A stretch of DNA of 64,000 bases from Eledone cirrhosa (lineage: Eukaryota), in the NCBI GenBank assembly GCA_964016885.1, contig OZ024744.1, positions 88,288,001-88,352,000 of the forward strand. The letters run 5' to 3'. The translations under genes and the position numbers were made by a program. Of this stretch, positions 1-64,000 are shown piece by piece. Every line of letters begins with the position of its first letter. Within the stretch, counting starts at the first letter, position 1. Under the pieces are notes generated by a model. The model made no database searches and had not been told where the DNA came from. It worked only from the letters and a program-made list of their open reading frames with translations.

Positions 1-85
1 AGCGAAACGTAACCCAAATTCCGAGTCATGGCAAGCGCTCCATAGTCTAAAAGACTAGAGCAATAAACATACGTTATAAAGGCCA

Positions 86-1010
<925 letters not shown>

Positions 1011-1649
1011 CTACTTGGTTGATGTTTGAATTCTAAACAAAACTTTTTTTTATGTTTGAAGCCGCTTCCTCTTCACTAGTGATTTATCTATGTAATAACT
1101 GGATATAAATATAGAAGACGTCACGGGAACTCATATGTAAGTCACGGGAGGGAACTCATATGTAAATTATAATTCAAAAAGAGACAAAACAGTGGGGCAT
1201 GGAGACACTAAGAACGGAATTTAAAGAGAATTAAAGTAACACGGAAATCCTGGCCATAATTTGTCCGCATGTTGGCTTGCGCGTTCCATAGTGATTAAAA
1301 ACACTACTGTCCAAAATTATGTTAAACAGTAATATCTGATGGGGGACAGTTGATGATCAGGAATTACTTTGTGGTGTTTTTCTTTTAATTTTCCATTCGT
1401 CTATTGACTTCTTGTTCCATTTTGTTCAATCTCGGCTAATGTCCAAAAGGATATGCTCGCGAATGCAAATGGCCGAAATGAGGTTTTTCCGCAGAGTCTC
1501 TGGGATAACGTTACTCGATCCGTAGCTTGGAGAACAGAGTGGAATCGCGTGGGGACGCAAACAAATCAATTGGAGACAGTGGCTTCGGACATGACCAGCT
1601 GGAAGGCGTATTTGATTATCCCAGTAATAAGTGGGTGGTGAGGAGGAGA

Positions 1650-1742
<93 letters not shown>

Positions 1743-1759
1743 TATAAAATTACTACTTT

Positions 1760-2350
<591 letters not shown>

Positions 2351-2392
2351 CTATAGTAATAACAAATGTGTAGATTAAATCTGAAGAAGGCA

Positions 2393-2468
<76 letters not shown>

Positions 2469-2489
2469 TTATATATATATATATATATA

Positions 2490-2600
2490 TAGTGGCGAAA
2501 CATAAGTCAATTGCATGAACTCATAATCCTTTATTTACTGGTATATATATATCGATGATAGCCATTGAATGGCTATGACCTCATCAGGCATTTAGTCAGT
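2490..2600 (-). mobile_element. Penelope-like terminal repeat remnant with degenerate hammerhead core
   Basis: Minus strand reads CTGATGA-ggtc-atagcc/ggctat hairpin-CGATA (GAAA mutated), ending in (TA)n. Confidence 0.4.
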
Positions 2601-2932
2601 TCTTAGATATGCCAGCTCTGTGTTTATAGTGTTGATGGTATCAGAGCCTTGGGACATAAATTTGAAGACTAAAATCCAAAGAGGGCTCGATTAGTCTTTG
2701 CGTGTAATTGTTTTTCACCGCTCCTATTAATGACGTATTATATTCGTTTTTTTCCCGTTCTTTGCCAGCGAACGTTTCCACGAACCAAAGTATTGTCTTC
2801 CTGTCTTCCTCCGGTTGCAACGTTTTTGGAAATATCCAGTTCTGCGTTTACAGATTGACTTTGTTAGTTTCAGAAGATCCCGTTAAGGGTGAAAGCAGCG
2901 ATTCTTTGCTTAAACTTTAATCTGTTATTTTA

Positions 2933-2970
<38 letters not shown>

Positions 2971-2976
<6 letters not shown>

Positions 2977-3845
2977 AATTAAGTTAAAAGTGTACATCCA
3001 CATATGTATACTGAAATACTAGTATGTATATAAATACACACACGTATACATATGTACATGTACCGAGTTTTTTCACTGGACACTTTACTGTGAGTGTCCA
3101 GCTAGTCTGTATGTAACCAAACAGACAAACCGGGTTTTAGAGTCATACGGGTTTTCAAGGAAACACATTTCCTCTATTCTCCAGAGAGCCAGACAGGAAC
3201 ATTGGACCAGTTTCGATGTTATTACATCTCATCAGCAATATATACCCATCTTCCGGCTCCTCTAGAGAATCGTAAAAGCACATATCGTTATATGCTTTTT
3301 CTATGAAAATTAGTAGTGGGCAGACCAATTCGCATAGAACGTGAGTTGTACGCACCGGTTCAGCGGAAACGATAAAAACAAATAACGAAACGAAATTAAA
3401 TTTCGCTTCGTTTGTAACTCACTTTTGTATGACTGACGCTTAAACAATTAAGTTAAAAGTGTACATCCACATATGTATACTGAAATACTAGTATGCATAT
3501 AAATACACACACGTATACATATGTACATGTACCGAGTTTTTCACTGGACACTTTACTGTGAGTGTCCAGCTAGTCTGTATGTAACCAAACAGACAAACCG
3601 GGTTTTAGAGTCATACGGGTTTTCAAGGAAACACCTTTCCTCTATTCTCCAGAGAGCCAGACAGGAACATTGGACCAGTTTCGATGTTATTACATCTCAT
3701 CAGCAATATACACCCATCTTCCGGCTTCTCTAGAGAATCGTAAAAGCACATATCGTTATATGCTTTTTCTATGAAAATTAGTAGTGGGCAGACCAATTCG
3801 CATAGAGAATCGTAAAAGCACATATCGTTATATGCTTTTTCTATG
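2971..3845. repeat. direct duplication of about 365 bp (2971-3336 / 3441-3806) plus about 40 bp local re-duplication
   Basis: Both copies start taaacaattaagttaaaagtgtacatcc and end cagaccaattcgcataga; offset 470 bp. Confidence 0.9.
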
Positions 3846-5600
3846 TTGATCAGGGCCACACCCGTGTCAGGTTCCTTAACCATCCTCTCTATGATGTATC
3901 GCATGAGGTGGAGATTGTAGTGTATGGATCTGTCCGGAATGGCGTATGTCTCTGCCTCACCCACCTAACCCTCGACGACAAGGGCCAACCTCGTTGCTAA
4001 CACCTTGGCCAAAATCATGAAATATGCGTTTATCAGGTTTATGGGCCTGAAGTTATCGATAACAACCCCCTTGTCTCGGGTCTTTTCTCAGCAGCACCAC
4101 CGATCCCCGACTCACAAAACTAGGAATGCTCCCGTTTTGCTGCCAGTTGCAGTAGACGTCTGCTAAGAGGTCACCGAACAAGTCTGACATAAATGCATAA
4201 AGCTCGTAGGGCAGACCATCCAAACCTGGCGATTTACTCCTGGTGCAGCTAGCCATCGCTTCCCGTATTTCACTGGCTGTTACTGGCTGTTATTGGCAAC
4301 ACTGTGCTGCGGACGTGAAGAGCCGAGGCAGTCCATCGAGGTATGCACTGAAGTCCATACCCCGATCCGGGCCGCCGCTGCTGCCGAACAGTTCAGCAAA
4401 GTGCTGCTGAAAAGCTTGACACATCTGCTCGGGATCAAGCAACACGCGCCTGTTTTGATCAGACAAAGATCGAATTGTGGCTTTGTTTCCACGTCGCGCC
4501 TCTGCCACCCGGGCCCATTGGACGGCTTTTGTCCTCTCGTGTTTCAGAGCACGCGCTCTTTCTCTGACAACGCAGCCTTCGTGTTTTGCGTTGAAGAATT
4601 GGTCGAGTGCCAATCTCGCCGCAAGCACGTCGGTTGCGATGTCTGTCCTAAATGCCTCTTCTAGCTCTCTGACTAGCTCTCCCTCTACTCTATTTTCCTC
4701 CATCACTAGCCCTTTGCTAAACCTAATCGACTCTACTTTAATTGCCCTTTTCAGTGCGAACCACCACCTGTTGTTGACGACCGTTCCTGTCAACGCCCGC
4801 TAAACTGATACGCTAATCCGGTCTCTGTAGGCTTTGCGCGCCGGGAAAGACGCGTTCAGATTCCTGTAACCGGGCCCTTGTCTATGGAGTCTGTCTATGT
4901 CGATCTCACAGATGACAAATTTATGGTCTGTGTAGTCGACTATTTTAAATTGTGGACAACTTATACTAGCCTTATCTAGTTCTCTGCAGAATACCCCATC
5001 GAGATACGATCTGGATGACCCGATGAGGTTTGTCCATGTCCACATTGGCACATTCAGGTGATCCAGTCGATACCTGTCAGACAGTTCAAAACGTCTGAGC
5101 AGGTTGGTGAGGCTCTTGCACCCTCCTCCCCTACCTACTAGCCTCACACAATCCCAGCGTGCATCCAAGATACCGTTCCAGTCGCCCACTAACACTAAAG
5201 AGCGGGACGTTCCAAGAAAGGTCTCTAGACGTCTAAAGAAATCTGGCCGTCCTGTCCCTGTCGGGGCATAGACGGCTACTAGCATGAAAGCGTTGCCTTC
5301 GGTGCCGCTTACGTCCAGCACCACCAACTTACCTTCTGGGTCCAGGAAGACGGTCCGTATGGCGAGACCCATGCCTTTCCGAAACAACACAGCCACCCCC
5401 CCCCCCCCCGGACGGCTCGGAGATGCGTACACCTCGTAACCGTTGAAGTTCGGTGCGAAGGCTTGCGTTTCGGAGATTCTCGTCTCGCTGATGGCCACCA
5501 CATGTATGTTTAAATACCTGAGGTCGTTAAGAAAGTGACTCTGCTTCCAAACCGAGCTCAAGCCACGCACGTTTACACTTCAGATCCTTAATACGGCCAT
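3846..5600 (-). pseudogene. L3 ORF2 (APE endonuclease + partial reverse transcriptase), disrupted
   Basis: ORF fragments 4800-5570, 4290-4793, 4053-4256 and 3623-3964 (AIPDRSIHYNLHLMRYII). Confidence 0.9.
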
Positions 5601-5632
5601 GTTGGGTGAGGAACGGGGCAAGTGAGAAAGGA

Positions 5633-7675
5633 TCACTTACCTTGATCGTTTGCTGAAGGGACCGTTGAATCGTCCCTTCGGCTGTTCGTCGGCTCTTCTG
5701 TGAGTATATCCGAGTATACTCTCCGGTTGAGTGTCCCTCCTAGGTCTCTGAAATCACCAACTGCGTTGGGGAATTTCATTTTAATGTTTGTGTATTGTTT
5801 CTGTGATATTCTTACCAGTCTTATGTTCGTTGGTGTTTTGATTGGTACTGGTATTATGTAGTCGTGCTGTGAAATGTCTGTGATGTTGTGTGTATTTATT
5901 GCTGTGCATTTCTTTTTCTGGGAATGGGGTGTGGTTCTGCTATTTTCTTGTCGTTGTTGCTGGGTGTGTGTGTTTTGTTGTTGTGTTTGCGATATTGGTG
6001 CTAGTGTGGGTGGTGATGGTGTTGGTGGTGTTGCTGCTGTAAGTCTCTTTGCAGTAGCCTTTACCCTTTTTTTCATTTCTTCCTTCGATTTTCGAAGGCG
6101 ACGATGCGATGCTTCTGCATTTGTGCCTTCTTGCGACCTTTTGCCATCCCTCTCCCACCTCACACTACATGTCCGATTCTGTGAGGTCGGGGAGGGGTAC
6201 CAGCTCCACTCTTTCACTTGTTCTTGTTGGTGATGGTTGCAGTGGAGTCTCTGTTGCAGCTGCAGTTGGTATTACTGTTGTTGTTGTTGTTAATACTTCC
6301 TCTGCTGCTGCTGTTGTTGTTGTTAATACTTTCATTGCTGCTGCTGTTCTTGATTTCCGTGGCGTGTGTATGGGTGCCACGGACCTATCCTTCCTGCTTG
6401 CCGCCTGTCCTGTTGCTGGTAGCAGTGGAGCCGGTTTCGGAAGGAGGGAGGTTTTCTCCTTTCTCAGGGTCTTCTCATTGTAGAAGGCCCTGAGGTGAGT
6501 CTTCGACCCACAGCGAAAGCATTTTGGGCGTTTGCCCTCAACACTTATAGAAAGTTGAGCGTCGTTATCGAAGTCTATCACATCCGGGATAGCTTCGATG
6601 CACTCCTGGTTGGTTTGAATTAACATCTCAATGGAGGCGCCGACCCAATCTTATCGTACTTGTTTCTGTACTTGCAGTACGGTTGTTTTGTCCTCGATTC
6701 CGACGAGGACAGGCCAGCCAAGAAGGGGCCATCCCGGGGGGGGGGGACTTGGGTCACTTTGACCCTCCCAATTTTTTGCCCGCAGTAGGAGGGCACCAAC
6801 ACCATTTCCTCGCTCCTTAGGGTCACTAAGGATTGAACTGTTGCTTCCTGGGGTGTGGCAAAAAGCACGTCCACGGTGGCATATTTCTTGCCTCGGGTGA
6901 TATGCGTTTTCCGCTGCCACACAGACCCTAAGGCTTTTTGTATTTGAGCCTCTGTGGCTCTTTCAACCCTACGTGATGTTGTGCTTACTGTACGGTATGT
7001 GACCGTACAGTGCTGTTGGATTTCGAAAAATGTTTCGGCTGCCTCGCAGATTGTTCGGTGTCCGGTTTTCGTCACCATCTTCTTTGCTTCCTGTAATTCC
7101 TCATTTGTTATAAGGATGGTTTCCAGGTTCTTTGTGATACCTGCAAACGAGATTGGTTTTTCTTACTTGTTGTTGTTGTTGTTGTCGTCAGAGCTGCTGT
7201 TACTTTTGTTGTTGCTGCTGGTACTACGACCGCCACCGCCGCTGTTACTGCTGTTGTTGTTGCTGTTGCTGCTGTTGCTGTTGTTGTTTATGCTGCTGCT
7301 GATGTTGTTGCGGCTGCTACTAATATTTTCCTCGCCACTGTTGCTGCTGCTGCTGTTATTACGGCTGCTGCTGCTATTCTTCACGACGTCAGATGAATGA
7401 AATGGCTTTCCGTATTTACCGCACACATCTTTCGTCGTTGTCGTCGTCGTGGAGAAATGTTCCACGGTACGCGCGTTCTCTTGATGAAGAACGCTACGAG
7501 AAACTACATTTTTCTTTTTCTTTAATGGCGTCGCTTGCGAAAGAGGCGACAGAGGCGACACCACATTTAGAGAAGGGAGGTAGACAGACAATCTTTTCTC
7601 TGACGTAATGACGATTGAGGAAGAAGAAGACGGAAGGAGTGGGAGTGACTTGTGAAAATTCTTTTTTGTAACCAT
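5633..7675 (-). pseudogene. L3 ORF1 (RRM-like domain, CCHC knuckle, low-complexity tracts), frameshifted
   Basis: ITRGKKYATVDVLF, CFRCGSKTHLRAF, C-terminal KFPNAVGDFR; homologous to the other ORF1 copies here. Confidence 0.85.
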
Positions 7676-8156
7676 GTTTTTTTTTACGGTTTAAAATGAA
7701 TGTTGGGCACAAAGCCCCAATAGCTGATTATTTAACTCCGAAGGGCCAAATAACGGGCAGAAAGACCCCTCTCACGAGGAGGAGGGTGTCTTTATCTACA
7801 ATTTGGTTCAAGTTTTAAACAATTTACAATTGTTATAACAATTGAAAATTACTATACCTTACAGAGTCGAGCCTCCGTCAACCATGGCATTCAATAATAA
7901 TAATAATAATAATAATGCTTTCTTTATTAACCAGAAGGGTTTACAAAGTAAGACATTAAGGACAATACAGGACGGTACAAATGGGCATTTCTGCGTGTTA
8001 AAAAAACCCAGAGGATGTAACAAAAAAATAAACAATGAAAAATTCCCCAATAGGGGGCACACTTCCGAGGGACATTCGTGGAGAAAGCCCATTAAAAAAG
8101 CCACAGTGACCCTGACCACCAGGGCAAGTGCCCTTTCCCAGTTTTCCACCTTCAAT

Positions 8157-10599
8157 TTACAGGCACATACTCAGAGTAGGCCCATTCACACGCGCCATTC
8201 TTGTTTCTCTCACCCATTGTTCAACAAAATGTTGGGTAGAGAGCACTTCCCTCTCTACCCTGATTTTCCTTTTCAAATGAAATTTGAAAAATTTAATCAG
8301 GGTTTCACCGAAGAGGTAAGTGCTCGTCTTCAGCCCTTTCAAACGCGTCCACCATACTATCCCTTTCGCCATGGCCACCAGACAAATAAAAACTGCCCGC
8401 CCTTCCCGGCTAAAGGGAGATGGCGGGAAAATCTTCATGATGGACTCAGCTGATAGCCAGATCCCTCCTACACGCGACAGGTGTTCGACAAAAGCCCACA
8501 AGTCAGCAATCCTCGGACGCTGGACGAATATGTGCAGGACGGTTTCGTCGCCTGGGTGCATCTCGGACATACCCGCCTGACGGCACCTCCATGCATGTAG
8601 AGTTTATCCCGAACTGGCAAAGCTCCTCGGTAGCGTCTCCAGTTTGTGCAGTAATGGCTCGAGAGTCAATACGTACCAGAGGGACGAGAGGGGACATCCT
8701 TGGCGGACCTAGCGCATGATTTTGAACGGTTCCGAAAGGTGACCGTTCACTCTCACGACAGAGCAGATGTCGCTGTGCATGGCAGCGATCCAGCCTCTGA
8801 ACATGGGCCCAAAGCCAGCCGCCCTCTGGACTGCCGCCAGATAACGATGGTCGACCTTATCGAAAGCTTTCGACTGATCTAAATTGATCAAGCACCCACC
8901 CGTGCCAGGTTCCCTAGCTACCCTCACCACGATGTATCGCATGCGGTGCAGGTTGTCGTGGATGGATCTCTCGGGAATAGCGCATGTCTGCGCCTCTCCC
9001 ACCAGACCACCAACGACAAGCGCCAACCTCTTTGCTAGCACCTTTGCCACAATCTTGAACTCTGTGTTTAGCAGAGTTATGGCACTGAAATTATCTATGT
9101 TATCCCACTTGTTCGGATCCTTTCTCAACAGCGCCAACGCTCCTCGGCTCACAGAGCTGGGAATTCTCCCGTTCTGTTGCCAGTTGCAGTAGACGTCCGC
9201 CAAGAGGCCTCCGAACAAGTCTGGCATCTGTACGTAAAGTTCATAGGGAAGACCATCCAAACCAAGCGATTTACACCTTGTGCAGCCAGTCATTGCCTCC
9301 CGTACTTCAGCGGTTGTTATCGGCTTTTCGCAACGCTCCGCCTCAGTAGGCGAGAGCCGCGGCAGTCCGTCGAGTTAGGCACTAAAGTCCATCCCTCGAT
9401 CCGGCGCGCCGCTGCCCCCAAACAGCTGAGCAAAGTGTCGCTGAAAAGCTTCACACATTTGCCCCGAATCGAGTAGCATGCGCCCGTCGTGGTCCACCAA
9501 AGACCGGATCGTGGCATTGTTGCCACGACGCGCCTCCGTAACTCAGGCCCATTGAACGGCTTTCGTCCCCTCGTGTCTGAGAGCACGCACCCTAGCTCTG
9601 ACAACGCAGCCTTCGTGCTTTGCATTGAAGAATTGGTCGTGGGCCAATTTCGCCGCAAGCACATCGGTCGCGATGCCTTTGCTAAGCGTCTCGTATAATC
9701 TTCTAACTAGTTCTCCCTCTTCTCTAGTTTTCTCTATTGCTAACGCCTTACTAAACCTAATGGACTCTATTCTAATCGCTCTTTTCAGAGCAAACCACCA
9801 TTTGTTGCTGACGATCGCACCCTTCAACGCCCGATTAACTAGTTCGCTAATCCGGTCTCTGTAGGCCTTGCGCGCTGTTAACGAGGCGTTTAGCTTCCAG
9901 TAGCCAGGCCCCTATCTATGAAGCCTATCTAAGTCAACCTCACAGATCACGAATTTGTGGTCCGTGTATTCGACAATTTTGAATTGTGGGCAGCCTATGC
10001 TAGACCTATCTATTTCCCTAGAAAAAACCCTTTCTATACATGATCTGGATGACCCGATGCTGTTTGTCCATGTCCACATTAGCACATTCGGAAAATACAG
10101 ACGGTACTTTTCAGATAGTTGAAACCGTCTGAGCAGGTTTGTGAGGCTTTTACACCCTCCTCCCCTATCTGCTAATGCCACTCAATCCCAGCGTGCATCT
10201 AAGATCTCGTTCCAGTCGCCACTAACAATAAAGAGCGGGACGTTCCAACGAAGGTCTCCAGACGCCGGAAGAAATCAGGTCGCCCTGCTCCTGTCGGCGC
10301 TTAGACGACCACTAGCCTGAAAGAATGCCCGTCTCCGCTGGTCACGTCCAGCACCACCAACCTACCTTCTGTGTCCAGGAAGATGACGCGTATGGCGAGA
10401 TACAAGCCTCTCTGAAAAAGCACATCAACCCCTTCCCCCGAACCTGGACAGCTGGGAGATGCGTATACATCGTAGCGCCGAGTATTGGTGCGATGGCTCG
10501 TGCGTCGGAGATTCTGGTCTCGCTGATGGCCACCACATCTATGTTTAGTGACAAACCCAGGCCACGCACATTTATGCTGCCTACTCTGAGTAAGGTCAT
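8157..10599 (-). pseudogene. L2 ORF2 (APE-RT-zinc finger), disrupted
   Basis: MTLLRVGSINVRGL; ITLLNTEFKIVAKVLAKRL; INLDQSKAFDKVDH; jumps near 8635 to the C-terminal DETVLH region. Confidence 0.9.
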
Positions 10600-10634
10600 G
10601 TTGAAAAGGAGTGAAAAAAGATCGGAAAGACCAC

Positions 10635-12588
10635 TTACCTCATTTCTTGTGGAGGAAGGATGGTTTTTCCGTCCTTCTCACTGTTTGTGGCCCCCTCCGG
10701 AAAGATGTCTCTATAAATCTCCTGGAAAGTGTTTGTTGGAAGTCTCCGATGTCCTTGGGGAATTTTAATTTTAGTGTCGTCTATGTTTTCTGTGCGATGC
10801 GAGTGATTTGTATGTGTGGGGTGGTGTGAATTGTTGGGGTGTTGTATAGTCTTTTTCTGTGATGCTGGTGTTGTGTTGGATGTAGTGTAATGGTTGGTTA
10901 ATGTTCAAATTTAATGCTGTGTAGTGTGTATCGTTTTGGTTGATTTTTTTTTTTTTTTTTTTTGCGTTTGTAGTGGGTTTGTTTCTGTTTCGCTTGTTGG
11001 TGATTTTTGTGGTGTAGGTGATGGTGGTGTTGGGGTTAATGATGGTTGTGGTTTGTGGTGATGGGGCTGGTGATGCTTGTGTGAGTGGTGATATAGCTGT
11101 CTTAACTTTTTTGTTAGTTTGTTTGTTTGTTTCGCCCTGCATTTTGTTTTTGGAGGGCGAAGGAAGAGGATTTTTCCATTTTGGTTGCTTTTTATTTTAT
11201 TTATTTCGAGATACATTTCCCACACCTCCTCGTCGTCACAATCTGTCTCCAGTTGCGAGAGGTCGGGGAGTGGAAAATACTCCACAGGCGTTGGTTTTAG
11301 TTGTGGCGCTGGTGCTAATTCTGGCGCGGTGGGTTGTGATGGTGTTGGTTTTGCTACTGTTGCTGCTACAGTTGCTGGGGTTGTTGCTGCTACAGTTGTT
11401 TCTGTTGTTGCTGCCATTTCTGCTGCTGGTTTGATGGTTGAGTCACTGTGGTGGACAAGAGAGGTGGCCTCAACTTTTTAGCCTGTGGGCAAATGCTTTT
11501 AGGTGGGTTCCTTCGCCACAAACGACACATCTAGGCCTTCTACCCTCAACGATTACGGTGAGGTGGCTGCCTTCATTGAGGTCTATCAGCTCCGGAATTT
11601 CCTCAATGTTTTTTTGGTCTGCTTGGAGCTCCATCCCAGATCCGGACCAGTCCTCCTGCTTTACTTTTGTTACTTCAATTATGTTAGTGTTGGCCTCGAT
11701 GTCGGTGAGGACGGCAGCCATTAGCCAGGAAATTTCGATGGTCGGTGGAATGTGGGTCATCCTGATCTTCACGAGTCTCTGACCACAATAAGTTGGGACG
11801 AGTGTGAAGTCATCACTTCTTAATGGGGCCATGGAGTGCTCTTTGGCTTCCTGTGGTGTTCCAAAGAACACATCCACGGTTCCATATTTCTGCCCACGCC
11901 TTATGTGGGGTTTTTTCGCCCACACATGTCCCAAAGCTTTTTGTATCTGGGACTCAGATGCCACTCGGCTAGATTTTCTGTTTATCGTCCTATACGATAC
12001 AGTGCATAGGCGCCGATGCTGCATTTTTTTAGAGGGGGGGGGGTCATCCTGGCTTACCTCGATTGTTTCGCTTTCTTTGGCTGCTTTAGCAAACGACACA
12101 TTTTGTTTTGCGCTGGTGTTGATGTTGTTGTTGTTATTCTCATTGTTGCTGTTGTTGCTGTTGTTGTTATTGTTATTTTTGTTATCGTTATTTTTAGTTT
12201 CAGTTGTGGTGGAGGTGGTGGTGGTGGTGGTGGTGTCAGTGGTGTTCGGCGTGGAAGAGTCGATTCTGGGTGAATCCAATTCGATGTCACGAGATTATAA
12301 TTTATGTTTTGTTCTGTTGTCGCTGTGGTGGTGGTGGTGCTGGTGGTGGTGGTGGTGGTGGTGGTATCAGTGGTGTTGGTTGTTCTTTTTGACATTGTGG
12401 TGGTGGGAGTGGCGGCTTTAACACCTGTAGTTATTGGTAATACAGTCTTTATGCGGCAAATCTAAATGATTGAGGCTGCTATTAATTATATTTTCAGTGT
12501 TGGCAACCGTGACAAGGCTTACAATGGTGTTGGTGGTGGTGGGGGAGGGGGATATTGGTCTGTTAAAAACAGGAGATTTGTCGTCCAT
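10635..12588 (-). pseudogene. L2 ORF1 (divergent), frameshifted
   Basis: IRRGQKYGTVDVFF, CVVCGEGTHLKAF, PLPDLS; poly-T/N tracts. Confidence 0.85.
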
Positions 12589-12802
12589 GTTTTTGTTTCA
12601 AAGAAATATTTTGTTTGATAAATAAAAAGTTTAAATTTGGGGTCAAGGCCCCAATAATTTTGAGTGTCCTTTTCAGAAAGCAATATATGTGAACTTATAA
12701 ACAGTTAACAACAAAAACCTTCCATAACTTGCAATTTGAAACAACTGAAAACAACAAACCTTTGCGGAGGTCACAATAATACGATTTCCTACGTAGGGCG
12801 CC

Positions 12803-12906
12803 AATAATAATAATAATAGTAATAATAATAATAATAATAGTAATAATAATAATAATTGTTTCTACTATTGGCACAAGGCCAGCAATTACCCAGTACATTA
12901 CTGGTA
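12803..12906 (-). mobile_element. 5'-truncated SINE 3' end with long (ATT)n tail, between L1 and L2
   Basis: ccagtaatgtactgggtaattgctggccttgtgccaatagtagaaacaa(tta)n matches the SINE 3' end. Confidence 0.85.
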
Positions 12907-13194
12907 ATAATAATGATAATGGTTTCTATATTAGCCACAATGGCTAACATGAAGAAAAACATTACAGACGGCGCAGAACAGTACAGGACGATACAAAGTG
13001 GGTTTTGGTCGTGTAAACAGGTTATAACAAGATAGAAATCGGGATAGAAATCGAAAAAATGCAAACAACAAAAATTCCCCAATAGGGGGGGGGGGAAACC
13101 TCCGCGGGTCACTCGTAGCGAAAACCACACAAAAGACCACGGCCACCCTGACCACCAGGGCAAGCGCCCTCTCTCAGTTTTCCCACTCCTTAGT

Positions 13195-16100
13195 TTACAG
13201 GAGCATACTCAGAGCGGGCCCGTTACTCTGACCAGACTCGCCACTTTCACCCACCTTTCAACAAACTTACTTAAGACAGCACTTGCCTTTCCACCCTGAT
13301 TTCATCTTCAAGTGAAACTTGAAAAAGTTAATCAGGGATTGGCCGAAGAGGAAATTGTCTGTCTTTAACCCTTTCAACCTTGATGGCGGGGCTATCTGCA
13401 CAACGGAATCGGCCAATAACTGAATCCGTCTTACACGCGACAGCAAATGTTCGACATAGCTCCACAAGTTAGCAATGCTCGGGCACTGAACGAGTGCGTG
13501 CAGGACGGTTTCGTCGTCCTGCGCGCATCTCGGACAGGCTCGGCTGACAGCACCTCCGTGCCTGTAGAACTTATACCGAACCGGCAGCGCTTCCCGGTAG
13601 CACTGCCAGACCAGGGATGTCTGGAAATTGTAATAGGGTCCGGTCTGAAAGTTCTCTTGAAGAGAGCGAACAGCGGATCGCCTTCGACGCCCAGGGTCTC
13701 TCCAAGATCATCGTCGCTTTTTCCGTCAACAAGCCCTCTATAGAACGCCGAGGTTGATGTTCCACCGATACTAGAAGGTGCTCCATTTTGGTCAGAGTTG
13801 GGCGGGGTCAAAGTGCGACGGTTAGGCGGTAGTAGATGACGGACGCGATGTACGCATTTGCCACCTCCCCCGACCTTTCAGGGACAGCTTCCTCTCGGCC
13901 CATTTCTGAGTGAGAGAAGCCACCCTGCTCGTCACCTTGCTCCAGATTTTCTCTATCTGGAGGCCCGGACCGAACCAGACCCCGAACAATTTAACCAGTC
14001 CTTCCGTCCAGCGCCCCACGACCATGTCGGACAGCATGGAGTTGCCTCTCCAGGTGCCGAGTTGCAAACCCACCGACTTCTCCTGGTTTATTGTTGCTCC
14101 TGTCACCGCTTCGTATTCCTTGAGAGCGGTGCCGAGCATCTGGACGTGTTTGGTGCTCGACACCAGCAAGGTGACGTCGTCGGAGTATGATGACACGGAT
14201 CTCCCGCATCCCAGTTCGCGTGTGACGCCCCCCACATCGTCTCCAATTTGTGCAGTAACGGCTCGAGGGCCAGTAAGTACAAGAGGGACGATAGGGTCAA
14301 CCCTGGCGTACCGAGCGCATGATGCTGAAAGGCTGCGACAGGTGACCATTCACCTTCACAACCGAGCAGATGTCGCTGTGCATCGCAGCGATCCAGCCCC
14401 TAAAAACGGGCCCGAAGCCGGCCGCCTCGAGGACCTCATTCAGGTACCGATGCTCGACCCTATCAAATACTTTAGATTGATCCAAGTTGATCAGGGACCT
14501 ACCAGTGCCAAGTTCATTAACCACCCTCACTATGATGTATCGCATGCGATCGAAGTTGTCATGGATGGATCTGTCCGGAATATCTGCGCCTCTCCCACCA
14601 GATCATCGACGACAAGCACCAATCTCTTTGCTAACGCCTTGTCCAAAATCTTAAACTCTGCGTTTAGCAGAGTTATGGGCCTGAAGTTGTCTATAACGTC
14701 TCCCTTGTTCGGATCTTTTCTCAGCAGCGCCACTGCTCCCCGGATCACAAAACTGGCAATGCTTGCGTTCTGCTGCCAGTTGCAGTAGACATCTGCCAAG
14801 AGGTCGCCGAACAAGTCTGGCATATACGCTTAAAGCTCGTGGGGCAGACCATCCAAACCTGGCGATTACCCCTCGTGCAGTTAGACATAGCTTCCCGTAT
14901 TTCACCTGCTGTTATCAGCTTTTCACAGCACTGCGCTTCGGTCGTCGAGAGCCGCGCCAGTCCGTCGACGTATGCACCGGAGTCCATACTCCGAGCCGGG
15001 CCGCCGCTGCGCCCGAACAATTGAGCAAACTACTGTTGAAGAGCGGCACACATCTGCTTAGGTTCGAGTAACATGCGCCCGTTTTGATCAGGCAAAGACC
15101 GAACTGTGGACTTGTTGTCTCGTCGCGCCTCCACCACCCGGGCCCATTGGACAGCTTTTGTCCCCTCCTGTCTAAGAACACGCGCTCTAGCTCTGACAAT
15201 GCACTCTTCGTGCTTTGAAGAATTGGTCGAATGCCACTCTTGCCGCAAGCACGACGGTTGCGATGCCTGTCCTAAACGCCACTTTTAGCTTTCTAACTAG
15301 CTCTCCTTCTACTCTATTTACCCCTATCTTTACTCCTTTGCGAAACCTTATTGATTCTACACTAATTGCTCTTTTCAGGGTAAACCACCACCTGTTGTTG
15401 ACGATCGCACCGTCAACGCATGCTTAACTAATTCGCTTATCCAGTCTCTAGATTCATTGCGCGCCGGGAAAGACGCGTTCACCTCCCAGGAACCGGGTCC
15501 TTGCCTATGAAGTCTATCTAAGTCGACTTCACAGATCACAAATGTGTTGTCCGAGTAGCCGACTACTTTAAATTGTGGACAACCTACAATAACCTTATCT
15601 ATTTCCCTACACAATACCCTATCTAGATACGATCTGGATGACCCGATGCGGTTTGCCCATGTCCATATTGGCACATTCGGATAATCCAGTCTATACCTGT
15701 CAGACAGATCAAAAGGTTTGAGCCGGTTGGTGAGGCTTTTACATACTCCTCCCTTATTTACTAGCCCCACATAATCCCAGCGTGCATCTAAGATACCATT
15801 CCAGTCACCCACTAACACTAAAGAGCGGGATGTTCCAAGGTAGGTTTCTAAAACTCTGAAGAAATATGACCGTCCTGCCTCTGTCGGGGCGTAGACTGCT
15901 ACTAGCCTGAAAGTATTGCCTTCGACGCCTGTCACGTCCAGTACCACCGACTTACCTTCTGGGTCCAGGAAGATGGCCCGTATGGCGTGTTCCAAGCCTA
16001 TCTGAAAAAGCACAGCACTCCGCCCCCCACTCCCGGACGGCTGGGAGGTGCGTATTCATCGTAGCCGCCGAGAATCGGTGCTAAGTCTTGTGCTTCGGCG

Positions 16101-16225
16101 ATTCTGGTCTCGCTGATGACCACCACACCGATGTTTAGTGACCTGAGATCGTTAAGCTGGTGGCCCTGCTTCCAAGATGACCCCAGGCCAAGTACATGTA
16201 TACTGCCTATTCTAAGGAAGGCCAT
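13195..16225 (-). pseudogene. L1 ORF2 (APE-RT-zinc finger), disrupted
   Basis: MAFLRIGSIHV; VYAP, GDWN, SYLDR; FRPITLLNAEFKIL; RSVRQG; SSYSDD; LFGVWF. Confidence 0.9.
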
Positions 16226-16257
16226 GCTGGGTGAGGAATGGAGTAAGTGAGAAAGGA

Positions 16258-17789
16258 TCACCTACTCTGATCGTGTGGGAAAGGGACAGCTGAACCGTCC
16301 CTTTGGATGGTCATGGGTGTCTCCTAGATGATGTCGGTGTATATCCTTTTGGTAACTGACCCCCTGAAGTATCCAACTGCGTTGGGGAATTTTTCTTTTA
16401 AATGTTTATAATGTTCTATTTCAATTTCAATAATGTTTATATTTTTCGGGAGAGTACTTGGTATTGGTGGGGTGTAGTAGTTTTTTCTGTGATGTCTGTG
16501 CTGCTTTATATCTTCTAAAAGTTCTTTATTTGCCATGTTTATGGCTGAGTTTTTTTGTGTGTGTGTGTGAGTGAGGGGGGGGGTTGCTGTCTTCTTGTTG
16601 CTGCTGTTGGGTATATTTGTCTTCTTGTGTTTGCGATGTTGATGTTTGTGGTGATGCTGGTGTTGGTGGTGATGCTGATGGCGTTGCTATGAGTCACCTT
16701 GCAGCCTTTACCCTTCTTTGTTTGCCTTCGCTTTTGGAGGGTGAAGTAAGGGTTTTTTTCCTTTTTGTTTTTTGTGGCAGACCGTTTGCCACTTCACTCC
16801 AGCCTCAGACTCCATGTCGGATTCCGTGGCGTCTGGGAGGAGTATGTGCTCCACGGCTGTTGGTGGTGGTAGTGTGGAGCCCTCTCCGGCGATTTTGTTG
16901 CTGGTGCAGCTACTGCAAATGTAGTTGCTGGTGTTGCCGCCACTGATGCTGCTGCTTTAGTTGTCCGTGGCCTTGGTACAGGTGCCACGGACGTTGCCCT
17001 TCTACTCATCGTGGAAGGAACTTCTGCGTTTTTTGCCTGTCCTGCTCTTGGTAGCTGCGGACAAGGTATTGGAAGGAGGGGAGGCTTCTTTTTCGCTGTC
17101 TTCTGCGGGCAAAAGGCTCTGAGGTGATCCTTTGACCCACAGAGATAACATTTTGGCCGTCTTCCTTCCGCGCTTATAGGGAGATGGAGTCCTTTGTCGA
17201 GGTCTATGATATCAGGGATAGCGTCGATACACTCCTGGTCAGTTTGTATTAGCATTTGCATGCCTATACCTGACCAGTTCTCTCTCCCTATTTTCTCTTC
17301 TTGCAGCATGGTCGTCCTGTTCTCGATTCCAACCAGGACAGGCGTGGTCAGCCAAGTTATGGGCACGTCGGGTGGGACCTGGTTCACTTTGACCCTGACA
17401 ATTTTCTGCCCGCAGTAGGAAGGCACCAAGAATATCTCCTCACTCTTTAGTGTTTCCAGAGAGGGAGATTTCGCCTATTGGCGGGTGGAGAAAAGTACGT
17501 CTACTGTGACGTACCTTTTGCCTCGGGTAATGTGGGTTTTGCCCGCCCAGACGCACCCCAAAGCCTTTTGTATTCGAGCCTCCGTGGCCCTCTCCATCCG
17601 ATGTAACATTTTACTTACGGTGCGGTAAGTCACCGTGCGCAGCTGCTGGTTTTTGAAGAAATAGGGTGGTGGTTTCAGGGAAACGCTATTGTCATTTCTC
17701 GACACCATGGCTCTTGCGACTGCCATCTCCTTCTCCGTGACTAACACTGTCTCTATATTTCAGTGACTATATAAACGTGACTCAGCCAT
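16258..17789 (-). pseudogene. L1 ORF1, disrupted
   Basis: ITRGKRYVTVDVLF; CYLCGSKDHLRAFC (CCHC); KFPNAVGYFRG. Confidence 0.85.
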
Positions 17790-17999
17790 GTTTTTTTTCT
17801 TATTATTTTTAAAAGTAAAATGTTCAAATATTGTTCCAATATTTGGGCCAAAAGGCCCAAATATTATACCTTCCCCTTCACAGGGCAAAGTCCAAGGGCT
17901 TATATCCCTCACACAACAAGAAAAATTAAATAACAAATAATTATAACAGGTAAATAAAGCGACTTACTGGGAGCGAGCAAAAAGACCTCCGAATTGACC

Positions 18000-18180
18000 A
18001 ATAATAATAATAATAATTGTTTCTACTTTTGGCACAAGGCCAGCATTACTGGTACTTTATTTTATCGACTCCGTAAGGATGAAAGTCAAAGTTAACCTCA
18101 GGGGATTTGAACTCAGATCATAAAGGGTCGTAACTCTATGCTGCAAAGCATGTCGTCCGACCCTCTACCGATACTGCCAA
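18000..18180 (-). mobile_element. tRNA-derived SINE, at the head of the left array
   Basis: A-box-like tggcagtatcggta, B-box GAGTTCAAATCC, central gactttcatccttacggagtcgataaaataaagtacc (resembles the MetaSINE domain as I recall it), (ATT)n tail. Confidence 0.9.
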
Positions 18181-18619
18181 TATATATAATATCTGTGTGT
18201 GGGTGTATGTGTGTTTGGTTCGGCGTCCATTTTAACATCTAGTACTTGTTTATGACCCGTAATTTAGCCTTCAGATTTGAAAATAAAAGATAATAATGTA
18301 CTCGATGTCGATATGATTGACTAAATCCCTTCATTGTCGCCGTCTAATGGCTGAAACTAGTGAAAGAATAAATATATATATGTATATATTCTTTGGGTTT
18401 AATGAACGGGAGAAATTTTCTCTAGCTTCATCCAATACCTATTAACTTTATGTATTCTTTTCTAATCGCACTAATTCTTTCTAGCATATTTTGCTGATTT
18501 GAGAGCTTCAATATATCAACCTGCTAGGAAAAAATAAAAATAAATGGGCATGGAAGGAACATTTTTGAACATACGCGTATCATTTTTGTAAATATGACAA
18601 CAGTTTATGATACTATTGT

Positions 18620-19050
18620 TGTTGTTGTTTAGCCCCATATCGACCAACCCCGGCGGACGGAATGGAGAAGGCGTTTCCCCGGAGGACGGCAAGAGAGACG
18701 CGCTGGAAAATCCACACCAACTCGCGGGGCTCACACCTGCGGCTGGCCAGCTCAGCGCCTATGGTGAGGAGAAGGGAGGTGCCCTGGGGCTGGGGACACC
18801 AGAAGTTTCCACTGCCAGGGGTACAACCGCAAACCTGTCGGAGAGCGACCGGTATTTGAGGAGTTTGGCCTCCTCAGCCCGACGCGCAGCAGAACCTGGG
18901 TCAGTCGCAGACCGCACCTGGTTGCGGCTGCAGAAATTGTTGGTGCAAGTGACATTCCAGACGAGGGGTTTGCCACCGCGGAACGGGAAGATGGTCATGC
19001 CATCTGGCCTTTTGCCGTGGCCTCAATCCAGCCCCACCGGCTCGAGCTGG
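18620..19050 (-). mobile_element. CRE-like RLE non-LTR retrotransposon 3' fragment
   Basis: LEPVGLD..GKRPDGMTIFPFRGGKPLVWNVTC...AEEAKLLKY...VPLAVETSG: PD-(D/E)xK restriction-like endonuclease of CRE type. Confidence 0.75.
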
Positions 19051-19188
19051 AAAGGAAAGCCTGCAAAACTGAAATTAGAAAATAGGAACTTTTGCCGTAT
19101 ATTTTTACTAAAGAAATTTTTAAAATACGGCGATAGCTTCTATTTTCAAATTTCAAACTCGCTCACTGTTTCAAAACATACTTACTTG

Positions 19189-19502
19189 TAATAATTGTTT
19201 CTACTTTTGGCACAAGGCCAGCAAAATCCAGTTCATTACTGGTACTTTATTTTATCGACCTGGTAAGGATGAAAGGCAAAGTTAACCTCGATGGGATTTG
19301 AACTTACTTGTAATAATTGTTTCTACGTTAGGCACAAGGCCAGCAATTACCCAGTGTATTACTGGTACTTTATTTTATCGACCCCGTAAGGATGAAAGAC
19401 AAAGTTAACCTCGGCGGGATTTGAACTCAGAATGGCAAGGGCCGTAACTCTATGCTGGAAAGCATGGCGTCCGACCCTCTACCAATACTGCCAATCCACC
19501 GG
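19189..19502 (-). mobile_element. two tandem SINE copies
   Basis: Same SINE family; cttgtaataat recurs at about 19186, 19307 and 19503. Confidence 0.88.
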
Positions 19503-19559
19503 CTTGTAATAATGGTATTGTTTTACCATCACACATTCCCGTGATTAACATTCTAATTA

Positions 19560-21514
19560 TTCTTTTTACAAATCTGTCTCTACCTTTCTCTCCTTCTTTC
19601 TTTCGCTCTCTTTCTCCAAATTGTTTCCTCACTTTCTTTTCTTCCATTTCTCCCCTTTGTTTCTCTCTCTTTTTCTCTCTGTATTTCTTCTCTATCTCTC
19701 TCTCTCTTTCATTCGTCCTCCTTTTCTCTCCTTACTTACTCTCTCTCTGCTGCCCCCTCTCTCTCTCTTTCACTTTCTCTCTCTCTCTCTCGCTCATTCT
19801 CACCATCATTCTCTCTCTCTCTCTCACTCTGCCTCTTATTCTATTTCTTTTCTTGACTTCCTCTATTTTTTTATATTATATTATATATATATATATATAT
19901 CCCCCACGCCACACCCTTTCACTTCTATCTGTTTCTGTTTTTGTTTTTGTTCTTCATTTTTTTCTTTCGCTATATTCATGGAAGACACCGACCGCCCTAT
20001 GTCCATGTCCGTCCGCGTCTATTTGTTCAAGCTATTCCACCTTATCATACATTCTAACCCTTACTCCTAGTGTCTATTCGGCAGACGTCACTAAACGTCA
20101 TCAATGTGGTTTTGTGGTAAATAGATGCATAGAAGCGTACATTGGTTAGCCTTGTGATATCAAGGGCCATTTTATTTTTATTTTTATTTTTATTTTTATT
20201 TTTATTTTTATTTTTATTTTTCATTTTATTTTTCATTTTATTTTTATTTATAATTTTATTTATATTTTTATTTTTAATACTTTTATTTATCTTTTTATTT
20301 TCATTTTCATTTTCATTTTCATTTTCATTTTCTTTTTCATTTTCTTTTTCTTTTTCTTTTTCATTTTCTTTTTCTTTTTCTTTTTCGTTTCTTTTTATTT
20401 TTAATTTTTTTATTTATTTTTATTTTTATTTTTATTTTTATTTTTATTTTTATTTTTATTTTTATTTTTATTTTTATTTTTATTTTTATTTTTATTTTTA
20501 TTTTTATTTTTATTTTTATTTTTATTTTTATTTTTATTTTTATTTTTATTTTTATTTTTATTTTTATTTTTATTTTTATTTTTATTTTTATTTTTATTTT
20601 TATTTTTATTTTTATTTTTATTCCTTTTTAGACCTTGGCCATTCACATTTTACGGTTGAAGTAACGCTAACCAGGCGGAATAAAAAATAACTCCCACTGC
20701 ATTTATTCTCATCGTCATCGTTAAAGTCGTCTCCGTCATCGTTGTCGTTGTCTCCTCGTTATCTTGTCATCGTTGTTATCATTGTGGTGATGGTGAGGGG
20801 GTAGTGGCAGTGGTGGTGAGGGTGAGGGGTAGTGGCAGTGGTGGTGACGGTGAGGGGTCGGGGTGCCTTGTTGGTGTTTTTGTTGTTGTTGTTGTTGTTG
20901 TTGTTGGAGGTGGTGGTGATGGTAGTGGTTTTGGTGGCGGTGTTGGGGGGGGGGGTCGCTGGTAGTTTTGTTGTTGCTGTTGTTGTTGGCGGAGGAGTGA
21001 TGGTGATGGTAGTGGTTTTGGTGGGGAGGGGGCGGTCGCTGGTAGATTTGTTGTTGTTGTTGGCGGTGGTGGGGATGGTAGTGGTTTTGGTGTGTGTGTA
21101 GGGGGTGGGGTAGTTGGTAGTTGTGTTGTTGGTGTTGGAGGTGGTGGTGGTGGTGGTGGTGGTGGTTATGATTTTGGTTGTTGTTGTTGAGGTGGTCGTG
21201 GTGGTGGTAGTGGTGGTAGTGGTGGTGGTGATTGTGGTTGTTGTTGTTGTTGTTGTGGTGGTGGTGGTGGTGTTGGTGGTGATTGTGGGTGTTGTTGTTG
21301 TTGTTGTGGTGATGGTTGCCGCAATACAAGAAGTACAAGGCAGCAATTCAATAAGAAGTAACAAGAATGGCTTCAACTACAAATGAATCGAGATTTTTAA
21401 CTTCTGGGCTTCTAGGAACAATTTACATTTCTAGCTATATTACTATTTATATATGATATGTGGCACCACGTCTAAAAGGTTGCTTTCGTTTGAATCTTCT
21501 CATCTTAATCGACT

Positions 21515-21591
<77 letters not shown>

Positions 21592-21664
21592 ATGGCAGCA
21601 ATAGTAGCAGCAGCAGCAGCAGCAACGGCAGTAGTAGTAGTACTAATACTACAAGTAGTAGTAG

Positions 21665-21695
<31 letters not shown>

Positions 21696-21824
21696 GCTAC
21701 TAGTAGTAGTAGTAGTAGTAGTAGTAGTAGCAGTAACAGCAGCAGCAGCAGCAATAGTAGCAATAACAGCAGCAACAGTAGTAGTAGTAGTAGTAATAGT
21801 AGTAGTAGTAGTAGTAGTAGTAGC

Positions 21825-21880
<56 letters not shown>

Positions 21881-21960
21881 AAGAAGAAGAAGAAGAAGCA
21901 GCAGCAGCAGCAGCAGAAGTAGTAGTAGTAGTAGTAGTATTAGCAGCAGCAGCAGTAGTA
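19560..21960. repeat. compound simple-repeat block: (CT)n, (TTTTTA)n, (TTTTCA)n, (GGT/GTT)n, (TAG/CAG)n
   Basis: Directly visible. Confidence 0.95.
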
Positions 21961-22410
21961 CACCGTTTTATATTTGTTTTGCCTTGTTCTCATCTACCTC
22001 CCCTTCTCCCTTTCTCTTCCATTCATCTTCTCCTTCCTCTTCTTGTTTTCCTACGGTGTAAACTGTTTAGAGGGTTCAATATTGCATGTTGTGGGATTAT
22101 TGTTGTACACAAACAACTGCCACCCTTTCTACGTTCACTTCCTCTTCCGCGGTCACCAATATCACATTCAGGAAAGCAATCACCAGCGTCAAAATCAGCG
22201 TACCTGTCACCAGCGCCATCCGTCCACAAAATAAAAATATAACCACCGAACAAATTTCATCAGTGAATATATCGATGCGCGGTGAAGTTTCAACACCTTA
22301 AGCCAACCTGACCGTATACCATTAATATTTGTAGTGGTGAGAACTGAAGAAATTGTATCTGAGGATTACATAATGTATACCATCGAAATGTGTATAACAG
22401 CGATTTAGTA

Positions 22411-22519
22411 TTATAGACAGTATTTTCTGAAGATAAAACATTTGCCTATAGTACGAAGGTGGATGATTATAATTAATTGGCAGTTGCCACTGCTAATTAT
22501 ATATATATATATATATATC

Positions 22520-22561
<42 letters not shown>

Positions 22562-22854
22562 GCACAATATATAAAAAAATGGAAACTATATTTATAAAAC
22601 CATATTTAATTCATTATACATATTTCAAGGGCCACCAGAGCAAACTATGTTGCACTTTCATCATTTTATCTGATGAAAGCGCACCATAGTTTGCTCTGGT
22701 GGCCCTTGAAATATGTATAATGAAATAAATATGGTTTTATAAATATAGTTTCCATTTGTTAATATATTGTATTTTTACTCCAATAATTTGTTGAGTGCTT
22801 TATATCAGTTATAAAAATATTTAGCTTGTTGTATCCCAACAAATTAAATATAAC

Positions 22855-22895
<41 letters not shown>

Positions 22896-22980
22896 GCAGT
22901 GGCTACTGCCAATTAATTATAATCATCCACCTTCGTACTATAGGCAAATGCTTTATCTTCAGCAAATACTGTTTATATAT
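22411..22980. mobile_element. Penelope-like terminal repeats arranged as nested inverted repeats
   Basis: 22411-22500 is the reverse complement of about 22890-22978; 22565-22663 is the reverse complement of 22671-22770; hammerhead cores; (TA)n flanks. Confidence 0.65.
22663..22726 (+). ncRNA. putative minimal type I hammerhead ribozyme
   Basis: attttat-CTGATGA-stem II (aag..acca/tggt..ctt)-GAAA-tatgt-ATA-atgaaat. Confidence 0.5.
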
Positions 22981-22997
22981 ATATATATATATATATA

Positions 22998-23187
22998 CAT
23001 AATTGTTTCTACTTTAGGCACAAGGCCAGCAATTACCCAGTGCATTACTGGTACTTTATTTTATCGACCCCGTAAGGATGAAAGGCAAAGTCAACCTCGG
23101 CGGGATTTGAACTCAGATCGCAAAGGGACGTAACTATGCTAGAAAGCATGGCGTCCGACCCTCTACCGGTACTGCCAATCCACCGCC
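22998..23187 (-). mobile_element. tRNA-derived SINE, near full length
   Basis: A/B boxes, central domain and 3' tail all present. Confidence 0.92.
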
Positions 23188-23751
23188 CTATATATATATA
23201 TATACATAATATATATGTATGTGTGTGGATTAATCAAAACGGAAACAACAAAACATACAACACAGTACAATAAAGAAATATATTCGTTTGACGGTTGTTA
23301 TAGTAGGACGGATTTCGTTACGTTTCAGACACTAGTCATTCACCAGAAGATAGAATAAGAAATAAAAAAAAATGAAATAGAAATATAGGGAGCAAAAAGC
23401 GGAAGGAATGGAAGACTGATTTCAGAGTCACTGATTTTTGGGGAATAGGTACATTAGGTATATGAGGTTTTGAAAGGGAGATAATCATTGTATATTTTGA
23501 GTGGACATTTTTTTGGTCATGCCCTTTTCACTGACAACATACCTAATGATTTTTCCAAGTGCGAAGCATTATATATGCTGACTGAAATAGGGAACAGTAT
23601 TCAAAAAAATCCCCACTGGACAAAACTAATAATATTTTTATCTACATGATCTGCTTTAAACAAACGGTAATAGATATTCTGCTATAATTCCTACTTTAAT
23701 TAAAATTCAGCAATCATATTTCAATGGTCAAATATTGTAACTTTAATAAAA

Positions 23752-23781
23752 TACCCGGGAAGCACCGGGTAGGTCAACTAG
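23752..23781 (+). mobile_element. Helitron 3' terminus
   Basis: Hairpin tacccgg-gaagca-ccgggta, then CTAG followed by T. Confidence 0.75.
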
Positions 23782-23783
23782 TA

Positions 23784-23814
<31 letters not shown>

Positions 23815-23819
<5 letters not shown>

Positions 23820-24000
23820 CAGATTCAGAACCACGAAGGCTGAGCTCCGGCCGTTTCGACAGCTAGATCCGTTGGCGAAACGGCCGGAGCTCAGCCGACG
23901 GGATCCTCAATCTTTTCATATTACCCAGCCTACTACCATAAGTATCGAGTACTCTGGTGGGTTATGATCTACCTGGTATCTTACCACACCCTCTCTGATA
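23815..24000. repeat. palindromic dispersed repeat (inverted homologue at 31465-31650)
   Basis: 21-bp perfect stem ggctgagctccggccgtttcg/cgaaacggccggagctcagcc; its flank matches the reverse complement of 31470-31555. Confidence 0.8.
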
Positions 24001-24254
24001 TGTATATATAATTTGTTACTGGAATTTATAGAAAGACGATATCCTCTGACGATTAGTTTCGCGTCTTCCGTAGCTCTATTAAAATCGATAGTTGGTAACG
24101 GATAATCGATTGCTTTGATCTATTTTTGCTGTGGTTTACAATCTATGAGACGTAGGCCCTAAGAAAACTAATAACTGTTACACCTTCTATTATGTAGCGT
24201 TTTTTAAATATTACATGTGTTATATTTATGTAGAAATTACTATGTGTCTCTCTA

Positions 24255-24644
<390 letters not shown>

Positions 24645-24726
24645 GTTATTCCGGGTTGAATGGGAGGTAACCACAGTAAGTAAGGTACTCAATACATTGC
24701 AGAGTATAAAAGTTTTAATATAGATG

Positions 24727-24777
24727 AGATTCTACAGGACTAGAACTGTTTCATTCTTTAGAAATCATCAGGAATCT
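24727..24777 (-). ncRNA. type I hammerhead ribozyme inside a Penelope-like inverted repeat (24712-24768 / 24796-24851)
   Basis: agattc-CTGATGA-tttctaaagaat-GAAA-cag-ttctagtc-ct-GTA-gaatct: stem I 6 bp, stem III closed, GUA cleavage triplet. Confidence 0.7.
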
Positions 24778-24851
24778 GGGTATCAAAAAATAAGTATGAT
24801 TTCTAAAGAATGAAACAGTTCTAGTCCTGTAGAATCTCATCTATATTAAAA

Positions 24852-24892
<41 letters not shown>

Positions 24893-25149
24893 TTTAATTT
24901 GAATTAGTGATGCTCTGGAAAGCTGAGAAGCATATTCATCATATATATTAGCTGCCACATATTTAACTATGAAATATTCGGAAAATATGGGTATACAATT
25001 CCCTGGAGGAGGCAAAAGTGAGACAGAGTCACCTACGTGAACTGAAGTCGTGTGTGCCATGAAAATATATTATCTGGTTGTTTAACGTACAGAACGCTGT
25101 CACGAGAGGTTTTTCCTCTCAACACTATACATTCATACATGCATACATA

Positions 25150-25580
25150 CATCATACATACATACATGGTGGCTGCCAACTCGTTTTCGAGTACGGCCAC
25201 TACTCTATATCCATGTAGGAGAACCCCTACCGATGCGCTGAACGAGTTTGACTTTTTAGTCCAGCCAGCGACTTGAAAACTCTGGTACAAACACTACACT
25301 TGTGACAATTATTGACACATTGTGCTGGGCCCATGGTACCATGTGACGACAAGTGCAGAGAGATCTCCAGATATAAAGCAATGCCTGTGCCGTGAAGCTT
25401 TTATAGTGAGCAAAGGCACTGCTCAAAGCCAGTCCCACTCTCTTAACCAAGATGATATTTACCAAAAAGAAGAACAAGTCAACATCATTGGATACCATCA
25501 GGGTTGCAGGTGTTATATCAGAGTTTTCCTTCTCCTAGAATTCTGCCTTGACAAAGGCTAAGGGGTCATCTCTCCCGGAC
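25150..25580 (-). mobile_element. non-autonomous RTE-derived element (family 1) with (GTAT)n tail
   Basis: RTE 5'UTR-like motif CTAGGAGAAGGAAAACTCTGA; no ORF; ends ggcagccacc(atgt)n; copies at 26435-26800 and 60255-60558. Confidence 0.6.
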
Positions 25581-25944
25581 ATACATACATACATACATAC
25601 ATACATACATACATACATACATACATACATACATGCATGCATGCATACATACATGCATGCATACATACATACGTACATACATGCATACATACATACGTAT
25701 ATACATATATACATACATATATAAATGCGTACATGTATGTAATGTATCTAGCTATGCTTCTATGCATGTATAAATGTATGTATATATATGCATGTATGCA
25801 TGTGTGTGTGTACGTAACTATGTATGTATGTACGTATGTATGTATGAATGTATGTATGTATGTATGCATGTATGTACGTATGTATGAATGTATGTATGTA
25901 TGTATGTATGTATGTATGTATGAATGTATGTATGTATGATGTAT

Positions 25945-26800
25945 GTCCCGATCGCGCGGTTAAACCACTGGGAGTGAATGACCCCTAGCCTTTGTCAGGG
26001 CATTCTTCTAGAAGCAGGCAACCCAGGAAACTGGGATAACTCCTATATAAAACCTGCGGCTCAGTAGTCACTGATGACGTTGATCTTTTCTTCTTTTCGG
26101 GTTATAGCTACTGTCACTCAGAGAGTGGGATTGGCTCAGTGCACAGACTTACCTCACTTTAAAAGAATATTTACGCACAGGCATTGCATGATAGAATTAA
26201 TTAATTGTTTCTACTTTAGGCACAAGGCCAGCAATTATCCAGTGCATTACTGGTACTTTATTTTATCGACCCCGTAAGGATGAAAGGCAAAGTCAACCTC
26301 GGCGGGATTTGAACTCAGATCGTAAAGGGACGTAACTATGCTGGAAAGTATGGCGTCCGACCCTCTACCGATACTGCCAATAGAATTAATTAATAATTAT
26401 TAATAATGGTATATCGTGCAATGGCCATACTCAATAACACCTGCAACCCTGATGGTATCCAATGATGTTGACTTGTTCTTCTTTTTGGTAAATATCATCT
26501 TGGTTAAGAGAGTGGGACTGGCTTTGTGCAGTGCCTTTGCTCACTATAAAAGCTTCACGGCACAGGCATTGCTTTATATCTGAAGATCTCTCGGCACTTG
26601 TCGTCACATAGTATCAAGGTCCCAGCACTATGTGTCAATAATTGTCACAAGTGTAGTGTTTGTACCAGAGTTTTCAAGTCGCTGGCTGGACTAACAAGTC
26701 ACACTCGTTCAGCGCATCGGTAGGGGTTCTCCTACATGGATATAAATAGTGGCCGTACTAGAAAACGAGGTGGCAGGCACCACCATGTACGTATGTATGT
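25945..26800 (+). mobile_element. RTE-derived family 2 copy (interrupted by a SINE) followed by a family 1 copy
   Basis: Homologous to 59575-60243 (reverse complement); 26435-26790 is an inverted copy of 25165-25515. Confidence 0.65.
26202..26380 (-). mobile_element. SINE with 14-bp TSD
   Basis: atagaattaattaa at 26191-26204 and 26380-26393. Confidence 0.92.
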
Positions 26801-26804
26801 ATGT

Positions 26805-27060
26805 TAGAAATTGTTGGGCTGGATACCCGATCGTTCGGTAGATCTAGTTCTGGTCATACAAAACACATGGCGGTGCCTAAAGATAGTATCCCAAAACATG
26901 ATCCCCACCAATTCTGTGGAAAGCACAACTCTCTTCTGTCACCTGTGTCGTAAAACATGCAGATCTACAGTTGGTCTACATAAGTCAGATACGAAGTCAT
27001 GGACGTCAATGGGATGATAACGAAGAATCAATAAGAGACAGCAATCGTCTGCAACCCTCA
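26805..27060 (+). mobile_element. RTE-clade LINE 3' fragment
   Basis: [15 protein letters not shown] resembles the RTE C-terminal C2H2 motif; followed by (GTAT)-like repeats. Confidence 0.6.
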
Positions 27061-27096
27061 TGTATGTACGTATGTAAATATGCATGCATGCACGTT

Positions 27097-27145
<49 letters not shown>

Positions 27146-27172
27146 GAATGTATATATATATATGTATGTATC

Positions 27173-27259
<87 letters not shown>

Positions 27260-27390
27260 GCATGTTCGTATGCATTATAATGGTCTGATGTTTATTATTG
27301 CAAAGCATTTGTCAAATAATCTCAACCAAAAATTGGTCAACAGAATTAGTACGGAGAAAGTATCCCCAGATTCTTATTATATAACATGGC

Positions 27391-27714
27391 CAAGGGCTTC
27401 GTTAGCCTTAAAAATTTGAGGGGTACAAACCAACATTTGTTGATTCTTTAAGGAGCATAAATTACTTATGGTGCCTTTCCCGGACCCTATCACATAATTA
27501 AAATTTTACGCTAATTAAATTTTATATATTCAAATGAAGTTCAGATATTTAAAAAAAATAAGCTGTAAAAGAATTTATTACATCGAATAAATAAAAAAAA
27601 TAGACGTTTCAAAAAGTGTGTGTGTCTGAGGGTGGGGGTGGGGGTACGCTTGTTCCGGGTGTGTATGTGGGGGGGGGTCTGGTCCCCTGGTACCTCCCTG
27701 AAACAAGGCCCTTG
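27391..27714. mobile_element. hAT-type MITE
   Basis: Termini caagggc/gcccttg; 8-bp flanks aacatggc/accatggc. Confidence 0.7.
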
Positions 27715-28055
27715 ACCATGGCTATGCTCTCATAATGAATGCCTGTATAGGTAATGCCACGTTTTATCTGTGATTAAAGTAATAGGATTTCCAGTCTTTT
27801 AATTTTCCCTCTTTATCAGTAGGTAGAAAATATTAATTCAATACAAATTTGATGAGTACATCAGCTGAATAATGGATCTCTGTCTACTTTCAATGAAAGG
27901 TTCCAGTGATATGAAACTTGCTTGCTTTTAAATTAGTCTATTCCATCACGGAATGGGAATATGGCTGATCTGAAATAATATGTTGAACGAAAATGATGTG
28001 AAGCAAAATGCATTATTTTGCGAAAATAGTAATATTTCATCTATTTATCTATCTA

Positions 28056-28305
28056 TCTTCTTTAAGTATCACTTTAGAAGGAGAATCAGGGTGGAGAGAG
28101 AGGCACTGCACCCCATTAAATTTACTGAAAGGTGGGTGAAAGAAGTAAAAATGGCCCGAGTGATTGGGCATTCTGTGTTTATAAGCCTGTAGGTTGAGGA
28201 AGAGAGCAAAAGGAAGAAAGGGGCACTTGCACAACACGCTCCTGGAGTTGAGTGTTGTTCTATCAACGAAGTATTAAACAACCCATTTGTGGTGCCTCCC
28301 CCCTA
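28056..28305 (+). mobile_element. Tx1 subfamily E 3' fragment flanked by (TATC)n
   Basis: FFKYHFRRRIRVEREAL...MARV*; 3'UTR matches 29880-29990. Confidence 0.85.
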
Positions 28306-28335
28306 TCTATCTATCTCTCTGTTTAAATGTCTATT

Positions 28336-28366
<31 letters not shown>

Positions 28367-28370
28367 TAAC

Positions 28371-30116
28371 TATAGGAGCCGTTTACAACCACGCGCTCCA
28401 TCCGATACGGATGAACTCTCTTCTCCATTCTATAGGTGCTGACTCTGGAGCCACTACTGCGGAAGTTGGAGCTGCTGCAGGGCATCCCGTTGGAACCGGG
28501 ACTGCGAAAAGCGGCGTCGGCTTATGCGGAGGAAGTGAAAATAATGGTGTCGGAAACCTCGGTAAACGGGGTGATCGGCAACTTACTGCAGGAATACGAA
28601 AGGCTCACAGGAGCAAAACTGAACCCGGACAAGTCTGTCGGTTTGCAACTCGGAACGTGGAGATGCAAACCGATGCCGTCCGACAACGTCGTCGGACGCT
28701 GGAAGGAGGGACCGGTGAAATTGCTCGGGGTCTGGTTCGGTCTAGACCTCCAGGTGGAGAAAAACTGGAACGAGGTCAAGGGAAAGGTATTTGCGCTCAC
28801 CCAGAAGTAGGCAGAGTGCAAACTATCCTTGAAAGGTCGAACGGAGGTGGCGAACACTTTCATAGCGTCCGTCATCTACTACCGCTTGACCGTCGTGCCT
28901 TGTCCCCGATGGAATGCATGCTCTTCCAGTTCCTTTGGAAGAAGCAGGCTCCACTGGTGAGGAGATCCGTCTGCTGTCAGCACTCTTCCAACGGAGGGCT
29001 TGGAATGCCGTGGGTGATGAGGCGCAAACTGCGCTGACGCTACCGCATCTACAGGTATTCTACACCGACCAACCGGTATGGGCACCGTTTGTGAGACAGG
29101 CCTTGCCGCAAATTGTCTCGCTGACGGAGCTGCAGTCCTGGGTCAAGCAGAGACCGAATAAGATGGGCGCCTGGCACATTGAATGCGCTCAGGCGCTCAC
29201 AGTCCTCTGTCAAGCGGGCAGGGCAATCAGTGGAGCTCCACTTCGACATTCTATAGAGGGTTAGTACGTCACAAGGGCGACAACGTGCTGGGAAAGACTC
29301 TAGGTGTTGAAGGCGACGAACTCACCAGTCCGTTTGGTAGGACTTTCCGCCCGGGACCCATGGACACCTTCCAGAGGTCCCTGGCCTGACAGTGCTACCG
29401 AGGAACACTACCAGTTCGAGATAAGATCTACAAGCACAGACGCCCCGGCAGGGATCCTTCCAAGAGGACGTGTCCAAGATGCGGGCAGGACATTGAAACC
29501 GTCTTGCATGCAACTGTACACTGCCCGGGCGTAACTGACCTGTGGAACTACGCAGAACAACTGCTGTCGTGTATAGGACAAATCCAGTTGACTGCCGAGT
29601 CCATAGTAAGGATCAAACCGCCAACTTCTTTCAAAAACGAAAGATAGGCGGTTTTCTACTGTATAGTGACTATGGTGAAAGAGGTTATATGGTGGACGAG
29701 ATCTGAAGACAGATGCCTTTCTCTCCGGACAACAACTCATTCCGTTCTTTAGGTACCACTTTAGAAGGATAATCAGGGTGGAGAGAGAGGCACTGCACCC
29801 CAGTAAATTTACTGAAAGGTGGGTGAATGTGGTAAAAATGGCCCGAGTGATTGAACCTTCTCTGTATATAAATCTGTAGGTTGAAGAGGAGAGCAAAAGG
29901 AAGAAGGGAGCACTTGTACAACACGCTCCTGAAGTTGAGGGTTGTTCTATCGACGGGGTATTAAACAACCATTTGTGGCGCCTCCTCCCTATTTGAGGAT
30001 TTCGATTGTTAAATTTGTTTGTTTCAATATTTTTACACGATTATATGTAAAATCATCGGCATGTGTCTTTGTTTCGTTCCCTTTCCTTGTGCGTCCTTGT
30101 GGCTAATAAAGAAATA
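28371..30116 (+). mobile_element. Tx1 subfamily E, 5'-truncated, disrupted ORF2
   Basis: LTLEPLLRKL, SAYAEE, LLGVWF, GGLGMPW, zinc finger; ends ccttgtggctaataaagaaat followed by atatctatct. Confidence 0.9.
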
Positions 30117-30132
30117 TATCTATCTAACTATC

Positions 30133-30249
<117 letters not shown>

Positions 30250-31109
30250 CTCTCTCTCTCGCACTGTCTCTGCCTCTCCCTCTGTCTCTCTCTCTCTCTC
30301 TTTCTCTGTTTATATATATATATGTATATATATGTGTGTGTGTGTGTGTGTGCGTGTGTGCGTATGTGTCTGTCTGTGTGTGTGTGTGTGTGTGCGTGTG
30401 TGTGTGTAACGGGTCGCTCCTATAAAGATTTAGATTGCAACTGCAAAATCAACCAGTATTTCCCAATTAAAGGAGCCTGTCACTGTGCTATACAGGGTTA
30501 GTATTTGAAGCATCTATCGTATAGATAGAGAAGAATATGTATGGCATTGCCTGAGAATATTTTAAATATCATAAACAAGCACCATCTGTATTCATTTGGT
30601 CTGGAGGTGCTGCACGCCAATAGAATGAACATGTGCATTACAAGTCTATCAGAAAAAATCCCAGCCTTTGACATCTACATATAGTTGTATTCTCGACGTT
30701 CAACTACAAAGAGGGTATGCTACGTCACTACTTTAAAACAATAGCGTAAGGTCTTCAAAATGATTTTAATTAAGCATACAGTGTATTGCAAAATACACTA
30801 TATATACATTCATATATATATATCGCTATTTCAGAGCACCAATTGTAATTTTCAATTTTTGCTGGACCGGCAACCGCTCTGTATAATCAGTTCCTGATTA
30901 TTACTGGAATTCTATAAGAATCCAACATTCATAATTTTCAGCAAACAGGAGTGTGGTGAGCTTTGATAAGTACCAACAAGTACGAAACAGAGCTCTGTCA
31001 GCTTATCTCCCCTGTTTGCTAATAATTGAAGTAAGTGACACTGTCACTACTTTGAAACAAGGTCTTCAAAATGATTTTAATTAAGCATATTGTGTCTCTA
31101 CCATCAAAG

Positions 31110-31192
31110 TCTCTACCACCGGTAATTTCGTTCCACTTTTTGGATATACCCCGTCTTCGATAAATCCACGAGGCTCAGAACTCATCAGGAGA
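31110..31192 (-). ncRNA. Penelope-type hammerhead ribozyme
   Basis: tctc-CTGATGA-gttc...gaac-GAAA-ttaccggtg-GTA-gaga; near-palindromic stem III. Confidence 0.7.
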
Positions 31193-31464
31193 TACCCCAG
31201 ACTGGACTAAGTTTCTTCTACCATGATCCCTGCCAGAAATGAATTCAAGAACCATCACGTGGCCAGTGGTCAAGGCAGAAAGTTTCTGATTGGTGCCTAT
31301 CGGCGAGTAGGCTGGTTACTAGAAAGCGCAGCCGAATACTGTCTAAAGTTTTACTCAACATTACGTGAGTATATATTAAATTCAAAGGGTATATATATAA
31401 AATTAGACATAGTGACAGATACATATATGAGTGTGGCAACCATTCATGGTATACATATATAACA

Positions 31465-31650
31465 AAGAAAGTGTGGTAAAATACCAGGTGGACCATAGCG
31501 CACCAGAGTACTCGATACTAAGGGTGGTTGAGTGGGTAATAGGAAAAGAGTCAGGACCCCGACGGCTGAGCCGACAGTTAAATCCGAACTCTGAGTTCGG
31601 ATCTAGCTGTCGAAACGGCCGGAGCTCAGCCGTCGGCGTCCTGACACTTT
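31465..31650. repeat. palindromic dispersed repeat with nested hairpins
   Basis: cgacggctgagc...cgacag..atccgaac/gttcggat..ctgtcg...gctcagccgtcg. Confidence 0.8.
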
Positions 31651-31750
31651 AAAGGTATGACTCTCTTTATTATTATTATTTTTTATATGAGGGAGACCAT
31701 CACCATTCTATTAATGTCGATATAATACTTATATCGATATTATATGGGCA

Positions 31751-31874
31751 TCCACTGATGAGTTTATAAGAGACCGCTTGTGTATAAAACTATGGATTAT
31801 ATACAAGTTTCTACATAACCTGGAAATTATTTATCACAAATTGTAAAAATCTTATAACGAAACGGCCGTCTGGA
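31751..31874 (+). ncRNA. Penelope-type hammerhead ribozyme with expanded stem II
   Basis: tcca-CTGATGA-g(t)ttataaga...tcttataac-GAAA-cggcc-GTC-tgga; palindromic acggccgt stem III. Confidence 0.78.
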
Positions 31875-32049
31875 AGGAAAGAGATATTTATTTAATAATG
31901 TCTCATATAAAATAATACAACCAACTATCCACGAAATACTGATTAGTTAGCACCCCAAACACTAAATTGGGATAATACTTAAGTATATCCTAATGTTTGT
32001 TGAGTGAGATGGAGTTGGTCGGAGTATCGCTTAAGGCTTTCTCTGTTTA

Positions 32050-34210
<2,161 letters not shown>

Positions 34211-34983
34211 ATATTACGAGAAGAAAAGTAAGAAAAAATGATAAAAATGAGTGATATAATAGGAGAGAGAGAAAGAGAGTGAAAGAGAGAGAGAGGGTGA
34301 GAGAGTGAGCGAAAAATAGACGAAAGCGAGAAATAAACAAAAGAGAGTCGAAGATAAACAGTTGATATAGAGAAATTGATAAATAGAAAAATAGAATCAG
34401 CTAGAAAGAGATAGAGATAGATAGAGAAAGGGGAAGAGTGAGGTGGCTGGATCAAGAGAGGTGGGGGTATTAATATGAAGACAAACAGACCAAAGTACAT
34501 GAAGATGAATTGTTAGATAAGTAGAGAAAAATATGGTTGAACACGAAGGAAATGGAGAAGGAAAAGGATAAAACAAGTGATGCCAATAGTGAAAAACAGA
34601 CAAGCAAAATGGCGGACACAGAATGAGAAGAATTGATCATCCGCGACTCAATCGCCGTGTCATATGAATAAACAGAATGAAATCAGCGGGATGAGCATTC
34701 TGACCTCTGCAAATGGAAGTCAATTGTGGACAAAAATTACAGTATTTTACGCTGAGTCGTTCCACGTCTTTTCACCCACTCCTATTAACGCAACATCCTT
34801 TATCACCTCCACCTCACCACCACCAACAACAACAACACTATCAACCACAGCCCCAACTACACTACCACCTCACCTACCCGATTTCTGTATAAAAAGAAAA
34901 AAATATGCACACACATACACAAATAGCAAAAGAACTTCGTGTTGATTATGCTGTCCTCTTGAGATAAGAAAATAAATAATTGT

Positions 34984-35430
34984 AATAATTGTTTCTACTT
35001 TAGGCACAAGGCCAGCAAATATCCAGTGCATTACTGGTACTTTATTTTATCGACCCCGTAAGGATGAAAGGCAAAGTCAACCTCGGCGGGATTTGAACTC
35101 AGATAAATAATTGTAATAATGACTTTAGTGAAGGCGGCAGTCAGTTACAGGAACTAAAGTATTTGACTGGTATTTACATCAGGAAGTAAAGGGACGTAAC
35201 TAAGTACTGAAAAGAATTTTGTCCAACGCTTATTTCCAATTGTGAATAATAATGGTTTCTTATATAGGCACAAGGCCAGCAATTGGGGGGGGGGGGGGAG
35301 TCGATAAAATCGACCCCAGTGCGTGACTGGTACTTTATTTTATCGACCCCGTAAGGATGAAAGGCAAAGCTACCCTCGACAAATTTGAACTCAGAACGTA
35401 ACTATTTACCATTACTGCCAATCTACCGCA
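34984..35430 (-). mobile_element. SINE copies (34984-35103 with TSD; longer variant at 35245-35430)
   Basis: ataaataattgtaataat flanks the first copy on both sides. Confidence 0.85.
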
Positions 35431-35699
35431 CTGAGTAAATAATAGATAACTTTAGGAAATAAGAAAGAATGACAGGAAAAAAATAATGAACAAAAATATA
35501 AAAAGAAAATATCCCAAACTGCTCGACAACTAGTGATACTGTTGCATACATCGACATGCACAACTCGGAATTACTCTGATACGCAGAAAACAAATACCTT
35601 CTCCCAGTTTTTCCAACAAATTTACAACCACATGGATAGTAAGTAGTAAACTATTTAGCTACAACAATCATTTCAGTCTCACCCATTTTCCATAAAATT

Positions 35700-36282
35700 C
35701 CTTTAAGAATAGCGTCTCTTTTCACTGCACTAACGCTCATTATCAAATAGTACTTGAAGAAGCCAATGAAAGCTAAACTTTAGAGGAAATTCTTTTCCTA
35801 AACTGTTCAAATGCGCATGATACAATTTCGTCTGCCATCGCCAGCGGGCGGATGAAGGCTCCCTGTTCATTCTTCTCATTCTATGTCCGCCATTTTGCCT
35901 GTCTGTTTTTTCACTTTGGCATAATTTGTTTTATCCTTTTCCTTCTCCTTTTCCTTCGTGTTCAACCATATTTTTCTCTACTTGGGTCCAATTTTCATGA
36001 TAGATTAGGGTATCTACCAGATTCATTCACCATTCTCCATTAATTTCGCTTAAGGAAAGCATCTCTTTTTACTACACTAACGTTCATCATCAAATAGTAT
36101 TTGAAGAAACTGATGAAAGCTAAATCTTCTTTCCCTAAACTGTTCAAATGCGTCCATGACACAACTTAGTCTGCCACAGTCAGCGGGCAGATGAAGGCTC
36201 CCTGTTCATTCTTGCTGAAAGAATATGATGGGTCCAATTTTCATGATAACTTAGAGCGTCTACCATATTCGTTCACCATGTT
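35700..36282. repeat. diverged tandem duplication (35700-36035 / 36050-36282)
   Basis: Shared cactaacg..atcaaatagta..ctaaactgttcaaatgcg..gatgaaggctccctgttcattct..gggtccaattttcatgata. Confidence 0.85.
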
Positions 36283-36777
36283 CTGCATATACCTGAAAAC
36301 TAGCCATGCATAAATACTGAACGTGTGGTTGGATGAAGGTTTCGCTGCACCATACCCATTGCATGATTTATTCCGAATAAACAATTTATATTAATACTGC
36401 TAGATCACTGATATGTTCATAATCACGGACAAGAAAGCCGTGCAGTACAAATTACTTAGATTAACGGTACCGATGCTCAGAATTGTTTCCGAGTCTTCGT
36501 TACTCGTACACTGCATTGGCCCTCTATAAATGTCACGGATTAACGATAACCCGAGCGCTTTAACAAACTATTAAACTGTAGTAAGCACCTGGCAACATTG
36601 CAAGTCACAATTGCATAATATCGGTCTGCCCGCTCATGACCAGCGACTGAAACCCAAGCAAAGGGATGAAATGCTTAAAGATATATCACACTTTTTAAAG
36701 ATATATCGTTCTAAAGATATATCATTTCTTTTTGACGAATAAATGAGGTAAATTTTAACCTGTTAACTTACACTTCA

Positions 36778-36858
<81 letters not shown>

Positions 36859-36871
36859 TGTTTATATATAT

Positions 36872-36902
<31 letters not shown>

Positions 36903-36903
36903 A

Positions 36904-36962
<59 letters not shown>

Positions 36963-37279
36963 CATATATATATCCAGGGAGTGTAACTTAAAGTTACTGT
37001 AGATTAATCCACGTGAGCAGTCGATGTATTATGTTCACGTCTGTAGCGAGGTGTAGAACTAAACAGAGTGTAAATATAATATTACAAGGACGATTTGTTA
37101 TGCCTTCATTACGTTTATTGATTAATTACAAGTGCAGAAGTCCGGTGAGATTTTGATTCCAGGGTCGGGCCCGATCGATACAGATCGTACCTTGAGCTCA
37201 TCAATAACGAAACGGGCGTTACCAATCGATAAACACAATGAAAGGATAACAAATCGTCCTTGTATTACTATTATTATTT

Positions 37280-37467
37280 GGATTGGCAGTATCGGTAGAG
37301 AGTCGGACGCCATTCTTTGACGCATGGAGTTACGGCCCTTGCCATTCTGAGTTCAAATCCCGCCGAGGTTAACTTTGCTTTTCAACCTTACGGGGTCGAT
37401 AAAATCAAGTACCAGTAATGTACTGGGTAATTGCTCGCCTTGTGCCAAAAGTAGAAACAATTATTAA
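37280..37467 (+). mobile_element. SINE at the head of the right array
   Basis: SINE body; its attatt tail runs directly into a Tx1 fragment. Confidence 0.9.
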
Positions 37468-38321
37468 TGGCAGTGCTACCGGGGGGGGGGGGGGGGGGGG
37501 GGCTCACTGTCAGTTCGGGATAAACTCTACAAGCACGGAATTGCTGTCAGACGGAACTGCCCATGATGCGCACAGAACGACGAAACCGTTCTGCACGCAC
37601 TTATCCGATACCCGTGCATTACTGAGGTATGTCGAACAGCTACTGTCGCGTATGGAACGAATCCGGCTATCGGCCGAGTCCATAGTGAAGATCGACCCGC
37701 CGCCTTCCTTAGGTCAGAAAGAGCAGGCAATGTTGCTCTGTCTGGTGACAGTTGCGAAAGAGATTATATGGTGGACCAGATTGAAAGGACTGAAGACAGA
37801 CACTTTTCTCTTCGGCCAATCCCTCGTCAACATCTTCAAGTTTCACCTGGAAAGGAAGGTGAGGGTGGAGAGAGAAGTGCTGCCCCCAGTACATTTGCTG
37901 AAAGGTGGATGAATGTGGCAAGAATGGCCCGTGTGAATGGGCCTACTCTGACCATGCACCTATAGGCTAGCTAACTTGAGGAGAGGGGTGCTCTCCTTGG
38001 GTGCCCTAGAAGCGCAGGGTGGTTCATGATTGGTGGGGTACCCGAGTCACCCCAGGGTCGTCCACCCCCTAGGGGGGAATTTATTTTGTTATATTTATGC
38101 ATAGTTTATTTTATATTTTCAATATCTTCATTGTTAAATTAGTCTTGGCATTGTGCACTTTTACTCGACCTTACTGTAAACTCCCACTGTCCCTGTCTTT
38201 GTATTGTCCTCTACATGTCGGCCCTTGTGGCTAATAAATGAAATCATTATTATCAGTATTATTGTCTCCTACATGTCGGCCCTTTTGGCCAATAAATGAA
38301 ATCATTATTATTATTATTATT
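37468..38321 (+). mobile_element. Tx1 subfamily D 3' fragment plus a re-copy of the terminal ~45 bp
   Basis: WQCYRG...TLTMHL*, 3'UTR, AATAAA, (ATT)n; terminal segment repeated at 38258-38321. Confidence 0.9.
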
Positions 38322-38329
38322 GTAGGTTA

Positions 38330-41320
38330 GGACCGGGTTACTGGAAGCTGAACATGTCATTTCCGGCACGTAAGGCTTACAGGGACCGAGTCAATAAGTT
38401 AGTTAAGCAAAAGTTGACAGGAGGGATCATAAACAACAGATGGTGGGGGGCTCTCAAAAGAGAGATTAGAGTAACTTCGATAGAGTTCAGCAAAGAACTA
38501 GCGTTAGAGAAAAATAGAAAGGAGGGGGAGCTGGTAGATAAGTTAGACGAGGCTATTTGTAGTGGCATCGCAACTGACGTGCTAGCGGCGAGAATGGCAT
38601 TAGACCATTTCTTCAATGCCAAACACGAAGGTTGCATTGTCAGAGCTATGGCGCGTGCGCTGAGAAACGAGGGAACTAAAGCTGTTCGATGGGCCCGCGT
38701 GGCGGAGGCGCAGCGTGGTAATAAAACCACAATTCGGTCTTTGGCGGACCGAGACGGACACGAGATAAGCGATTCCAAGCGGATGTGTGAGGCCTTTCGC
38801 CAGCACTTTGCTCGGTTGTTCGGGGAGAGTGGCGAGTCAGAGAGAGTAGCGGATTTCAGTCCCTACCTTGACGGCTTGCCGCGCATCTCGACGGTCGACG
38901 CTGAGCGCTGCGAAAGGCCGATTACTTCAGCCGAAATTCTTGACGCCCTTGTCGGCTGCATGAGGCGCAAGTCACCCGGCTTGGATGACCTGCCCTACGA
39001 GCTTTACGTAAATATGCCAGACTTGTTCTCCGAACTCCTCGAAGCACTCTACTGTAACTGGCAGCAGAATGGGAGTATTCCCAGTTCTGTGAGCAGGGGA
39101 GTGGTGACGCTGATAAGGAAAGACGAGAACAAGAGGGATACATTAGACAACTTCAGGCCCATAACTCTGCTCAACACAGAGTTTAAGATTTTGGCCAAGG
39201 TGTTAGCAAAGAGATTGGCGCTTGTCGTCGAGGATTTGGTTGGGGAGGCGCAAACTTGCGCAATCCCAGCCAGGTCCATATACGACAATCTCCACCTCAT
39301 GCGATACATCATAGAGAGGGTAGGGTGTAAACCTGGCTTCGGTGGGACACTGATCAATTTAGATTAATCGAAAGCATTCGATAGGGTCGACCATCGTTAT
39401 CTGGAGTTTGTCCTCAAAGCAGCTGGTTTCGGCCCTGCCTTTAGAAGCTGGATCGTTGCAATGCACAGCGGCACACGCTCAGTGGTCAAGGTTAATGGCC
39501 ACCTCTCGGAACCATTTCGGCTCTCGCGATCGGTCCGTCAAGAGTTCCCTCTCTCTTCCCTTCTGTACGTATTGACTCTCGAGCCTTTACTGCGGAAGCT
39601 GGAGCTGTTGCAGGGCATCCCGCTCGAACCGGGACGTGGAAAGGCGGTGTCGGCTTATGCGGAGGACATCACCGTGATGGTGTCGAACACCTCAGAAATC
39701 GAGGTGGTCGGCACCTTATTGAAGGAATATGAAAGGTTGACAGGAGCCAAACTTAACCCGGAAAAGTCGGTGGGCTTGCAGCTCGGAACCTGCAGAGGCA
39801 AGCCCATGCCGTCCAACAGCGTCGTGGGGCGCTGGACGGACGGACCAGTAAAGTTGCTCGGGGTTTGGTTCGGACCAGACCTCCAGGTGGAAAAGAATTG
39901 GGACGAGGTAACGAGCTGAGTATCCAGTCTCACCCAAAAATGGGCTGGGAGGAAGCTATCACTGAAAGGTCGCGTGGAGGTGGCGAATGCGTACATCGCG
40001 TCCGTCATCTATTACCGCCTAACCGTCGTGCCTTGCCCCCGTCCGCGCCTCGTCAAGTTGGAACGGCTCCTCTTCAAATTCTTGTGGAGGGGACAAGTTC
40101 CGTTGGTGAGGCGGTCCATCTGCTGCCAGCACCCTCTACGCGGAGGGCTGGGCATGCCGTGGCTAATGATGCGCAGATATGCGTTGAGGCTGCGACATCT
40201 CCAGATATTCTGCCTCAATGGTGAACAGGTGTGGTCGCCGTTTATCAGACGGGCCTTTCCACAGCTCATTTCTTTGACTGAGCTGCAGTCCTGGGTCAAG
40301 AAGAGACCGAGACTGGGTGACTGGCACCTGGAATGTTGCCAGGCACTCACTGCCCTCTACCAAGCGGGCAATGCGATCAGTGGAACTTCCACTCTCGAGT
40401 TCTATAGAGGATTAGTGGTGGGCAAGTGCGATGACGCACTCGGGGAAGCTTTGGGCCTCGACGAAGTCGAACTGACCAGTCTGTACCGGAGGACTTTTGA
40501 GCCGGGGACGATGGACAATTTCCAGAAATCCCTCGCTTGCCAGTGCTACCGGGGGGCACTGCCGGTTCGGGATAAACTCTACAGGCACGGAAGTGCTGTC
40601 AGACGGACCTGCCCAAGATGCGCACAGAACGACGAAACCGTTCTGCACGCACTTGTCCAATGTCCGTGCATTACTGAATGTGGAGTTATGTCGAACAGCT
40701 ACTGTCGCGTGTGGAACGAATCCAGTTATCGGCCGAGTCCATAGTGAAGATCGAGCCGCCACCTTCCTTAGGTCAGGAAGAGCAGGAAATTTTCCTCTGT
40801 CTGGTGGCAGTTGCGAAAGAGATTATATGGTCGACCAGGTTGAAAGGACTAAAGACAGACACTTTTCTCTTCGGCCAATCCCTCATCAACTTCTTCAAGT
40901 TTCACCTGGAAAGGAGGGTGAGGGTGGAGAGAGAAGTGCTTCCCCCCAGTACATTTGCTAAAAGGTGGGTGAATGTGGCGAGAATGGCTCGTGTGAATGG
41001 GCCTACTCTGACCATGCGCCTATAGGCTAGCTAACTTGAGGAGAGGGGTGCTCTCCTGGGTGCCCTAGAAGCGCAGGGTGGATCAGGATTGGTGGGGTAC
41101 CCGAATCACCCCAGGGTTGTCCACCCCCTATCGGGGAATTTATTTTGTTATATTTTGCATAGTTTATTTTATATTTTATATTTTCATTGTTAAATTAGTC
41201 TTGCCATTGTGCACTTTTACTCGACCTTATTGTAAACCCCCACTGTCCCTGTCTTTGTATTGTCCCCTACATGTCGGGCCTTGTGGCTAATAATTGAAAT
41301 CATTATTATTATTGTTATTT
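38330..41320 (+). mobile_element. Tx1 subfamily D, 5'-truncated at GPGYWKLN; near-complete RT to zinc finger with few lesions
   Basis: ORFs 38354-39367, 39461-39919, 39974-40744, 40678-41025; SAYAED; CPRCAQNDETVLHALVQC; (ATT)n tail. Confidence 0.95.
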
Positions 41321-41572
41321 GAATGGAAAACTGAGAGAGGGCGCTTGCCCTTGTGGTCAGGGTGGCTGTGGTCTTTTGTGTGGTTTTCGCCACGAGTGAA
41401 CATTGGAAGTTTCCCCCCTGTTGGGGAATTTTTGTTTGAAGTTTTTTAATACTTCTATATTCTTGTTATAACCTTTTTACAAGGCCTAAACCCACTTCGT
41501 ATCGTCCTGTATCATTCTGTCCGGTCTGTAATGTTTTTCTTCATGTTAGCCCCTGTGGCCGACAAAGAAACC
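41321..41572 (+). mobile_element. Tx1 subfamily B, 3'UTR-only fragment
   Basis: Matches the 3'UTRs of L1 and R4. Confidence 0.85.
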
Positions 41573-43053
41573 TTCGGAGCTAAATTCCAATTTGAACTTT
41601 GCATATAGCAAATAGGTCCCGCCAAAATAAACATAAAAAATAAAAATGACGTCATTCAAAAAATCTATTTCCATGCCATGTATTCACTCAAAAATTACCC
41701 ATTCAGCAAGATATCCTTCTCAGCCTTTTTCTTCGTCCAGCTGTCAGCGTGGGGCCTCGCTTTCCTTTTCGTCTTCTTCATCGTCTCATAGTGAAGCGAA
41801 TGCCACTCCTCTCTTTTCTCCATCAAGTAGCAGTCGTGAAGCGGCTACTGCTGATACATTTGACACATTTGACACAAAGAATCCAGCAATAGGCAGCGTG
41901 GTCTCGCTTTCCTTTTCCTCTTCTTCATTGTAAAATTCAGGCGAATGCCACTCTTTCCTCTTCACCAACGGCAGCCGTGAAGCAGCTACTGCTGATACAT
42001 TTGACAAGAAGGGAAATAGCAGCAGCAGCGGCAGTATTAGCAATAACACCTGTAGTAGCAGTAGTAGCAGCGGCAGTATTAACAATAACACCTGTACTAG
42101 CAGTAGCGGCAGCAGCAGCAACAACACCAACAACACCGTTTGTACCAGTGGGAACAACAAGACCAGTAGCAGCAATAGCGGTGGCAACAATGGCGCCACT
42201 GAAAAAGAGACCACCTCTTTTGCAAAGGTAACTTGCAAAGTAGAAACAATCAATCATGACCACAGAGGAGGAGATGGCGGTCGCAAGACACATGGTAACC
42301 AGAACTGAATTTTCAGTGTCCTTGAAACCACCAACCGACTTCCTGGAGGAACAAGAGCGACGCACAGTGTCATATCGCACGATTGAGACGAAATCGCGTC
42401 GTGTGGAGAGAGCCTCAAAGGCTCAAATCCAGAAGGCCTTGGGAACTGTGTGGGCACGGAAAACCCACATCACCCGTGGCAAGAAATATGCTACTGTGGA
42501 CGTCCTTTTTGCTACCTCCCAGGAAGCAGAATCGCACTCATTGAGGACCCTACGGAGTGATGACATAACGCTAATCCGTTTTACTGCGGGAAAAAAATTG
42601 TAAAGGTCAAGGTAACCCAGGTCCCACCTTACGTACCCGTGTCTTGGCTGGTCATGTCTGTTCTAGCGGGTATCGAAGATAAACCAACCATTCTGCAGGT
42701 ACAGAAGTTGGGGAGAGAGGACTGGTCCGGTATTGAAATGGAGATGCTTATCCAAACCGACCAGGACTGCATCAGCGCTATTCCCGACGTAATAGAGCTC
42801 GGGATTGGCTCCCAACTTCCCATATCTGTTGAAGGAAGGCGCCCAAAGTGCTTCAACTGTGGACCAAATTTCACCTCAGGGCTTTCTGCCCACAGAAAAT
42901 AACAAAGACCAAGGTCACCCTCCTTCCAACGCCGGAACGGCTGCCATCATAAACGGAGCAGTAAGCGAAAAAGTCGGGATCTTTTACAGAGAATGGTAAG
43001 ACAACCTCCGTGCCAGGAGCGGTAAACCAGGCTCCACCACCACCACCACCACC

Positions 43054-43085
<32 letters not shown>

Positions 43086-46000
43086 CAACAACAACAAAGA
43101 CAAATGAGAGGGTAGAACTCATAACCCTCCCCGACCTCTCTCAGTCGGATATGGAGTATGAGGCGGCTAGGGAGTAGAAAACGGTTATTATTTTAAAAAA
43201 AAACAATAAAAAAAACGAAAAAACACCACAGTTCCTCCCTCCAAAAGCGAAAACAAAGAAAGAAGACTAAAGATTGCGAGGTGACTTGCAGCAAAACCAC
43301 CAAAATCTCCATCACCACCAACAACAACCACACCACACCAGCAACACCAAAAACACCAACATCACAAACACAACAAAGCACACATACCCAACAGCAACAA
43401 CAAGAAAGCAGCAACATAACCACCCCTCCCCTCCCCCAAAAGTACACATCCATAAACATTGCACAGCAAGGACTAATGGAAAACATAAAACACCACACCA
43501 ATATTTCAGACGTAAATTACCAAACCCCACCAACACCCCACCAACACCAAGAACATTGTAGAAATTGAACTCGAAAACTACAAACAATTATAACAAAAAT
43601 TCACCAACGCAGTTGGGGATTTCAGGGGGTCACTCTCCAAAAGAATCTACAAAGATATCGTCTTGGAGCCACCCATGACCAGCCAAAGAGACGGTTCTAC
43701 TGTCACCACACGATCAGGGTAAGTGATCCTTTCTCACTTACCCCCTTTTTCATCCAACATGGCAGTACTTAGAATAGGCAGTATACATGTACGTTGCATG
43801 TGGTCATCTTGGAAGCAGGGTCACCTTCCCGACCACTTCAGGTCACTAAACATAGATGTGGTGGCCATCAGCCAGACCAGAATCTCCGAAGCACGAGCCT
43901 TCGCACCGATCTTCGGCGGCGACGATGTATACGCATCTCCCAGTCGTCCAGGATCGGGGGAGGGGTTGCCGTCCTTTTTCGGAGAGGCTTGGATCTCGCC
44001 ATACGGGCCATCTTCCTGGACCCAGAAGGTAAGTCGGTGGTGTGGGCGTGACCGGCAGTGAAGGTAATGCTTTCAGCCTAGTAGCCGTCTCCCCCCTAGC
44101 AGGGGCAGGACGGCCAGATTTCTTCAGACGTCTAGAGACCTTTCTTGGTACGTCCCGCTCCTTTGTATTAGTGGGCGACAGGAACGGTATCTTAGATGTA
44201 CGCTGGGATTATGTGGGGCTAGTATACAGGACAGGAGGGTGTAAAGGCCTCAACAACATGCTCAGACGTTTTGAACTGTCTGACAGGTATAGACTGAATT
44301 ATCTGAATGTGCCAATGTGGACATGTGCAAACCGCATCGGGTCATCCAGATCGTATTTAGATAGGGTATTCTGTAGGGAAACAGATAAGGCTAGTGTAAG
44401 TTGTCCAGAATTTGAAGTAGTCGACTACACGGACCACAAATTTATGACCTGTGGGATTGACTTAGATAGTCTCCATAGGCAAGGGCCCGGCTACTGGAAG
44501 CTGAACGCGTCTTTCCCGGCGCGCAAAGCGTACAGAGACCGTATTAGCGAATTAGTTAAGCGTGCGTTGACGGGTGCGATCGTCAACAACAGGTGGTGGT
44601 TTACCCTGAAAAGGGCAATTAGAGTAGAATCGATAAGGTTTCGCAAAGGAGTAGTGATAGAGGAAAATAGAGTAGAGGGAGAGCTAGTTAGAAAAAGAGA
44701 AGAGGCGTTTAGGACAGGCATCGCAACCGACGTGCTTGCGCCGAGATTGGCACTCGACCAATTCTTCAACACAAAGCATGAAGGAGGCGTTGTCAGAGCT
44801 AGAGCTAGGGGACGAAGACGTTCAAATGGGCCCCGGTGGTGGAGCCGCGACGTGGCAATAAGTCCACAATACGCACTTTGCCTGATCAAAATACGCGCAT
44901 ATTGCTCGAACCCGAGCAGATGTGGGCGACTTTTCAACAGCACTTTGCTCGATTGTTCGGGGGGCGGCGGCGGGAAGCATCTGAGTATGGATTTCGGTGC
45001 ATACCTCGACGGACTGCCGCGGCTGTCAGCGCAGTGCTGCGAAATGCCGATAACAGCAGGTGAAATACGGGAAGCGATGTCTTTACTGCACGAGGGGTAA
45101 ATCACCAGGATTGGATGGTCTACTCTACGAACTTTATGCGTACATGCCAGACTTGTTCGGCGACCTCTTGTCAGGTGTCTACTGCAACTGGCAGCAGAAC
45201 GGGAGCATTCCCAGTTTTGTGAACCGGGAGCGGAGGCGCTGCTCAGAAAAGACCCGAACAAAGAGGACGTTATAGACAATTTCAGGCTCATAACTCTGCT
45301 AAACACTGAGTTCAAGATTTTGGCCAAGGTTTTAGCAAAAAAGATTGGCGCTTGTCGTAGGTGATCTGGTGGGAGAGGCGCAGATATGCGACATTCCGGG
45401 CAGATCCATCCACGAAAACTCCATCTAATGCGATACATTATAGAGAGGGTGGTTAAGGAACATCGCACGGGTGGGACCCTGAGCAACTTGAATCAATCTA
45501 AAGCATTTGATATTGTCGACCATCGGTACCTGGCTGCGCACCTCGAGACGGCCGGCTTCGGGTCTGTTTTTAGAGGCTGGATCGCTAAGATGCATAGCAA
45601 GATCTGCTCGATTGTGAGGGTGAATGGTCACCTGTCGCAGCCGTTCAGCATCATGCGCTCGGTCCACCAAGGTTGTCCCCTCTCGTACCTCTTGTACGTA
45701 CGGGCCCTCGAGCCATTACTGCACAAATTGGAGACCATCAGGGGGGTGGGTACCTCGCGAACTGGGATGCGGGAGACCTGTGTCAGCTTACGCTGCAGTC
45801 CTGGATCAGGAAAAGACCGAGGGATAGTGCTTGGAAGCTGGAATATCTCCAAGCGCTCACCGCACTCTACCAGCTGGGCACTGATATCGGTGGAACATCC
45901 ACCTTGGCGTTCTATAGGAGGCTTGTGGAGTGGAAGAGCGACGATGTTCCTGGGGAGACCCTGGGCGTCAAAGACGATCAGCTGTTTTCTCTCTTCAAGA

Positions 46001-46739
46001 GAACTTTCAGTCCGAAGCCTATGGCCTACTTCCAAAATTCCCTGGCCTGGCAGTGCTACCGGGGAGAGTTGGCGGTTCGGGATAAACTCTACAGGCACGG
46101 AGGTGCTGTCAGCCGAGCCTGTCCGAGATGCGCGCAGGGCGACGTAACCGTCCTGCACGCACTCGTTCAGTGCCCGAGCATTGTTAACTTGTGGAGCTAT
46201 GTCGAACAGTTGCTGTCGCGTGTAAGACTGATTCGGTTATTGGCTGAGTCCGTTGTGCAGATAGCCTCGCCATCCTCCTTTAAAGAGGAGGAAGAGCAAG
46301 CAGTCTTCATCTACCTGGTGGCCATGACGAAAGAGATTGTGTGGTGGACAAGGTTGAAAGGGTTAAAGATGGACACTTTCCTCTCCGGCCAATCCCTGAT
46401 TAACTTTTTCAAGTTTCATTTGAAGAGGAAAATCAAGGTGGGAAGGCAAGTGCTATCTCCTAGTAAGTGGGTGAAAGTGGCGAGTCTGGTCCGAGTGAGT
46501 ATGAGTATGAGCCTGTATACTGAGGTGTGGGAAAACTGAGAGAGGGCGCTTGCTCTGGTGGTAATGGTGGCCGTGGTCTTTTGTGTGGTTTTCGCCACGA
46601 GTGACCCTTGGGTAAATTTGGTTGTTTTAATTTTAATTTATTTTACACGTTTCTGTCTTTTATAAGCCTTTTACACGGTCAAAACTGTGCCGCCTGTAAT
46701 GTTTTTCTTCATATTAGCCCATGTGGCCAATAATGAAAC
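41573..46739 (+). mobile_element. Tx1 subfamily B copy R4 (ORF1 about 41646-43726, ORF2 about 43759-46520), disrupted, internal RT deletion
   Basis: ITRGKKYATVDVLF, CFNCG; MAVLRIGSIHV; SYLDR; jump from SAYA to LQSW near 45792. Confidence 0.93.
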
Positions 46740-47867
46740 TACGTGGAGGGCTGGGCATGCCGTGGATGATGATGCGCAGACACGCGCTCTGGCTACGACA
46801 TCTCCACCTCTTCCTCGACGGTGATCAGGTGTGGTCGCCGTTTGCTAGACGCGTCTTTCCCCAGCTCGTCTCCTTGACGGAGCTGCAGTCCTGGGTCAAG
46901 CGAAGACCGAGAGGGAGCGCTTGGAGACTGGAATGTCTTCAGGCGCTAACAGCCCTCGACCAATCGGGCAATGTTATCGGTGGAAACTCCAACTTGGCGT
47001 TCTATAGAGGATTAGTGGAGGGGAAGAGCGACGACGTACTTGGGGAAACTCTAGGCGTCGACGAAAATCAACTAGCCAATCTCTTCGGAAGTACTTTCGG
47101 GCCGGGGCCTATGGACAACTTCCAGAAATCCCTGGCCTGGCAGTGCTACCGAGGAGTTTTGCCAGTTCGGGATAAACTCTACAGGCATGGAGGTGCCGTC
47201 AGCCGGGCATGTCCGAGATGCGCGCAGGGTGACGAAACCGTCCTGCATGCACTCGTCCAGTGTCCGAAAATTGCTGACTTGTGGGTTTATGTCGAACACC
47301 TGCTGTCCCGTGTAGGACGGATCCAGCTATCAGCTGAGTCCATCGCGAGGATTGCCCCGCCCTCTTCCTTTAGCCGGGAATGGCAGGCAGTTTTTATCTG
47401 TCTGGTGGCCATGGCGAAAGAGATAGTATGGTGGACACGTTTGAAAGGGCTGAAGACGAGCACTTACCTCTTCGGTGATGCCCTGATTAATTTTTCAAAT
47501 TTCATTTGAAAAGGAAAATCAGGGTAGAGAGGAAAGTGCTCTCTTCCCAGCATTTTGTTGAAAGATGGGTGAGAGAGGCAAGAATGGCCAGAGTGAATGG
47601 GCCTTCCCTGAGTATATGTCTTTAAATTAAAGGTGGAAAACTGGGAGAGGGCACTTGCCCTGGTGGTCAGGGTCACTGTGGGCTTTTAATGGGCTTTATC
47701 CACAAATGTCCTTCGGAAGTCTTCCCCCTATTGGGGAATTTTTCATTGTTATTTTTATTACATCCTCTATTTTTTTTTACACGCAGATATGCCCATTTGT
47801 ACCGTCCTGTATTGTCCTGTACTGTCCTTAATGTCTACTTTATGTAAACCCTTGTGGTGAATAAAGA
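46739..47867 (+). mobile_element. Tx1 subfamily C 3' fragment
   Basis: LRGGLGMPW...CPRCAQGDETVLH, type C 3'UTR. Confidence 0.92.
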
Positions 47868-48171
47868 TGCGCCTATAGGCTAGCTAACTTGAGGAGAGGA
47901 GTGCTCTCCCTGGGTGCCCTAGAAGCGCAGGGTGGTTCAGGATTGGTGGGGTACCCGAATCACCCCAGGGTCGTCCACCCCCTATCGGGGAATTTATTTT
48001 GTTATATTTATGCATAGATTATTTTATATTTTTATATTTTCATTGTTAAATTAGTCTTGCGATTGTGCACTTTTACTCGACCTTATTGTAAACCCCCACT
48101 GTCCCTGTCTTTGTATTGTCCCCTACATGTCGGCCCTTGTGTCTAATAAATGAAATCATTATTATTATTAT
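47867..48171 (+). mobile_element. Tx1 subfamily D, 3'UTR-only fragment with (ATT)n tail
   Basis: Near-identical to 41014-41310. Confidence 0.9.
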
Positions 48172-48920
48172 AGTTGCATTTATCTTGCTTTATGTTCATA
48201 CGAGTTATCACGAAGTCACAACCAGTGACCTCAAGAGACAACAAGGTCCGCCATGTTCAAGAAAGAACATACATATTCACACATGCATCTTTAGTGTTTA
48301 GACTTGTGATGTACTTATATTGACAGAATCTTCCTTAGTATATGGGCAGTTCCCATTAGTACTATCTTTTGTATTTCTCCTATACGCGGGTTTCCTGGGA
48401 TTTGCGATAAGTAATCATTAGACCCCTTAGGTATCATTCCCAGAGCGCCTACAACCACTGGTATTGTTTTAGTTCTCAATTTCCACATTTTTCCAATTTC
48501 TATCTCCAGGTCCTTATACTTGCTCAATTTTTCAAATGTTTTTATAGATACATTCTTGTCTATTGGAACAGACATATCAATTAGCAGGCATACCCTCTTT
48601 TGAAAGTCCTTCAATATTATATCAGGTCTGTTTGCATCTATTTTTCGGTCTGTTTGGATGCTAAAGTTCTACAAGATTGAGATGTGATCTTTTTCAAGTA
48701 TGGGAGGTGGTTGATGCTCCCACCAATTCTTTTGATGGGGCAGGTCAAAATGCTTACACATTATCCAATGTATGTATTGTGCAGCTCTGTCATGCCTGTT
48801 TAGGTATTCGGTTGGAGCTATAGGACTGCACATTGAAATTATATGGTCAATGGTCTCTGGTTGTTTTTTGCATACACGGCATAATGGGCTGCACCCATTT
48901 TTTATTATGTTGGCTTGGTA
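48172..48920 (-). mobile_element. R4/Dong-like RLE retrotransposon 3' fragment A
   Basis: CRVCKKQPETIDHIISMC (CCHC), RHD, NRPDII, IDMSVP, EKLSKY, PVVVGALG; (TAA)n tail. Confidence 0.88.
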
Positions 48921-49875
48921 CACAGCCCTCGACCAATCGGGCAATGTGATCGGTGGAAACTCCACCTCGGCGTTCTATAGAGGATTAGTGGATGGGAAGA
49001 GCGACGACGTACTTGGGGAAACTCTAGGCGTCGACGAAAATCAACTAGCCAATATCTTCGGAAGTACTTTCGGGCCAGGGTCTATGGACAACTTCCAGAA
49101 ATCTCTGGCCTGGCAGTGCTACCGAGGAGCCTTGCCAGTTCGGGATAAACTCTACAGGCATGGAGGTGCCGTCAGCCGAGCATGTCCGAGATGCGCGCAG
49201 GTCGACGAAACCGTCCTGCACACACTCGTCCAGTGTCCGAAAAATGCTGACTTGTAGGTTTATGTCGAACACCTGCTGTCGCGTTTAGGACGGATCCGGC
49301 TATCATCTGAGTCCATCGTGAGGATTGCCCCGCCCTCCTCCTTTAGTCGGGAAGGGCAGGCAGTTTTTATCTGTCTGGTGGCCATGGCGATAGAGATAGT
49401 ATGGTGGACACGTTTGAAAGGGCTGAAGACGAGCACTTACCTCTTCGGTGATGCTCTGATTGACTTTTTCAAATTTCATTTGAAAAGGAAAATCAGAGTA
49501 GAGAGGGAAGTGCTCTCTTCCCAGCATTTTGTTGAAAGATGGGTGAGAGAAGCAAGAATGGCCCGAGTGAATGGGCCTACTCTGAGTATATATCTGTAAA
49601 TTAAAGGTGGAAAACAGGGAGAGGGCACTTGCCTTGGTGGTCAGGGTCATTGTGGCCTTTTACTGGGCTTTCTCCACAAATGTCCCTCCGAAGTCCCCCC
49701 CCCCCCCCCCCTATTGGGGAATTTTTCATTCTTATTTTTTTGTTACATCCTCTGTTTTTGTTTTTTACACGCAGAAATGCCCATTTGTACCGTCCTGTAT
49801 TGTCCTGCACTGTCCTTAATGTCTACTTTATGTAAACCCTTGTGGTTAATAAAGAAATCATTATTATTATTATTA
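48921..49875 (+). mobile_element. Tx1 subfamily C 3' fragment
   Basis: TALDQSGNVIGG...TLSIYL*, type C 3'UTR, (ATT)n. Confidence 0.92.
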
Positions 49876-51024
49876 TCTGCTGTCAACACCCGCTACGTGG
49901 AGGGCTGGGCATGCCGTGGCTGATGATGCACAGACACGCGCTCAGGCTACGACATCTCCACCTCTTCCTCGACGGTGATCAGGTGTGGTCGCCGTTTGCA
50001 AGACGCGTTTTTCCCCAGCTCGTCTCCTTGACGGAGCTGCAGTCCTGGGTCAAGCGAAGACCGAGAGGGAGCGCTTGGAGACTGGAATGTCTTCAGGCGC
50101 TCACAGCCCTCGACCAATCGGGCAATGTGATCGGTGGAAACTCCACCTTGGCGTTCTATAGGGGATTAGTGGAGGGGAAGAGCGACGACGTACTTGGAGA
50201 AACTCTAGGCGTCGACGAAAATCAACTAGCCAATCTCTTCGGAAGGACTTTCGGGCCGGGGCCTATGGACAACTTCCAGAAATCCCTGTCCTGGCAGTGC
50301 TACCGAGGAGCTTTGCCAGTTCGGGATAAACTCTACAGGCATGGAGGTGCCGTCAGCCGGGCATGTCCGAGATGCGCGCAGGGCGACGAAACCGTCCTGC
50401 ACGCACTCGTCCAGTGTCCGAGCATTGCTGACTTGTGGGTTTATGTCGAACACCTGCTGTCACGTGTAGGACGGATCCAGCTATCAGCTGAGTCCATCGT
50501 GAGGATTGCCCCACCCCCTTCCTTTAGCCTGGAAGGGCAGGCAGTTTTTATCTGTTTGGTGGCCATGGCGAAAGAGATAGTATGGTGGACACGTTTGAAA
50601 GGGCTGAAGACGAGCACTTACCTCTTCGGTGATGCCCTGATTAACTTTTTCAAATTTCATTTGAAAAGGAAAATCAGGGTAGAGAGGGAAGTGCTCTCTT
50701 CCCAGCATTTTGTTGAAAGATGGGTGAGAGAAGCAAGTATGGCCCGAATGAATGGGCCTTCTCTGAGTATGTGTCTGTAAATTAAAGGTGGAAAACTGGG
50801 AGAGGGCACTTGCCCTGGTGGTCAAGGCCACTCTGGTCTTTTAATGGGCTTTCTCCACAAATGTCCCTTGGAAGTCTCCCCCCCCTATTGGGGAATTTTT
50901 CTTTGTTATTTTATTTCAACCTCTGTTTTTTTACACGCAGAAATGCCCATTTGTACCGTCCTGTATTGTCCTGCACTGTCCTTAATGTCTACTTTATTTG
51001 AACCCTTGTGGTTAATAAAGAAAA

Positions 51025-51081
<57 letters not shown>

Positions 51082-51091
51082 TATTATTATT
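49875..51091 (+). mobile_element. Tx1 subfamily C 3' fragment with open C-terminal frame and long (ATT)n tail
   Basis: ORF 49842-50780 open from ICCQHP to the stop; (ATT)n at 51026-51091. Confidence 0.94.
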
Positions 51092-52085
51092 GCTGTTCTT
51101 TGAGTCTCAGTCATTGATGTTAGTTAATTGGAAAGTTTGTTGAAATGAATATCAAGCCACTACCTGCAGCCTCAGACATTCAGGATGTATCGGAGGGTTC
51201 TTGCTGTTCCTAGCAAGCATGCCATTTGAAGTGTTCCAAAAAGTGGGGCTGGAATAATCTTCTTTAACCATCCTAGGAAACTCTTTGAGATAGTACCTAG
51301 TGCGCCTATGACAATCGGGACCACTTTGACTTCATGACAGTTCCAAATCCTTTTTACCTCCCACTTTAAGTCCTGGTATCGGTTGATATTTCCCCTCTCC
51401 TTTTCTTGCACTCTCGTGTCAAATGGGTAGGCTACATCCAAAATCAGGCACGATCTTTTTTCCTTGTCCAAAACTACCAGGTCAGGCCTATTGTGTTCTA
51501 ATTTCTTGTCCGTCTGTATCCTAAAATCCCATAGCACCTTCACCTGATCGTTTTCTATCACCGATTTTGGCTTATGCTCATACCACTTCTCAGAATGTGG
51601 TAAATTATTTACTTTGCATAGATGCCAGTGGATCACCTTGCCTATCACATCTTCTCTCTAGCCTTTATAGTGAGTCTGGGCTAGGTGTTTACACTCGGAT
51701 ACAATGTGAGCCACATTCTCCTCGCTCTCTCTCCACAGATCCTACACATTGAGCTATCTTCCTACTTGTCAATATGGTGTTTCACCCACTCCGTTCTGAG
51801 AGCTTGCTCTTGCGCAGCCATTAGCATTCCTTCTGTAGCTTTTTTAAGATCTCCTATTTTTAGCCAGTTCCATGTCTGTGGATCTCCGAATTCCGTTTTC
51901 TTAAAGGTGCTATAAAGGGATTTTTCATGAAGGATGCTCTTCCTCCCTGCTGTTATTTCCTTTTTGGACATCCCCTTGTCTATTGTCTTCTCCTTCAGTA
52001 CAATTTTGAGCATTGGCTCCCTACTGTCGGCCACATATTTGTACAGGTTGTTTTTATCCATCTGAACAGAGTCCTCTATGCTGAT
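51092..52085 (-). mobile_element. R4/Dong-like RLE retrotransposon 3' fragment B (different family from A)
   Basis: TEGMLMAAQEQALRT; VLWDFRIQTD, NRPDLVV, LDVAYP, PIVIGALG; (TAA)n tail. Confidence 0.88.
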
Positions 52086-53699
52086 AGACGATAAAAAGAG
52101 GGATACATTAGACAACTTCAGACCCATAACTCTGCTCAACACAGAGTTTAAAATTTTGGCCAAGTTGTTAGCAAAGAGATTGGCGCTTGTCGTCGAGGAT
52201 TTGGTTGGGGAACTTGTGCAATCCCAGTCAGGTCCATACACGACAATCTCCCCCTCAAGCGATATATCATAGAGAGGGTAGGGTGTAAACCTGGCTTCGG
52301 TGGGGCACTGATCAATTTAGATCAATCGAAAGCGTTCGATAGGGTCGACCATCGGTATCTGGAGTTTGTCCTCAAAGCAGCTGGCTTCGGCCCTGTCTTC
52401 AGAAGCTGGATCGTTACAATGCACAGCGACACATGCTCGGTGGTCAAGGTTAAGGCCACGCCATCGGAACCATTTCGGCTCTCCCGATAGGTCCGTCATG
52501 GGTGCCCTCTCTCTTCCTTTCTGTACGTATTGACTCTCGAGCCTTTACTGCGGAAGCAGACCTCCAGTTGGAAAAGAATTGGGGCGAGGTATCGAGCTGG
52601 GTAGCCAGTCTCACCCAAAAATGGGCTGGGGGGAATCCATCACTGAAATGTTGCGCGGAGGTGGCAAATGCTTACATCGCGTCCGTCATCTACTACTGGC
52701 ACCTGGAATGTTGCCAGGCACTCACTTCCCTCTACCAAGCGGGCAATGTGATTAGTGGAACTTCCACTCTCGAGTTCTATAGAGGATTAGTGGTGGGCAA
52801 GTGCGATGACGCACTCGGAGAAGCTTTGGTCCTCGACGAAGTCGAACTGACCAGTCTGTTCCGGGTGACTTTCGAGCCGGGGACGATGGACAATTTCCTG
52901 AAATCCCTCGTTTGGCAGTGCTAACGGGGGGCACTGCCGGTTCGGGATAAACTCTACAGGCAGGGAAGTGTTGTCAGACGGACTTGCCGCCCTAGATGCG
53001 CACAGAGCGACAAAACCGTTCTGCACACACTTGCTCAGTGTCCGTGCATTACTGACTTGTGGAGTTATGTCGAACAGCTACTGTCGCGTGTGGAACGGAT
53101 CCGGCTATCGGCCGAGTCCATAGTGAAGATCGACCCCCCGCCTTACTTTGGTCAGGAAGAGCAGGCAATTTTCCTCTGTCTGGTGGTAGTTGCGAAAGAG
53201 ATTTTATGGTGGACCAGACTGAAAGGACTAAAGACAGACACTTTTCTCTTCGGCCAATCCCTCATCAACTTCTTCAAGTTTCACCTGGAAAGGAAGGTGA
53301 GGGTGGAGAGAGAAGTGCTGCCCCCCAGCACATTTGCTGAAAGGTGGATGAATGTGGCGAGCATGGTCCGTGTGAATGGGCTTACTGTGACCATGCACCT
53401 ATAGGCTAGCTAACTTGAGGAGAGGGGTGCTCTCCCTGGGTGCCCTAGAAGCGCAGAGTGGTTCAGGATTGGTGGGTACTCGAGTCAACCGAGGGTCGTC
53501 CACCCCCTATCGGGGAATTTATTTTGTTATATTTATGCATAGTTTATTTTAGATTTTTATATATTCATTGTTAAGTTAGTCTTGGCATTGTGCACTTTTA
53601 CTCGACCTTATTGTTAACCCCCACTGTCCCTGTCTTTGTATTGTCCCCTACATGTCGGCCTTGTGGCTAATAAATGAAATCATTATTATTATTATTGTT
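52080..53699 (+). mobile_element. Tx1 subfamily D, 5'-truncated, two internal deletions
   Basis: DNFRPITLLNTEFKIL; jumps near 52557 and 52696; type D 3'UTR and (ATT)n. Confidence 0.92.
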
Positions 53700-53905
53700 A
53701 GATTGGCAGTATCGGTAGAGAGTCGGACGCCATGCTTTCCAGTATAGTTACGTCCCTTTACGATCTGAGTTCAAATCCCGTCGAGGTTGACTTTGCTTTT
53801 CATCCTTACGGGGTCGATAAAATAAAGCACCAATAATGCACTCTGTGTAATTGCTGGCCTTGTGCCTAAAGTAGAAACAATTATTATTATTATTGTTATT
53901 ATTAT
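53700..53905 (+). mobile_element. SINE closing the right array
   Basis: SINE body with (ATT)n tail. Confidence 0.9.
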
Positions 53906-53921
53906 AATATATATATATATA

Positions 53922-53987
<66 letters not shown>

Positions 53988-55089
53988 TATTGTGTATTTT
54001 TTATCAATGTATATAAAACGCGTCCGACGTAGGTTGTTAAGAGTACTTTGTTGCTTACGATCGTTTCCTGTGGCTGATTAATCATGGTAAAATGGTAAAT
54101 CGAATGATCGAGACACCTCGTAGTGGTTACCTCAACATCTATTTTAATGCCAATATTCGAGATCAATCGCTCCATCTTCCACAGAAACAATTGCCTCACC
54201 TCAAATAGGTGTATACCAATTATATATGTGTGTGTGTTTTACCATGTTTTTATTAACTCTTTTCCCTCCTCCTTTCTTTCTCTCCCCTTTCTCTCTCACA
54301 CTATCACTCTATCCCTTTCTCTGCCCCCCATACTACTCCAGTTTCCTCCGTCTCTCTTACGTCCGTTCTCACCGTGAATAGATGTGTCTTCTTAGCTCTC
54401 TCCCTGTTATTATTAAGGTCTCTGGGCTTAAACCTAGCTGCCTTTTTTAACTTCGTTCTCTCTCTCCTTGGTTTCTCTCTATATATATATGCCACTGCCC
54501 TGTCTCTCCCCCTCTCTATCGGTATGTTTTTTTTCTTCTTTCTTTCTCTTCCGTTTTTTCTCTCTCTTCGTCTATTTTTCGTCTATTTTTTTAAATAATA
54601 ACTTTCTGATTTATTATCCCACTGTAAATAGATGTATTGTTTTTAATGCGTCGAAACATCTGAGACCTGCAGCAAACAACTGATGAGGGGAAATATCTAT
54701 CTGCGTTTGTGCTTCCTTTACTTTCTTAACACTCGTTCTTAGTAACCACACAGCCTTGTCCCTTTCAATTCATATATATGTGTATGTGCGCGCATGTGTG
54801 TGTATGTGTGTGTGTGTGTAAATGCAAAATTTAATGACATATATAGAAATATATCAAACAGTACACAGGAGATAATTTACAAAATCATGAGCAGTAGAGG
54901 CAGTTTAACAAAAAAAAAACAACAAAAAAAAATTCAAACGCTACATACCGAAAAGCAAATAATTATTTTACTCTCCCATACATAATTCCTTAATGGCTGT
55001 AGAATTAGGTTTCACCGTGGAATGGTTAAGTTAAAATGTTTAGCTAGGACCATCAGAGAGAGAGAGAGAGAGTGAGAGAGAGAGAGAGA

Positions 55090-55136
<47 letters not shown>

Positions 55137-55631
55137 AATCCACATGAACTTACAGCAGTAAGCAAATTTAAGGATTCACCAGAAACGCTCATGGAGCTAC
55201 GAAATAACAAGGTGCTTCAGTTTTGCTTACGTGGCATGAATAGGTATGAGGATAGCTAGAAATACAGCTTAAAACAATAATACATTCGACCAAATAAAAA
55301 TTTAGGAGCACATTTATATTACTATAAAAATGTCATGAGAGAGAAATAACAGACACGCCACGCGCCATATCACCTGTAATAAAAGCTCAAGGATATATTC
55401 CGAGCTATTAATAATATAAATTCAAAAGCGAATGTCAAATATAGAAATATATAAAAAAAATTCACATCGGTGGTTGGTGGGGTAGTCAACTAGATTGATT
55501 ATTTTCTTTTTTCTATTTCTATTCTGCGATTGAGGTCTTTGGGGTATGTACTTGACATCTTTTCCGAATCCACTATCTCGGAGTGCTTTGTTGTAGTACG
55601 TTACTACCTCTTAAATATGTATCTATTAGAT

Positions 55632-55836
55632 CTGGAATGTGAAACACGCGACGCGCGGGCCACATGCAGCCCTTTAAAAGCACACCTGCGGCACGCACAA
55701 AGGTTTTTACGGCGTGAGCATGTTTCATATTCGTAAAATTTGTTGTAACGTGCGCAGTTAGTTGCTATGTGTGGCCCTCAGACAATAGATATGTGACCCA
55801 TGTGGCCATCGGGGAACCCTCAGTTTGACATGCCTG
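55632..55836. mobile_element. hAT (Charlie-like) MITE
   Basis: Right TIR gtttgacatgcctg; perfect 8-bp TSD tattagat. Confidence 0.85.
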
Positions 55837-56338
55837 TATTAGATGATAGATTCTAGATTCTAATGCTAATATTAGGCACTAGGTTGTTAAATGTCATAGG
55901 TGGGTGGCAGGTTCCTCTGTTAATAGATTTTAGCCTTTCATTCGATCTATGGTAGTTGACGTCAAGAAGATCTGCGTTAATGAGGTTCGTGTCTAGTGCG
56001 ATCTTAACCCCTTACGAAACCTATCTAGTGTGTGTCCGTTGCTGTTGTGTGCTAAAGAAAGAATATCGCCGCGATATAGGCCAACAGTGGGGTTGGGCCA
56101 ACAAAATTACATACATCAGCGCTGTCATAGGACCCCAGTGATGAAATTACATTGTCTAGGTATGTCCCTGGGTACTACTCAGAAATCAGAACACGAACAC
56201 ATATATATTCACCATATCCCAAGACAAGTAATTGCAAATGTTTTTGCTTTACAAAATATGTATGGATTTCCGTATTAATATCGAAATCTTCGGCCATTTT
56301 ACTTTACAACTAACTATCTTTCTCCATTATTTAGAGAA

Positions 56339-56516
56339 GCAGTATCGGTAGAGGGTCGGACGCCATGCTTTCCAGCATAGTTACGTCCCTTTACGATCTG
56401 ATTTCAAATCCCGCCGAGGTTGACTTTGCCTTTCATCCTTACGGGGTCGATAAAATAAAGTACCAGTAATGCACTGGGTAATTGCTGGCCTTGTGCCTAA
56501 AGTAGAAACAATTATT
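56339..56516 (+). mobile_element. SINE with 13-bp TSD
   Basis: attatttagagaa on both sides. Confidence 0.92.
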
Positions 56517-56660
56517 TAGAGAAAGCGAAAGAGAATGAAGAGAAGAAAAGGACGAAAAGGACACGTGATGGTAGAGAAAAAGGAAAACAGAGAAGATATG
56601 GGAGACAAAAAGAAAGACGATAGAGAGAAAAGTCAGGAGAAGGAGAGGCAGGGAGGGAGA

Positions 56661-56752
<92 letters not shown>

Positions 56753-57297
56753 TGCATAATATAAAATTGAAAGAAAAGTAATGAAAGATATGTAAAATAT
56801 GAGAGCGAAATATCTTAGAAAAGGGGAATAGATAGAGCAATAGAGAAATACACGTCAAGTGAGAGAGTGTGAGAGAAAGAAAAATAGAATGAAAGAAAGA
56901 TTTTAAAAGAAATTCAAAAATTTGTTATAGCATTCTTTGATCATTACGTGACATGTAAATGTGTGTGTATATGTTGTTTATGTATGTAAATATGTGTTGC
57001 TACTTAGCTACATATGCATACATATATCTTCTATATAGTTTCTGTATATGTATGACCCGTTTAATCTCCCCCTCTTTCACGTATATGTAACGATCTGTTG
57101 TCCCTTCCCTTCTGTCTCACTGTGCATTTTTTTTTTACCGCTCTTCCCATTACTCAATTGTTCACTCTCACAATTGCTAAGTCGTGTCTATTAAATCTCC
57201 TTCACTTTCACACTCTTTTACTTTTCTTCAGAGATTCTGTTCTCAGAGCGGATACTCTCCCTAAACCTATCTATTCGTTCTCTATTATATTGGCAAT

Positions 57298-58017
57298 AGG
57301 ACGGTGGATCGGCGGTATAGGTAGAGGGTCGGACGCCATGCTTTTCAGCAGAGTTACGTCCCTTTATGATCTGAGTTCAAATTCCGCCGAGGTTAACTTT
57401 GCCTTTCATCCTTACGGGGGTCAATAAAATAAAGTACCAGTCACGCACTGGGGCCGTTTTAATCGCCCCCCCCCCCCAATTAATGTCCTTGTGCCTAAAT
57501 AAGAAAGCATTATTTATCTCCTTCAGGACGGTGGATTAGCAGAATCGGTAGAGCCCCGGACAATATGCTTTGCAGCATAGAGTTACGGCCCTTTTCGTTC
57601 TGAGTTCAAATCCCGCCGAGGTTAGCTTTGCTTTTCATCCTTACGGGGTCGATAAAATAAAGTACCAGTAATGCATTGAAGTCAATTTCATCGACTATCC
57701 CCTTCTCTTCAAATTGCTGACTTTGTACCTAAATCAGAAACCATTATTTATCTCCTCCTTAATGCACTGGGTAATTGCTGGTCTTGTGCCTAAAGTAGAA
57801 ACAATTATTTATCTCCTCCTGTGGATTGGCAGTATCGGTAGAGGGTCGGACGCCATGCTTTCCAGCATAGTTACGTCCCTTTACGATCTGAGTTCAAATC
57901 CCGCCGAGGTTGACTTTGCCTTTCATCCTTACGGGGTCGATCAAATAAAGTACCAGTAAGGCACTGGGTAATTGCTGGCCTTGTGCCTAAAGTAGAAACA
58001 TTTATTTATCTCCTCCT
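57298..58017 (+). mobile_element. array of four SINE copies
   Basis: Each copy is followed by an (att)atttatctcct(c/t)c motif. Confidence 0.92.
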
Positions 58018-58537
58018 TTCCTTCTTTCAATATTTTGGAACATTTTCTTCAGTTAGTAATTAAACCTTTCTTGAGGGTGACAAGCCGCATAGCGCATCGC
58101 AAGAAGAAATTATTTAATTATGGTGGTGGTGCATAGTATTGATGGTTTTGAATAGGTAGTGGTTTGTTCTGGTTTTTTTTTATCATTATTTGCAACGTCG
58201 ATAGGAACTGTCTCTGTGAATGACTTTTGAATGATTTCTGAAATAAGATCAGTTTAAATTGTTGTAGGTCGACTTTGCACGAAAACCCCCCCAAAAAACT
58301 AGGGATGACGTTCTGAGAAACAAGACTGTGCGTTATGGCTATTTCAGTGTCCGAGGGTCGGAAAGAATATGTGATGAGAGGATAAGAATTGAGTGAGGTG
58401 GGCGAGCCGGAGTGAAGACTGCATTAGGTTAGCCACAATAGCAGCAGCAGCAGCAATGTTAGCCAGAGGCTTGAGCGTGACAGTTATTGACTTCCTGCCA
58501 ATAAGATCAATGGCTACTTTTTAGGCATGGTCTAGAA

Positions 58538-58748
58538 CAGGCATGTCAAACATGCGATCCGCGGGGTGCATGCGGCCCTCAGCAAGCACAGCTGCAACAA
58601 AGGTTTTTACAGCGTAAGCATGTTTTATCTTCGTAATATAAAATTAAAAATTCAGTTGTAGTGTGCGCAATTAGTTGTCATTGTGGCCCTCAGACAACAC
58701 ATATGTGACCCATATTGCCCTCGGGAGACACTCAGTTCGACATGCCTG
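58538..58748. mobile_element. hAT MITE, same family as 55632
   Basis: TIRs caggcatgtcaaac/gttcgacatgcctg; perfect TSD gtctagaa. Confidence 0.92.
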
Positions 58749-59574
58749 GTCTAGAATGTATGTAAGTGTAGGAGCAGTTCGATCCGAAATGAGTGATCAC
58801 TACTCAATTATGAGTTTTACATCAACATGATAAAATGTCTGATGCTGTTGGGAGTTGAAGTATTTTCTAACCCTGAACAAACGGCCCAGACTCGTAGTTA
58901 CAGTTTGAGACGTTTGGATGATTTGATATTAGAAATGTTGAAATATAAAGACACATTCTGTATAATGATAATGGCGTTTGAAGTGTAGGTAAAAATACCC
59001 TCAGATACAGAAAATAATTATCCGGCAACCATTTGAGATAATCGAACTCTGTATCTCTTGAATTCCGGCATAGTGCATTAATCTTCACACCCAATGGTAG
59101 TTGACAACAATTTCTGTACATATTCGGTAGTATATACATTAGTAAATATATACTTCCGGAAGTAAGCAAATCTTACAACTTCTAGAGGCTGTTGGGTTAT
59201 CATCAATGTAGCGAATCGATGTTTGCACACAACACACAAAAACAAGACGGTGTAAGGCAGACAAATAAGTCACTGAGGACGTCAAAGAATGTGTGACGAA
59301 AATCTTTGACAATAAATAAACAACCATTCGGTTTTTGAACCAGCCAACCGGAAATGTATAATAAATTAAAGTGAAAAGCAACAGTGGCGTGTGTTTTTAT
59401 TTGTAGCATGACCCTTCCAAATTATAACAATATCTGTCTCAACCCATGTTTCAGATAAGAAATCTTGCAAAATAAATTTAAAATATATATATACATACAT
59501 GCGTACATACATACATACATTCATACATATATACATACGCACATACGTACATACGTACATACATACATACATTC

Positions 59575-60560
59575 ATGATGGCTTCCCCCTCGATATCGAG
59601 TATGGTCATTGCACGATATAACATTATTAACAATTATCGGTGGTGAATTGGCAGTATCGGTAGAGGGTCTGACGCCATGCTTTGCAGCAAAGAGTTACGG
59701 CCCTTTATGGTCTGAGTTCAAATCCCGCCGAGGTTAACTTTGCCTTTCATCCTTACGGGGTCTATAAAATAAAGTACCAGTAATGTACTAGGTAATTGCT
59801 GGCCTTGTGCCAAAAGTAGAAGCAATTATTAAAAATTATCAATTAATACTATCATGATTTTTTTAAAGTGAGGAAAGACTGTGCACTAAGCGACAGTAGC
59901 TATAACCCGAAAAGAAGAAAAGATCAACATCATGGGTAACTACTGAGCCGCAGGTGTTATGTGGGAGTTATCCCAGTTTTATCCCAGTTTCATACATACG
60001 TACATACGTACGTACATTGTGGCTGCCCCCTCGATATAGAGTATGGCCATTGCACGATATACCATTATTAATAATTATTAATTAGTTCTATCTTGCAATG
60101 CCTGTGCTTGAAGATATTTTTTAAAGTGAGGAAAGACTGTGCACTGAGCCAATCCCACTCTCTGAGCGACAGTAGCTATAACCCGAAAAGAAGAAAAGAT
60201 CAACATCATCAGTAACTACTGAGCCGTAGGTTTTATATCGGAGTACATACATACATACATGGTGGCTGCCAACTCGTTTTCGAGTACGGTCACTACTTTA
60301 TATCCATGAAGGAGAACCCCTACCGATGCGCTGAACGAGTGTGACTTTTTAGTCCAGCCAGCGACTTGAAAACTCTGGTACAAACACTACACTTACGACA
60401 ATTATTGACACATATTGCTGAGCCCTTGGTACCATGTGACGACAAGTGCAGAGAGATCTCCAGATATAAAGCAATGCCTGTGCCGTGAAGCTTTTATAGT
60501 GAGCAAAGGCACTGCACAAAGCCAGTCCCACTCTCTTAACCAAGATGATATTTACCAAAT
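59575..60560 (-). mobile_element. head-to-tail RTE-derived elements (two family 2, one family 1) separated by (CATA)n; SINE inserted at 59638-59830 (+)
   Basis: Homology to 25150-26800; units end in ggcagccac/gaagccatc-type termini plus (GTAT)n on the minus strand. Confidence 0.7.
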
Positions 60561-61359
60561 ACATACATACATACAAACGTGTGTGTGACTGAGGAAGAGT
60601 GGAAGAGAGATCGAGTTTATGTTTACTGTTACCCAATTTGCTGTAACATAGTTTGAAAAAACCACCAGTAAAATAAGTACCAGACATGAAACTTAGGTCA
60701 ATATGATCGACTAAATCTGTTGAAAGCTGTCCCTTATTATAACCGTAATCTAATAAATCCAGCTAGGAAAAGAATGACAGAATATAATATTGCAAAGTAG
60801 GAGATAGCATTCTCATGAAAATCAATATATGTTAGTGTTAACATATACACTACAGTGAACATGAAAACAAATCTAACTAGAAAGACTTATAAAGTGATTG
60901 GACAATTCATCGATTCCAAAGGCGAGTGTTCCATTTGTTTGATAAACGGAAACCACAGCTCATGATTAACGTGCATGTGACTGAGTATTCCATAGACGCA
61001 CGTACAATTAGCACAGAGGGTGGGACCCTATTTGCTCATAATAGTTTAGAGATGGGGATGGCGAGTGAGACTGAGGCGATGACAGTGGGAGTTTGGTTCT
61101 CTGTGTTCGTACCTGGTGTACATGTGTGTGAAATTTTACACTTATTTGTTAATTTCACAGCTTTTAGTATTTATTTCAACTTCAGCTGACCATATTGAAA
61201 AATGAGTTTCGTTTTTTTTTAATGAACAGATATAATGAACAGATATATTTTTGTTACTAATAATTTCTTTTATATTTCATACATACACATTCAAACAACA
61301 CATATACACGATGTTAATACAGTAAAACACTTAAACACAATCATAAACAATGTAGGGAC

Positions 61360-61555
61360 CAGGCATGTCAAACATGCCCTTTTCAAGCACATCTGCAACT
61401 CGCACAAAGATTTTTACAGCGCGAGCATGTTTTATCTTTGTAATATAAAATGAAAAAAATTAGTTGTAATGGGTGCAATTAGTTGTCCTGTGTGGCCCTC
61501 AGACAACACATGTGACCCATGTGGCTCTCGGAGGACCCACAGTTTAACATGCCTG
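61360..61555. mobile_element. hAT MITE, third copy
   Basis: TIRs caggcatgtcaaac/gtttaacatgcctg; TSD degenerate. Confidence 0.8.
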
Positions 61556-61599
61556 CTCTAGACCATTCCATTAATGTATACGGTATTAGCACAATTCTA

Positions 61600-61800
61600 T
61601 AGAATCTTCAGCATGACACTGTATGTGATAAAGCCACTTCTTCGAATTACAGGTACGGCTAATTATTTCTTTCTTTTTTTTTACAGCAAAATAGACTGGA
61701 GCACCGTGAAGTAAATATCTTGTTCTAAGACACAACGTGCCGCAGGGAATTGAACTCAGAATCTGATGATCGCGAACTGAGTATCATGTGCATTTACACT
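61600..61800 (-). mobile_element. second tRNA-derived SINE family (V-SINE-like); related piece at 63195-63300 (+)
   Basis: B-box gagttcaattcc; tgtc(c)tt-agcaaga-actt-ttcacg-tgctcc motif. Confidence 0.55.
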
Positions 61801-62258
61801 TATCGTGTGAGCAAAACCAAACATAAGTAACAAATTCAATGAGAACTAGTTTTGTTAAAGTAGAAAAGCAGCGACCATCGGACCCATGCCTACAGTTATT
61901 TCCTTCGCTAATTAGAATTAGTGTGATTGATAAACTTGCTAGAAACAGCAGTCAAATGTCATTAAACTCAAACACCTTATTCTTTTAAATTAGGAAAGTA
62001 TATATTAGAGAATGCAGTACTTCAATCAGGGCTTCATTAAGTCTTGTGAGACAATGGATTGCACGTGTAAATTTAATCTCTTAGGTGTAGGCCCGGTCAA
62101 ATGATTTTTTGAAAATTTTCTTGATAACCAGCAATCACCCATTTCAATAAGTCTTCCCTTTATACGTCCCAGAATTTCAGGGATGTACTTAGGGTAATAT
62201 ATTAAAGAGGATATTTGAAAGAAACTAAGCGAAAAGTTATAAGCTTGAAAGATTACTT

Positions 62259-62565
62259 CAGGGGTTCTCAAATATGTTGAGCCACTACCCACCTCAGGGC
62301 CACGCATCTTGCAAATTGTAAATAATATATAATAAATGAAATCGCTAATTTATATATAATAAATATATACTATATATAAATAAATATTATATATTATTTA
62401 TTTTACTATATTTATATATGATACGTAGCGTTTGATGTTTAGTATATTATTATATCATCTGGACCGCTCCCACCACACCGTCAGACCAATCCCTTAGGCA
62501 TCAGTATCCCCTGGATCTTCTCAACGCCACCCAGGATGCGATAGCTTCCACTTTGAGAACCTCTG
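62259..62565. mobile_element. hAT MITE (different family)
   Basis: TIRs caggggttctcaaa/tttgagaacctctg; flanks gattactt/gtctactt. Confidence 0.75.
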
Positions 62566-62942
62566 GTCTACTTGATTGATGCAAACAGGTGATCACTTAA
62601 TATTACAACCATGAGGACAACAATAGGCCACATTGCAAAATTACTTGGACAAATGTGATTGTATTATCAAAGATTTAGTTGCAGGATAAAATAATCAAAC
62701 ATTACGTTTCAACTTTGCTTGTTCATCGAGTCAAACTAAAACTGTAACTTACTACAAAAACCTACACATAATTACAGCAACCACTGTTCAATTTAAGTAC
62801 AACAGTTGCAATCACACAGCTATAGACTTAATTAACTCTTTTGATACCAAACTCTTTTTCTACAATACATAGCTGTTTATTTTAATAAAGGTTTTGTACA
62901 AATTTTATCTAAGAAATTTTAAGTCTTCCAAACAACATCTAA

Positions 62943-63123
62943 ATAATTGTTTCTACTTTTGGCACAAGGCCAGCAATTATATCAGTGCATTACTGGTATT
63001 TTATTTTATCGACCCCATAAGGATGAAAGACAAAGTTAACCTGGGCGGGATTTGAATTCAGAGCATAAAGAACCATAGCTCTATGCTGCAAAGCATGGTG
63101 TCTGATGCTCTGCTGATACTGCC
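62943..63123 (-). mobile_element. SINE
   Basis: Diverged copy of the main SINE family. Confidence 0.85.
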
Positions 63124-63432
63124 GAATGAAAGTTAGTTGTTTTATTAAAGGCTTCAGATTCTTATTTTCGAAATTTTTTAGATAGTATATTCAGTGAAGG
63201 CGTGTGGTTGATTGGTTAAAGAACTGGATTCACAATCGTGAGGTTGTCCTTGAGCAAGACACTTTATTTCACGTTGCTCCTTCTACCTGGAGTTGCGAGC
63301 GATAGATAGTATTAGCAACGGGAAAGTCGGTCCGATTTGACGAAAAGTCCATCAACATAATTAGTTAGTCAGTGTATTTCCTTAGAAATTTGGTAATGGA
63401 ATGGTCAATATAACAAGGTATATAGCATTATC

Positions 63433-63621
63433 ATTGGCAGTATCGGTAGAGGGTCGGACACCATGCTTTGAAACAAAGAGTTACAGCCCTTTATGGTCTG
63501 AGTTCAAATCCCGCCGAAGTTAACTTTGCCTTTCATCCTTATGGGGTCGATAAAATAAAGTACCAGTAATACACTGGGGTAATTGCTGGTCTTGTGACAA
63601 AAGTAGAAACAATTATCATTG
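63433..63621 (+). mobile_element. SINE with TSD attatcattg
   Basis: Main SINE family; flanking repeat on both sides. Confidence 0.88.
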
Positions 63622-63868
63622 TATCGGTCACACACTAGTGAAAATGAATGCACTAGACGAAAGAAAAAGTTCATTAGAGTATCTACGGCTAGAAAATCAT
63701 AAAGAATCAACCAAAAATCCAGCACCTTTTACATTAGTCGATGACGTGGTGTCTATAATTAAAACAAATAAATAAAATCTGCTAAGAAGACATTTTCTTT
63801 TAAGGGAGCAGTATCTATACAATTACATATATTAAAGCGGATGTTAATATATATAGTAATAATAATAA

Positions 63869-63992
<124 letters not shown>

Positions 63993-64000
63993 TATATGTG

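Follow-up and report, generated by a model that had tools for sequence, protein, structure and literature searches.

Head-to-tail LINE and SINE arrays at ATT tracts in Eledone cirrhosa and their probable ATTAT target

The 64,000-nucleotide stretch of Eledone cirrhosa DNA analysed here (the window; contig OZ024744.1) contains a minus-strand array of three L1/Tx1-type LINEs and two SINEs, arranged head-to-tail with ATT tracts in between. This left array raises the question whether the LINEs selected pre-existing (ATT)n, as the original prediction held in calling the array the best evidence for true target specificity. A real target preference is indeed apparent, but the left array is not its best evidence because its tracts all lie at 3' junctions of neighbouring elements; the main evidence is provided by SINEs elsewhere in the window. 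We propose, with a probability of roughly 0.6, that the array arose by five separate insertions at nicks placed where ATTAT begins, and that each insertion would have rebuilt this word at its own 3' end. All counts come from this single stretch of 64 kb, in which the LINE data represent only two sites.

Composition of the left array

Table 1. Features of the window discussed in the text.
Feature	Position	Strand	Description	Basis
SINE-only tandem, two copies	19189..19501	-	Unique duplication ATTATTACAAG before, between and after the copies	
tRNA-type SINE, array head	18018..18181	-	About 164 nt, slightly 5'-short, end ...GGCCTTGTGCCAAAAGTAGAAACA	blastn to other copies
(ATT)6 spacer	18000..18017	-	SINE 3' junction and LINE A 5' flank	
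LINE A	12921..17999	-	Gamma 3'UTR subfamily	Pfam PF03372 and PF00078, tblastn map, UTR/ATG
ATTATC(ATT)3 spacer	12906..12920	-	Between LINE A and SINE fragment	
SINE fragment	12857..12906	-	5'-truncated, 50 nt, inserted at LINE A 3' junction	
(ATT)5ACT(ATT)6ACT(ATT)5 spacer	12803..12856	-	54 nt, between SINE fragment and LINE B	
LINE B	7917..12802	-	Beta 3'UTR subfamily	Pfam, tblastn map, UTR/ATG
(ATT)8 spacer	7893..7916	-	LINE B 3' junction and LINE C 5' flank	
LINE C	3840..7892	-	Without 3' end	Pfam, PDB match, tblastn map, UTR/ATG
Two 367-nt repeats	2972..3806	-	98.6% identical; occupy the place of the missing LINE C 3' part	
Delta subfamily LINE and fragment	28057..30116	+	LINE about 28370-30116, fragment 28057-28306; common 3' motif	
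Right array	37279..53894	+	SINE, 10 5'-truncated LINE copies (alpha, beta, gamma), SINE; head-to-tail	
RLE retrotransposon piece 1	48171..48920	-	5'-truncated; 3' end adjoins ATT tract read as (TAA)n	
RLE retrotransposon piece 2	51092..52085	-	3' end adjoins (ATT)17ACT(ATT)4 read as (TAA)n	
SINE-only tandem, four copies	57302..58017	+	14-17 nt ATTATTTATCTCCT.. repeat between copies and after the last	

The junctions originally predicted are exact to the nucleotide: (ATT)6 (18017-18000) is followed by GGTCAATT from 17999 in LINE A, (ATT)5ACT(ATT)6ACT(ATT)5 (12856-12803) by GGCGCCC from 12802 in LINE B, and (ATT)8 (7916-7893) by GAATGCC from 7892 in LINE C. That these 5' ends are complete is supported by the distances of 210, 214 and 217 nt to the A-rich ORF1 ATG (17789, 12588 and 7675 in A, B and C, respectively), by the end-to-end alignment of the 5'UTRs, and by a TTGGG..CCCAA hairpin 27-52 nt upstream of the ATG in all three. 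The description of the copies as 5'-intact thus applies to their 5' ends but not to their bodies, all three of which are broken. Likewise, the 5'UTRs had been termed different, which is correct insofar as their identity is 58-62% (above all 200 shuffles in each of the three pairs); given their end-to-end alignment and common hairpin, however, they appear to be diverged homologues and not unrelated.

LINE A has a broken ORF1 with a CCHC knuckle (CX2CX4HX4C) and a broken ORF2 comprising an APE endonuclease, an RT and a C-terminal zinc finger, from which an internal part of about 100 aa is missing, and its aligned stretches contain 13 stops; its 3'UTR ends with a hairpin and GAAACC, and the 3' part of its ORF2 is 90.6% identical to copy D. 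LINE B, whose ORF1 is also broken, lacks about 310 aa of ORF2 at 8637/8641, ends with a hairpin and GAAAGC, and is about 90% identical to the three beta copies of the right array. LINE C combines a broken ORF1 with an endonuclease in an open frame (5579-4803) and is cut inside the RT at 3840. The 367-nt repeats next to it, which we take to be probably a Penelope-like terminal repeat, have weak hammerhead matches (Rfam HH9; 3182-3254 with E 0.007 and 3650-3722 with E 0.048, neither of which reaches the gathering score). Nucleotide identities over the longest matches (A/B 78%, A/C 74%, B/C 79%) and protein identities of 45-49% between ORF1 segments, over partial overlaps, show that the ORF1s are divergent and the copies are not tandem duplicates. 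A, B and C belong to different subfamilies and inserted separately.

The elements immediately upstream of LINEs A, B and C are the array-head SINE (mean identity to 12 other copies, 91%), the SINE fragment and LINE B, respectively, and each (ATT)n begins 2 nt past the terminal GAAA of that upstream element. As had been argued, the tract is not the tail of the element downstream of it. Since its other side borders on the 3' end of a neighbour, however, it alone cannot distinguish a host microsatellite from that neighbour's tail, and the left-array tracts could be such a tail or a duplication. ATTA is present at 26 of 31 LINE/SINE 3' ends in the window; ten of 13 tracts of (ATT)>=4, read in the ATT sense, lie directly at the 3' end of a LINE or SINE, the other three being unoccupied. 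ATTAT follows nine of 13 LINE 3' ends, and (ATT)n precedes all three complete 5' ends (one window, two sites). The uniform phase ATT/G that had been noted is seen in three of three cases, but this is within chance (1/9, or 1/27 for ATT/ specifically), and only two of 13 apparent SINE duplications in the window have a length that is a multiple of three.

Read together with the AC that follows it, spacer 12906..12920 agrees at all but one position with the 17 nt directly downstream of the SINE fragment. This is likely a target duplication; since the match runs at its end into SINE sequence (microhomology), it is suggestive only. Between the (ATT)6 spacer and the upstream flank of the array-head SINE (ATTATATAT), no match exceeds 5-6 nt. 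For the LINEs of this array a duplication is not provable because LINE C is truncated and the original right flank is lost.

A short target word and a shared 3' end

SINEs with a LINE-type 3' end have target duplications of 10-22 nt that start with ATTA. When repeats were searched for without an anchor, 12 of the 18 SINE copies had the 3' copy of their duplication within one nucleotide of the SINE end (offset 0 or +/-1), and for ten of these the exact duplication length was 10-22 nt; mismatched-pair controls yielded at least 10 nt in 16 of 90 pairs, partly via the common ATTATT start. Duplications start with ATTA at eight non-array sites (one copy with a first-base mismatch), and at two of ten such sites no duplication was found. 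ATTAT or ATTAA occurs within 25 nt upstream of the SINE 5' end at nine of ten non-array sites, compared with 9% of random positions (binomial p 3.5e-9). Solo SINEs lie on both strands. Because their sites hold only 1-3 ATT units, the target looks like a short word, ATTAT, and not like a long microsatellite.

LINEs and SINEs end with a common motif of about 22 nt followed by ATT, with the same loop and spacing. When a weight matrix built from the 13 LINE ends only, ATT tail excluded, was run over 127,958 positions, 17 of 18 SINE ends were among the top 47, scoring 8-17 bits and ranking directly below the LINE ends (22-31 bits). The motif contains a 4-bp stem, for which 82% of cells are paired (68% after shuffling). 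Three of its four pairs vary on both sides; its covariation score was reached by none of 500 shuffles, with only about four lineages behind it. The hairpin is thermodynamically weak, six of eight ends folding no better than shuffles. In the SINE head, A- and B-box-like words (TGGCAGTATCGG and GTTCAAATCC) were recognized by eye against the consensus; ARAGORN found 0 tRNA genes, and Rfam gave no tRNA match.

Several features support placement of the LINEs in the L1 group (L1 plus Tx1) of non-LTR retrotransposons. The N-terminal part of ORF2 encodes an APE endonuclease (PF03372; E 2.5e-11 in C, 1.4e-8 in A), whose PDB matches are all L1 EN or its chimeras (5/5). The RT of P0074, a stand-in 76% identical to the alpha copy of the window, matched L1 ORF2p with E 1e-50 and R2 with E 1e-24, L1 and R2 being the only groups to appear among the 10 matches. 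Among the hits shown in the other searches, none bears the name Tx1. A C-terminal CCHC zinc finger (zf-RVT, PF13966) is found in six right-array frames, with a homologous region in A and B, and ORF1 is separate. All 10 right-array copies are 5'-truncated; duplications are clear for SINEs and only indirect for LINEs, via the GTT marker described below. More than 20% of flanks in the window are of one sequence type, a preference common in, not required for, the Tx1 clade. The endonuclease loop, which has a known role (PMC1950540), reads NLIGSS/NRIGSS, aligns without gaps to L1, and the Tx1L graft 2v0r exceeds it by two residues; the extended loop is a feature of Tx1L, one member, and not of the clade.

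The right array (Table 1) contains copies of three subfamilies that differ in decay, and it has a degenerate ATT repeat at both start and end. The terminal flank, (ATT)5GTTATT, has a GTT variant that recurs in three spacers, (ATT)6G, (ATT)4GTTATT and (ATT)5GTTA; one of these occurrences is a perfect 19-nt duplication. An ATT spacer is absent in five of the 10 LINE copies, and at three junctions a 3' end is joined directly to a 5' end, without ATT and with microhomology of 0-1 nt. The two minus-strand RLE pieces, which we take from their motifs to be probably R4/Dong-like, are 5'-truncated 3' parts without RT. Translated piece 1 has CCHC and RPD motifs and 37-44% aa identity to piece 2, the best PDB match of piece 2 is the R2 nuclease region (weak, E 0.25), and neither gave a Pfam match. 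At two head-to-head joints a LINE 5' end meets an RLE 5' end.

Proposed mechanism and alternatives

LINE and SINE RNAs end in the common motif followed by AUU, and the motif would fold into a small CUUGU-loop hairpin, the likely binding site of ORF2p. A bottom-strand nick by the APE endonuclease opposite N/ATTAT would free an ...ATAAT-3' end, which would pair with the AUU end of the RNA and prime reverse transcription; nuclease choice and primer pairing are inseparable here. Cutting of the second strand 10-22 nt downstream would generate the duplication starting with ATTA that is present at SINEs and supported for right-array LINEs. Element end plus duplication would recreate N/ATTAT, as seen in the two SINE tandems, so that later copies would land there in the same orientation and arrays would follow. 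Full-length human L1 copies have normal duplications and truncated ones short or deleted ones (PMC2912911). By analogy, 5'-complete copies here would keep a normal duplication, visible as the (ATT)5-8 upstream of an initial G, a base that may stem from the cap, and 5'-truncated copies would often join with a short or no duplication. Slippage would then likely lengthen the tracts; longer tracts would present additional nick sites and, on the opposite strand, would draw in RLE elements that use TAA.

In its simplest form this model does not explain the clustering. The 31 insertions occupy 12 sites, and with equally weighted ATTAT sites 12 or fewer were obtained in 0 of 20,000 simulations; a junction weight of 5-10x was needed (P 0.01 at 5x, 0.29 at 10x). 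Therefore, tract length, extra context or selection must also matter, and longer ATT tracts are likely stronger targets. Furthermore, the delta copies (64-71% identity to the other subfamilies) have the common 3' motif, yet they are flanked by (TATC)n-like repeats and not by ATT, which counts against an ATTAT target.

Alternatively, the LINE endonuclease might be specific for pre-existing long host (ATT)n and cut it in a fixed phase, like Kibi at (TC)n and Koshi at (TTC)n. All 13 ATT-type LINE copies reside in two arrays with (ATT)>=4, as opposed to four of 18 SINE ends (Fisher p 2e-5, for only two independent sites and with delta left out). The terminal ATT repeats of the right array and the extra junction weight would also suit such an enzyme, and the target preference of SINEU is weaker than that of a subset of its family (PMC4494074), so cis and trans targeting could differ. 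We nevertheless consider it unlikely, as SINEs with the common 3' end use sites of 1-3 ATT units, three of 13 long tracts are without an element, duplications are in phase in only two of 13 cases, and the endonuclease loop is of L1 length, without the two extra residues of Tx1L.

Were the SINE moved by another LINE, for example an RTE-type element whose microsatellite-like tail chooses the site, its duplications would be uninformative about the nuclease of the present LINE. The common end indeed comprises only about 22 nt, with lower scores for the SINE, and RTE tail repeats have been linked to duplication starts (PMC6007223). That SINE ends follow directly below LINE ends in the ranking, agreeing with them in loop, spacing and ATT start, and that LINE and SINE each insert at the other's junctions make this quite improbable.

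Template switching, in which the RT jumps from a capped RNA end to the AUU end of another RNA such that neighbours are co-inserted and ATT is an RNA tail, has been invoked for SINE chimeras (PMC4824008). It would account for the position of all three 5'-complete copies directly after another element's 3' end and for the three right-array fusions. Sequential insertion, however, is needed to explain the GTT marker and the unique duplications that separate the tandem SINEs, and neighbours differ in subfamily and decay, which renders it highly doubtful. Hardly plausible on its own, although it can coexist with the ATTAT explanation, is near-random insertion into a repeat-dense region that tolerates it, or into a uni-strand piRNA cluster, with the copies retained there by selection and their common orientation set in this way: the window is repeat-dense, LINEs occupy one strand in each array, clustering exceeds the simple ATTAT null and TE hotspots are known in Octopus vulgaris (PMC13282606), but selection on orientation predicts neither base-exact head-to-tail junctions nor ATTA-led solo duplications, and neither the occurrence of solo SINEs on both strands nor the two opposite-strand RLE pieces inside the right array. 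The array orientation does not require a piRNA cluster.

Comparison with known systems

Both Tx1 families that target microsatellites and SINEs driven by Tx1 have been described before; a description of an ATTAT target with its LINE/SINE pair was not found in the literature searched. Kibi, Koshi and the crocodilian Tx1 elements in (TTCC)n/(TTTC)n (PMC4494074) are likewise APE-type LINEs next to a simple repeat, and the source's working criterion for target preference, more than 20% of flanks, describes the window too. Here, by contrast, the repeat is ATT, the host is an octopod and the effective target is apparently a 5-6 nt word. In the crocodilian SINEU/Tx1-Mar pair, tandem copies sandwiching a duplication were read as sequential insertion (PMC4494074). 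Our SINE resembles SINEU in such tandems and in its likely mobilization by a Tx1-type LINE with a common target; it differs in a head that looks tRNA-type instead of U1/U2 and in the target, which is a Mariner transposon for SINEU, and the present arrays mix three LINE subfamilies with SINEs.

Human L1 and Alu are primed from an A-tail. They share with the present elements a short nick consensus matching the RNA end (TTTT/AA; PMC2912911, PMC1950540), duplications of 10-20 nt, truncated copies with short or absent duplications, and an endonuclease loop of equal length; the best PDB matches are L1 EN and ORF2p. Differences are ATT in place of A, the CCHC knuckle in ORF1, an ORF2 of about 1150 aa in relatives, and a common 3' motif that suggests stringent RNA recognition. 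In RTE-clade LINEs and SINEs the duplication start correlates with the 3' repeat, and site switching has been suggested (PMC6007223); the duplication start tracks the 3' repeat here as well, and delta with its TATC fits site switching, whereas our LINE is built from two ORFs and its C-terminal zinc finger is of the L1 type. In Bombyx, TAA repeats precede the R4-clade element Dong (PMC3774820). Both RLE pieces similarly adjoin ATT tracts on the TAA strand, but they are 3' pieces without RT, and the putative R4 membership is based on motifs and the weak R2 match (E 0.25).

Tentatively, and with more doubt than confidence, we suggest a wider meaning. An octopod L1/Tx1 lineage may have swapped poly(A) and TTTT/AA for AUU and ATTAT, with the RNA end choosing the site. 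It would drive an abundant octopod SINE and would seed and lengthen (ATT)n tracts, which may then be used in common with an unrelated RLE retrotransposon that targets TAA. At the two head-to-head joints, the LINE and the RLE element may even have entered together, with priming from either strand of a single tract. A change of tail would switch the target, as delta may have done towards TATC.

Layout and identity of the left-array LINEs

All three LINEs of the left array (A, B and C) start directly after an (ATT)n tract, and the three junctions are present in the sequence as claimed by the original prediction. Their 5' ends look complete: the A-rich ATG is preceded by 210, 214 and 217 nt, respectively, the 5'UTRs align at 58–62%, which is better than all 200 shuffles for each pair, and one small hairpin is common to all three. 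All three copies are dead, with stops, frameshifts and deletions in both ORF1 and ORF2. Because A, B and C are only 74–79% identical in aligned parts, they represent separate subfamilies. Tandem segmental duplication as their source was rejected from the same comparison, in keeping with the earlier claim that they are no tandem duplicates, and the observation as a whole is confirmed. Tandem repeats, probably Penelope-like, lie where LINE C is cut; the (AT)20 run behind them is a candidate for the array's missing right flank.

Elements of the left array and other repeats in the window
Feature	Position	Strand	Remark
SINE	18181-18018	minus	first element of left array, then (ATT)6
LINE A	17999-12921	minus	then ATTATC(ATT)3
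SINE fragment	12906-12857	minus	then 54-nt ATT tract containing two ACT units
LINE B	12802-7917	minus	then (ATT)8
LINE C	7892-3840	minus	cut inside RT
Tandem 367-nt repeats	2972-3806	minus	weak hammerhead matches; where LINE C is cut
(AT)20	2933-2972		after the 367-nt repeats
3' piece of another RLE-type retrotransposon	18620-19030	minus	RPDG..WNVTC motif; ends near short (ACA)n run
Simple-repeat block	20170-21960		(TTTTAT)75, TGG/TTG-rich stretch, (TAG)149
Other dispersed repeat	25149-26804 and 59594-60559		inverted copies, 81–96% identical
LINE copy, delta subfamily	28057-30116	plus	TATC-type repeats on both sides
3' piece of far more distant L1/Tx1-like element	35445-36640	minus	23% amino-acid identity to P0074; internal duplication; ATTATTT directly after it, then SINE variant at 35430-35254
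Longer SINE variant	35254-35430	minus	C-rich stretch before shared 3' end
Longer SINE variant	57302-57508, 57529-57742	plus	C-rich stretch before shared 3' end
LINE copies, beta subfamily	46739-47867 and 49875-51025	plus	95% identical; 5' truncation points within ~20 nt

On the basis of their coding sequence the LINEs are assigned, at group level, to L1/Tx1, because ORF2 contains an APE endonuclease, an RT and a C-terminal zinc finger (Pfam), structure matches of the endonuclease are to L1 EN only, and a CCHC knuckle is present in ORF1. For P0074, a 76%-identical relative standing in for the alpha copy, L1 ORF2p is likewise a much closer match than R2. Protein searches returned relatives but no named Tx1 among them; the close named matches come from Argonauta hians and Octopus bimaculoides, which makes an octopod host likely. 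A set of ORF2 proteins of ~1150 aa, at 38–45% identity, shows that the lineage reaches beyond this genome. The endonuclease loop, whose role is treated in the accessible part of PMC1950540, has the length of that of L1, not of Tx1L, and therefore leans slightly towards a short consensus target. The near-equal truncation of the two beta copies reflects either chance or a short non-autonomous derivative.

Origin of the ATT tracts and the insertion target

Each left-array ATT tract starts 2 nt past the terminal GAAA of the upstream element, which for the tract at 7893-7916 is LINE B. The predicted absence of a link between these tracts and the own tails of A, B and C is thereby borne out. A tract forming the elements' own 5' end was also considered and was rejected because tract length varies (18, 54 and 24 nt) and the tracts start at the offset of other 3' junctions. 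Rather, the tract may be the tail or the duplication of a neighbour, since 26 of the 31 LINE and SINE 3' ends in the whole window are followed by ATTA anyway. The five others comprise the delta copy, one end with a single mismatch and three direct fusions.

SINEs outside the arrays carry duplications of 10–22 nt at eight of ten sites, led by ATTA in the upstream, pre-existing copy. ATTAT or ATTAA is found at most 25 nt upstream at nine of these ten sites (background, 9%); the words had been picked from the 3' junctions, and the four-copy tandem was represented by its last copy, the first also being preceded by ATTAT. The original interpretation survives only in part. A real insertion preference stands, but a long microsatellite is not needed, at least for the SINE, because its non-array sites have only 1–3 ATT units. 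Nor does the shared ATT/G phase qualify as a signal: its chance is 1/9, and only two of 13 apparent SINE duplication lengths (twelve computed, one set by eye for a copy with a first-base mismatch) are multiples of three. The two long-tract arrays hold 13/13 LINE copies but only 4/18 SINE ends, and long tracts may therefore be preferred when the LINE works on its own RNA, although these are two sites. The delta copy, which has kept the 3' motif, hints from this one locus at a target switch within the lineage.

In the window, Rfam yielded nothing at gathering score; its miRNA rows were set aside as microsatellite noise, and a Pfam SopE row below its cut-off was treated as chance. LINE and SINE ends gave 0 loci in a bacterial/archaeal genome collection with possible eukaryotic carry-over, so that all flanks considered here come from the window itself.

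Shared 3' end and re-use of junctions

The LINEs and the SINE have a common 3' end. When only LINE ends, stripped of the tail, were used to make a matrix, 17 of the 18 SINE 3' ends present in these 64 kb ranked within the top 47 of 127,958 positions. In the shared part a 4-bp stem with a CUUGU loop is possible: its base pairing and covariation exceed 500 shuffles and slid controls, with only about four lineages contributing, and 6/8 ends fold no better than shuffles. The central words of the SINE had no match in the MetaSINE supplements other than file 1, which lay outside this search.

Repeated use of one junction is seen at 19189-19501 and 57302-58017, where copies of a unique duplication stand between two and four SINEs, respectively. 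A GTT variant of the terminal flank recurs in three spacers of the right array, once as a perfect 19-nt duplication, and a 17-nt duplication, one position of which differs, accompanies the left-array SINE fragment, a match partly explainable by microhomology. In the right array, five of ten truncated LINEs lack the ATT spacer. These joints fit the behaviour of truncated human L1, whose duplications are short or absent according to the accessible portion of PMC2912911, and they also fit template switching. Three direct 3'-to-5' LINE fusions (41572/41573, 46739/46740, 47867/47868) have no ATT and 0–1 nt of microhomology. Altogether, 31 ATT-type insertions (LINE C included, delta left out) fall on 12 sites. 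With ATTAT sites of equal weight, none of 20,000 simulations was as clustered, and junctions need 5–10 times the weight. Long tracts, which contain several overlapping sites, supply part of this weight; context, selection or the particular window chosen may account for the remainder.

Within the right array, the opposite strand carries two RLE-type (restriction-like-endonuclease) pieces whose 3' ends abut ATT tracts. They may belong to R4/Dong. Since TAA repeats lie ahead of Dong in Bombyx (PMC3774820, as far as available), the pieces may come from another family that exploits these tracts. Each meets a truncated LINE head-to-head, with no ATT at the joint (48920/48921 and 52083/52085); they could have inserted later without a duplication, or both strands could have primed a joint insertion.

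Proposed insertion model and implications

The insertion preference is real, and its best reading is a short target that renews itself and serves both the group of LINEs and the SINE that is likely their partner. The shared 3' end, the ATTA-led duplications, the re-use of junctions and the head-to-tail order are seen directly. In the model that we propose, ORF2p would bind the 3' motif and nick opposite N/ATTAT, priming would occur on the AUU end, and a second-strand cut 10–22 nt further on would rebuild the target. The scheme resembles that of human L1/Alu, with ATT replacing A. The site could be set by the nuclease or by RNA-primer pairing, a question likewise open for RTE in the accessible text of PMC6007223. 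Two observations speak against the model: the first SINE is followed by an (ATT)6 that its upstream flank does not match, and the left array no longer has its far flank.

The available part of PMC4494074 describes Tx1 families that target microsatellites, a SINE driven by Tx1, and insertions arranged in tandem around a duplication; that of PMC4640811 gives a general picture. Since L1/Tx1-type elements with specific targets are known, as is re-insertion in tandem, our finding will appear plausible, not startling, to a specialist. For O. vulgaris, the accessible sections of PMC13282606 report 80 L1-Tx1 families, of which 13 show recent activity, together with Dong-R4 elements that are active, and contain no statement on insertion targets; those of PMC4758252, PMC4824008 and PMC3747384 name no octopus SINE/Tx1 pair. 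While neither such a pair nor an ATT-targeting Tx1 family was found in the literature searched, this family or target may already be on record in Repbase, Dfam, the Zenodo library of PMC13282606, figures (PMC4494074 figure 3) or subscription papers.

The LINEs described here are a candidate partner for an abundant octopod SINE; SINEs of all families together make up 11.6% of O. vulgaris (PMC13282606, accessible sections). Sister subfamilies with one 3' motif and ATT versus TATC flanks offer a natural test of nuclease against RNA tail. A rule by which the target is rebuilt at each 3' junction would account, without selection, for hotspots of transposable elements and for part of the (ATT)n content.

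Follow-up and report, generated by a model that had tools for sequence, protein, structure and literature searches.

Several Tx1 elements that insert into microsatellites have been described, namely Kibi in (TC)n and Koshi in (TTC)n (PMC4494074) and crocodilian Tx1 elements in (TTCC)n and (TTTC)n (PMC3812793), as given in the available parts of both papers. The LINEs analyzed here share with them the L1/Tx1-type layout, the insertion into simple repeats, and a target that remains afterward. In contrast, neither (TC)n nor (TTC)n was found as the target in this cephalopod lineage, where it is ATTAT/(ATT)n, and (CTAT)n for one subfamily, D. In the Tx1-Mar/SINEU system, according to the accessible portion of PMC4494074, a Tx1 group and SINEs have a common target and tandem SINEU-3 copies sandwich the target duplication, as at the present locus. 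However, the same portion reports no LINE with the SINEU-1 3' end, the SINEU ends in poly(A), and its target is a Mariner element, whereas here the SINE and the LINE have a common 3' hairpin end and the target is the junction of the elements themselves. Tx1 insertion into microsatellites and tandem insertions on either side of a duplication are already known. Stringent SINE/LINE pairs with CR1, L2, or RTE partners likewise carry a 3' stem-loop with a compensatory change (available sections of PMC3747384 and PMC4824008), while the partner here is of the L1/Tx1 type instead. In those sections, just three SINEs carry an L1-clade tail, against a total of 58 pairs and more than 800 L1-clade LINEs, and none of the five mentions of Tx1 concerns a SINE pair (PMC3747384); in 2016, the partner LINEs of MetaSINEs were stated to be not known (PMC4824008, same limit). 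Among the openly available full texts searched, we found no Tx1 element targeting ATT or ATTAT and no Tx1-tailed SINE.

The stretch of DNA analyzed here, called the window, comprises 64,000 nucleotides of Eledone cirrhosa. Positions 37280 to 53905 (array 1) contain 10 L1/Tx1-type LINE pieces of 44 to 5167 bp, each on the plus strand, bracketed by two SINEs. The features are as follows.

37280..37459, plus strand: SINE opening array 1; its upstream flank is a short ATT tract
37469..38245, plus strand: LINE A1, 5'-truncated, ORF2 end and 3' UTR; preceded by the spacer ATTATTAAT
38260..38303, plus strand: LINE A2, terminal 44 bp only; a short insertion or a local tandem duplication
38322..41301, plus strand: LINE A3, RT, zf-RVT, and 3' UTR; preceded by (ATT)6
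41302..41319, plus strand: 18-bp spacer (ATT)4GTTATT, a target-site duplication; variant identical to the downstream flank 53883-53900
41320..41572, plus strand: LINE B4, 3' UTR only; its end abuts B5 without ATT
41573..46739, plus strand: LINE B5, near full length, with partial 5' UTR, broken ORF1, APE endonuclease, RT, and 3' UTR
46740..47867, plus strand: LINE C6, 5'-truncated; no ATT at either junction
47868..48157, plus strand: LINE A7, 3' UTR only
48172..48920, minus strand: RLE element 1, 5'-truncated, R2-like, probably Dong/R4; 3' end into (TAA)n
48921..49859, plus strand: LINE C8, head-to-head with RLE element 1
49877..51025, plus strand: LINE C9, preceded by (ATT)5AT and followed by an expanded (ATT)17ACT(ATT)4 tract
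51092..52082, minus strand: RLE element 2, of another family than element 1, 5'-truncated; 3' end into (TAA)n
52083..53681, plus strand: LINE A10, two internal deletions; head-to-head with RLE element 2
53655..53681, plus strand: example of the shared 3'-terminal ~25 nt (4-bp stem, loop CTTGT, then AAT..GAAANC)
53700..53879, plus strand: closing SINE, flanked on each side by (ATT)5GTT, a duplication of 18-19 bp

As shown, the earlier note was right in counting about ten co-oriented pieces of 45 bp to 5 kb, and in having the array start at a SINE tail (3' end at 37459) and shut with a second SINE (at 53700). Its description of a unidirectional array holds for all 10 LINE pieces; the array as a whole is not single-stranded because it contains two minus-strand restriction-like-endonuclease (RLE) elements (1740 of 16626 bp), which the note does not mention. 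The GTT variant of the downstream flank was found again at 41302 and 53682. LINE A2 shows a local period of 58 bp with 90% matches and may be a local duplication rather than an insertion, which leaves it ambiguous. In LINE B5, a zinc-knuckle remnant was observed in ORF1, and the element has an internal deletion. The earlier note had also likened the array to Drosophila HeT-A/TART, elements that attach at chromosome ends and act as telomeres. The likeness extends to the shape, that is, head-to-tail, one-direction arrays of 5'-truncated non-LTR elements, but not to the mechanism, since the present array is interstitial, arose by ordinary insertion with target duplications, and has no indicated function.

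A second array of the same build lies on the minus strand at 3838-18191, and two pieces of a more distant relative, subfamily D, lie between the arrays.

18018..18191, minus strand: SINE opening array 2, followed by (ATT)6
12921..17999, minus strand: B-type LINE of full length, internally deleted; ORF1 retains an intact CX2CX4HX4C knuckle
12857..12905, minus strand: 5'-truncated SINE, located in the LINE's ATT junction
7917..12802, minus strand: LINE whose own 5' end is fused to a C-type 3' end over a ~0.9-kb deletion
3838..7892, minus strand: LINE with 5' end, ORF1, APE, and half of the RT, 3' part lost; after (ATT)8
28057..30115, plus strand: two subfamily D pieces in tandem, ending in the same hairpin

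In array 2, (ATT)n precedes all three LINE 5' ends. Both subfamily D pieces have a (CTAT)n 5' flank (background 0.15%) and are followed by ATCT-type repeats, not ATT.

Between the bracketing SINEs of array 1, we distinguished 13 junctions. An ATT spacer separates tail from head at six of them, in one case in degenerate form; at three more (41573, 46740, and 47868), tail and head meet with no ATT; and four border the minus-strand RLE elements, two of these being tail-to-tail through ATT and two head-to-head without it. With six of 13, the wording that the pieces are mostly joined tail-to-head through (ATT)n does not hold, and ATT is absent at five of the 10 LINE 5' junctions. In the ATT-less run B4-B5-C6-A7, each upstream element is complete to 0-4 nt from its end, with 1-2 nt of microhomology. 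Over both arrays, ATTATT lies within 12 nt upstream at 7 of 13 LINE 5' junctions compared with 0.7% of background positions (n = 65,736); since the insertions are not independent, the nominal P of 1e-12 overstates the significance. Furthermore, 11 of the 13 A, B, or C LINE 5' ends in the two arrays follow the 3' end of an earlier element, and no such piece was seen inside another element's body, though bodies fill nearly all of the 16.6 kb.

By their 3' UTRs and ORF2 ends, the array 1 LINEs fall into groups A (five pieces), B (two), and C (three), with ORF2 ends 89-96% identical within and 73-81% identical between groups. The three 3' UTR subfamilies proposed earlier were thus recovered, although there may be four UTR types, given just 70% similarity between the 3' UTRs of the two B pieces. 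Recent local tandem duplication was rejected as the origin of the array, as copies of one group differ by 3-9% and do not have the same neighbors. The LINE pieces matched Pfam Exo_endo_phos, RVT_1, and zf-RVT, and their top PDB matches were L1 ORF2p. ORF2 carries an N-terminal APE endonuclease, an RT, and a C-terminal cysteine-rich domain, which is the L1/Tx1-type arrangement, and a CCHC zinc knuckle occurs in ORF1 upstream of it (CX2CX4HX4C intact in one copy, decayed in three). The endonuclease motif N[RSL]IGSSRS is retained in 4/4 copies that are 74-81% identical at the DNA level; from L1/Tx1L work, we take it to lie on the DNA-contacting hairpin loop of the enzyme. The bit score of a 77%-identical relative (P0005) was 306 against zebrafish BAC82613, which presumably belongs to the published Tx1 elements, and 174 with human L1. 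The family likely belongs to the Tx1 clade; the RT tree was a quick version with no L1 row, and hence no L1 outgroup. A reverse-frame Pfam match, SecIII_SopE_N (E 0.003), fell below its cut-off and was attributed to chance. Likewise, 16 loci in metagenome contigs matched the LINE 3' motif, but tblastn found a coding relative at none of them and ATT follows none; they were dismissed as chance. Scans of genome and viral contigs with proteins or a SINE motif gave no match, and the Atlas comparison yielded RT clusters only, none of them named. In four sequencing runs, the families occurred at very high summed contig depth, which is not copy number. Joints between ATT tracts in these runs (e.g., 49876 to 53682) were mostly explicable by the repeat and were left unused.

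The target can be read from the SINE copies. This SINE may resemble the MetaSINE superfamily, in which a 66-bp Meta domain follows a tRNA head; an Rfam search over 53600-58100 gave no tRNA match, and Rfam matches near 53900 were (AT)n artefacts. Duplications of 10-22 bp (score of at least 10) flank 13 of the 18 SINE copies in the window compared with 9.5% of 306 cross-pairings, a count in which six copies are nested, and so not independent, and the copy at 35401, scored with a guessed 5' coordinate, was entered as a miss. All 13 duplications begin within 1 nt of ATTA(T), many extend into unique sequence, and most are 13-19 bp long. ATTAT was observed in the 30 nt upstream of 16/18 copies, against 5.6% of 9585 random windows. 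A C precedes the cut at five of eight non-nested readable sites (background 17.7%, p 0.006), the four non-nested copies lacking a readable duplication being omitted from this test. Since the duplications start at ATTA(T), the target is approximately C^ATTAT, left behind each copy's 3' end, and the ATTAT copy 5' of a SINE is older than the SINE because it is part of the duplication.

The earlier claim that the family targets (ATT)n and also ends in it, so that each insertion renews its own target, can be kept in part. Targeted insertion, a target at the element's own 3' junction, and polarity are supported, and array 2 repeats the build. In place of a microsatellite target and a long tail, however, the insertion site appears to be a short word, C^ATTAT(T), and the ATT spacers resemble target duplications of 13-18 bp rather than a long element-encoded tail, as seen for the SINE and presumed for the LINE. 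In the window, the A, B, and C LINEs never lie in unique sequence, and thus none displays a non-repeat duplication of its own. SINE-behind-SINE chains with unique, non-microsatellite duplications were observed (19496>19304 and 57307>57534>57760>57824). LINEs are nested much more frequently than SINEs (11/13 vs 6/18, Fisher p 0.009), a difference that one shared, equally tolerant machinery does not predict without an extra assumption. Assumptions that would fit are that LINEs need longer tracts or that another subfamily moves the SINE.

The 3' ends were also compared. The last ~25 nt are common to SINE and LINE, including a 4-bp hairpin with a compensatory change. When the last 26 nt of one SINE type were compared with 121,270 non-SINE positions, LINE 3' ends, aligned in register, took the five best places; every one of the 12 LINE ends was within the top 0.3% with this SINE type and within the top 1.9% with the other. 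In the hairpin, 82.8% of cells are paired, whereas shuffling gave 68.3% (0/500) and slid controls gave 18-57%. One stem pair is G-C in most SINEs and C-G in most LINEs; doubly changed stem pairs number 3/4, a count that 205/500 shuffles attain. The shared tail is short and AT-rich, and its stem was drawn by eye from window sequences. A common 3'-terminal sequence with a stem-loop characterizes stringent SINE/LINE pairs and is present here in short form (25 nt, 4 bp). Because this end is common to both, the LINE probably mobilizes the SINE, its protein being the likely engine as judged from the sequences. The SINE had earlier been seen as a nucleus for the array; the array does start at a SINE, which is probably not passive, given that the LINE's 3' end and target are shared with it.

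The minus-strand pieces encode a C-terminal CCHC motif and a restriction-like endonuclease without APE, as in Dong/R4, and both have their 3' end in (TAA)n. They are C-terminal fragments only, without the RT. RVT_1 is listed for full-length relatives, and an APE family is absent from all 120 relatives that were listed; one relative matches only R2 proteins in PDB. RLE element 1 differs at six positions over 749 bp from a deep contig of run X5, which continues beyond 48920. The R4 clade label is our assumption, and the pieces are probably Dong/R4-like, a second element class using the same tracts from the opposite strand. Dong, DongAg, and DongBg similarly target the TAA microsatellite (PMC3812793, available part), and Octopus vulgaris has active Dong-R4 elements (PMC13282606).

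The layout, the SINE duplications with their ATTA(T) start, the common 3' end, and the second array, all observed in the window, can be joined in one model, to which we assign a probability of roughly 0.68: L1/Tx1-type LINEs and a SINE insert at about C^ATTAT(T), leave their own targets, and form one-way chains. A cephalopod L1/Tx1-type lineage with APE and RT would insert near 5'-C^ATTAT(T) by target-primed reverse transcription, and some 13-18 bp on the downstream side of the cut would be duplicated. Because the ...GAAANC terminus of an element immediately precedes the ATTAT of this duplication, every insertion would provide a usable target at its own 3' junction. The target word is not palindromic, so each new copy would be placed after the previous ones and in their orientation. 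At sites consisting of a short (ATT)5-6 tract, ATT runs would be what is duplicated, and LINE chains would grow over time. The same LINE protein would move the local SINE that carries the LINE's last ~25 nt with the small hairpin, and unrelated Dong/R4-like RLE elements would enter backward from the TAA strand of the same tracts. The LINE presumably makes the same duplications at unique sites, and the source of specificity may be the endonuclease, base pairing between the nicked primer and the AUU end of the RNA, or a combination of the two.

A broader proposal is tentative and, in our judgment, doubtful: a very abundant octopod SINE would be driven by a sequence-specific Tx1-type LINE through the shared 3' hairpin, giving a stringent SINE/LINE pair in a clade with almost none on record and possibly the partner so far missing for a cephalopod MetaSINE, with the landing site set partly by the element's own 3' end and sister subfamilies switching target along with the 3' repeat (ATT in A/B/C, ATCT/CTAT in D). 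If the RNA end pairs with the target, junctions of earlier copies would be favored over bare microsatellites; three bare (ATT)4-5 tracts outside the arrays stand unoccupied, which fits such a preference, though the number is small.

Part of array 1 might have arisen otherwise. The block B4-B5-C6-A7 could be one chimeric cDNA, made by template jumping, in which the RT leaves one RNA at its 5' end and resumes at the 3' end of another, or copied from a read-through transcript of an array elsewhere, with the rest added by separate insertions. Three consecutive junctions without ATT, the nearly complete upstream ends with their microhomology, and a block start directly after the 18-bp duplication agree with this, and template jumping is cited for non-LTR elements in the accessible text of PMC4494074. 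Nevertheless, it requires co-expression of three subfamilies that are 73-81% identical, leaves the ATT junctions and array 2 unexplained, and competes with target-site truncation, which gives the same junctions and is reported there beside duplication for SINEU-2. We consider the chimeric origin rather improbable. Somewhat less probable still is that another LINE, of the CR1, L2, or RTE type, moved the SINE, its AUU-ended RNA priming at ATTAT nicks; the Tx1-type likeness would then reflect old ancestry or convergence, and the Tx1-type LINE would merely target (ATT)n tracts, some of them behind SINEs. The different nesting rates and the short common stretch fit this reading, Octopus vulgaris has active CR1 and RTE elements (PMC13282606), and 3' repeats of RTE elements correlate with target starts (PMC6007223, in part). 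Against it, the Tx1-type match lines up exactly with the 3' end, is the best in the window, and retains the hairpin, and duplication lengths, mostly 13-19 bp, agree better with the L1 clade (7-18, mode 13-15) than with RTE (7-15, mode 10-12), as given in the available part of PMC6007223.

Passive pile-up in a tolerant repeat region, with ATT runs as mere tails, would suit a repeat-rich host genome and the abundance of these families, as far as summed contig depth, which is not copy number, reflects it. It is very unlikely, given that no A, B, or C piece lies inside another body, that all are co-oriented, and that the ATTAT 5' of the SINEs pre-dates them. We regard misassembly of repeats as the least likely explanation. 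In its favor, no element-to-element junction is crossed by any of the 24 pieces listed (of 174,698); the runs may not derive from the window's individual. Within-group copies, however, differ by 3-9%, and a collapse or false join would not yield a distinct truncation point for each copy together with matching duplications flanking the inserts.

Array 1 itself is decayed, and no sign of function was seen in it. In Octopus vulgaris, 11.6% of the genome consists of SINEs (PMC13282606). If insertion of the LINEs and the SINE at C^ATTAT(T) is true, a named engine and a landing word would explain the positions of SINEs of this family and the clumping of retroelements. An ATTAT target and an in-family target switch would also be added to the catalogue of site-preferring Tx1 elements, and the sister subfamilies would offer a natural series for weighing the endonuclease against the RNA end as the setter of specificity.

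Array 1, as resolved by self-BLAST, piecewise comparison, and tblastn, opens with a SINE (one of 18 copies of a dispersed short element in the window) and closes with another. Between them lie ten LINE pieces on the plus strand, totalling 14,326 bp, and two pieces of a different class on the minus strand, totalling 1740 bp. The principal features are as follows.

37280-53905: array 1
48172-48920, minus strand: first non-LTR fragment with a restriction-like endonuclease (RLE piece)
51092-52082, minus strand: second RLE piece
3838-18191, minus strand: array 2
28057-30115: two pieces in tandem of subfamily D, a more distant LINE subfamily

All LINE pieces of array 1 were broken; the domains found on them were an APE endonuclease, an RT, and a zf-RVT, with a zinc knuckle in ORF1. 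Their ORF2 ends were 89-96% identical inside groups A, B, and C (defined by the 3′ UTR and ORF2 end) and 73-81% across groups. The earlier note had described a plus-strand Tx1 array joined mostly tail-to-head through (ATT)n; this observation was mostly right. The two minus-strand RLE pieces also lie inside. Only 6 of the 13 junctions were tail-to-head via 9-18 bp of ATT, whereas three were tail-to-head without ATT and four were tail-to-tail via ATT (2/13) or head-to-head without ATT (2/13), all four adjoining the RLE pieces. At the ATT-less tail-to-head junctions, the upstream copy was intact to within 0-4 nt, with microhomology of 1-2 nt. ATT was absent from 5/10 LINE 5′ junctions, three of which could have been made by template jumping. 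The 5′ truncation points of pieces C6 (46740) and C9 (49877) were at most 16 nt apart, which may reflect a truncation hot spot, an old duplication, or chance. Internal deletions in three LINE copies (45735-45790, 52551-52557, 8634-8637) began within ~60 bp of one place in the RT, and the single junction inspected showed no splice signals. In piece A1, a G run had grown to 22 G (37481-37502) compared to 6-7 G in sister copies. Just upstream of the array, 36067-36627 (minus strand) matched the LINE C-terminus weakly (tblastn, 23%, E 1e-5), as judged from sequence an old, distant LINE remnant.

Array 2 was also SINE-nucleated, reading from 18191 to 3838 as SINE, (ATT)6, full-length LINE, ATT, SINE fragment, (ATT)n, LINE, (ATT)8, and LINE, with three different LINE 5′ UTRs each after (ATT)n. 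Where its last LINE is cut off, a near-identical direct duplication was observed (2972-3806; 367 bp, 98.6%). Across both arrays, 11/13 LINE 5′ ends lay behind the 3′ end of an earlier element, and ATTATT occurred at most 12 nt upstream of 7/13, compared to a 0.7% background, these events not being independent.

Among named proteins, those closest to the LINE protein came from Argonauta hians (62-66% identity), and other relatives reached 77-82%. In a quick RT tree, the window copy grouped with both (SH-aLRT 99), and the sister group contained a Sepia pharaonis protein (support 100), which makes an octopod the most likely host. The LINE likely belongs to Tx1, a close relative scoring 306 bits against zebrafish BAC82613 vs. 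174 bits against human L1.

Both RLE pieces ended in (TAA)n and coded for a restriction-like endonuclease together with a CCHC motif. Their relatives were RT proteins with no APE family among the listed domains, and the PDB matches of one relative were R2 proteins only. Compared with a deep contig from run X5, the first piece had 6 differences in 749 bp; this contig runs on beyond 48920, so 48920 is a truncation junction. A minus-strand fragment at 18560-19100 has an RPDG..T..P...G..L.W motif and resembles the endonuclease end of a further RLE-type element. PMC3812793 lists Dong elements as TAA-microsatellite-targeting, and PMC13282606 reports recent activity of both Dong-R4 and L1-Tx1 in O. 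vulgaris.

The dispersed SINE provided the cleanest test of the nature of the ATT, because many copies lie in unique DNA. Target duplications of 10-22 bp (score at least 10) were found in 13/18 copies, while 9.5% of 306 cross-pairings scored as high, and all 13 started at most 1 nt from ATTA(T). ATTAT lay within 30 nt upstream of 16/18 copies, compared to 5.6% of random windows. A C stood just before the cut at 5/8 non-nested readable sites versus 17.7%; this count leaves out four further non-nested copies, in which no duplication could be read. At unique-DNA sites no long (ATT)n tail was added, with unique sequence following immediately after ATTAT(T). SINEs also chained behind SINE ends with unique duplications, in a pair (19496>19304; 19180-19500) and a chain of four (57307>57534>57760>57824; 57300-58010). 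Furthermore, the GTT-interrupted ATT variant of the array 1 downstream flank recurred at 41302 and 53682, as duplications would. The SINE duplications, the lack of a long SINE tail, and the recurring GTT variant lead us to read the ATT spacers as target duplications of ~13-18 bp, some enlarged by slippage. We infer the same for the LINE, none of whose A, B, and C copies in the window lies in unique sequence. The proposal that each insertion recreates its own target is sound in a narrower form. Three (ATT)4-5 tracts without C or an element end upstream (31669, 33669, 63858) had no insertion. SINE copies adjoin long imperfect, MITE-like palindromes at 22412-22977 and 25372-26193.

Misassembly of array 1 is unlikely, since its copies have diverged and the duplications match. 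One point against a machinery shared by LINE and SINE is that LINEs were nested behind earlier elements far more often than SINEs (11/13 vs. 6/18, p 0.009). It may be that longer ATT tracts are required by the LINEs, or that the SINE, which may be a MetaSINE, is moved by a different family.

The link between this SINE and the array LINE was seen in their terminal ~25 nt, which align without offset. When the last 26 nt of the SINE were scored at 121,270 non-SINE positions, LINE 3′ ends ranked first; for one SINE type the five best matches were LINE 3′ ends and all 12 LINE ends fell in the top 0.3%, and for the other the LINE ends fell in the top 1.9%. Two SINE 3′ variants were present: the shorter ended in …GTAGAAACA and the longer in …AGAAACC/GC. 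SINE and LINE ends alike form a 4-bp stem with CTTGT as its loop; in this stem, drawn by eye, 82.8% of cells were paired compared to 68.3% in shuffles (0/500, a test inflated by relatedness of the sequences) and 18-57% in slid controls. At one pair, most SINEs had G-C where most LINEs had C-G, and at another, group C had A-U; the number of doubly changed pairs was not beyond shuffles (205/500 reach as many).

The more distant subfamily D (63-71% identical) shared the hairpin end, which was followed by ATCT-type repeats, and (CTAT)n preceded both pieces (background 0.15%). Its 3′ end and target appear to change together, in two pieces only. The first piece breaks off at CCCTAT, ~110 bp before the 3′ end, where it enters CTAT repeats.

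The array itself is no new kind of thing, because Tx1 elements that target microsatellites are already known, as are insertions in tandem on either side of a duplication. In full-text literature, outside Repbase and Dfam, no precedent was found for an ATTAT target, for a SINE probably driven by Tx1, or for the apparent target switch in subfamily D. In the parts of the sources consulted, MetaSINE partners are said to be unknown (PMC4824008), only three SINEs with L1-clade tails are noted (PMC3747384), and SINEU is tied to Tx1 through target, not tail (PMC4494074), whereas the SINE of the window shares both with the LINE. A common tail and a common target are the usual signature of a SINE borrowing a LINE protein, which is the probable relationship here.

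Follow-up and report, generated by a model that had tools for sequence, protein, structure and literature searches.

Microsatellites serve as insertion sites for LINEs of more than one clade. In the part of PMC4494074 that deals with them, Tx1 families target such repeats, including Kibi at (TC)n, Koshi at (TTC)n and crocodilian families at (TTCC)n/(TTTC)n; these elements carry APE, RT and zf-RVT domains and a repeat tail, insert into simple repeats, stack in tandem and have a partner SINE, and tandem copies there are interpreted as sequential insertions. TAA microsatellites are given as the target of Dong elements in a section of the review PMC3812793, which places Dong among APE-type elements; a section of PMC3774820 places it with R2/R4. 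Near-full-length Dong-R4 elements are abundant in Octopus vulgaris, with 1129 recent insertions (PMC13282606 Table 1). Given that abundance, Dong should be able to complete an insertion alone.

Twin priming of L1, which leaves reverse-transcribed products head to head, was reportedly described by Ostertag and Kazazian in 2001. A form with two templates is also on record: nine two-transcript insertions were recovered in cells beside 99 L1 and 235 pseudogene insertions, and those in opposite orientation were ascribed to the joining of two RT-extended ends (PMC11702581). Simple truncation leaves variable 5' joins as well. Truncated L1 copies show target deletions of 0-20 bp with microhomology (PMC11702581 section 6), and 5'-truncated R2 copies, in the portion of PMC2718515 devoted to them, mostly show microhomology of 1-5 nt, with upstream target frequently deleted.

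Here we describe two pairs of elements in a 64,000-nucleotide stretch of Eledone cirrhosa DNA (the window), in each of which a reversed Dong-like fragment faces the head of a Tx1-like copy. An initial annotation had suggested that both strands of one break primed reverse transcription on two different RNAs. Our analysis points instead to separate insertions into a shared repeat as the probable origin of both pairs.

A tandem array at ATT runs

Both pairs lie in one gap-free array of 16.6 kb on the plus strand (37279..53905), composed of a SINE, nine Tx1-like copies, two Dong-like fragments and another SINE, with the Tx1-like copies and SINEs abutting at ATT runs. The array was mapped by self-BLAST, a tblastn map and a junction table, and segment limits were placed by inspection. 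The order (ATT)n, reversed R2/R4-type 3' fragment, 5'-truncated Tx1-like LINE, (ATT)n holds for both Dong-like fragments that tblastn found in the window with four of 28 relatives as queries, so the recurrence reported by the initial annotation stands (48158-49876 and 51026-53696). Its statement that the families differ is likewise borne out, the Dong-like fragments sharing 39% amino acid identity and no blastn match, and their Tx1 partners 76% of nucleotides. It had missed that both units belong to one array, and that in each of them another Tx1 copy supplies the left-hand ATT run as its tail. Across the window, 13 of 18 ATT/AAT runs of at least three units lie, by inspection, at Tx1, SINE or Dong ends; a first-order Markov null gives 3.4 such runs, with a maximum of 8 over 30 trials. 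On the minus strand lies another array, with three full-length Tx1-like copies that each begin directly after an ATT run. Self-BLAST found no second locus in the window with an identical Tx1-run-Dong block, and every Dong copy in the window has a Tx1 partner, which leaves no partnerless control.

In the first unit, an ATT run (48158..48171) is common, judging by its flanks, to the plus-strand tail of the Tx1-like copy X3 and the minus-strand 3' end of Dong-like fragment 1. X3 retains only its 3' 290 nt (47867..48157, plus strand), its head being joined to Y2 with loss of the ATT run. Fragment 1 (48172..48920, minus strand) comprises, by translation, a CCHC knuckle and nuclease region with one in-frame stop and a 3' UTR of about 143 nt, and has relatives up to 72% identical in amino acids. 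Its partner Y3 (48921..49859, plus strand; 3.4% private substitutions) is joined bluntly at its 5' end, and the ATT tail of Y3 (49860..49876, plus strand) is retained, in the junction table, before the head of Y4. This 5'-truncated copy (49877..51025, plus strand; zf-RVT PF13966 E=2.7e-8; 2.4% private substitutions) fills the space between the units.

The second unit opens with an (ATT)22 run (51026..51091; TRF period 3, 22 copies), which is the tail of Y4 on the plus strand and, on the minus strand, the (TAA)n that closes Dong-like fragment 2 on its 3' side. Fragment 2 (51092..52085, minus strand), a 5'-truncated R2/R4-type element matching residues 855-1158 of the relative P0001 at 60-69% amino acid identity in tblastn, consists of the end of the RT thumb region, a CCHC knuckle, a PD-(D/E)xK-type nuclease region and an 80-nt 3' UTR, with two in-frame stops and one frameshift near 51727. 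Beyond the junction (52080..52086) follows X4 (52087..53681, start approximate, plus strand), truncated inside RT, with 3.9% private substitutions and additional deletions of 7, 277 and 306 nt within its first 620 nt; its flanks delimit an (ATT)5 tail (53682..53696, plus strand), after which a SINE head begins. The only reference of the same subfamily across this junction (at position 39109) is X2 (38324..41313, plus strand), which is flanked by a 14-nt repeat extending 2 nt beyond the ATT units, likely a TSD.

We call these copies Tx1-like, a label carried over from the initial annotation and from general knowledge. Sister copies match PF03372 (APE, E=2.5e-11), PF13966 (zinc domain, E=2.7e-8) and, below the curated cut-off and over a partial domain, PF00078 (RT, E=8e-5); their relatives carry APE, RT and zf-RVT domains, all three, and none of the protein relatives matched is named Tx1. 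An ORF at 16794-17474, a putative piece of ORF1, shows a C-x2-C-x4-H-x4 motif by eye and no Pfam match. Divergence within subfamilies is 4-8%. The copies terminate in (ATT)n and are stacked head to tail at runs, resembling the microsatellite-targeting Tx1 families in every feature listed above from PMC4494074. Unlike Kibi, Koshi and the crocodilian elements, they use (ATT)n. This repeat is complementary to the target of Dong, and two clades thus share one landing site. Literature searches returned no (ATT)n-targeting Tx1, and the available portion of PMC5786205 has nothing on Tx1 or octopus.

Both Dong-like fragments terminate in (TAA)n inside a Tx1 tail. Fragment 1 shows C-x2-C..H-x4-C, RHD and PD..D..K by translation, and fragment 2 the same C-terminal CCHC and nuclease motifs with a frameshift and some changes; we take these motif names, and the Dong/R4 assignment resting on them, from general knowledge. 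RT is absent from both fragments, and a single ORF with RT upstream of the nuclease is seen only in the full-length relative P0001 (RVT_1 E=7.6e-24; R2 chains as best PDB matches). No named R4/Dong sequence was among the relatives matched, Atlas giving unnamed eukaryotic clusters alone, and no near-identical relative appeared in a search covering longer proteins or 50% representatives. A Pfam scan of two fragment-2 pieces gave no match, nor did an Rfam scan of 37000-60000; the HDV-like ribozyme expected at the 5' end of a Dong/R4 element would lie in parts that both fragments lack. The C-terminal CCHC knuckle, restriction-like nuclease region and (TAA)n 3' end (two of two fragments) are like those of Dong (R4 lineage; Bombyx mori Dong, DongAg, DongBg), as is the one-ORF, RT-bearing organization of their relatives, nearest to R2 proteins in PDB. 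Unlike full-length B. mori Dong, which has TAA repeats upstream (a primer in the accessible part of PMC3774820), neither of these 5'-truncated fragments has (TAA)n at its 5' flank.

The two junctions and the ages of the partners

The initial annotation had read the letters at 52080-52086 as fitting both elements, with 6 nt of Tx1 missing. The letters and the reference at 39109 are as it gave them, and alignment to X2 confirmed the 6-nt gap. Six of the seven letters encode I-S in the Dong frame, following the conserved GGRG[L/M] motif of Dong relatives; the seventh can belong to Dong only where CTT encoded the Leu before it, giving an overlap of 6(-7) nt. Among 300,000 random joins, a match of at least 6 nt no more than 10 nt from the join occurs with p=0.0027; the statistic was picked after viewing the data. 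This microhomology is expected under every model, and it comes with a gap in Tx1 that is unexplained. That both copies have it was not borne out: comparison with the two sister copies makes junction 1 (48920/48921) blunt on its Tx1 side, and for 3-4 nt of overlap the Dong sequence would need a Val before the first residue, found in 7 of 116 relatives and in none of the closest 15. Such variable joins are like the truncated R2/R1 5' junctions of Drosophila, which are precise, show microhomology or lack upstream target in the portion of PMC2718515 cited above; unlike the 1-5 nt overlaps given there, junction 2 combines 6-7 nt with an adjacent 6-nt gap.

No TSD was found outside the runs at either unit, the longest common word being 4 nt at both; a TSD within a run would be invisible. 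Y3 and X4 keep no TSD at their 5' ends, X2 appears to, and seven of 11 full-length SINEs do. The run is lost at both Dong-facing heads versus three of the 10 Tx1 heads without Dong in the two arrays (Fisher p=0.15). The other seven follow ATT units, and the three run-less heads (41572, 46740, 47867) follow a Tx1 3' end at the run's place with overlaps of 1-2 nt. This count omits a decayed piece (36067-36627) and two Tx1-like pieces at 28054-30100, which belong to no ATT array and have imprecise 5' ends; both lack a run, and counting them gives 5/12. X1 (37467) was scored as run-keeping with two units only. A Tx1 head follows 6 of 16 runs without Dong, so that facing one twice has p=0.14-0.18.

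The initial annotation had also proposed comparing the partners' ages. Relative to the 3.0% Tx1 mean, the Dong-like fragments date to 1.14x (0.03-6.35) and 1.35x (0.16-4.89), from one and two stop codons. These point estimates match those of the Tx1 partners and are compatible with the proposal, with intervals so wide that the test is powerless and neither supports nor refutes it. Within the array, no other copy of the respective subfamily exceeds Y3 or X4 in private divergence (p=0.27 and 0.55), which leans, not significantly, toward the partners having been present first; X3 and Y4 appear, if anything, younger (also not significant). Dating Dong by changes at conserved residues was abandoned: identity to relatives does not exceed 64-69% in the compared stretches, and for fragment 2 about 118 of 135 are of the fragment-1 type, so that lineage differences swamp decay.

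One event or two

We consider it probable that each pair represents two separate, ordinary target-primed insertions at an ATT/TAA microsatellite used from opposite strands. Since (TAA)n is the other strand of Tx1's (ATT)n, a Dong in such a run points backwards at the next Tx1 head. An order in which Dong came second, into Tx1-run-Tx1, is slightly preferred over one in which Tx1 would have inserted into the run left beside the Dong head. The later element's 5'-truncated cDNA would have joined its neighbour bluntly at junction 1 and by 6-nt microhomology at junction 2, the few leftover repeat units presumably being lost at the join. Dong insertion plus target deletion, offered by the initial annotation as the simpler alternative, needs widening to either order; it fits at least as well as the single event and has a much higher prior.

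Counting against sequential insertion, facing and run loss are both needed twice, which by our arithmetic (0.14-0.18 times about 0.3 squared) gives 1-2% if two Dong copies landed at random among the runs of the window, a figure eased by the window having been chosen for the pattern. Also against it, two-RNA twin priming yields the layout without any deletion, and the 6-nt overlap exceeds both the 1-5 nt of R2 and the overlaps of 0-2 nt found here at the remaining Tx1 heads. The missing partnerless control, the lack of a TSD at the 5' ends of Y3 and X4 and the agreement of the Dong age estimates with those of the partners weigh on the same side. So does the position of the four multi-nt deletions of X4, all within the 5' 620 of its 1600 nt, from which this end could have been cDNA as the join formed.

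A single event, with Tx1 and Dong cDNAs joined head to head at one break, predicts exactly the order run, reversed Dong, Tx1, run with no repeat between, as in both fragments, and its geometry is coherent. A staggered cut in an ATT run would leave a left end in ATT-3'OH and a right end in AAT-3'OH, to which the repeat tails are complementary; the right end would prime on the (AUU)n tail of Tx1 RNA and the left on a putative (AAU)n tail of Dong RNA, through one RT (likely Tx1 ORF2p in trans) or both, and the RNAs might arrive already paired by their tails. The above-chance overlap at junction 2 and the compatible ages agree with it, and its class is published for human L1: besides the two-transcript insertions cited above, there are antisense tRNA, 5S, Alu and mRNA chimeras with L1 (bioRxiv 2025.02.02.635956) and two-tailed L1 bridges in tumours (bioRxiv 2024.08.27.596794 section 8). 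The pairs here share with those the head-to-head RT products, the outward tails and, at junction 2, microhomology at the join. The published cases involve L1 ORF2p with one RNA or with L1 plus a passenger RNA, amount to a few per cent of insertions at most, under L1 overexpression and with one enzyme family, and were proven by flanking TSD, cell experiments or orthologous timing; the pairs here join autonomous elements of different clades. RNAs of two unrelated clades would have had to meet at a single break on two occasions within 3 kb, and four different families would have been involved. Junction 1 appears blunt, no TSD lies outside the runs (one inside would escape notice), and the orientation calls for no special mechanism, given opposite-strand use of one repeat. 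Literature searches found no cross-clade case, and nothing in the window demands two-RNA twin priming. We regard it as unlikely, and equally doubtful is the general proposition that APE-type and RLE-type elements co-insert through complementary tails, so regularly that this would explain both Dong copies.

Less probable still is that the insertions were separate with the run intact and that a later deletion removed it and trimmed both heads. Internal deletions are frequent in these copies (277 and 306 nt in X4; large gaps in those at 7893-12800, 12905-17999 and 41573-46739), and a 6-nt overlap suits microhomology-mediated deletion; yet both junctions must have been struck, the inspected internal deletions of X4 have overlaps of only 1-2 nt, and Y3 has no large one. 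Most improbable of these readings is a template switch in which the Tx1 RT jumped onto a read-through transcript of another array, making the upstream Tx1, reversed Dong and partner one cDNA. Four consecutive array copies are joined without tails (at the run-less heads listed above), as serial jumps could yield, and sense transcripts of such arrays would include antisense Dong; against this, neither Tx1-run-Dong block recurs at another locus in the window, an ordinary Dong insertion elsewhere would still be needed first, and such age difference as there is, none of it significant, makes X3 and Y4 the younger copies relative to Y3 and X4. An assembly artefact is scarcely credible, given the 4-8% differences within subfamilies, no N in the window and the position of both joins within reading frames. 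We rejected a functional fusion gene, since the partners lie on opposite strands and both carry stops and frameshifts, and likewise classical one-RNA twin priming, since the inverted part belongs to another clade.

Head-to-head pairs in repeat-rich genomes

If the insertions were sequential, the head-to-head arrangement is likely to be mostly ordinary: two site-preferring LINE clades and a SINE would be filling one microsatellite from opposite strands, which would account for kilobase arrays in repeat-rich mollusc-type genomes and would make head-to-head fusions in such genomes weak evidence of single events. The Tx1-like group, targeting (ATT)n and accompanied by a partner SINE of its own, appears to be a modest addition to the known targets. 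Two-RNA twin priming itself is already published for human L1. Were it nonetheless true here, two-template priming would reach beyond human L1 and take in germline events that unite unrelated clades, with complementary tails as a sequence rule for its occurrence, and second-strand priming in target-primed reverse transcription could be studied on thousands of natural events.

Two Dong-Tx1 units in a gap-free array

The layout proposed in the initial annotation, (ATT)n followed by a reversed Dong element, a Tx1 element and a second (ATT)n, is borne out at 51026-53696. An (ATT)22 run starting at 51026 leads into fragment 2 (51092-52085), the 3' part of an R2/R4-type element on the minus strand; next come a plus-strand Tx1-like copy whose truncation lies inside RT (X4, 52087-53681) and an (ATT)5 run ending at 53696. 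The same architecture recurs at 48158-49876, where fragment 1 is joined to the Tx1-like copy Y3. That both Dong copies in the window fit is correct, because tblastn with 4 of 28 relatives as queries matches only these two fragments, and the claim of different families also holds, with the fragments 39% identical in protein and their Tx1 partners 76% identical in DNA. The Dong-Tx1 feature is real, and domain content, motifs and tails support both names, used here as Dong-like and Tx1-like. Among source-named matches of the Tx1-like ORF2, the closest are in Argonauta hians (69%, covering one third of the query) and Octopus bimaculoides (77%, covering 18%), which makes an octopod host likely; octopus genomes contain Dong-R4 and L1-Tx1 in abundance, with recent activity of both (PMC13282606; PMC8967140).

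Both units lie inside a gap-free array (37279-53905), overlooked in the first reading, that comprises a SINE, nine Tx1-like copies, the two Dong-like fragments, and another SINE. Near its start, the 3' end of copy X1, including the tail, carries a 58-nt tandem duplication (38202-38323). A second array (about 3840-18180, minus strand) contains three full-length Tx1-like copies, each beginning directly after an ATT run. All three (starts 17999, 12802 and 7892) begin with a G adjoining the run, the outcome expected if a 5' cap had been copied, and their 5' UTRs differ from one another. A minus-strand Tx1-like copy breaks off near 3840, at a short re-duplication following a 367-nt direct repeat (2972-3338 and 3441-3806, 98.6% identical). 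Outside the arrays, (TATC)n/(TC)n repeats hold a further Tx1-like subfamily (28054-30100, plus strand), represented by a short 3' piece and then a longer copy; it has no ATT tail and possibly uses a different target. A decayed minus-strand piece (36067-36627) shows weak similarity to the C-terminal region of the Tx1-like ORF2 (23% in amino acids, E=1e-5), and a dispersed repeat of 310-370 nt has copies 94-96% identical at 25149-25516, 26434-26804 and 60244-60559, two of which form an inverted pair within 1.7 kb.

ATT runs, tails and a partner SINE

The window is AT-rich eukaryotic DNA dense in microsatellites, with 18 ATT/AAT runs against a null mean of 3.4, and 13 of the 18 lie at element ends. 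Tx1-like copies carry (ATT)n tails and the Dong-like fragments have (TAA)n at their 3' ends, which is the same repeat on the other strand and is named as the Dong target in a published account (PMC3812793). With one repeat read on opposite strands, a Dong element in such a run must be antisense, tail-to-tail with the upstream Tx1 and head-to-head with the next element. In each unit, the run on the left also serves as the tail of a further Tx1 copy (X3 before fragment 1, Y4 before fragment 2). A Tx1 head follows 6 of 16 Dong-free runs, and two-of-two facing then has p=0.14-0.18.

A SINE of 190 nt, with a tRNA-like head and an ATT-unit end, is present at 53697-53885 and 56338-56516 (plus), at 22996-23175 (minus), and in about 15 more copies or pieces, including four in tandem at 57298-58008 with the same short flank word in between. 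Its middle may resemble the Meta domain. Its last 25-30 nt are common to the Tx1-like 3' ends (for four Tx1 ends, 0-16 of 2000 shuffles matched the local score), and on sequence grounds the SINE and the Tx1-like LINEs are likely a LINE/SINE partner pair. Tx1 families that target microsatellites and have partner SINEs are already known (PMC4494074).

A flank word of at least 9 nt is common to both sides in 7 of 11 full-length SINEs, two of the seven sitting in simple repeats, versus 14 of 110 mismatched pairs. SINEs at 19312-19491, 26198-26377, 56338-56516, 57829-58008 and 63437-63616 have direct repeats of 10-16 nt that start with ATTA or TTAT and extend into unique sequence, so the machinery makes target-site duplications (TSDs) and requires only a short ATT seed.

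Junction sequences and partner ages

At the junction between fragment 2 and X4, nucleotides 52080-52085 translate in the Dong frame as Ile-Ser, with which the I-S-I-E-D after the GGRG[L/M] of relatives begins, and also equal the Tx1 reference in copy X2 (39109-39114), with the next 6 nt of Tx1 absent. A match of at least 6 nt within 10 nt has p=0.0027 in 300,000 random joins of both sequences (p=0.0048 within 20 nt); since the statistic was picked post hoc and two junctions were looked at, overall p is about 0.005-0.01, and the overlap is probably real. Another possible parse takes Dong to 52085 and Tx1 from 52086, with a 1-nt overlap. X4 has four multi-nucleotide deletions (6, 7, 277 and 306 nt), the 6-nt gap among them, all within the 5' 620 of 1600 nt (52086-52696). 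The other junction (48920/48921) is blunt against both sister copies, and a 3-4 nt overlap there would require a residue present in 7 of 116 relatives. One of the two junctions thus shows microhomology.

Private substitutions amount to 3.9% in X4, 3.8% in X1, 3.4% in Y3, 2.4% in Y4 and X2, and 2.1% in Y2, and to 1.4% in X3, counted on a shorter stretch in which the X4 figure is 2.4%. Y3 and X4 are nominally the oldest of their own subfamilies, non-significantly (p=0.27, 0.55). The Dong-like fragments carry 1 and 2 stops, where the 3.0% mean predicts 0.88 and 1.48, giving relative ages of 1.14 (0.03-6.35) and 1.35 (0.16-4.89); as point estimates these agree with the partners, but the comparison has no power. 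Dating the fragments by conserved residues was tried and failed.

One insertion event or two

The remaining puzzle is that no run lies between the Dong and Tx1 heads. The run is also lost, with 1-2 nt overlaps, at 3 of 10 Dong-free Tx1 heads in the arrays (a count omitting both pieces at 28054-30100 and the decayed piece at 36067-36627), versus 2 of 2 facing Dong (Fisher p=0.15). Four successive Tx1-like copies meet without ATT tails at 41572, 46740 and 47867, overlapping by 1-2 nt, which either target deletion or serial jumps from one RNA template to the next could have produced. Earlier reports describe truncated R2 copies with mostly 1-5 nt of microhomology and often a deleted upstream target (PMC2718515; PMC3774820), and truncated L1 copies with target deletions of 0-20 bp (PMC11702581).

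Twin priming on two RNAs, Dong and Tx1 in one event, as the initial annotation proposed, requires no deletion and would be favoured by the tails, each of which complements one end of a cut run. The idea is already published for L1, in reports of nine two-transcript insertions in cells, in both orientations, beside 99 L1 and 235 pseudogene insertions (PMC11702581), opposite-orientation cases in the human germline (bioRxiv 2025.02.02.635956), and two-tailed bridges in tumours (bioRxiv 2024.08.27.596794). We nevertheless regard two-RNA twin priming as unlikely here, and a single event crossing clades as equally doubtful. A later deletion of a run between the heads is more improbable still, and template switching onto read-through RNA the most remote of these accounts. 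No Dong-Tx1 head-to-head units and no (ATT)n-targeting Tx1 were found in the literature covered, which was thin for subscription papers and where supplements to the L1 preprints may hold closer cases.

We think it probable that each unit represents two separate target-primed insertions. Several points count against this: facing and run loss are both needed twice (about 1-2%, before allowing for window selection), the window offers no partnerless Dong as a control, and neither partner (Y3, X4) keeps a TSD, unlike X2, which appears to, and most full-length SINEs. Outside the runs no TSD can be made out around the units, and one inside a run would be invisible. The architecture, the shared repeat, the opposite strands, the stacking and the run loss at other heads are plain in the window; nicking, insertion order and the cause of run loss are inferences. 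Under sequential insertion, whichever element came second would have been attached through its truncated 5' end, and the few leftover repeat units would have been lost.
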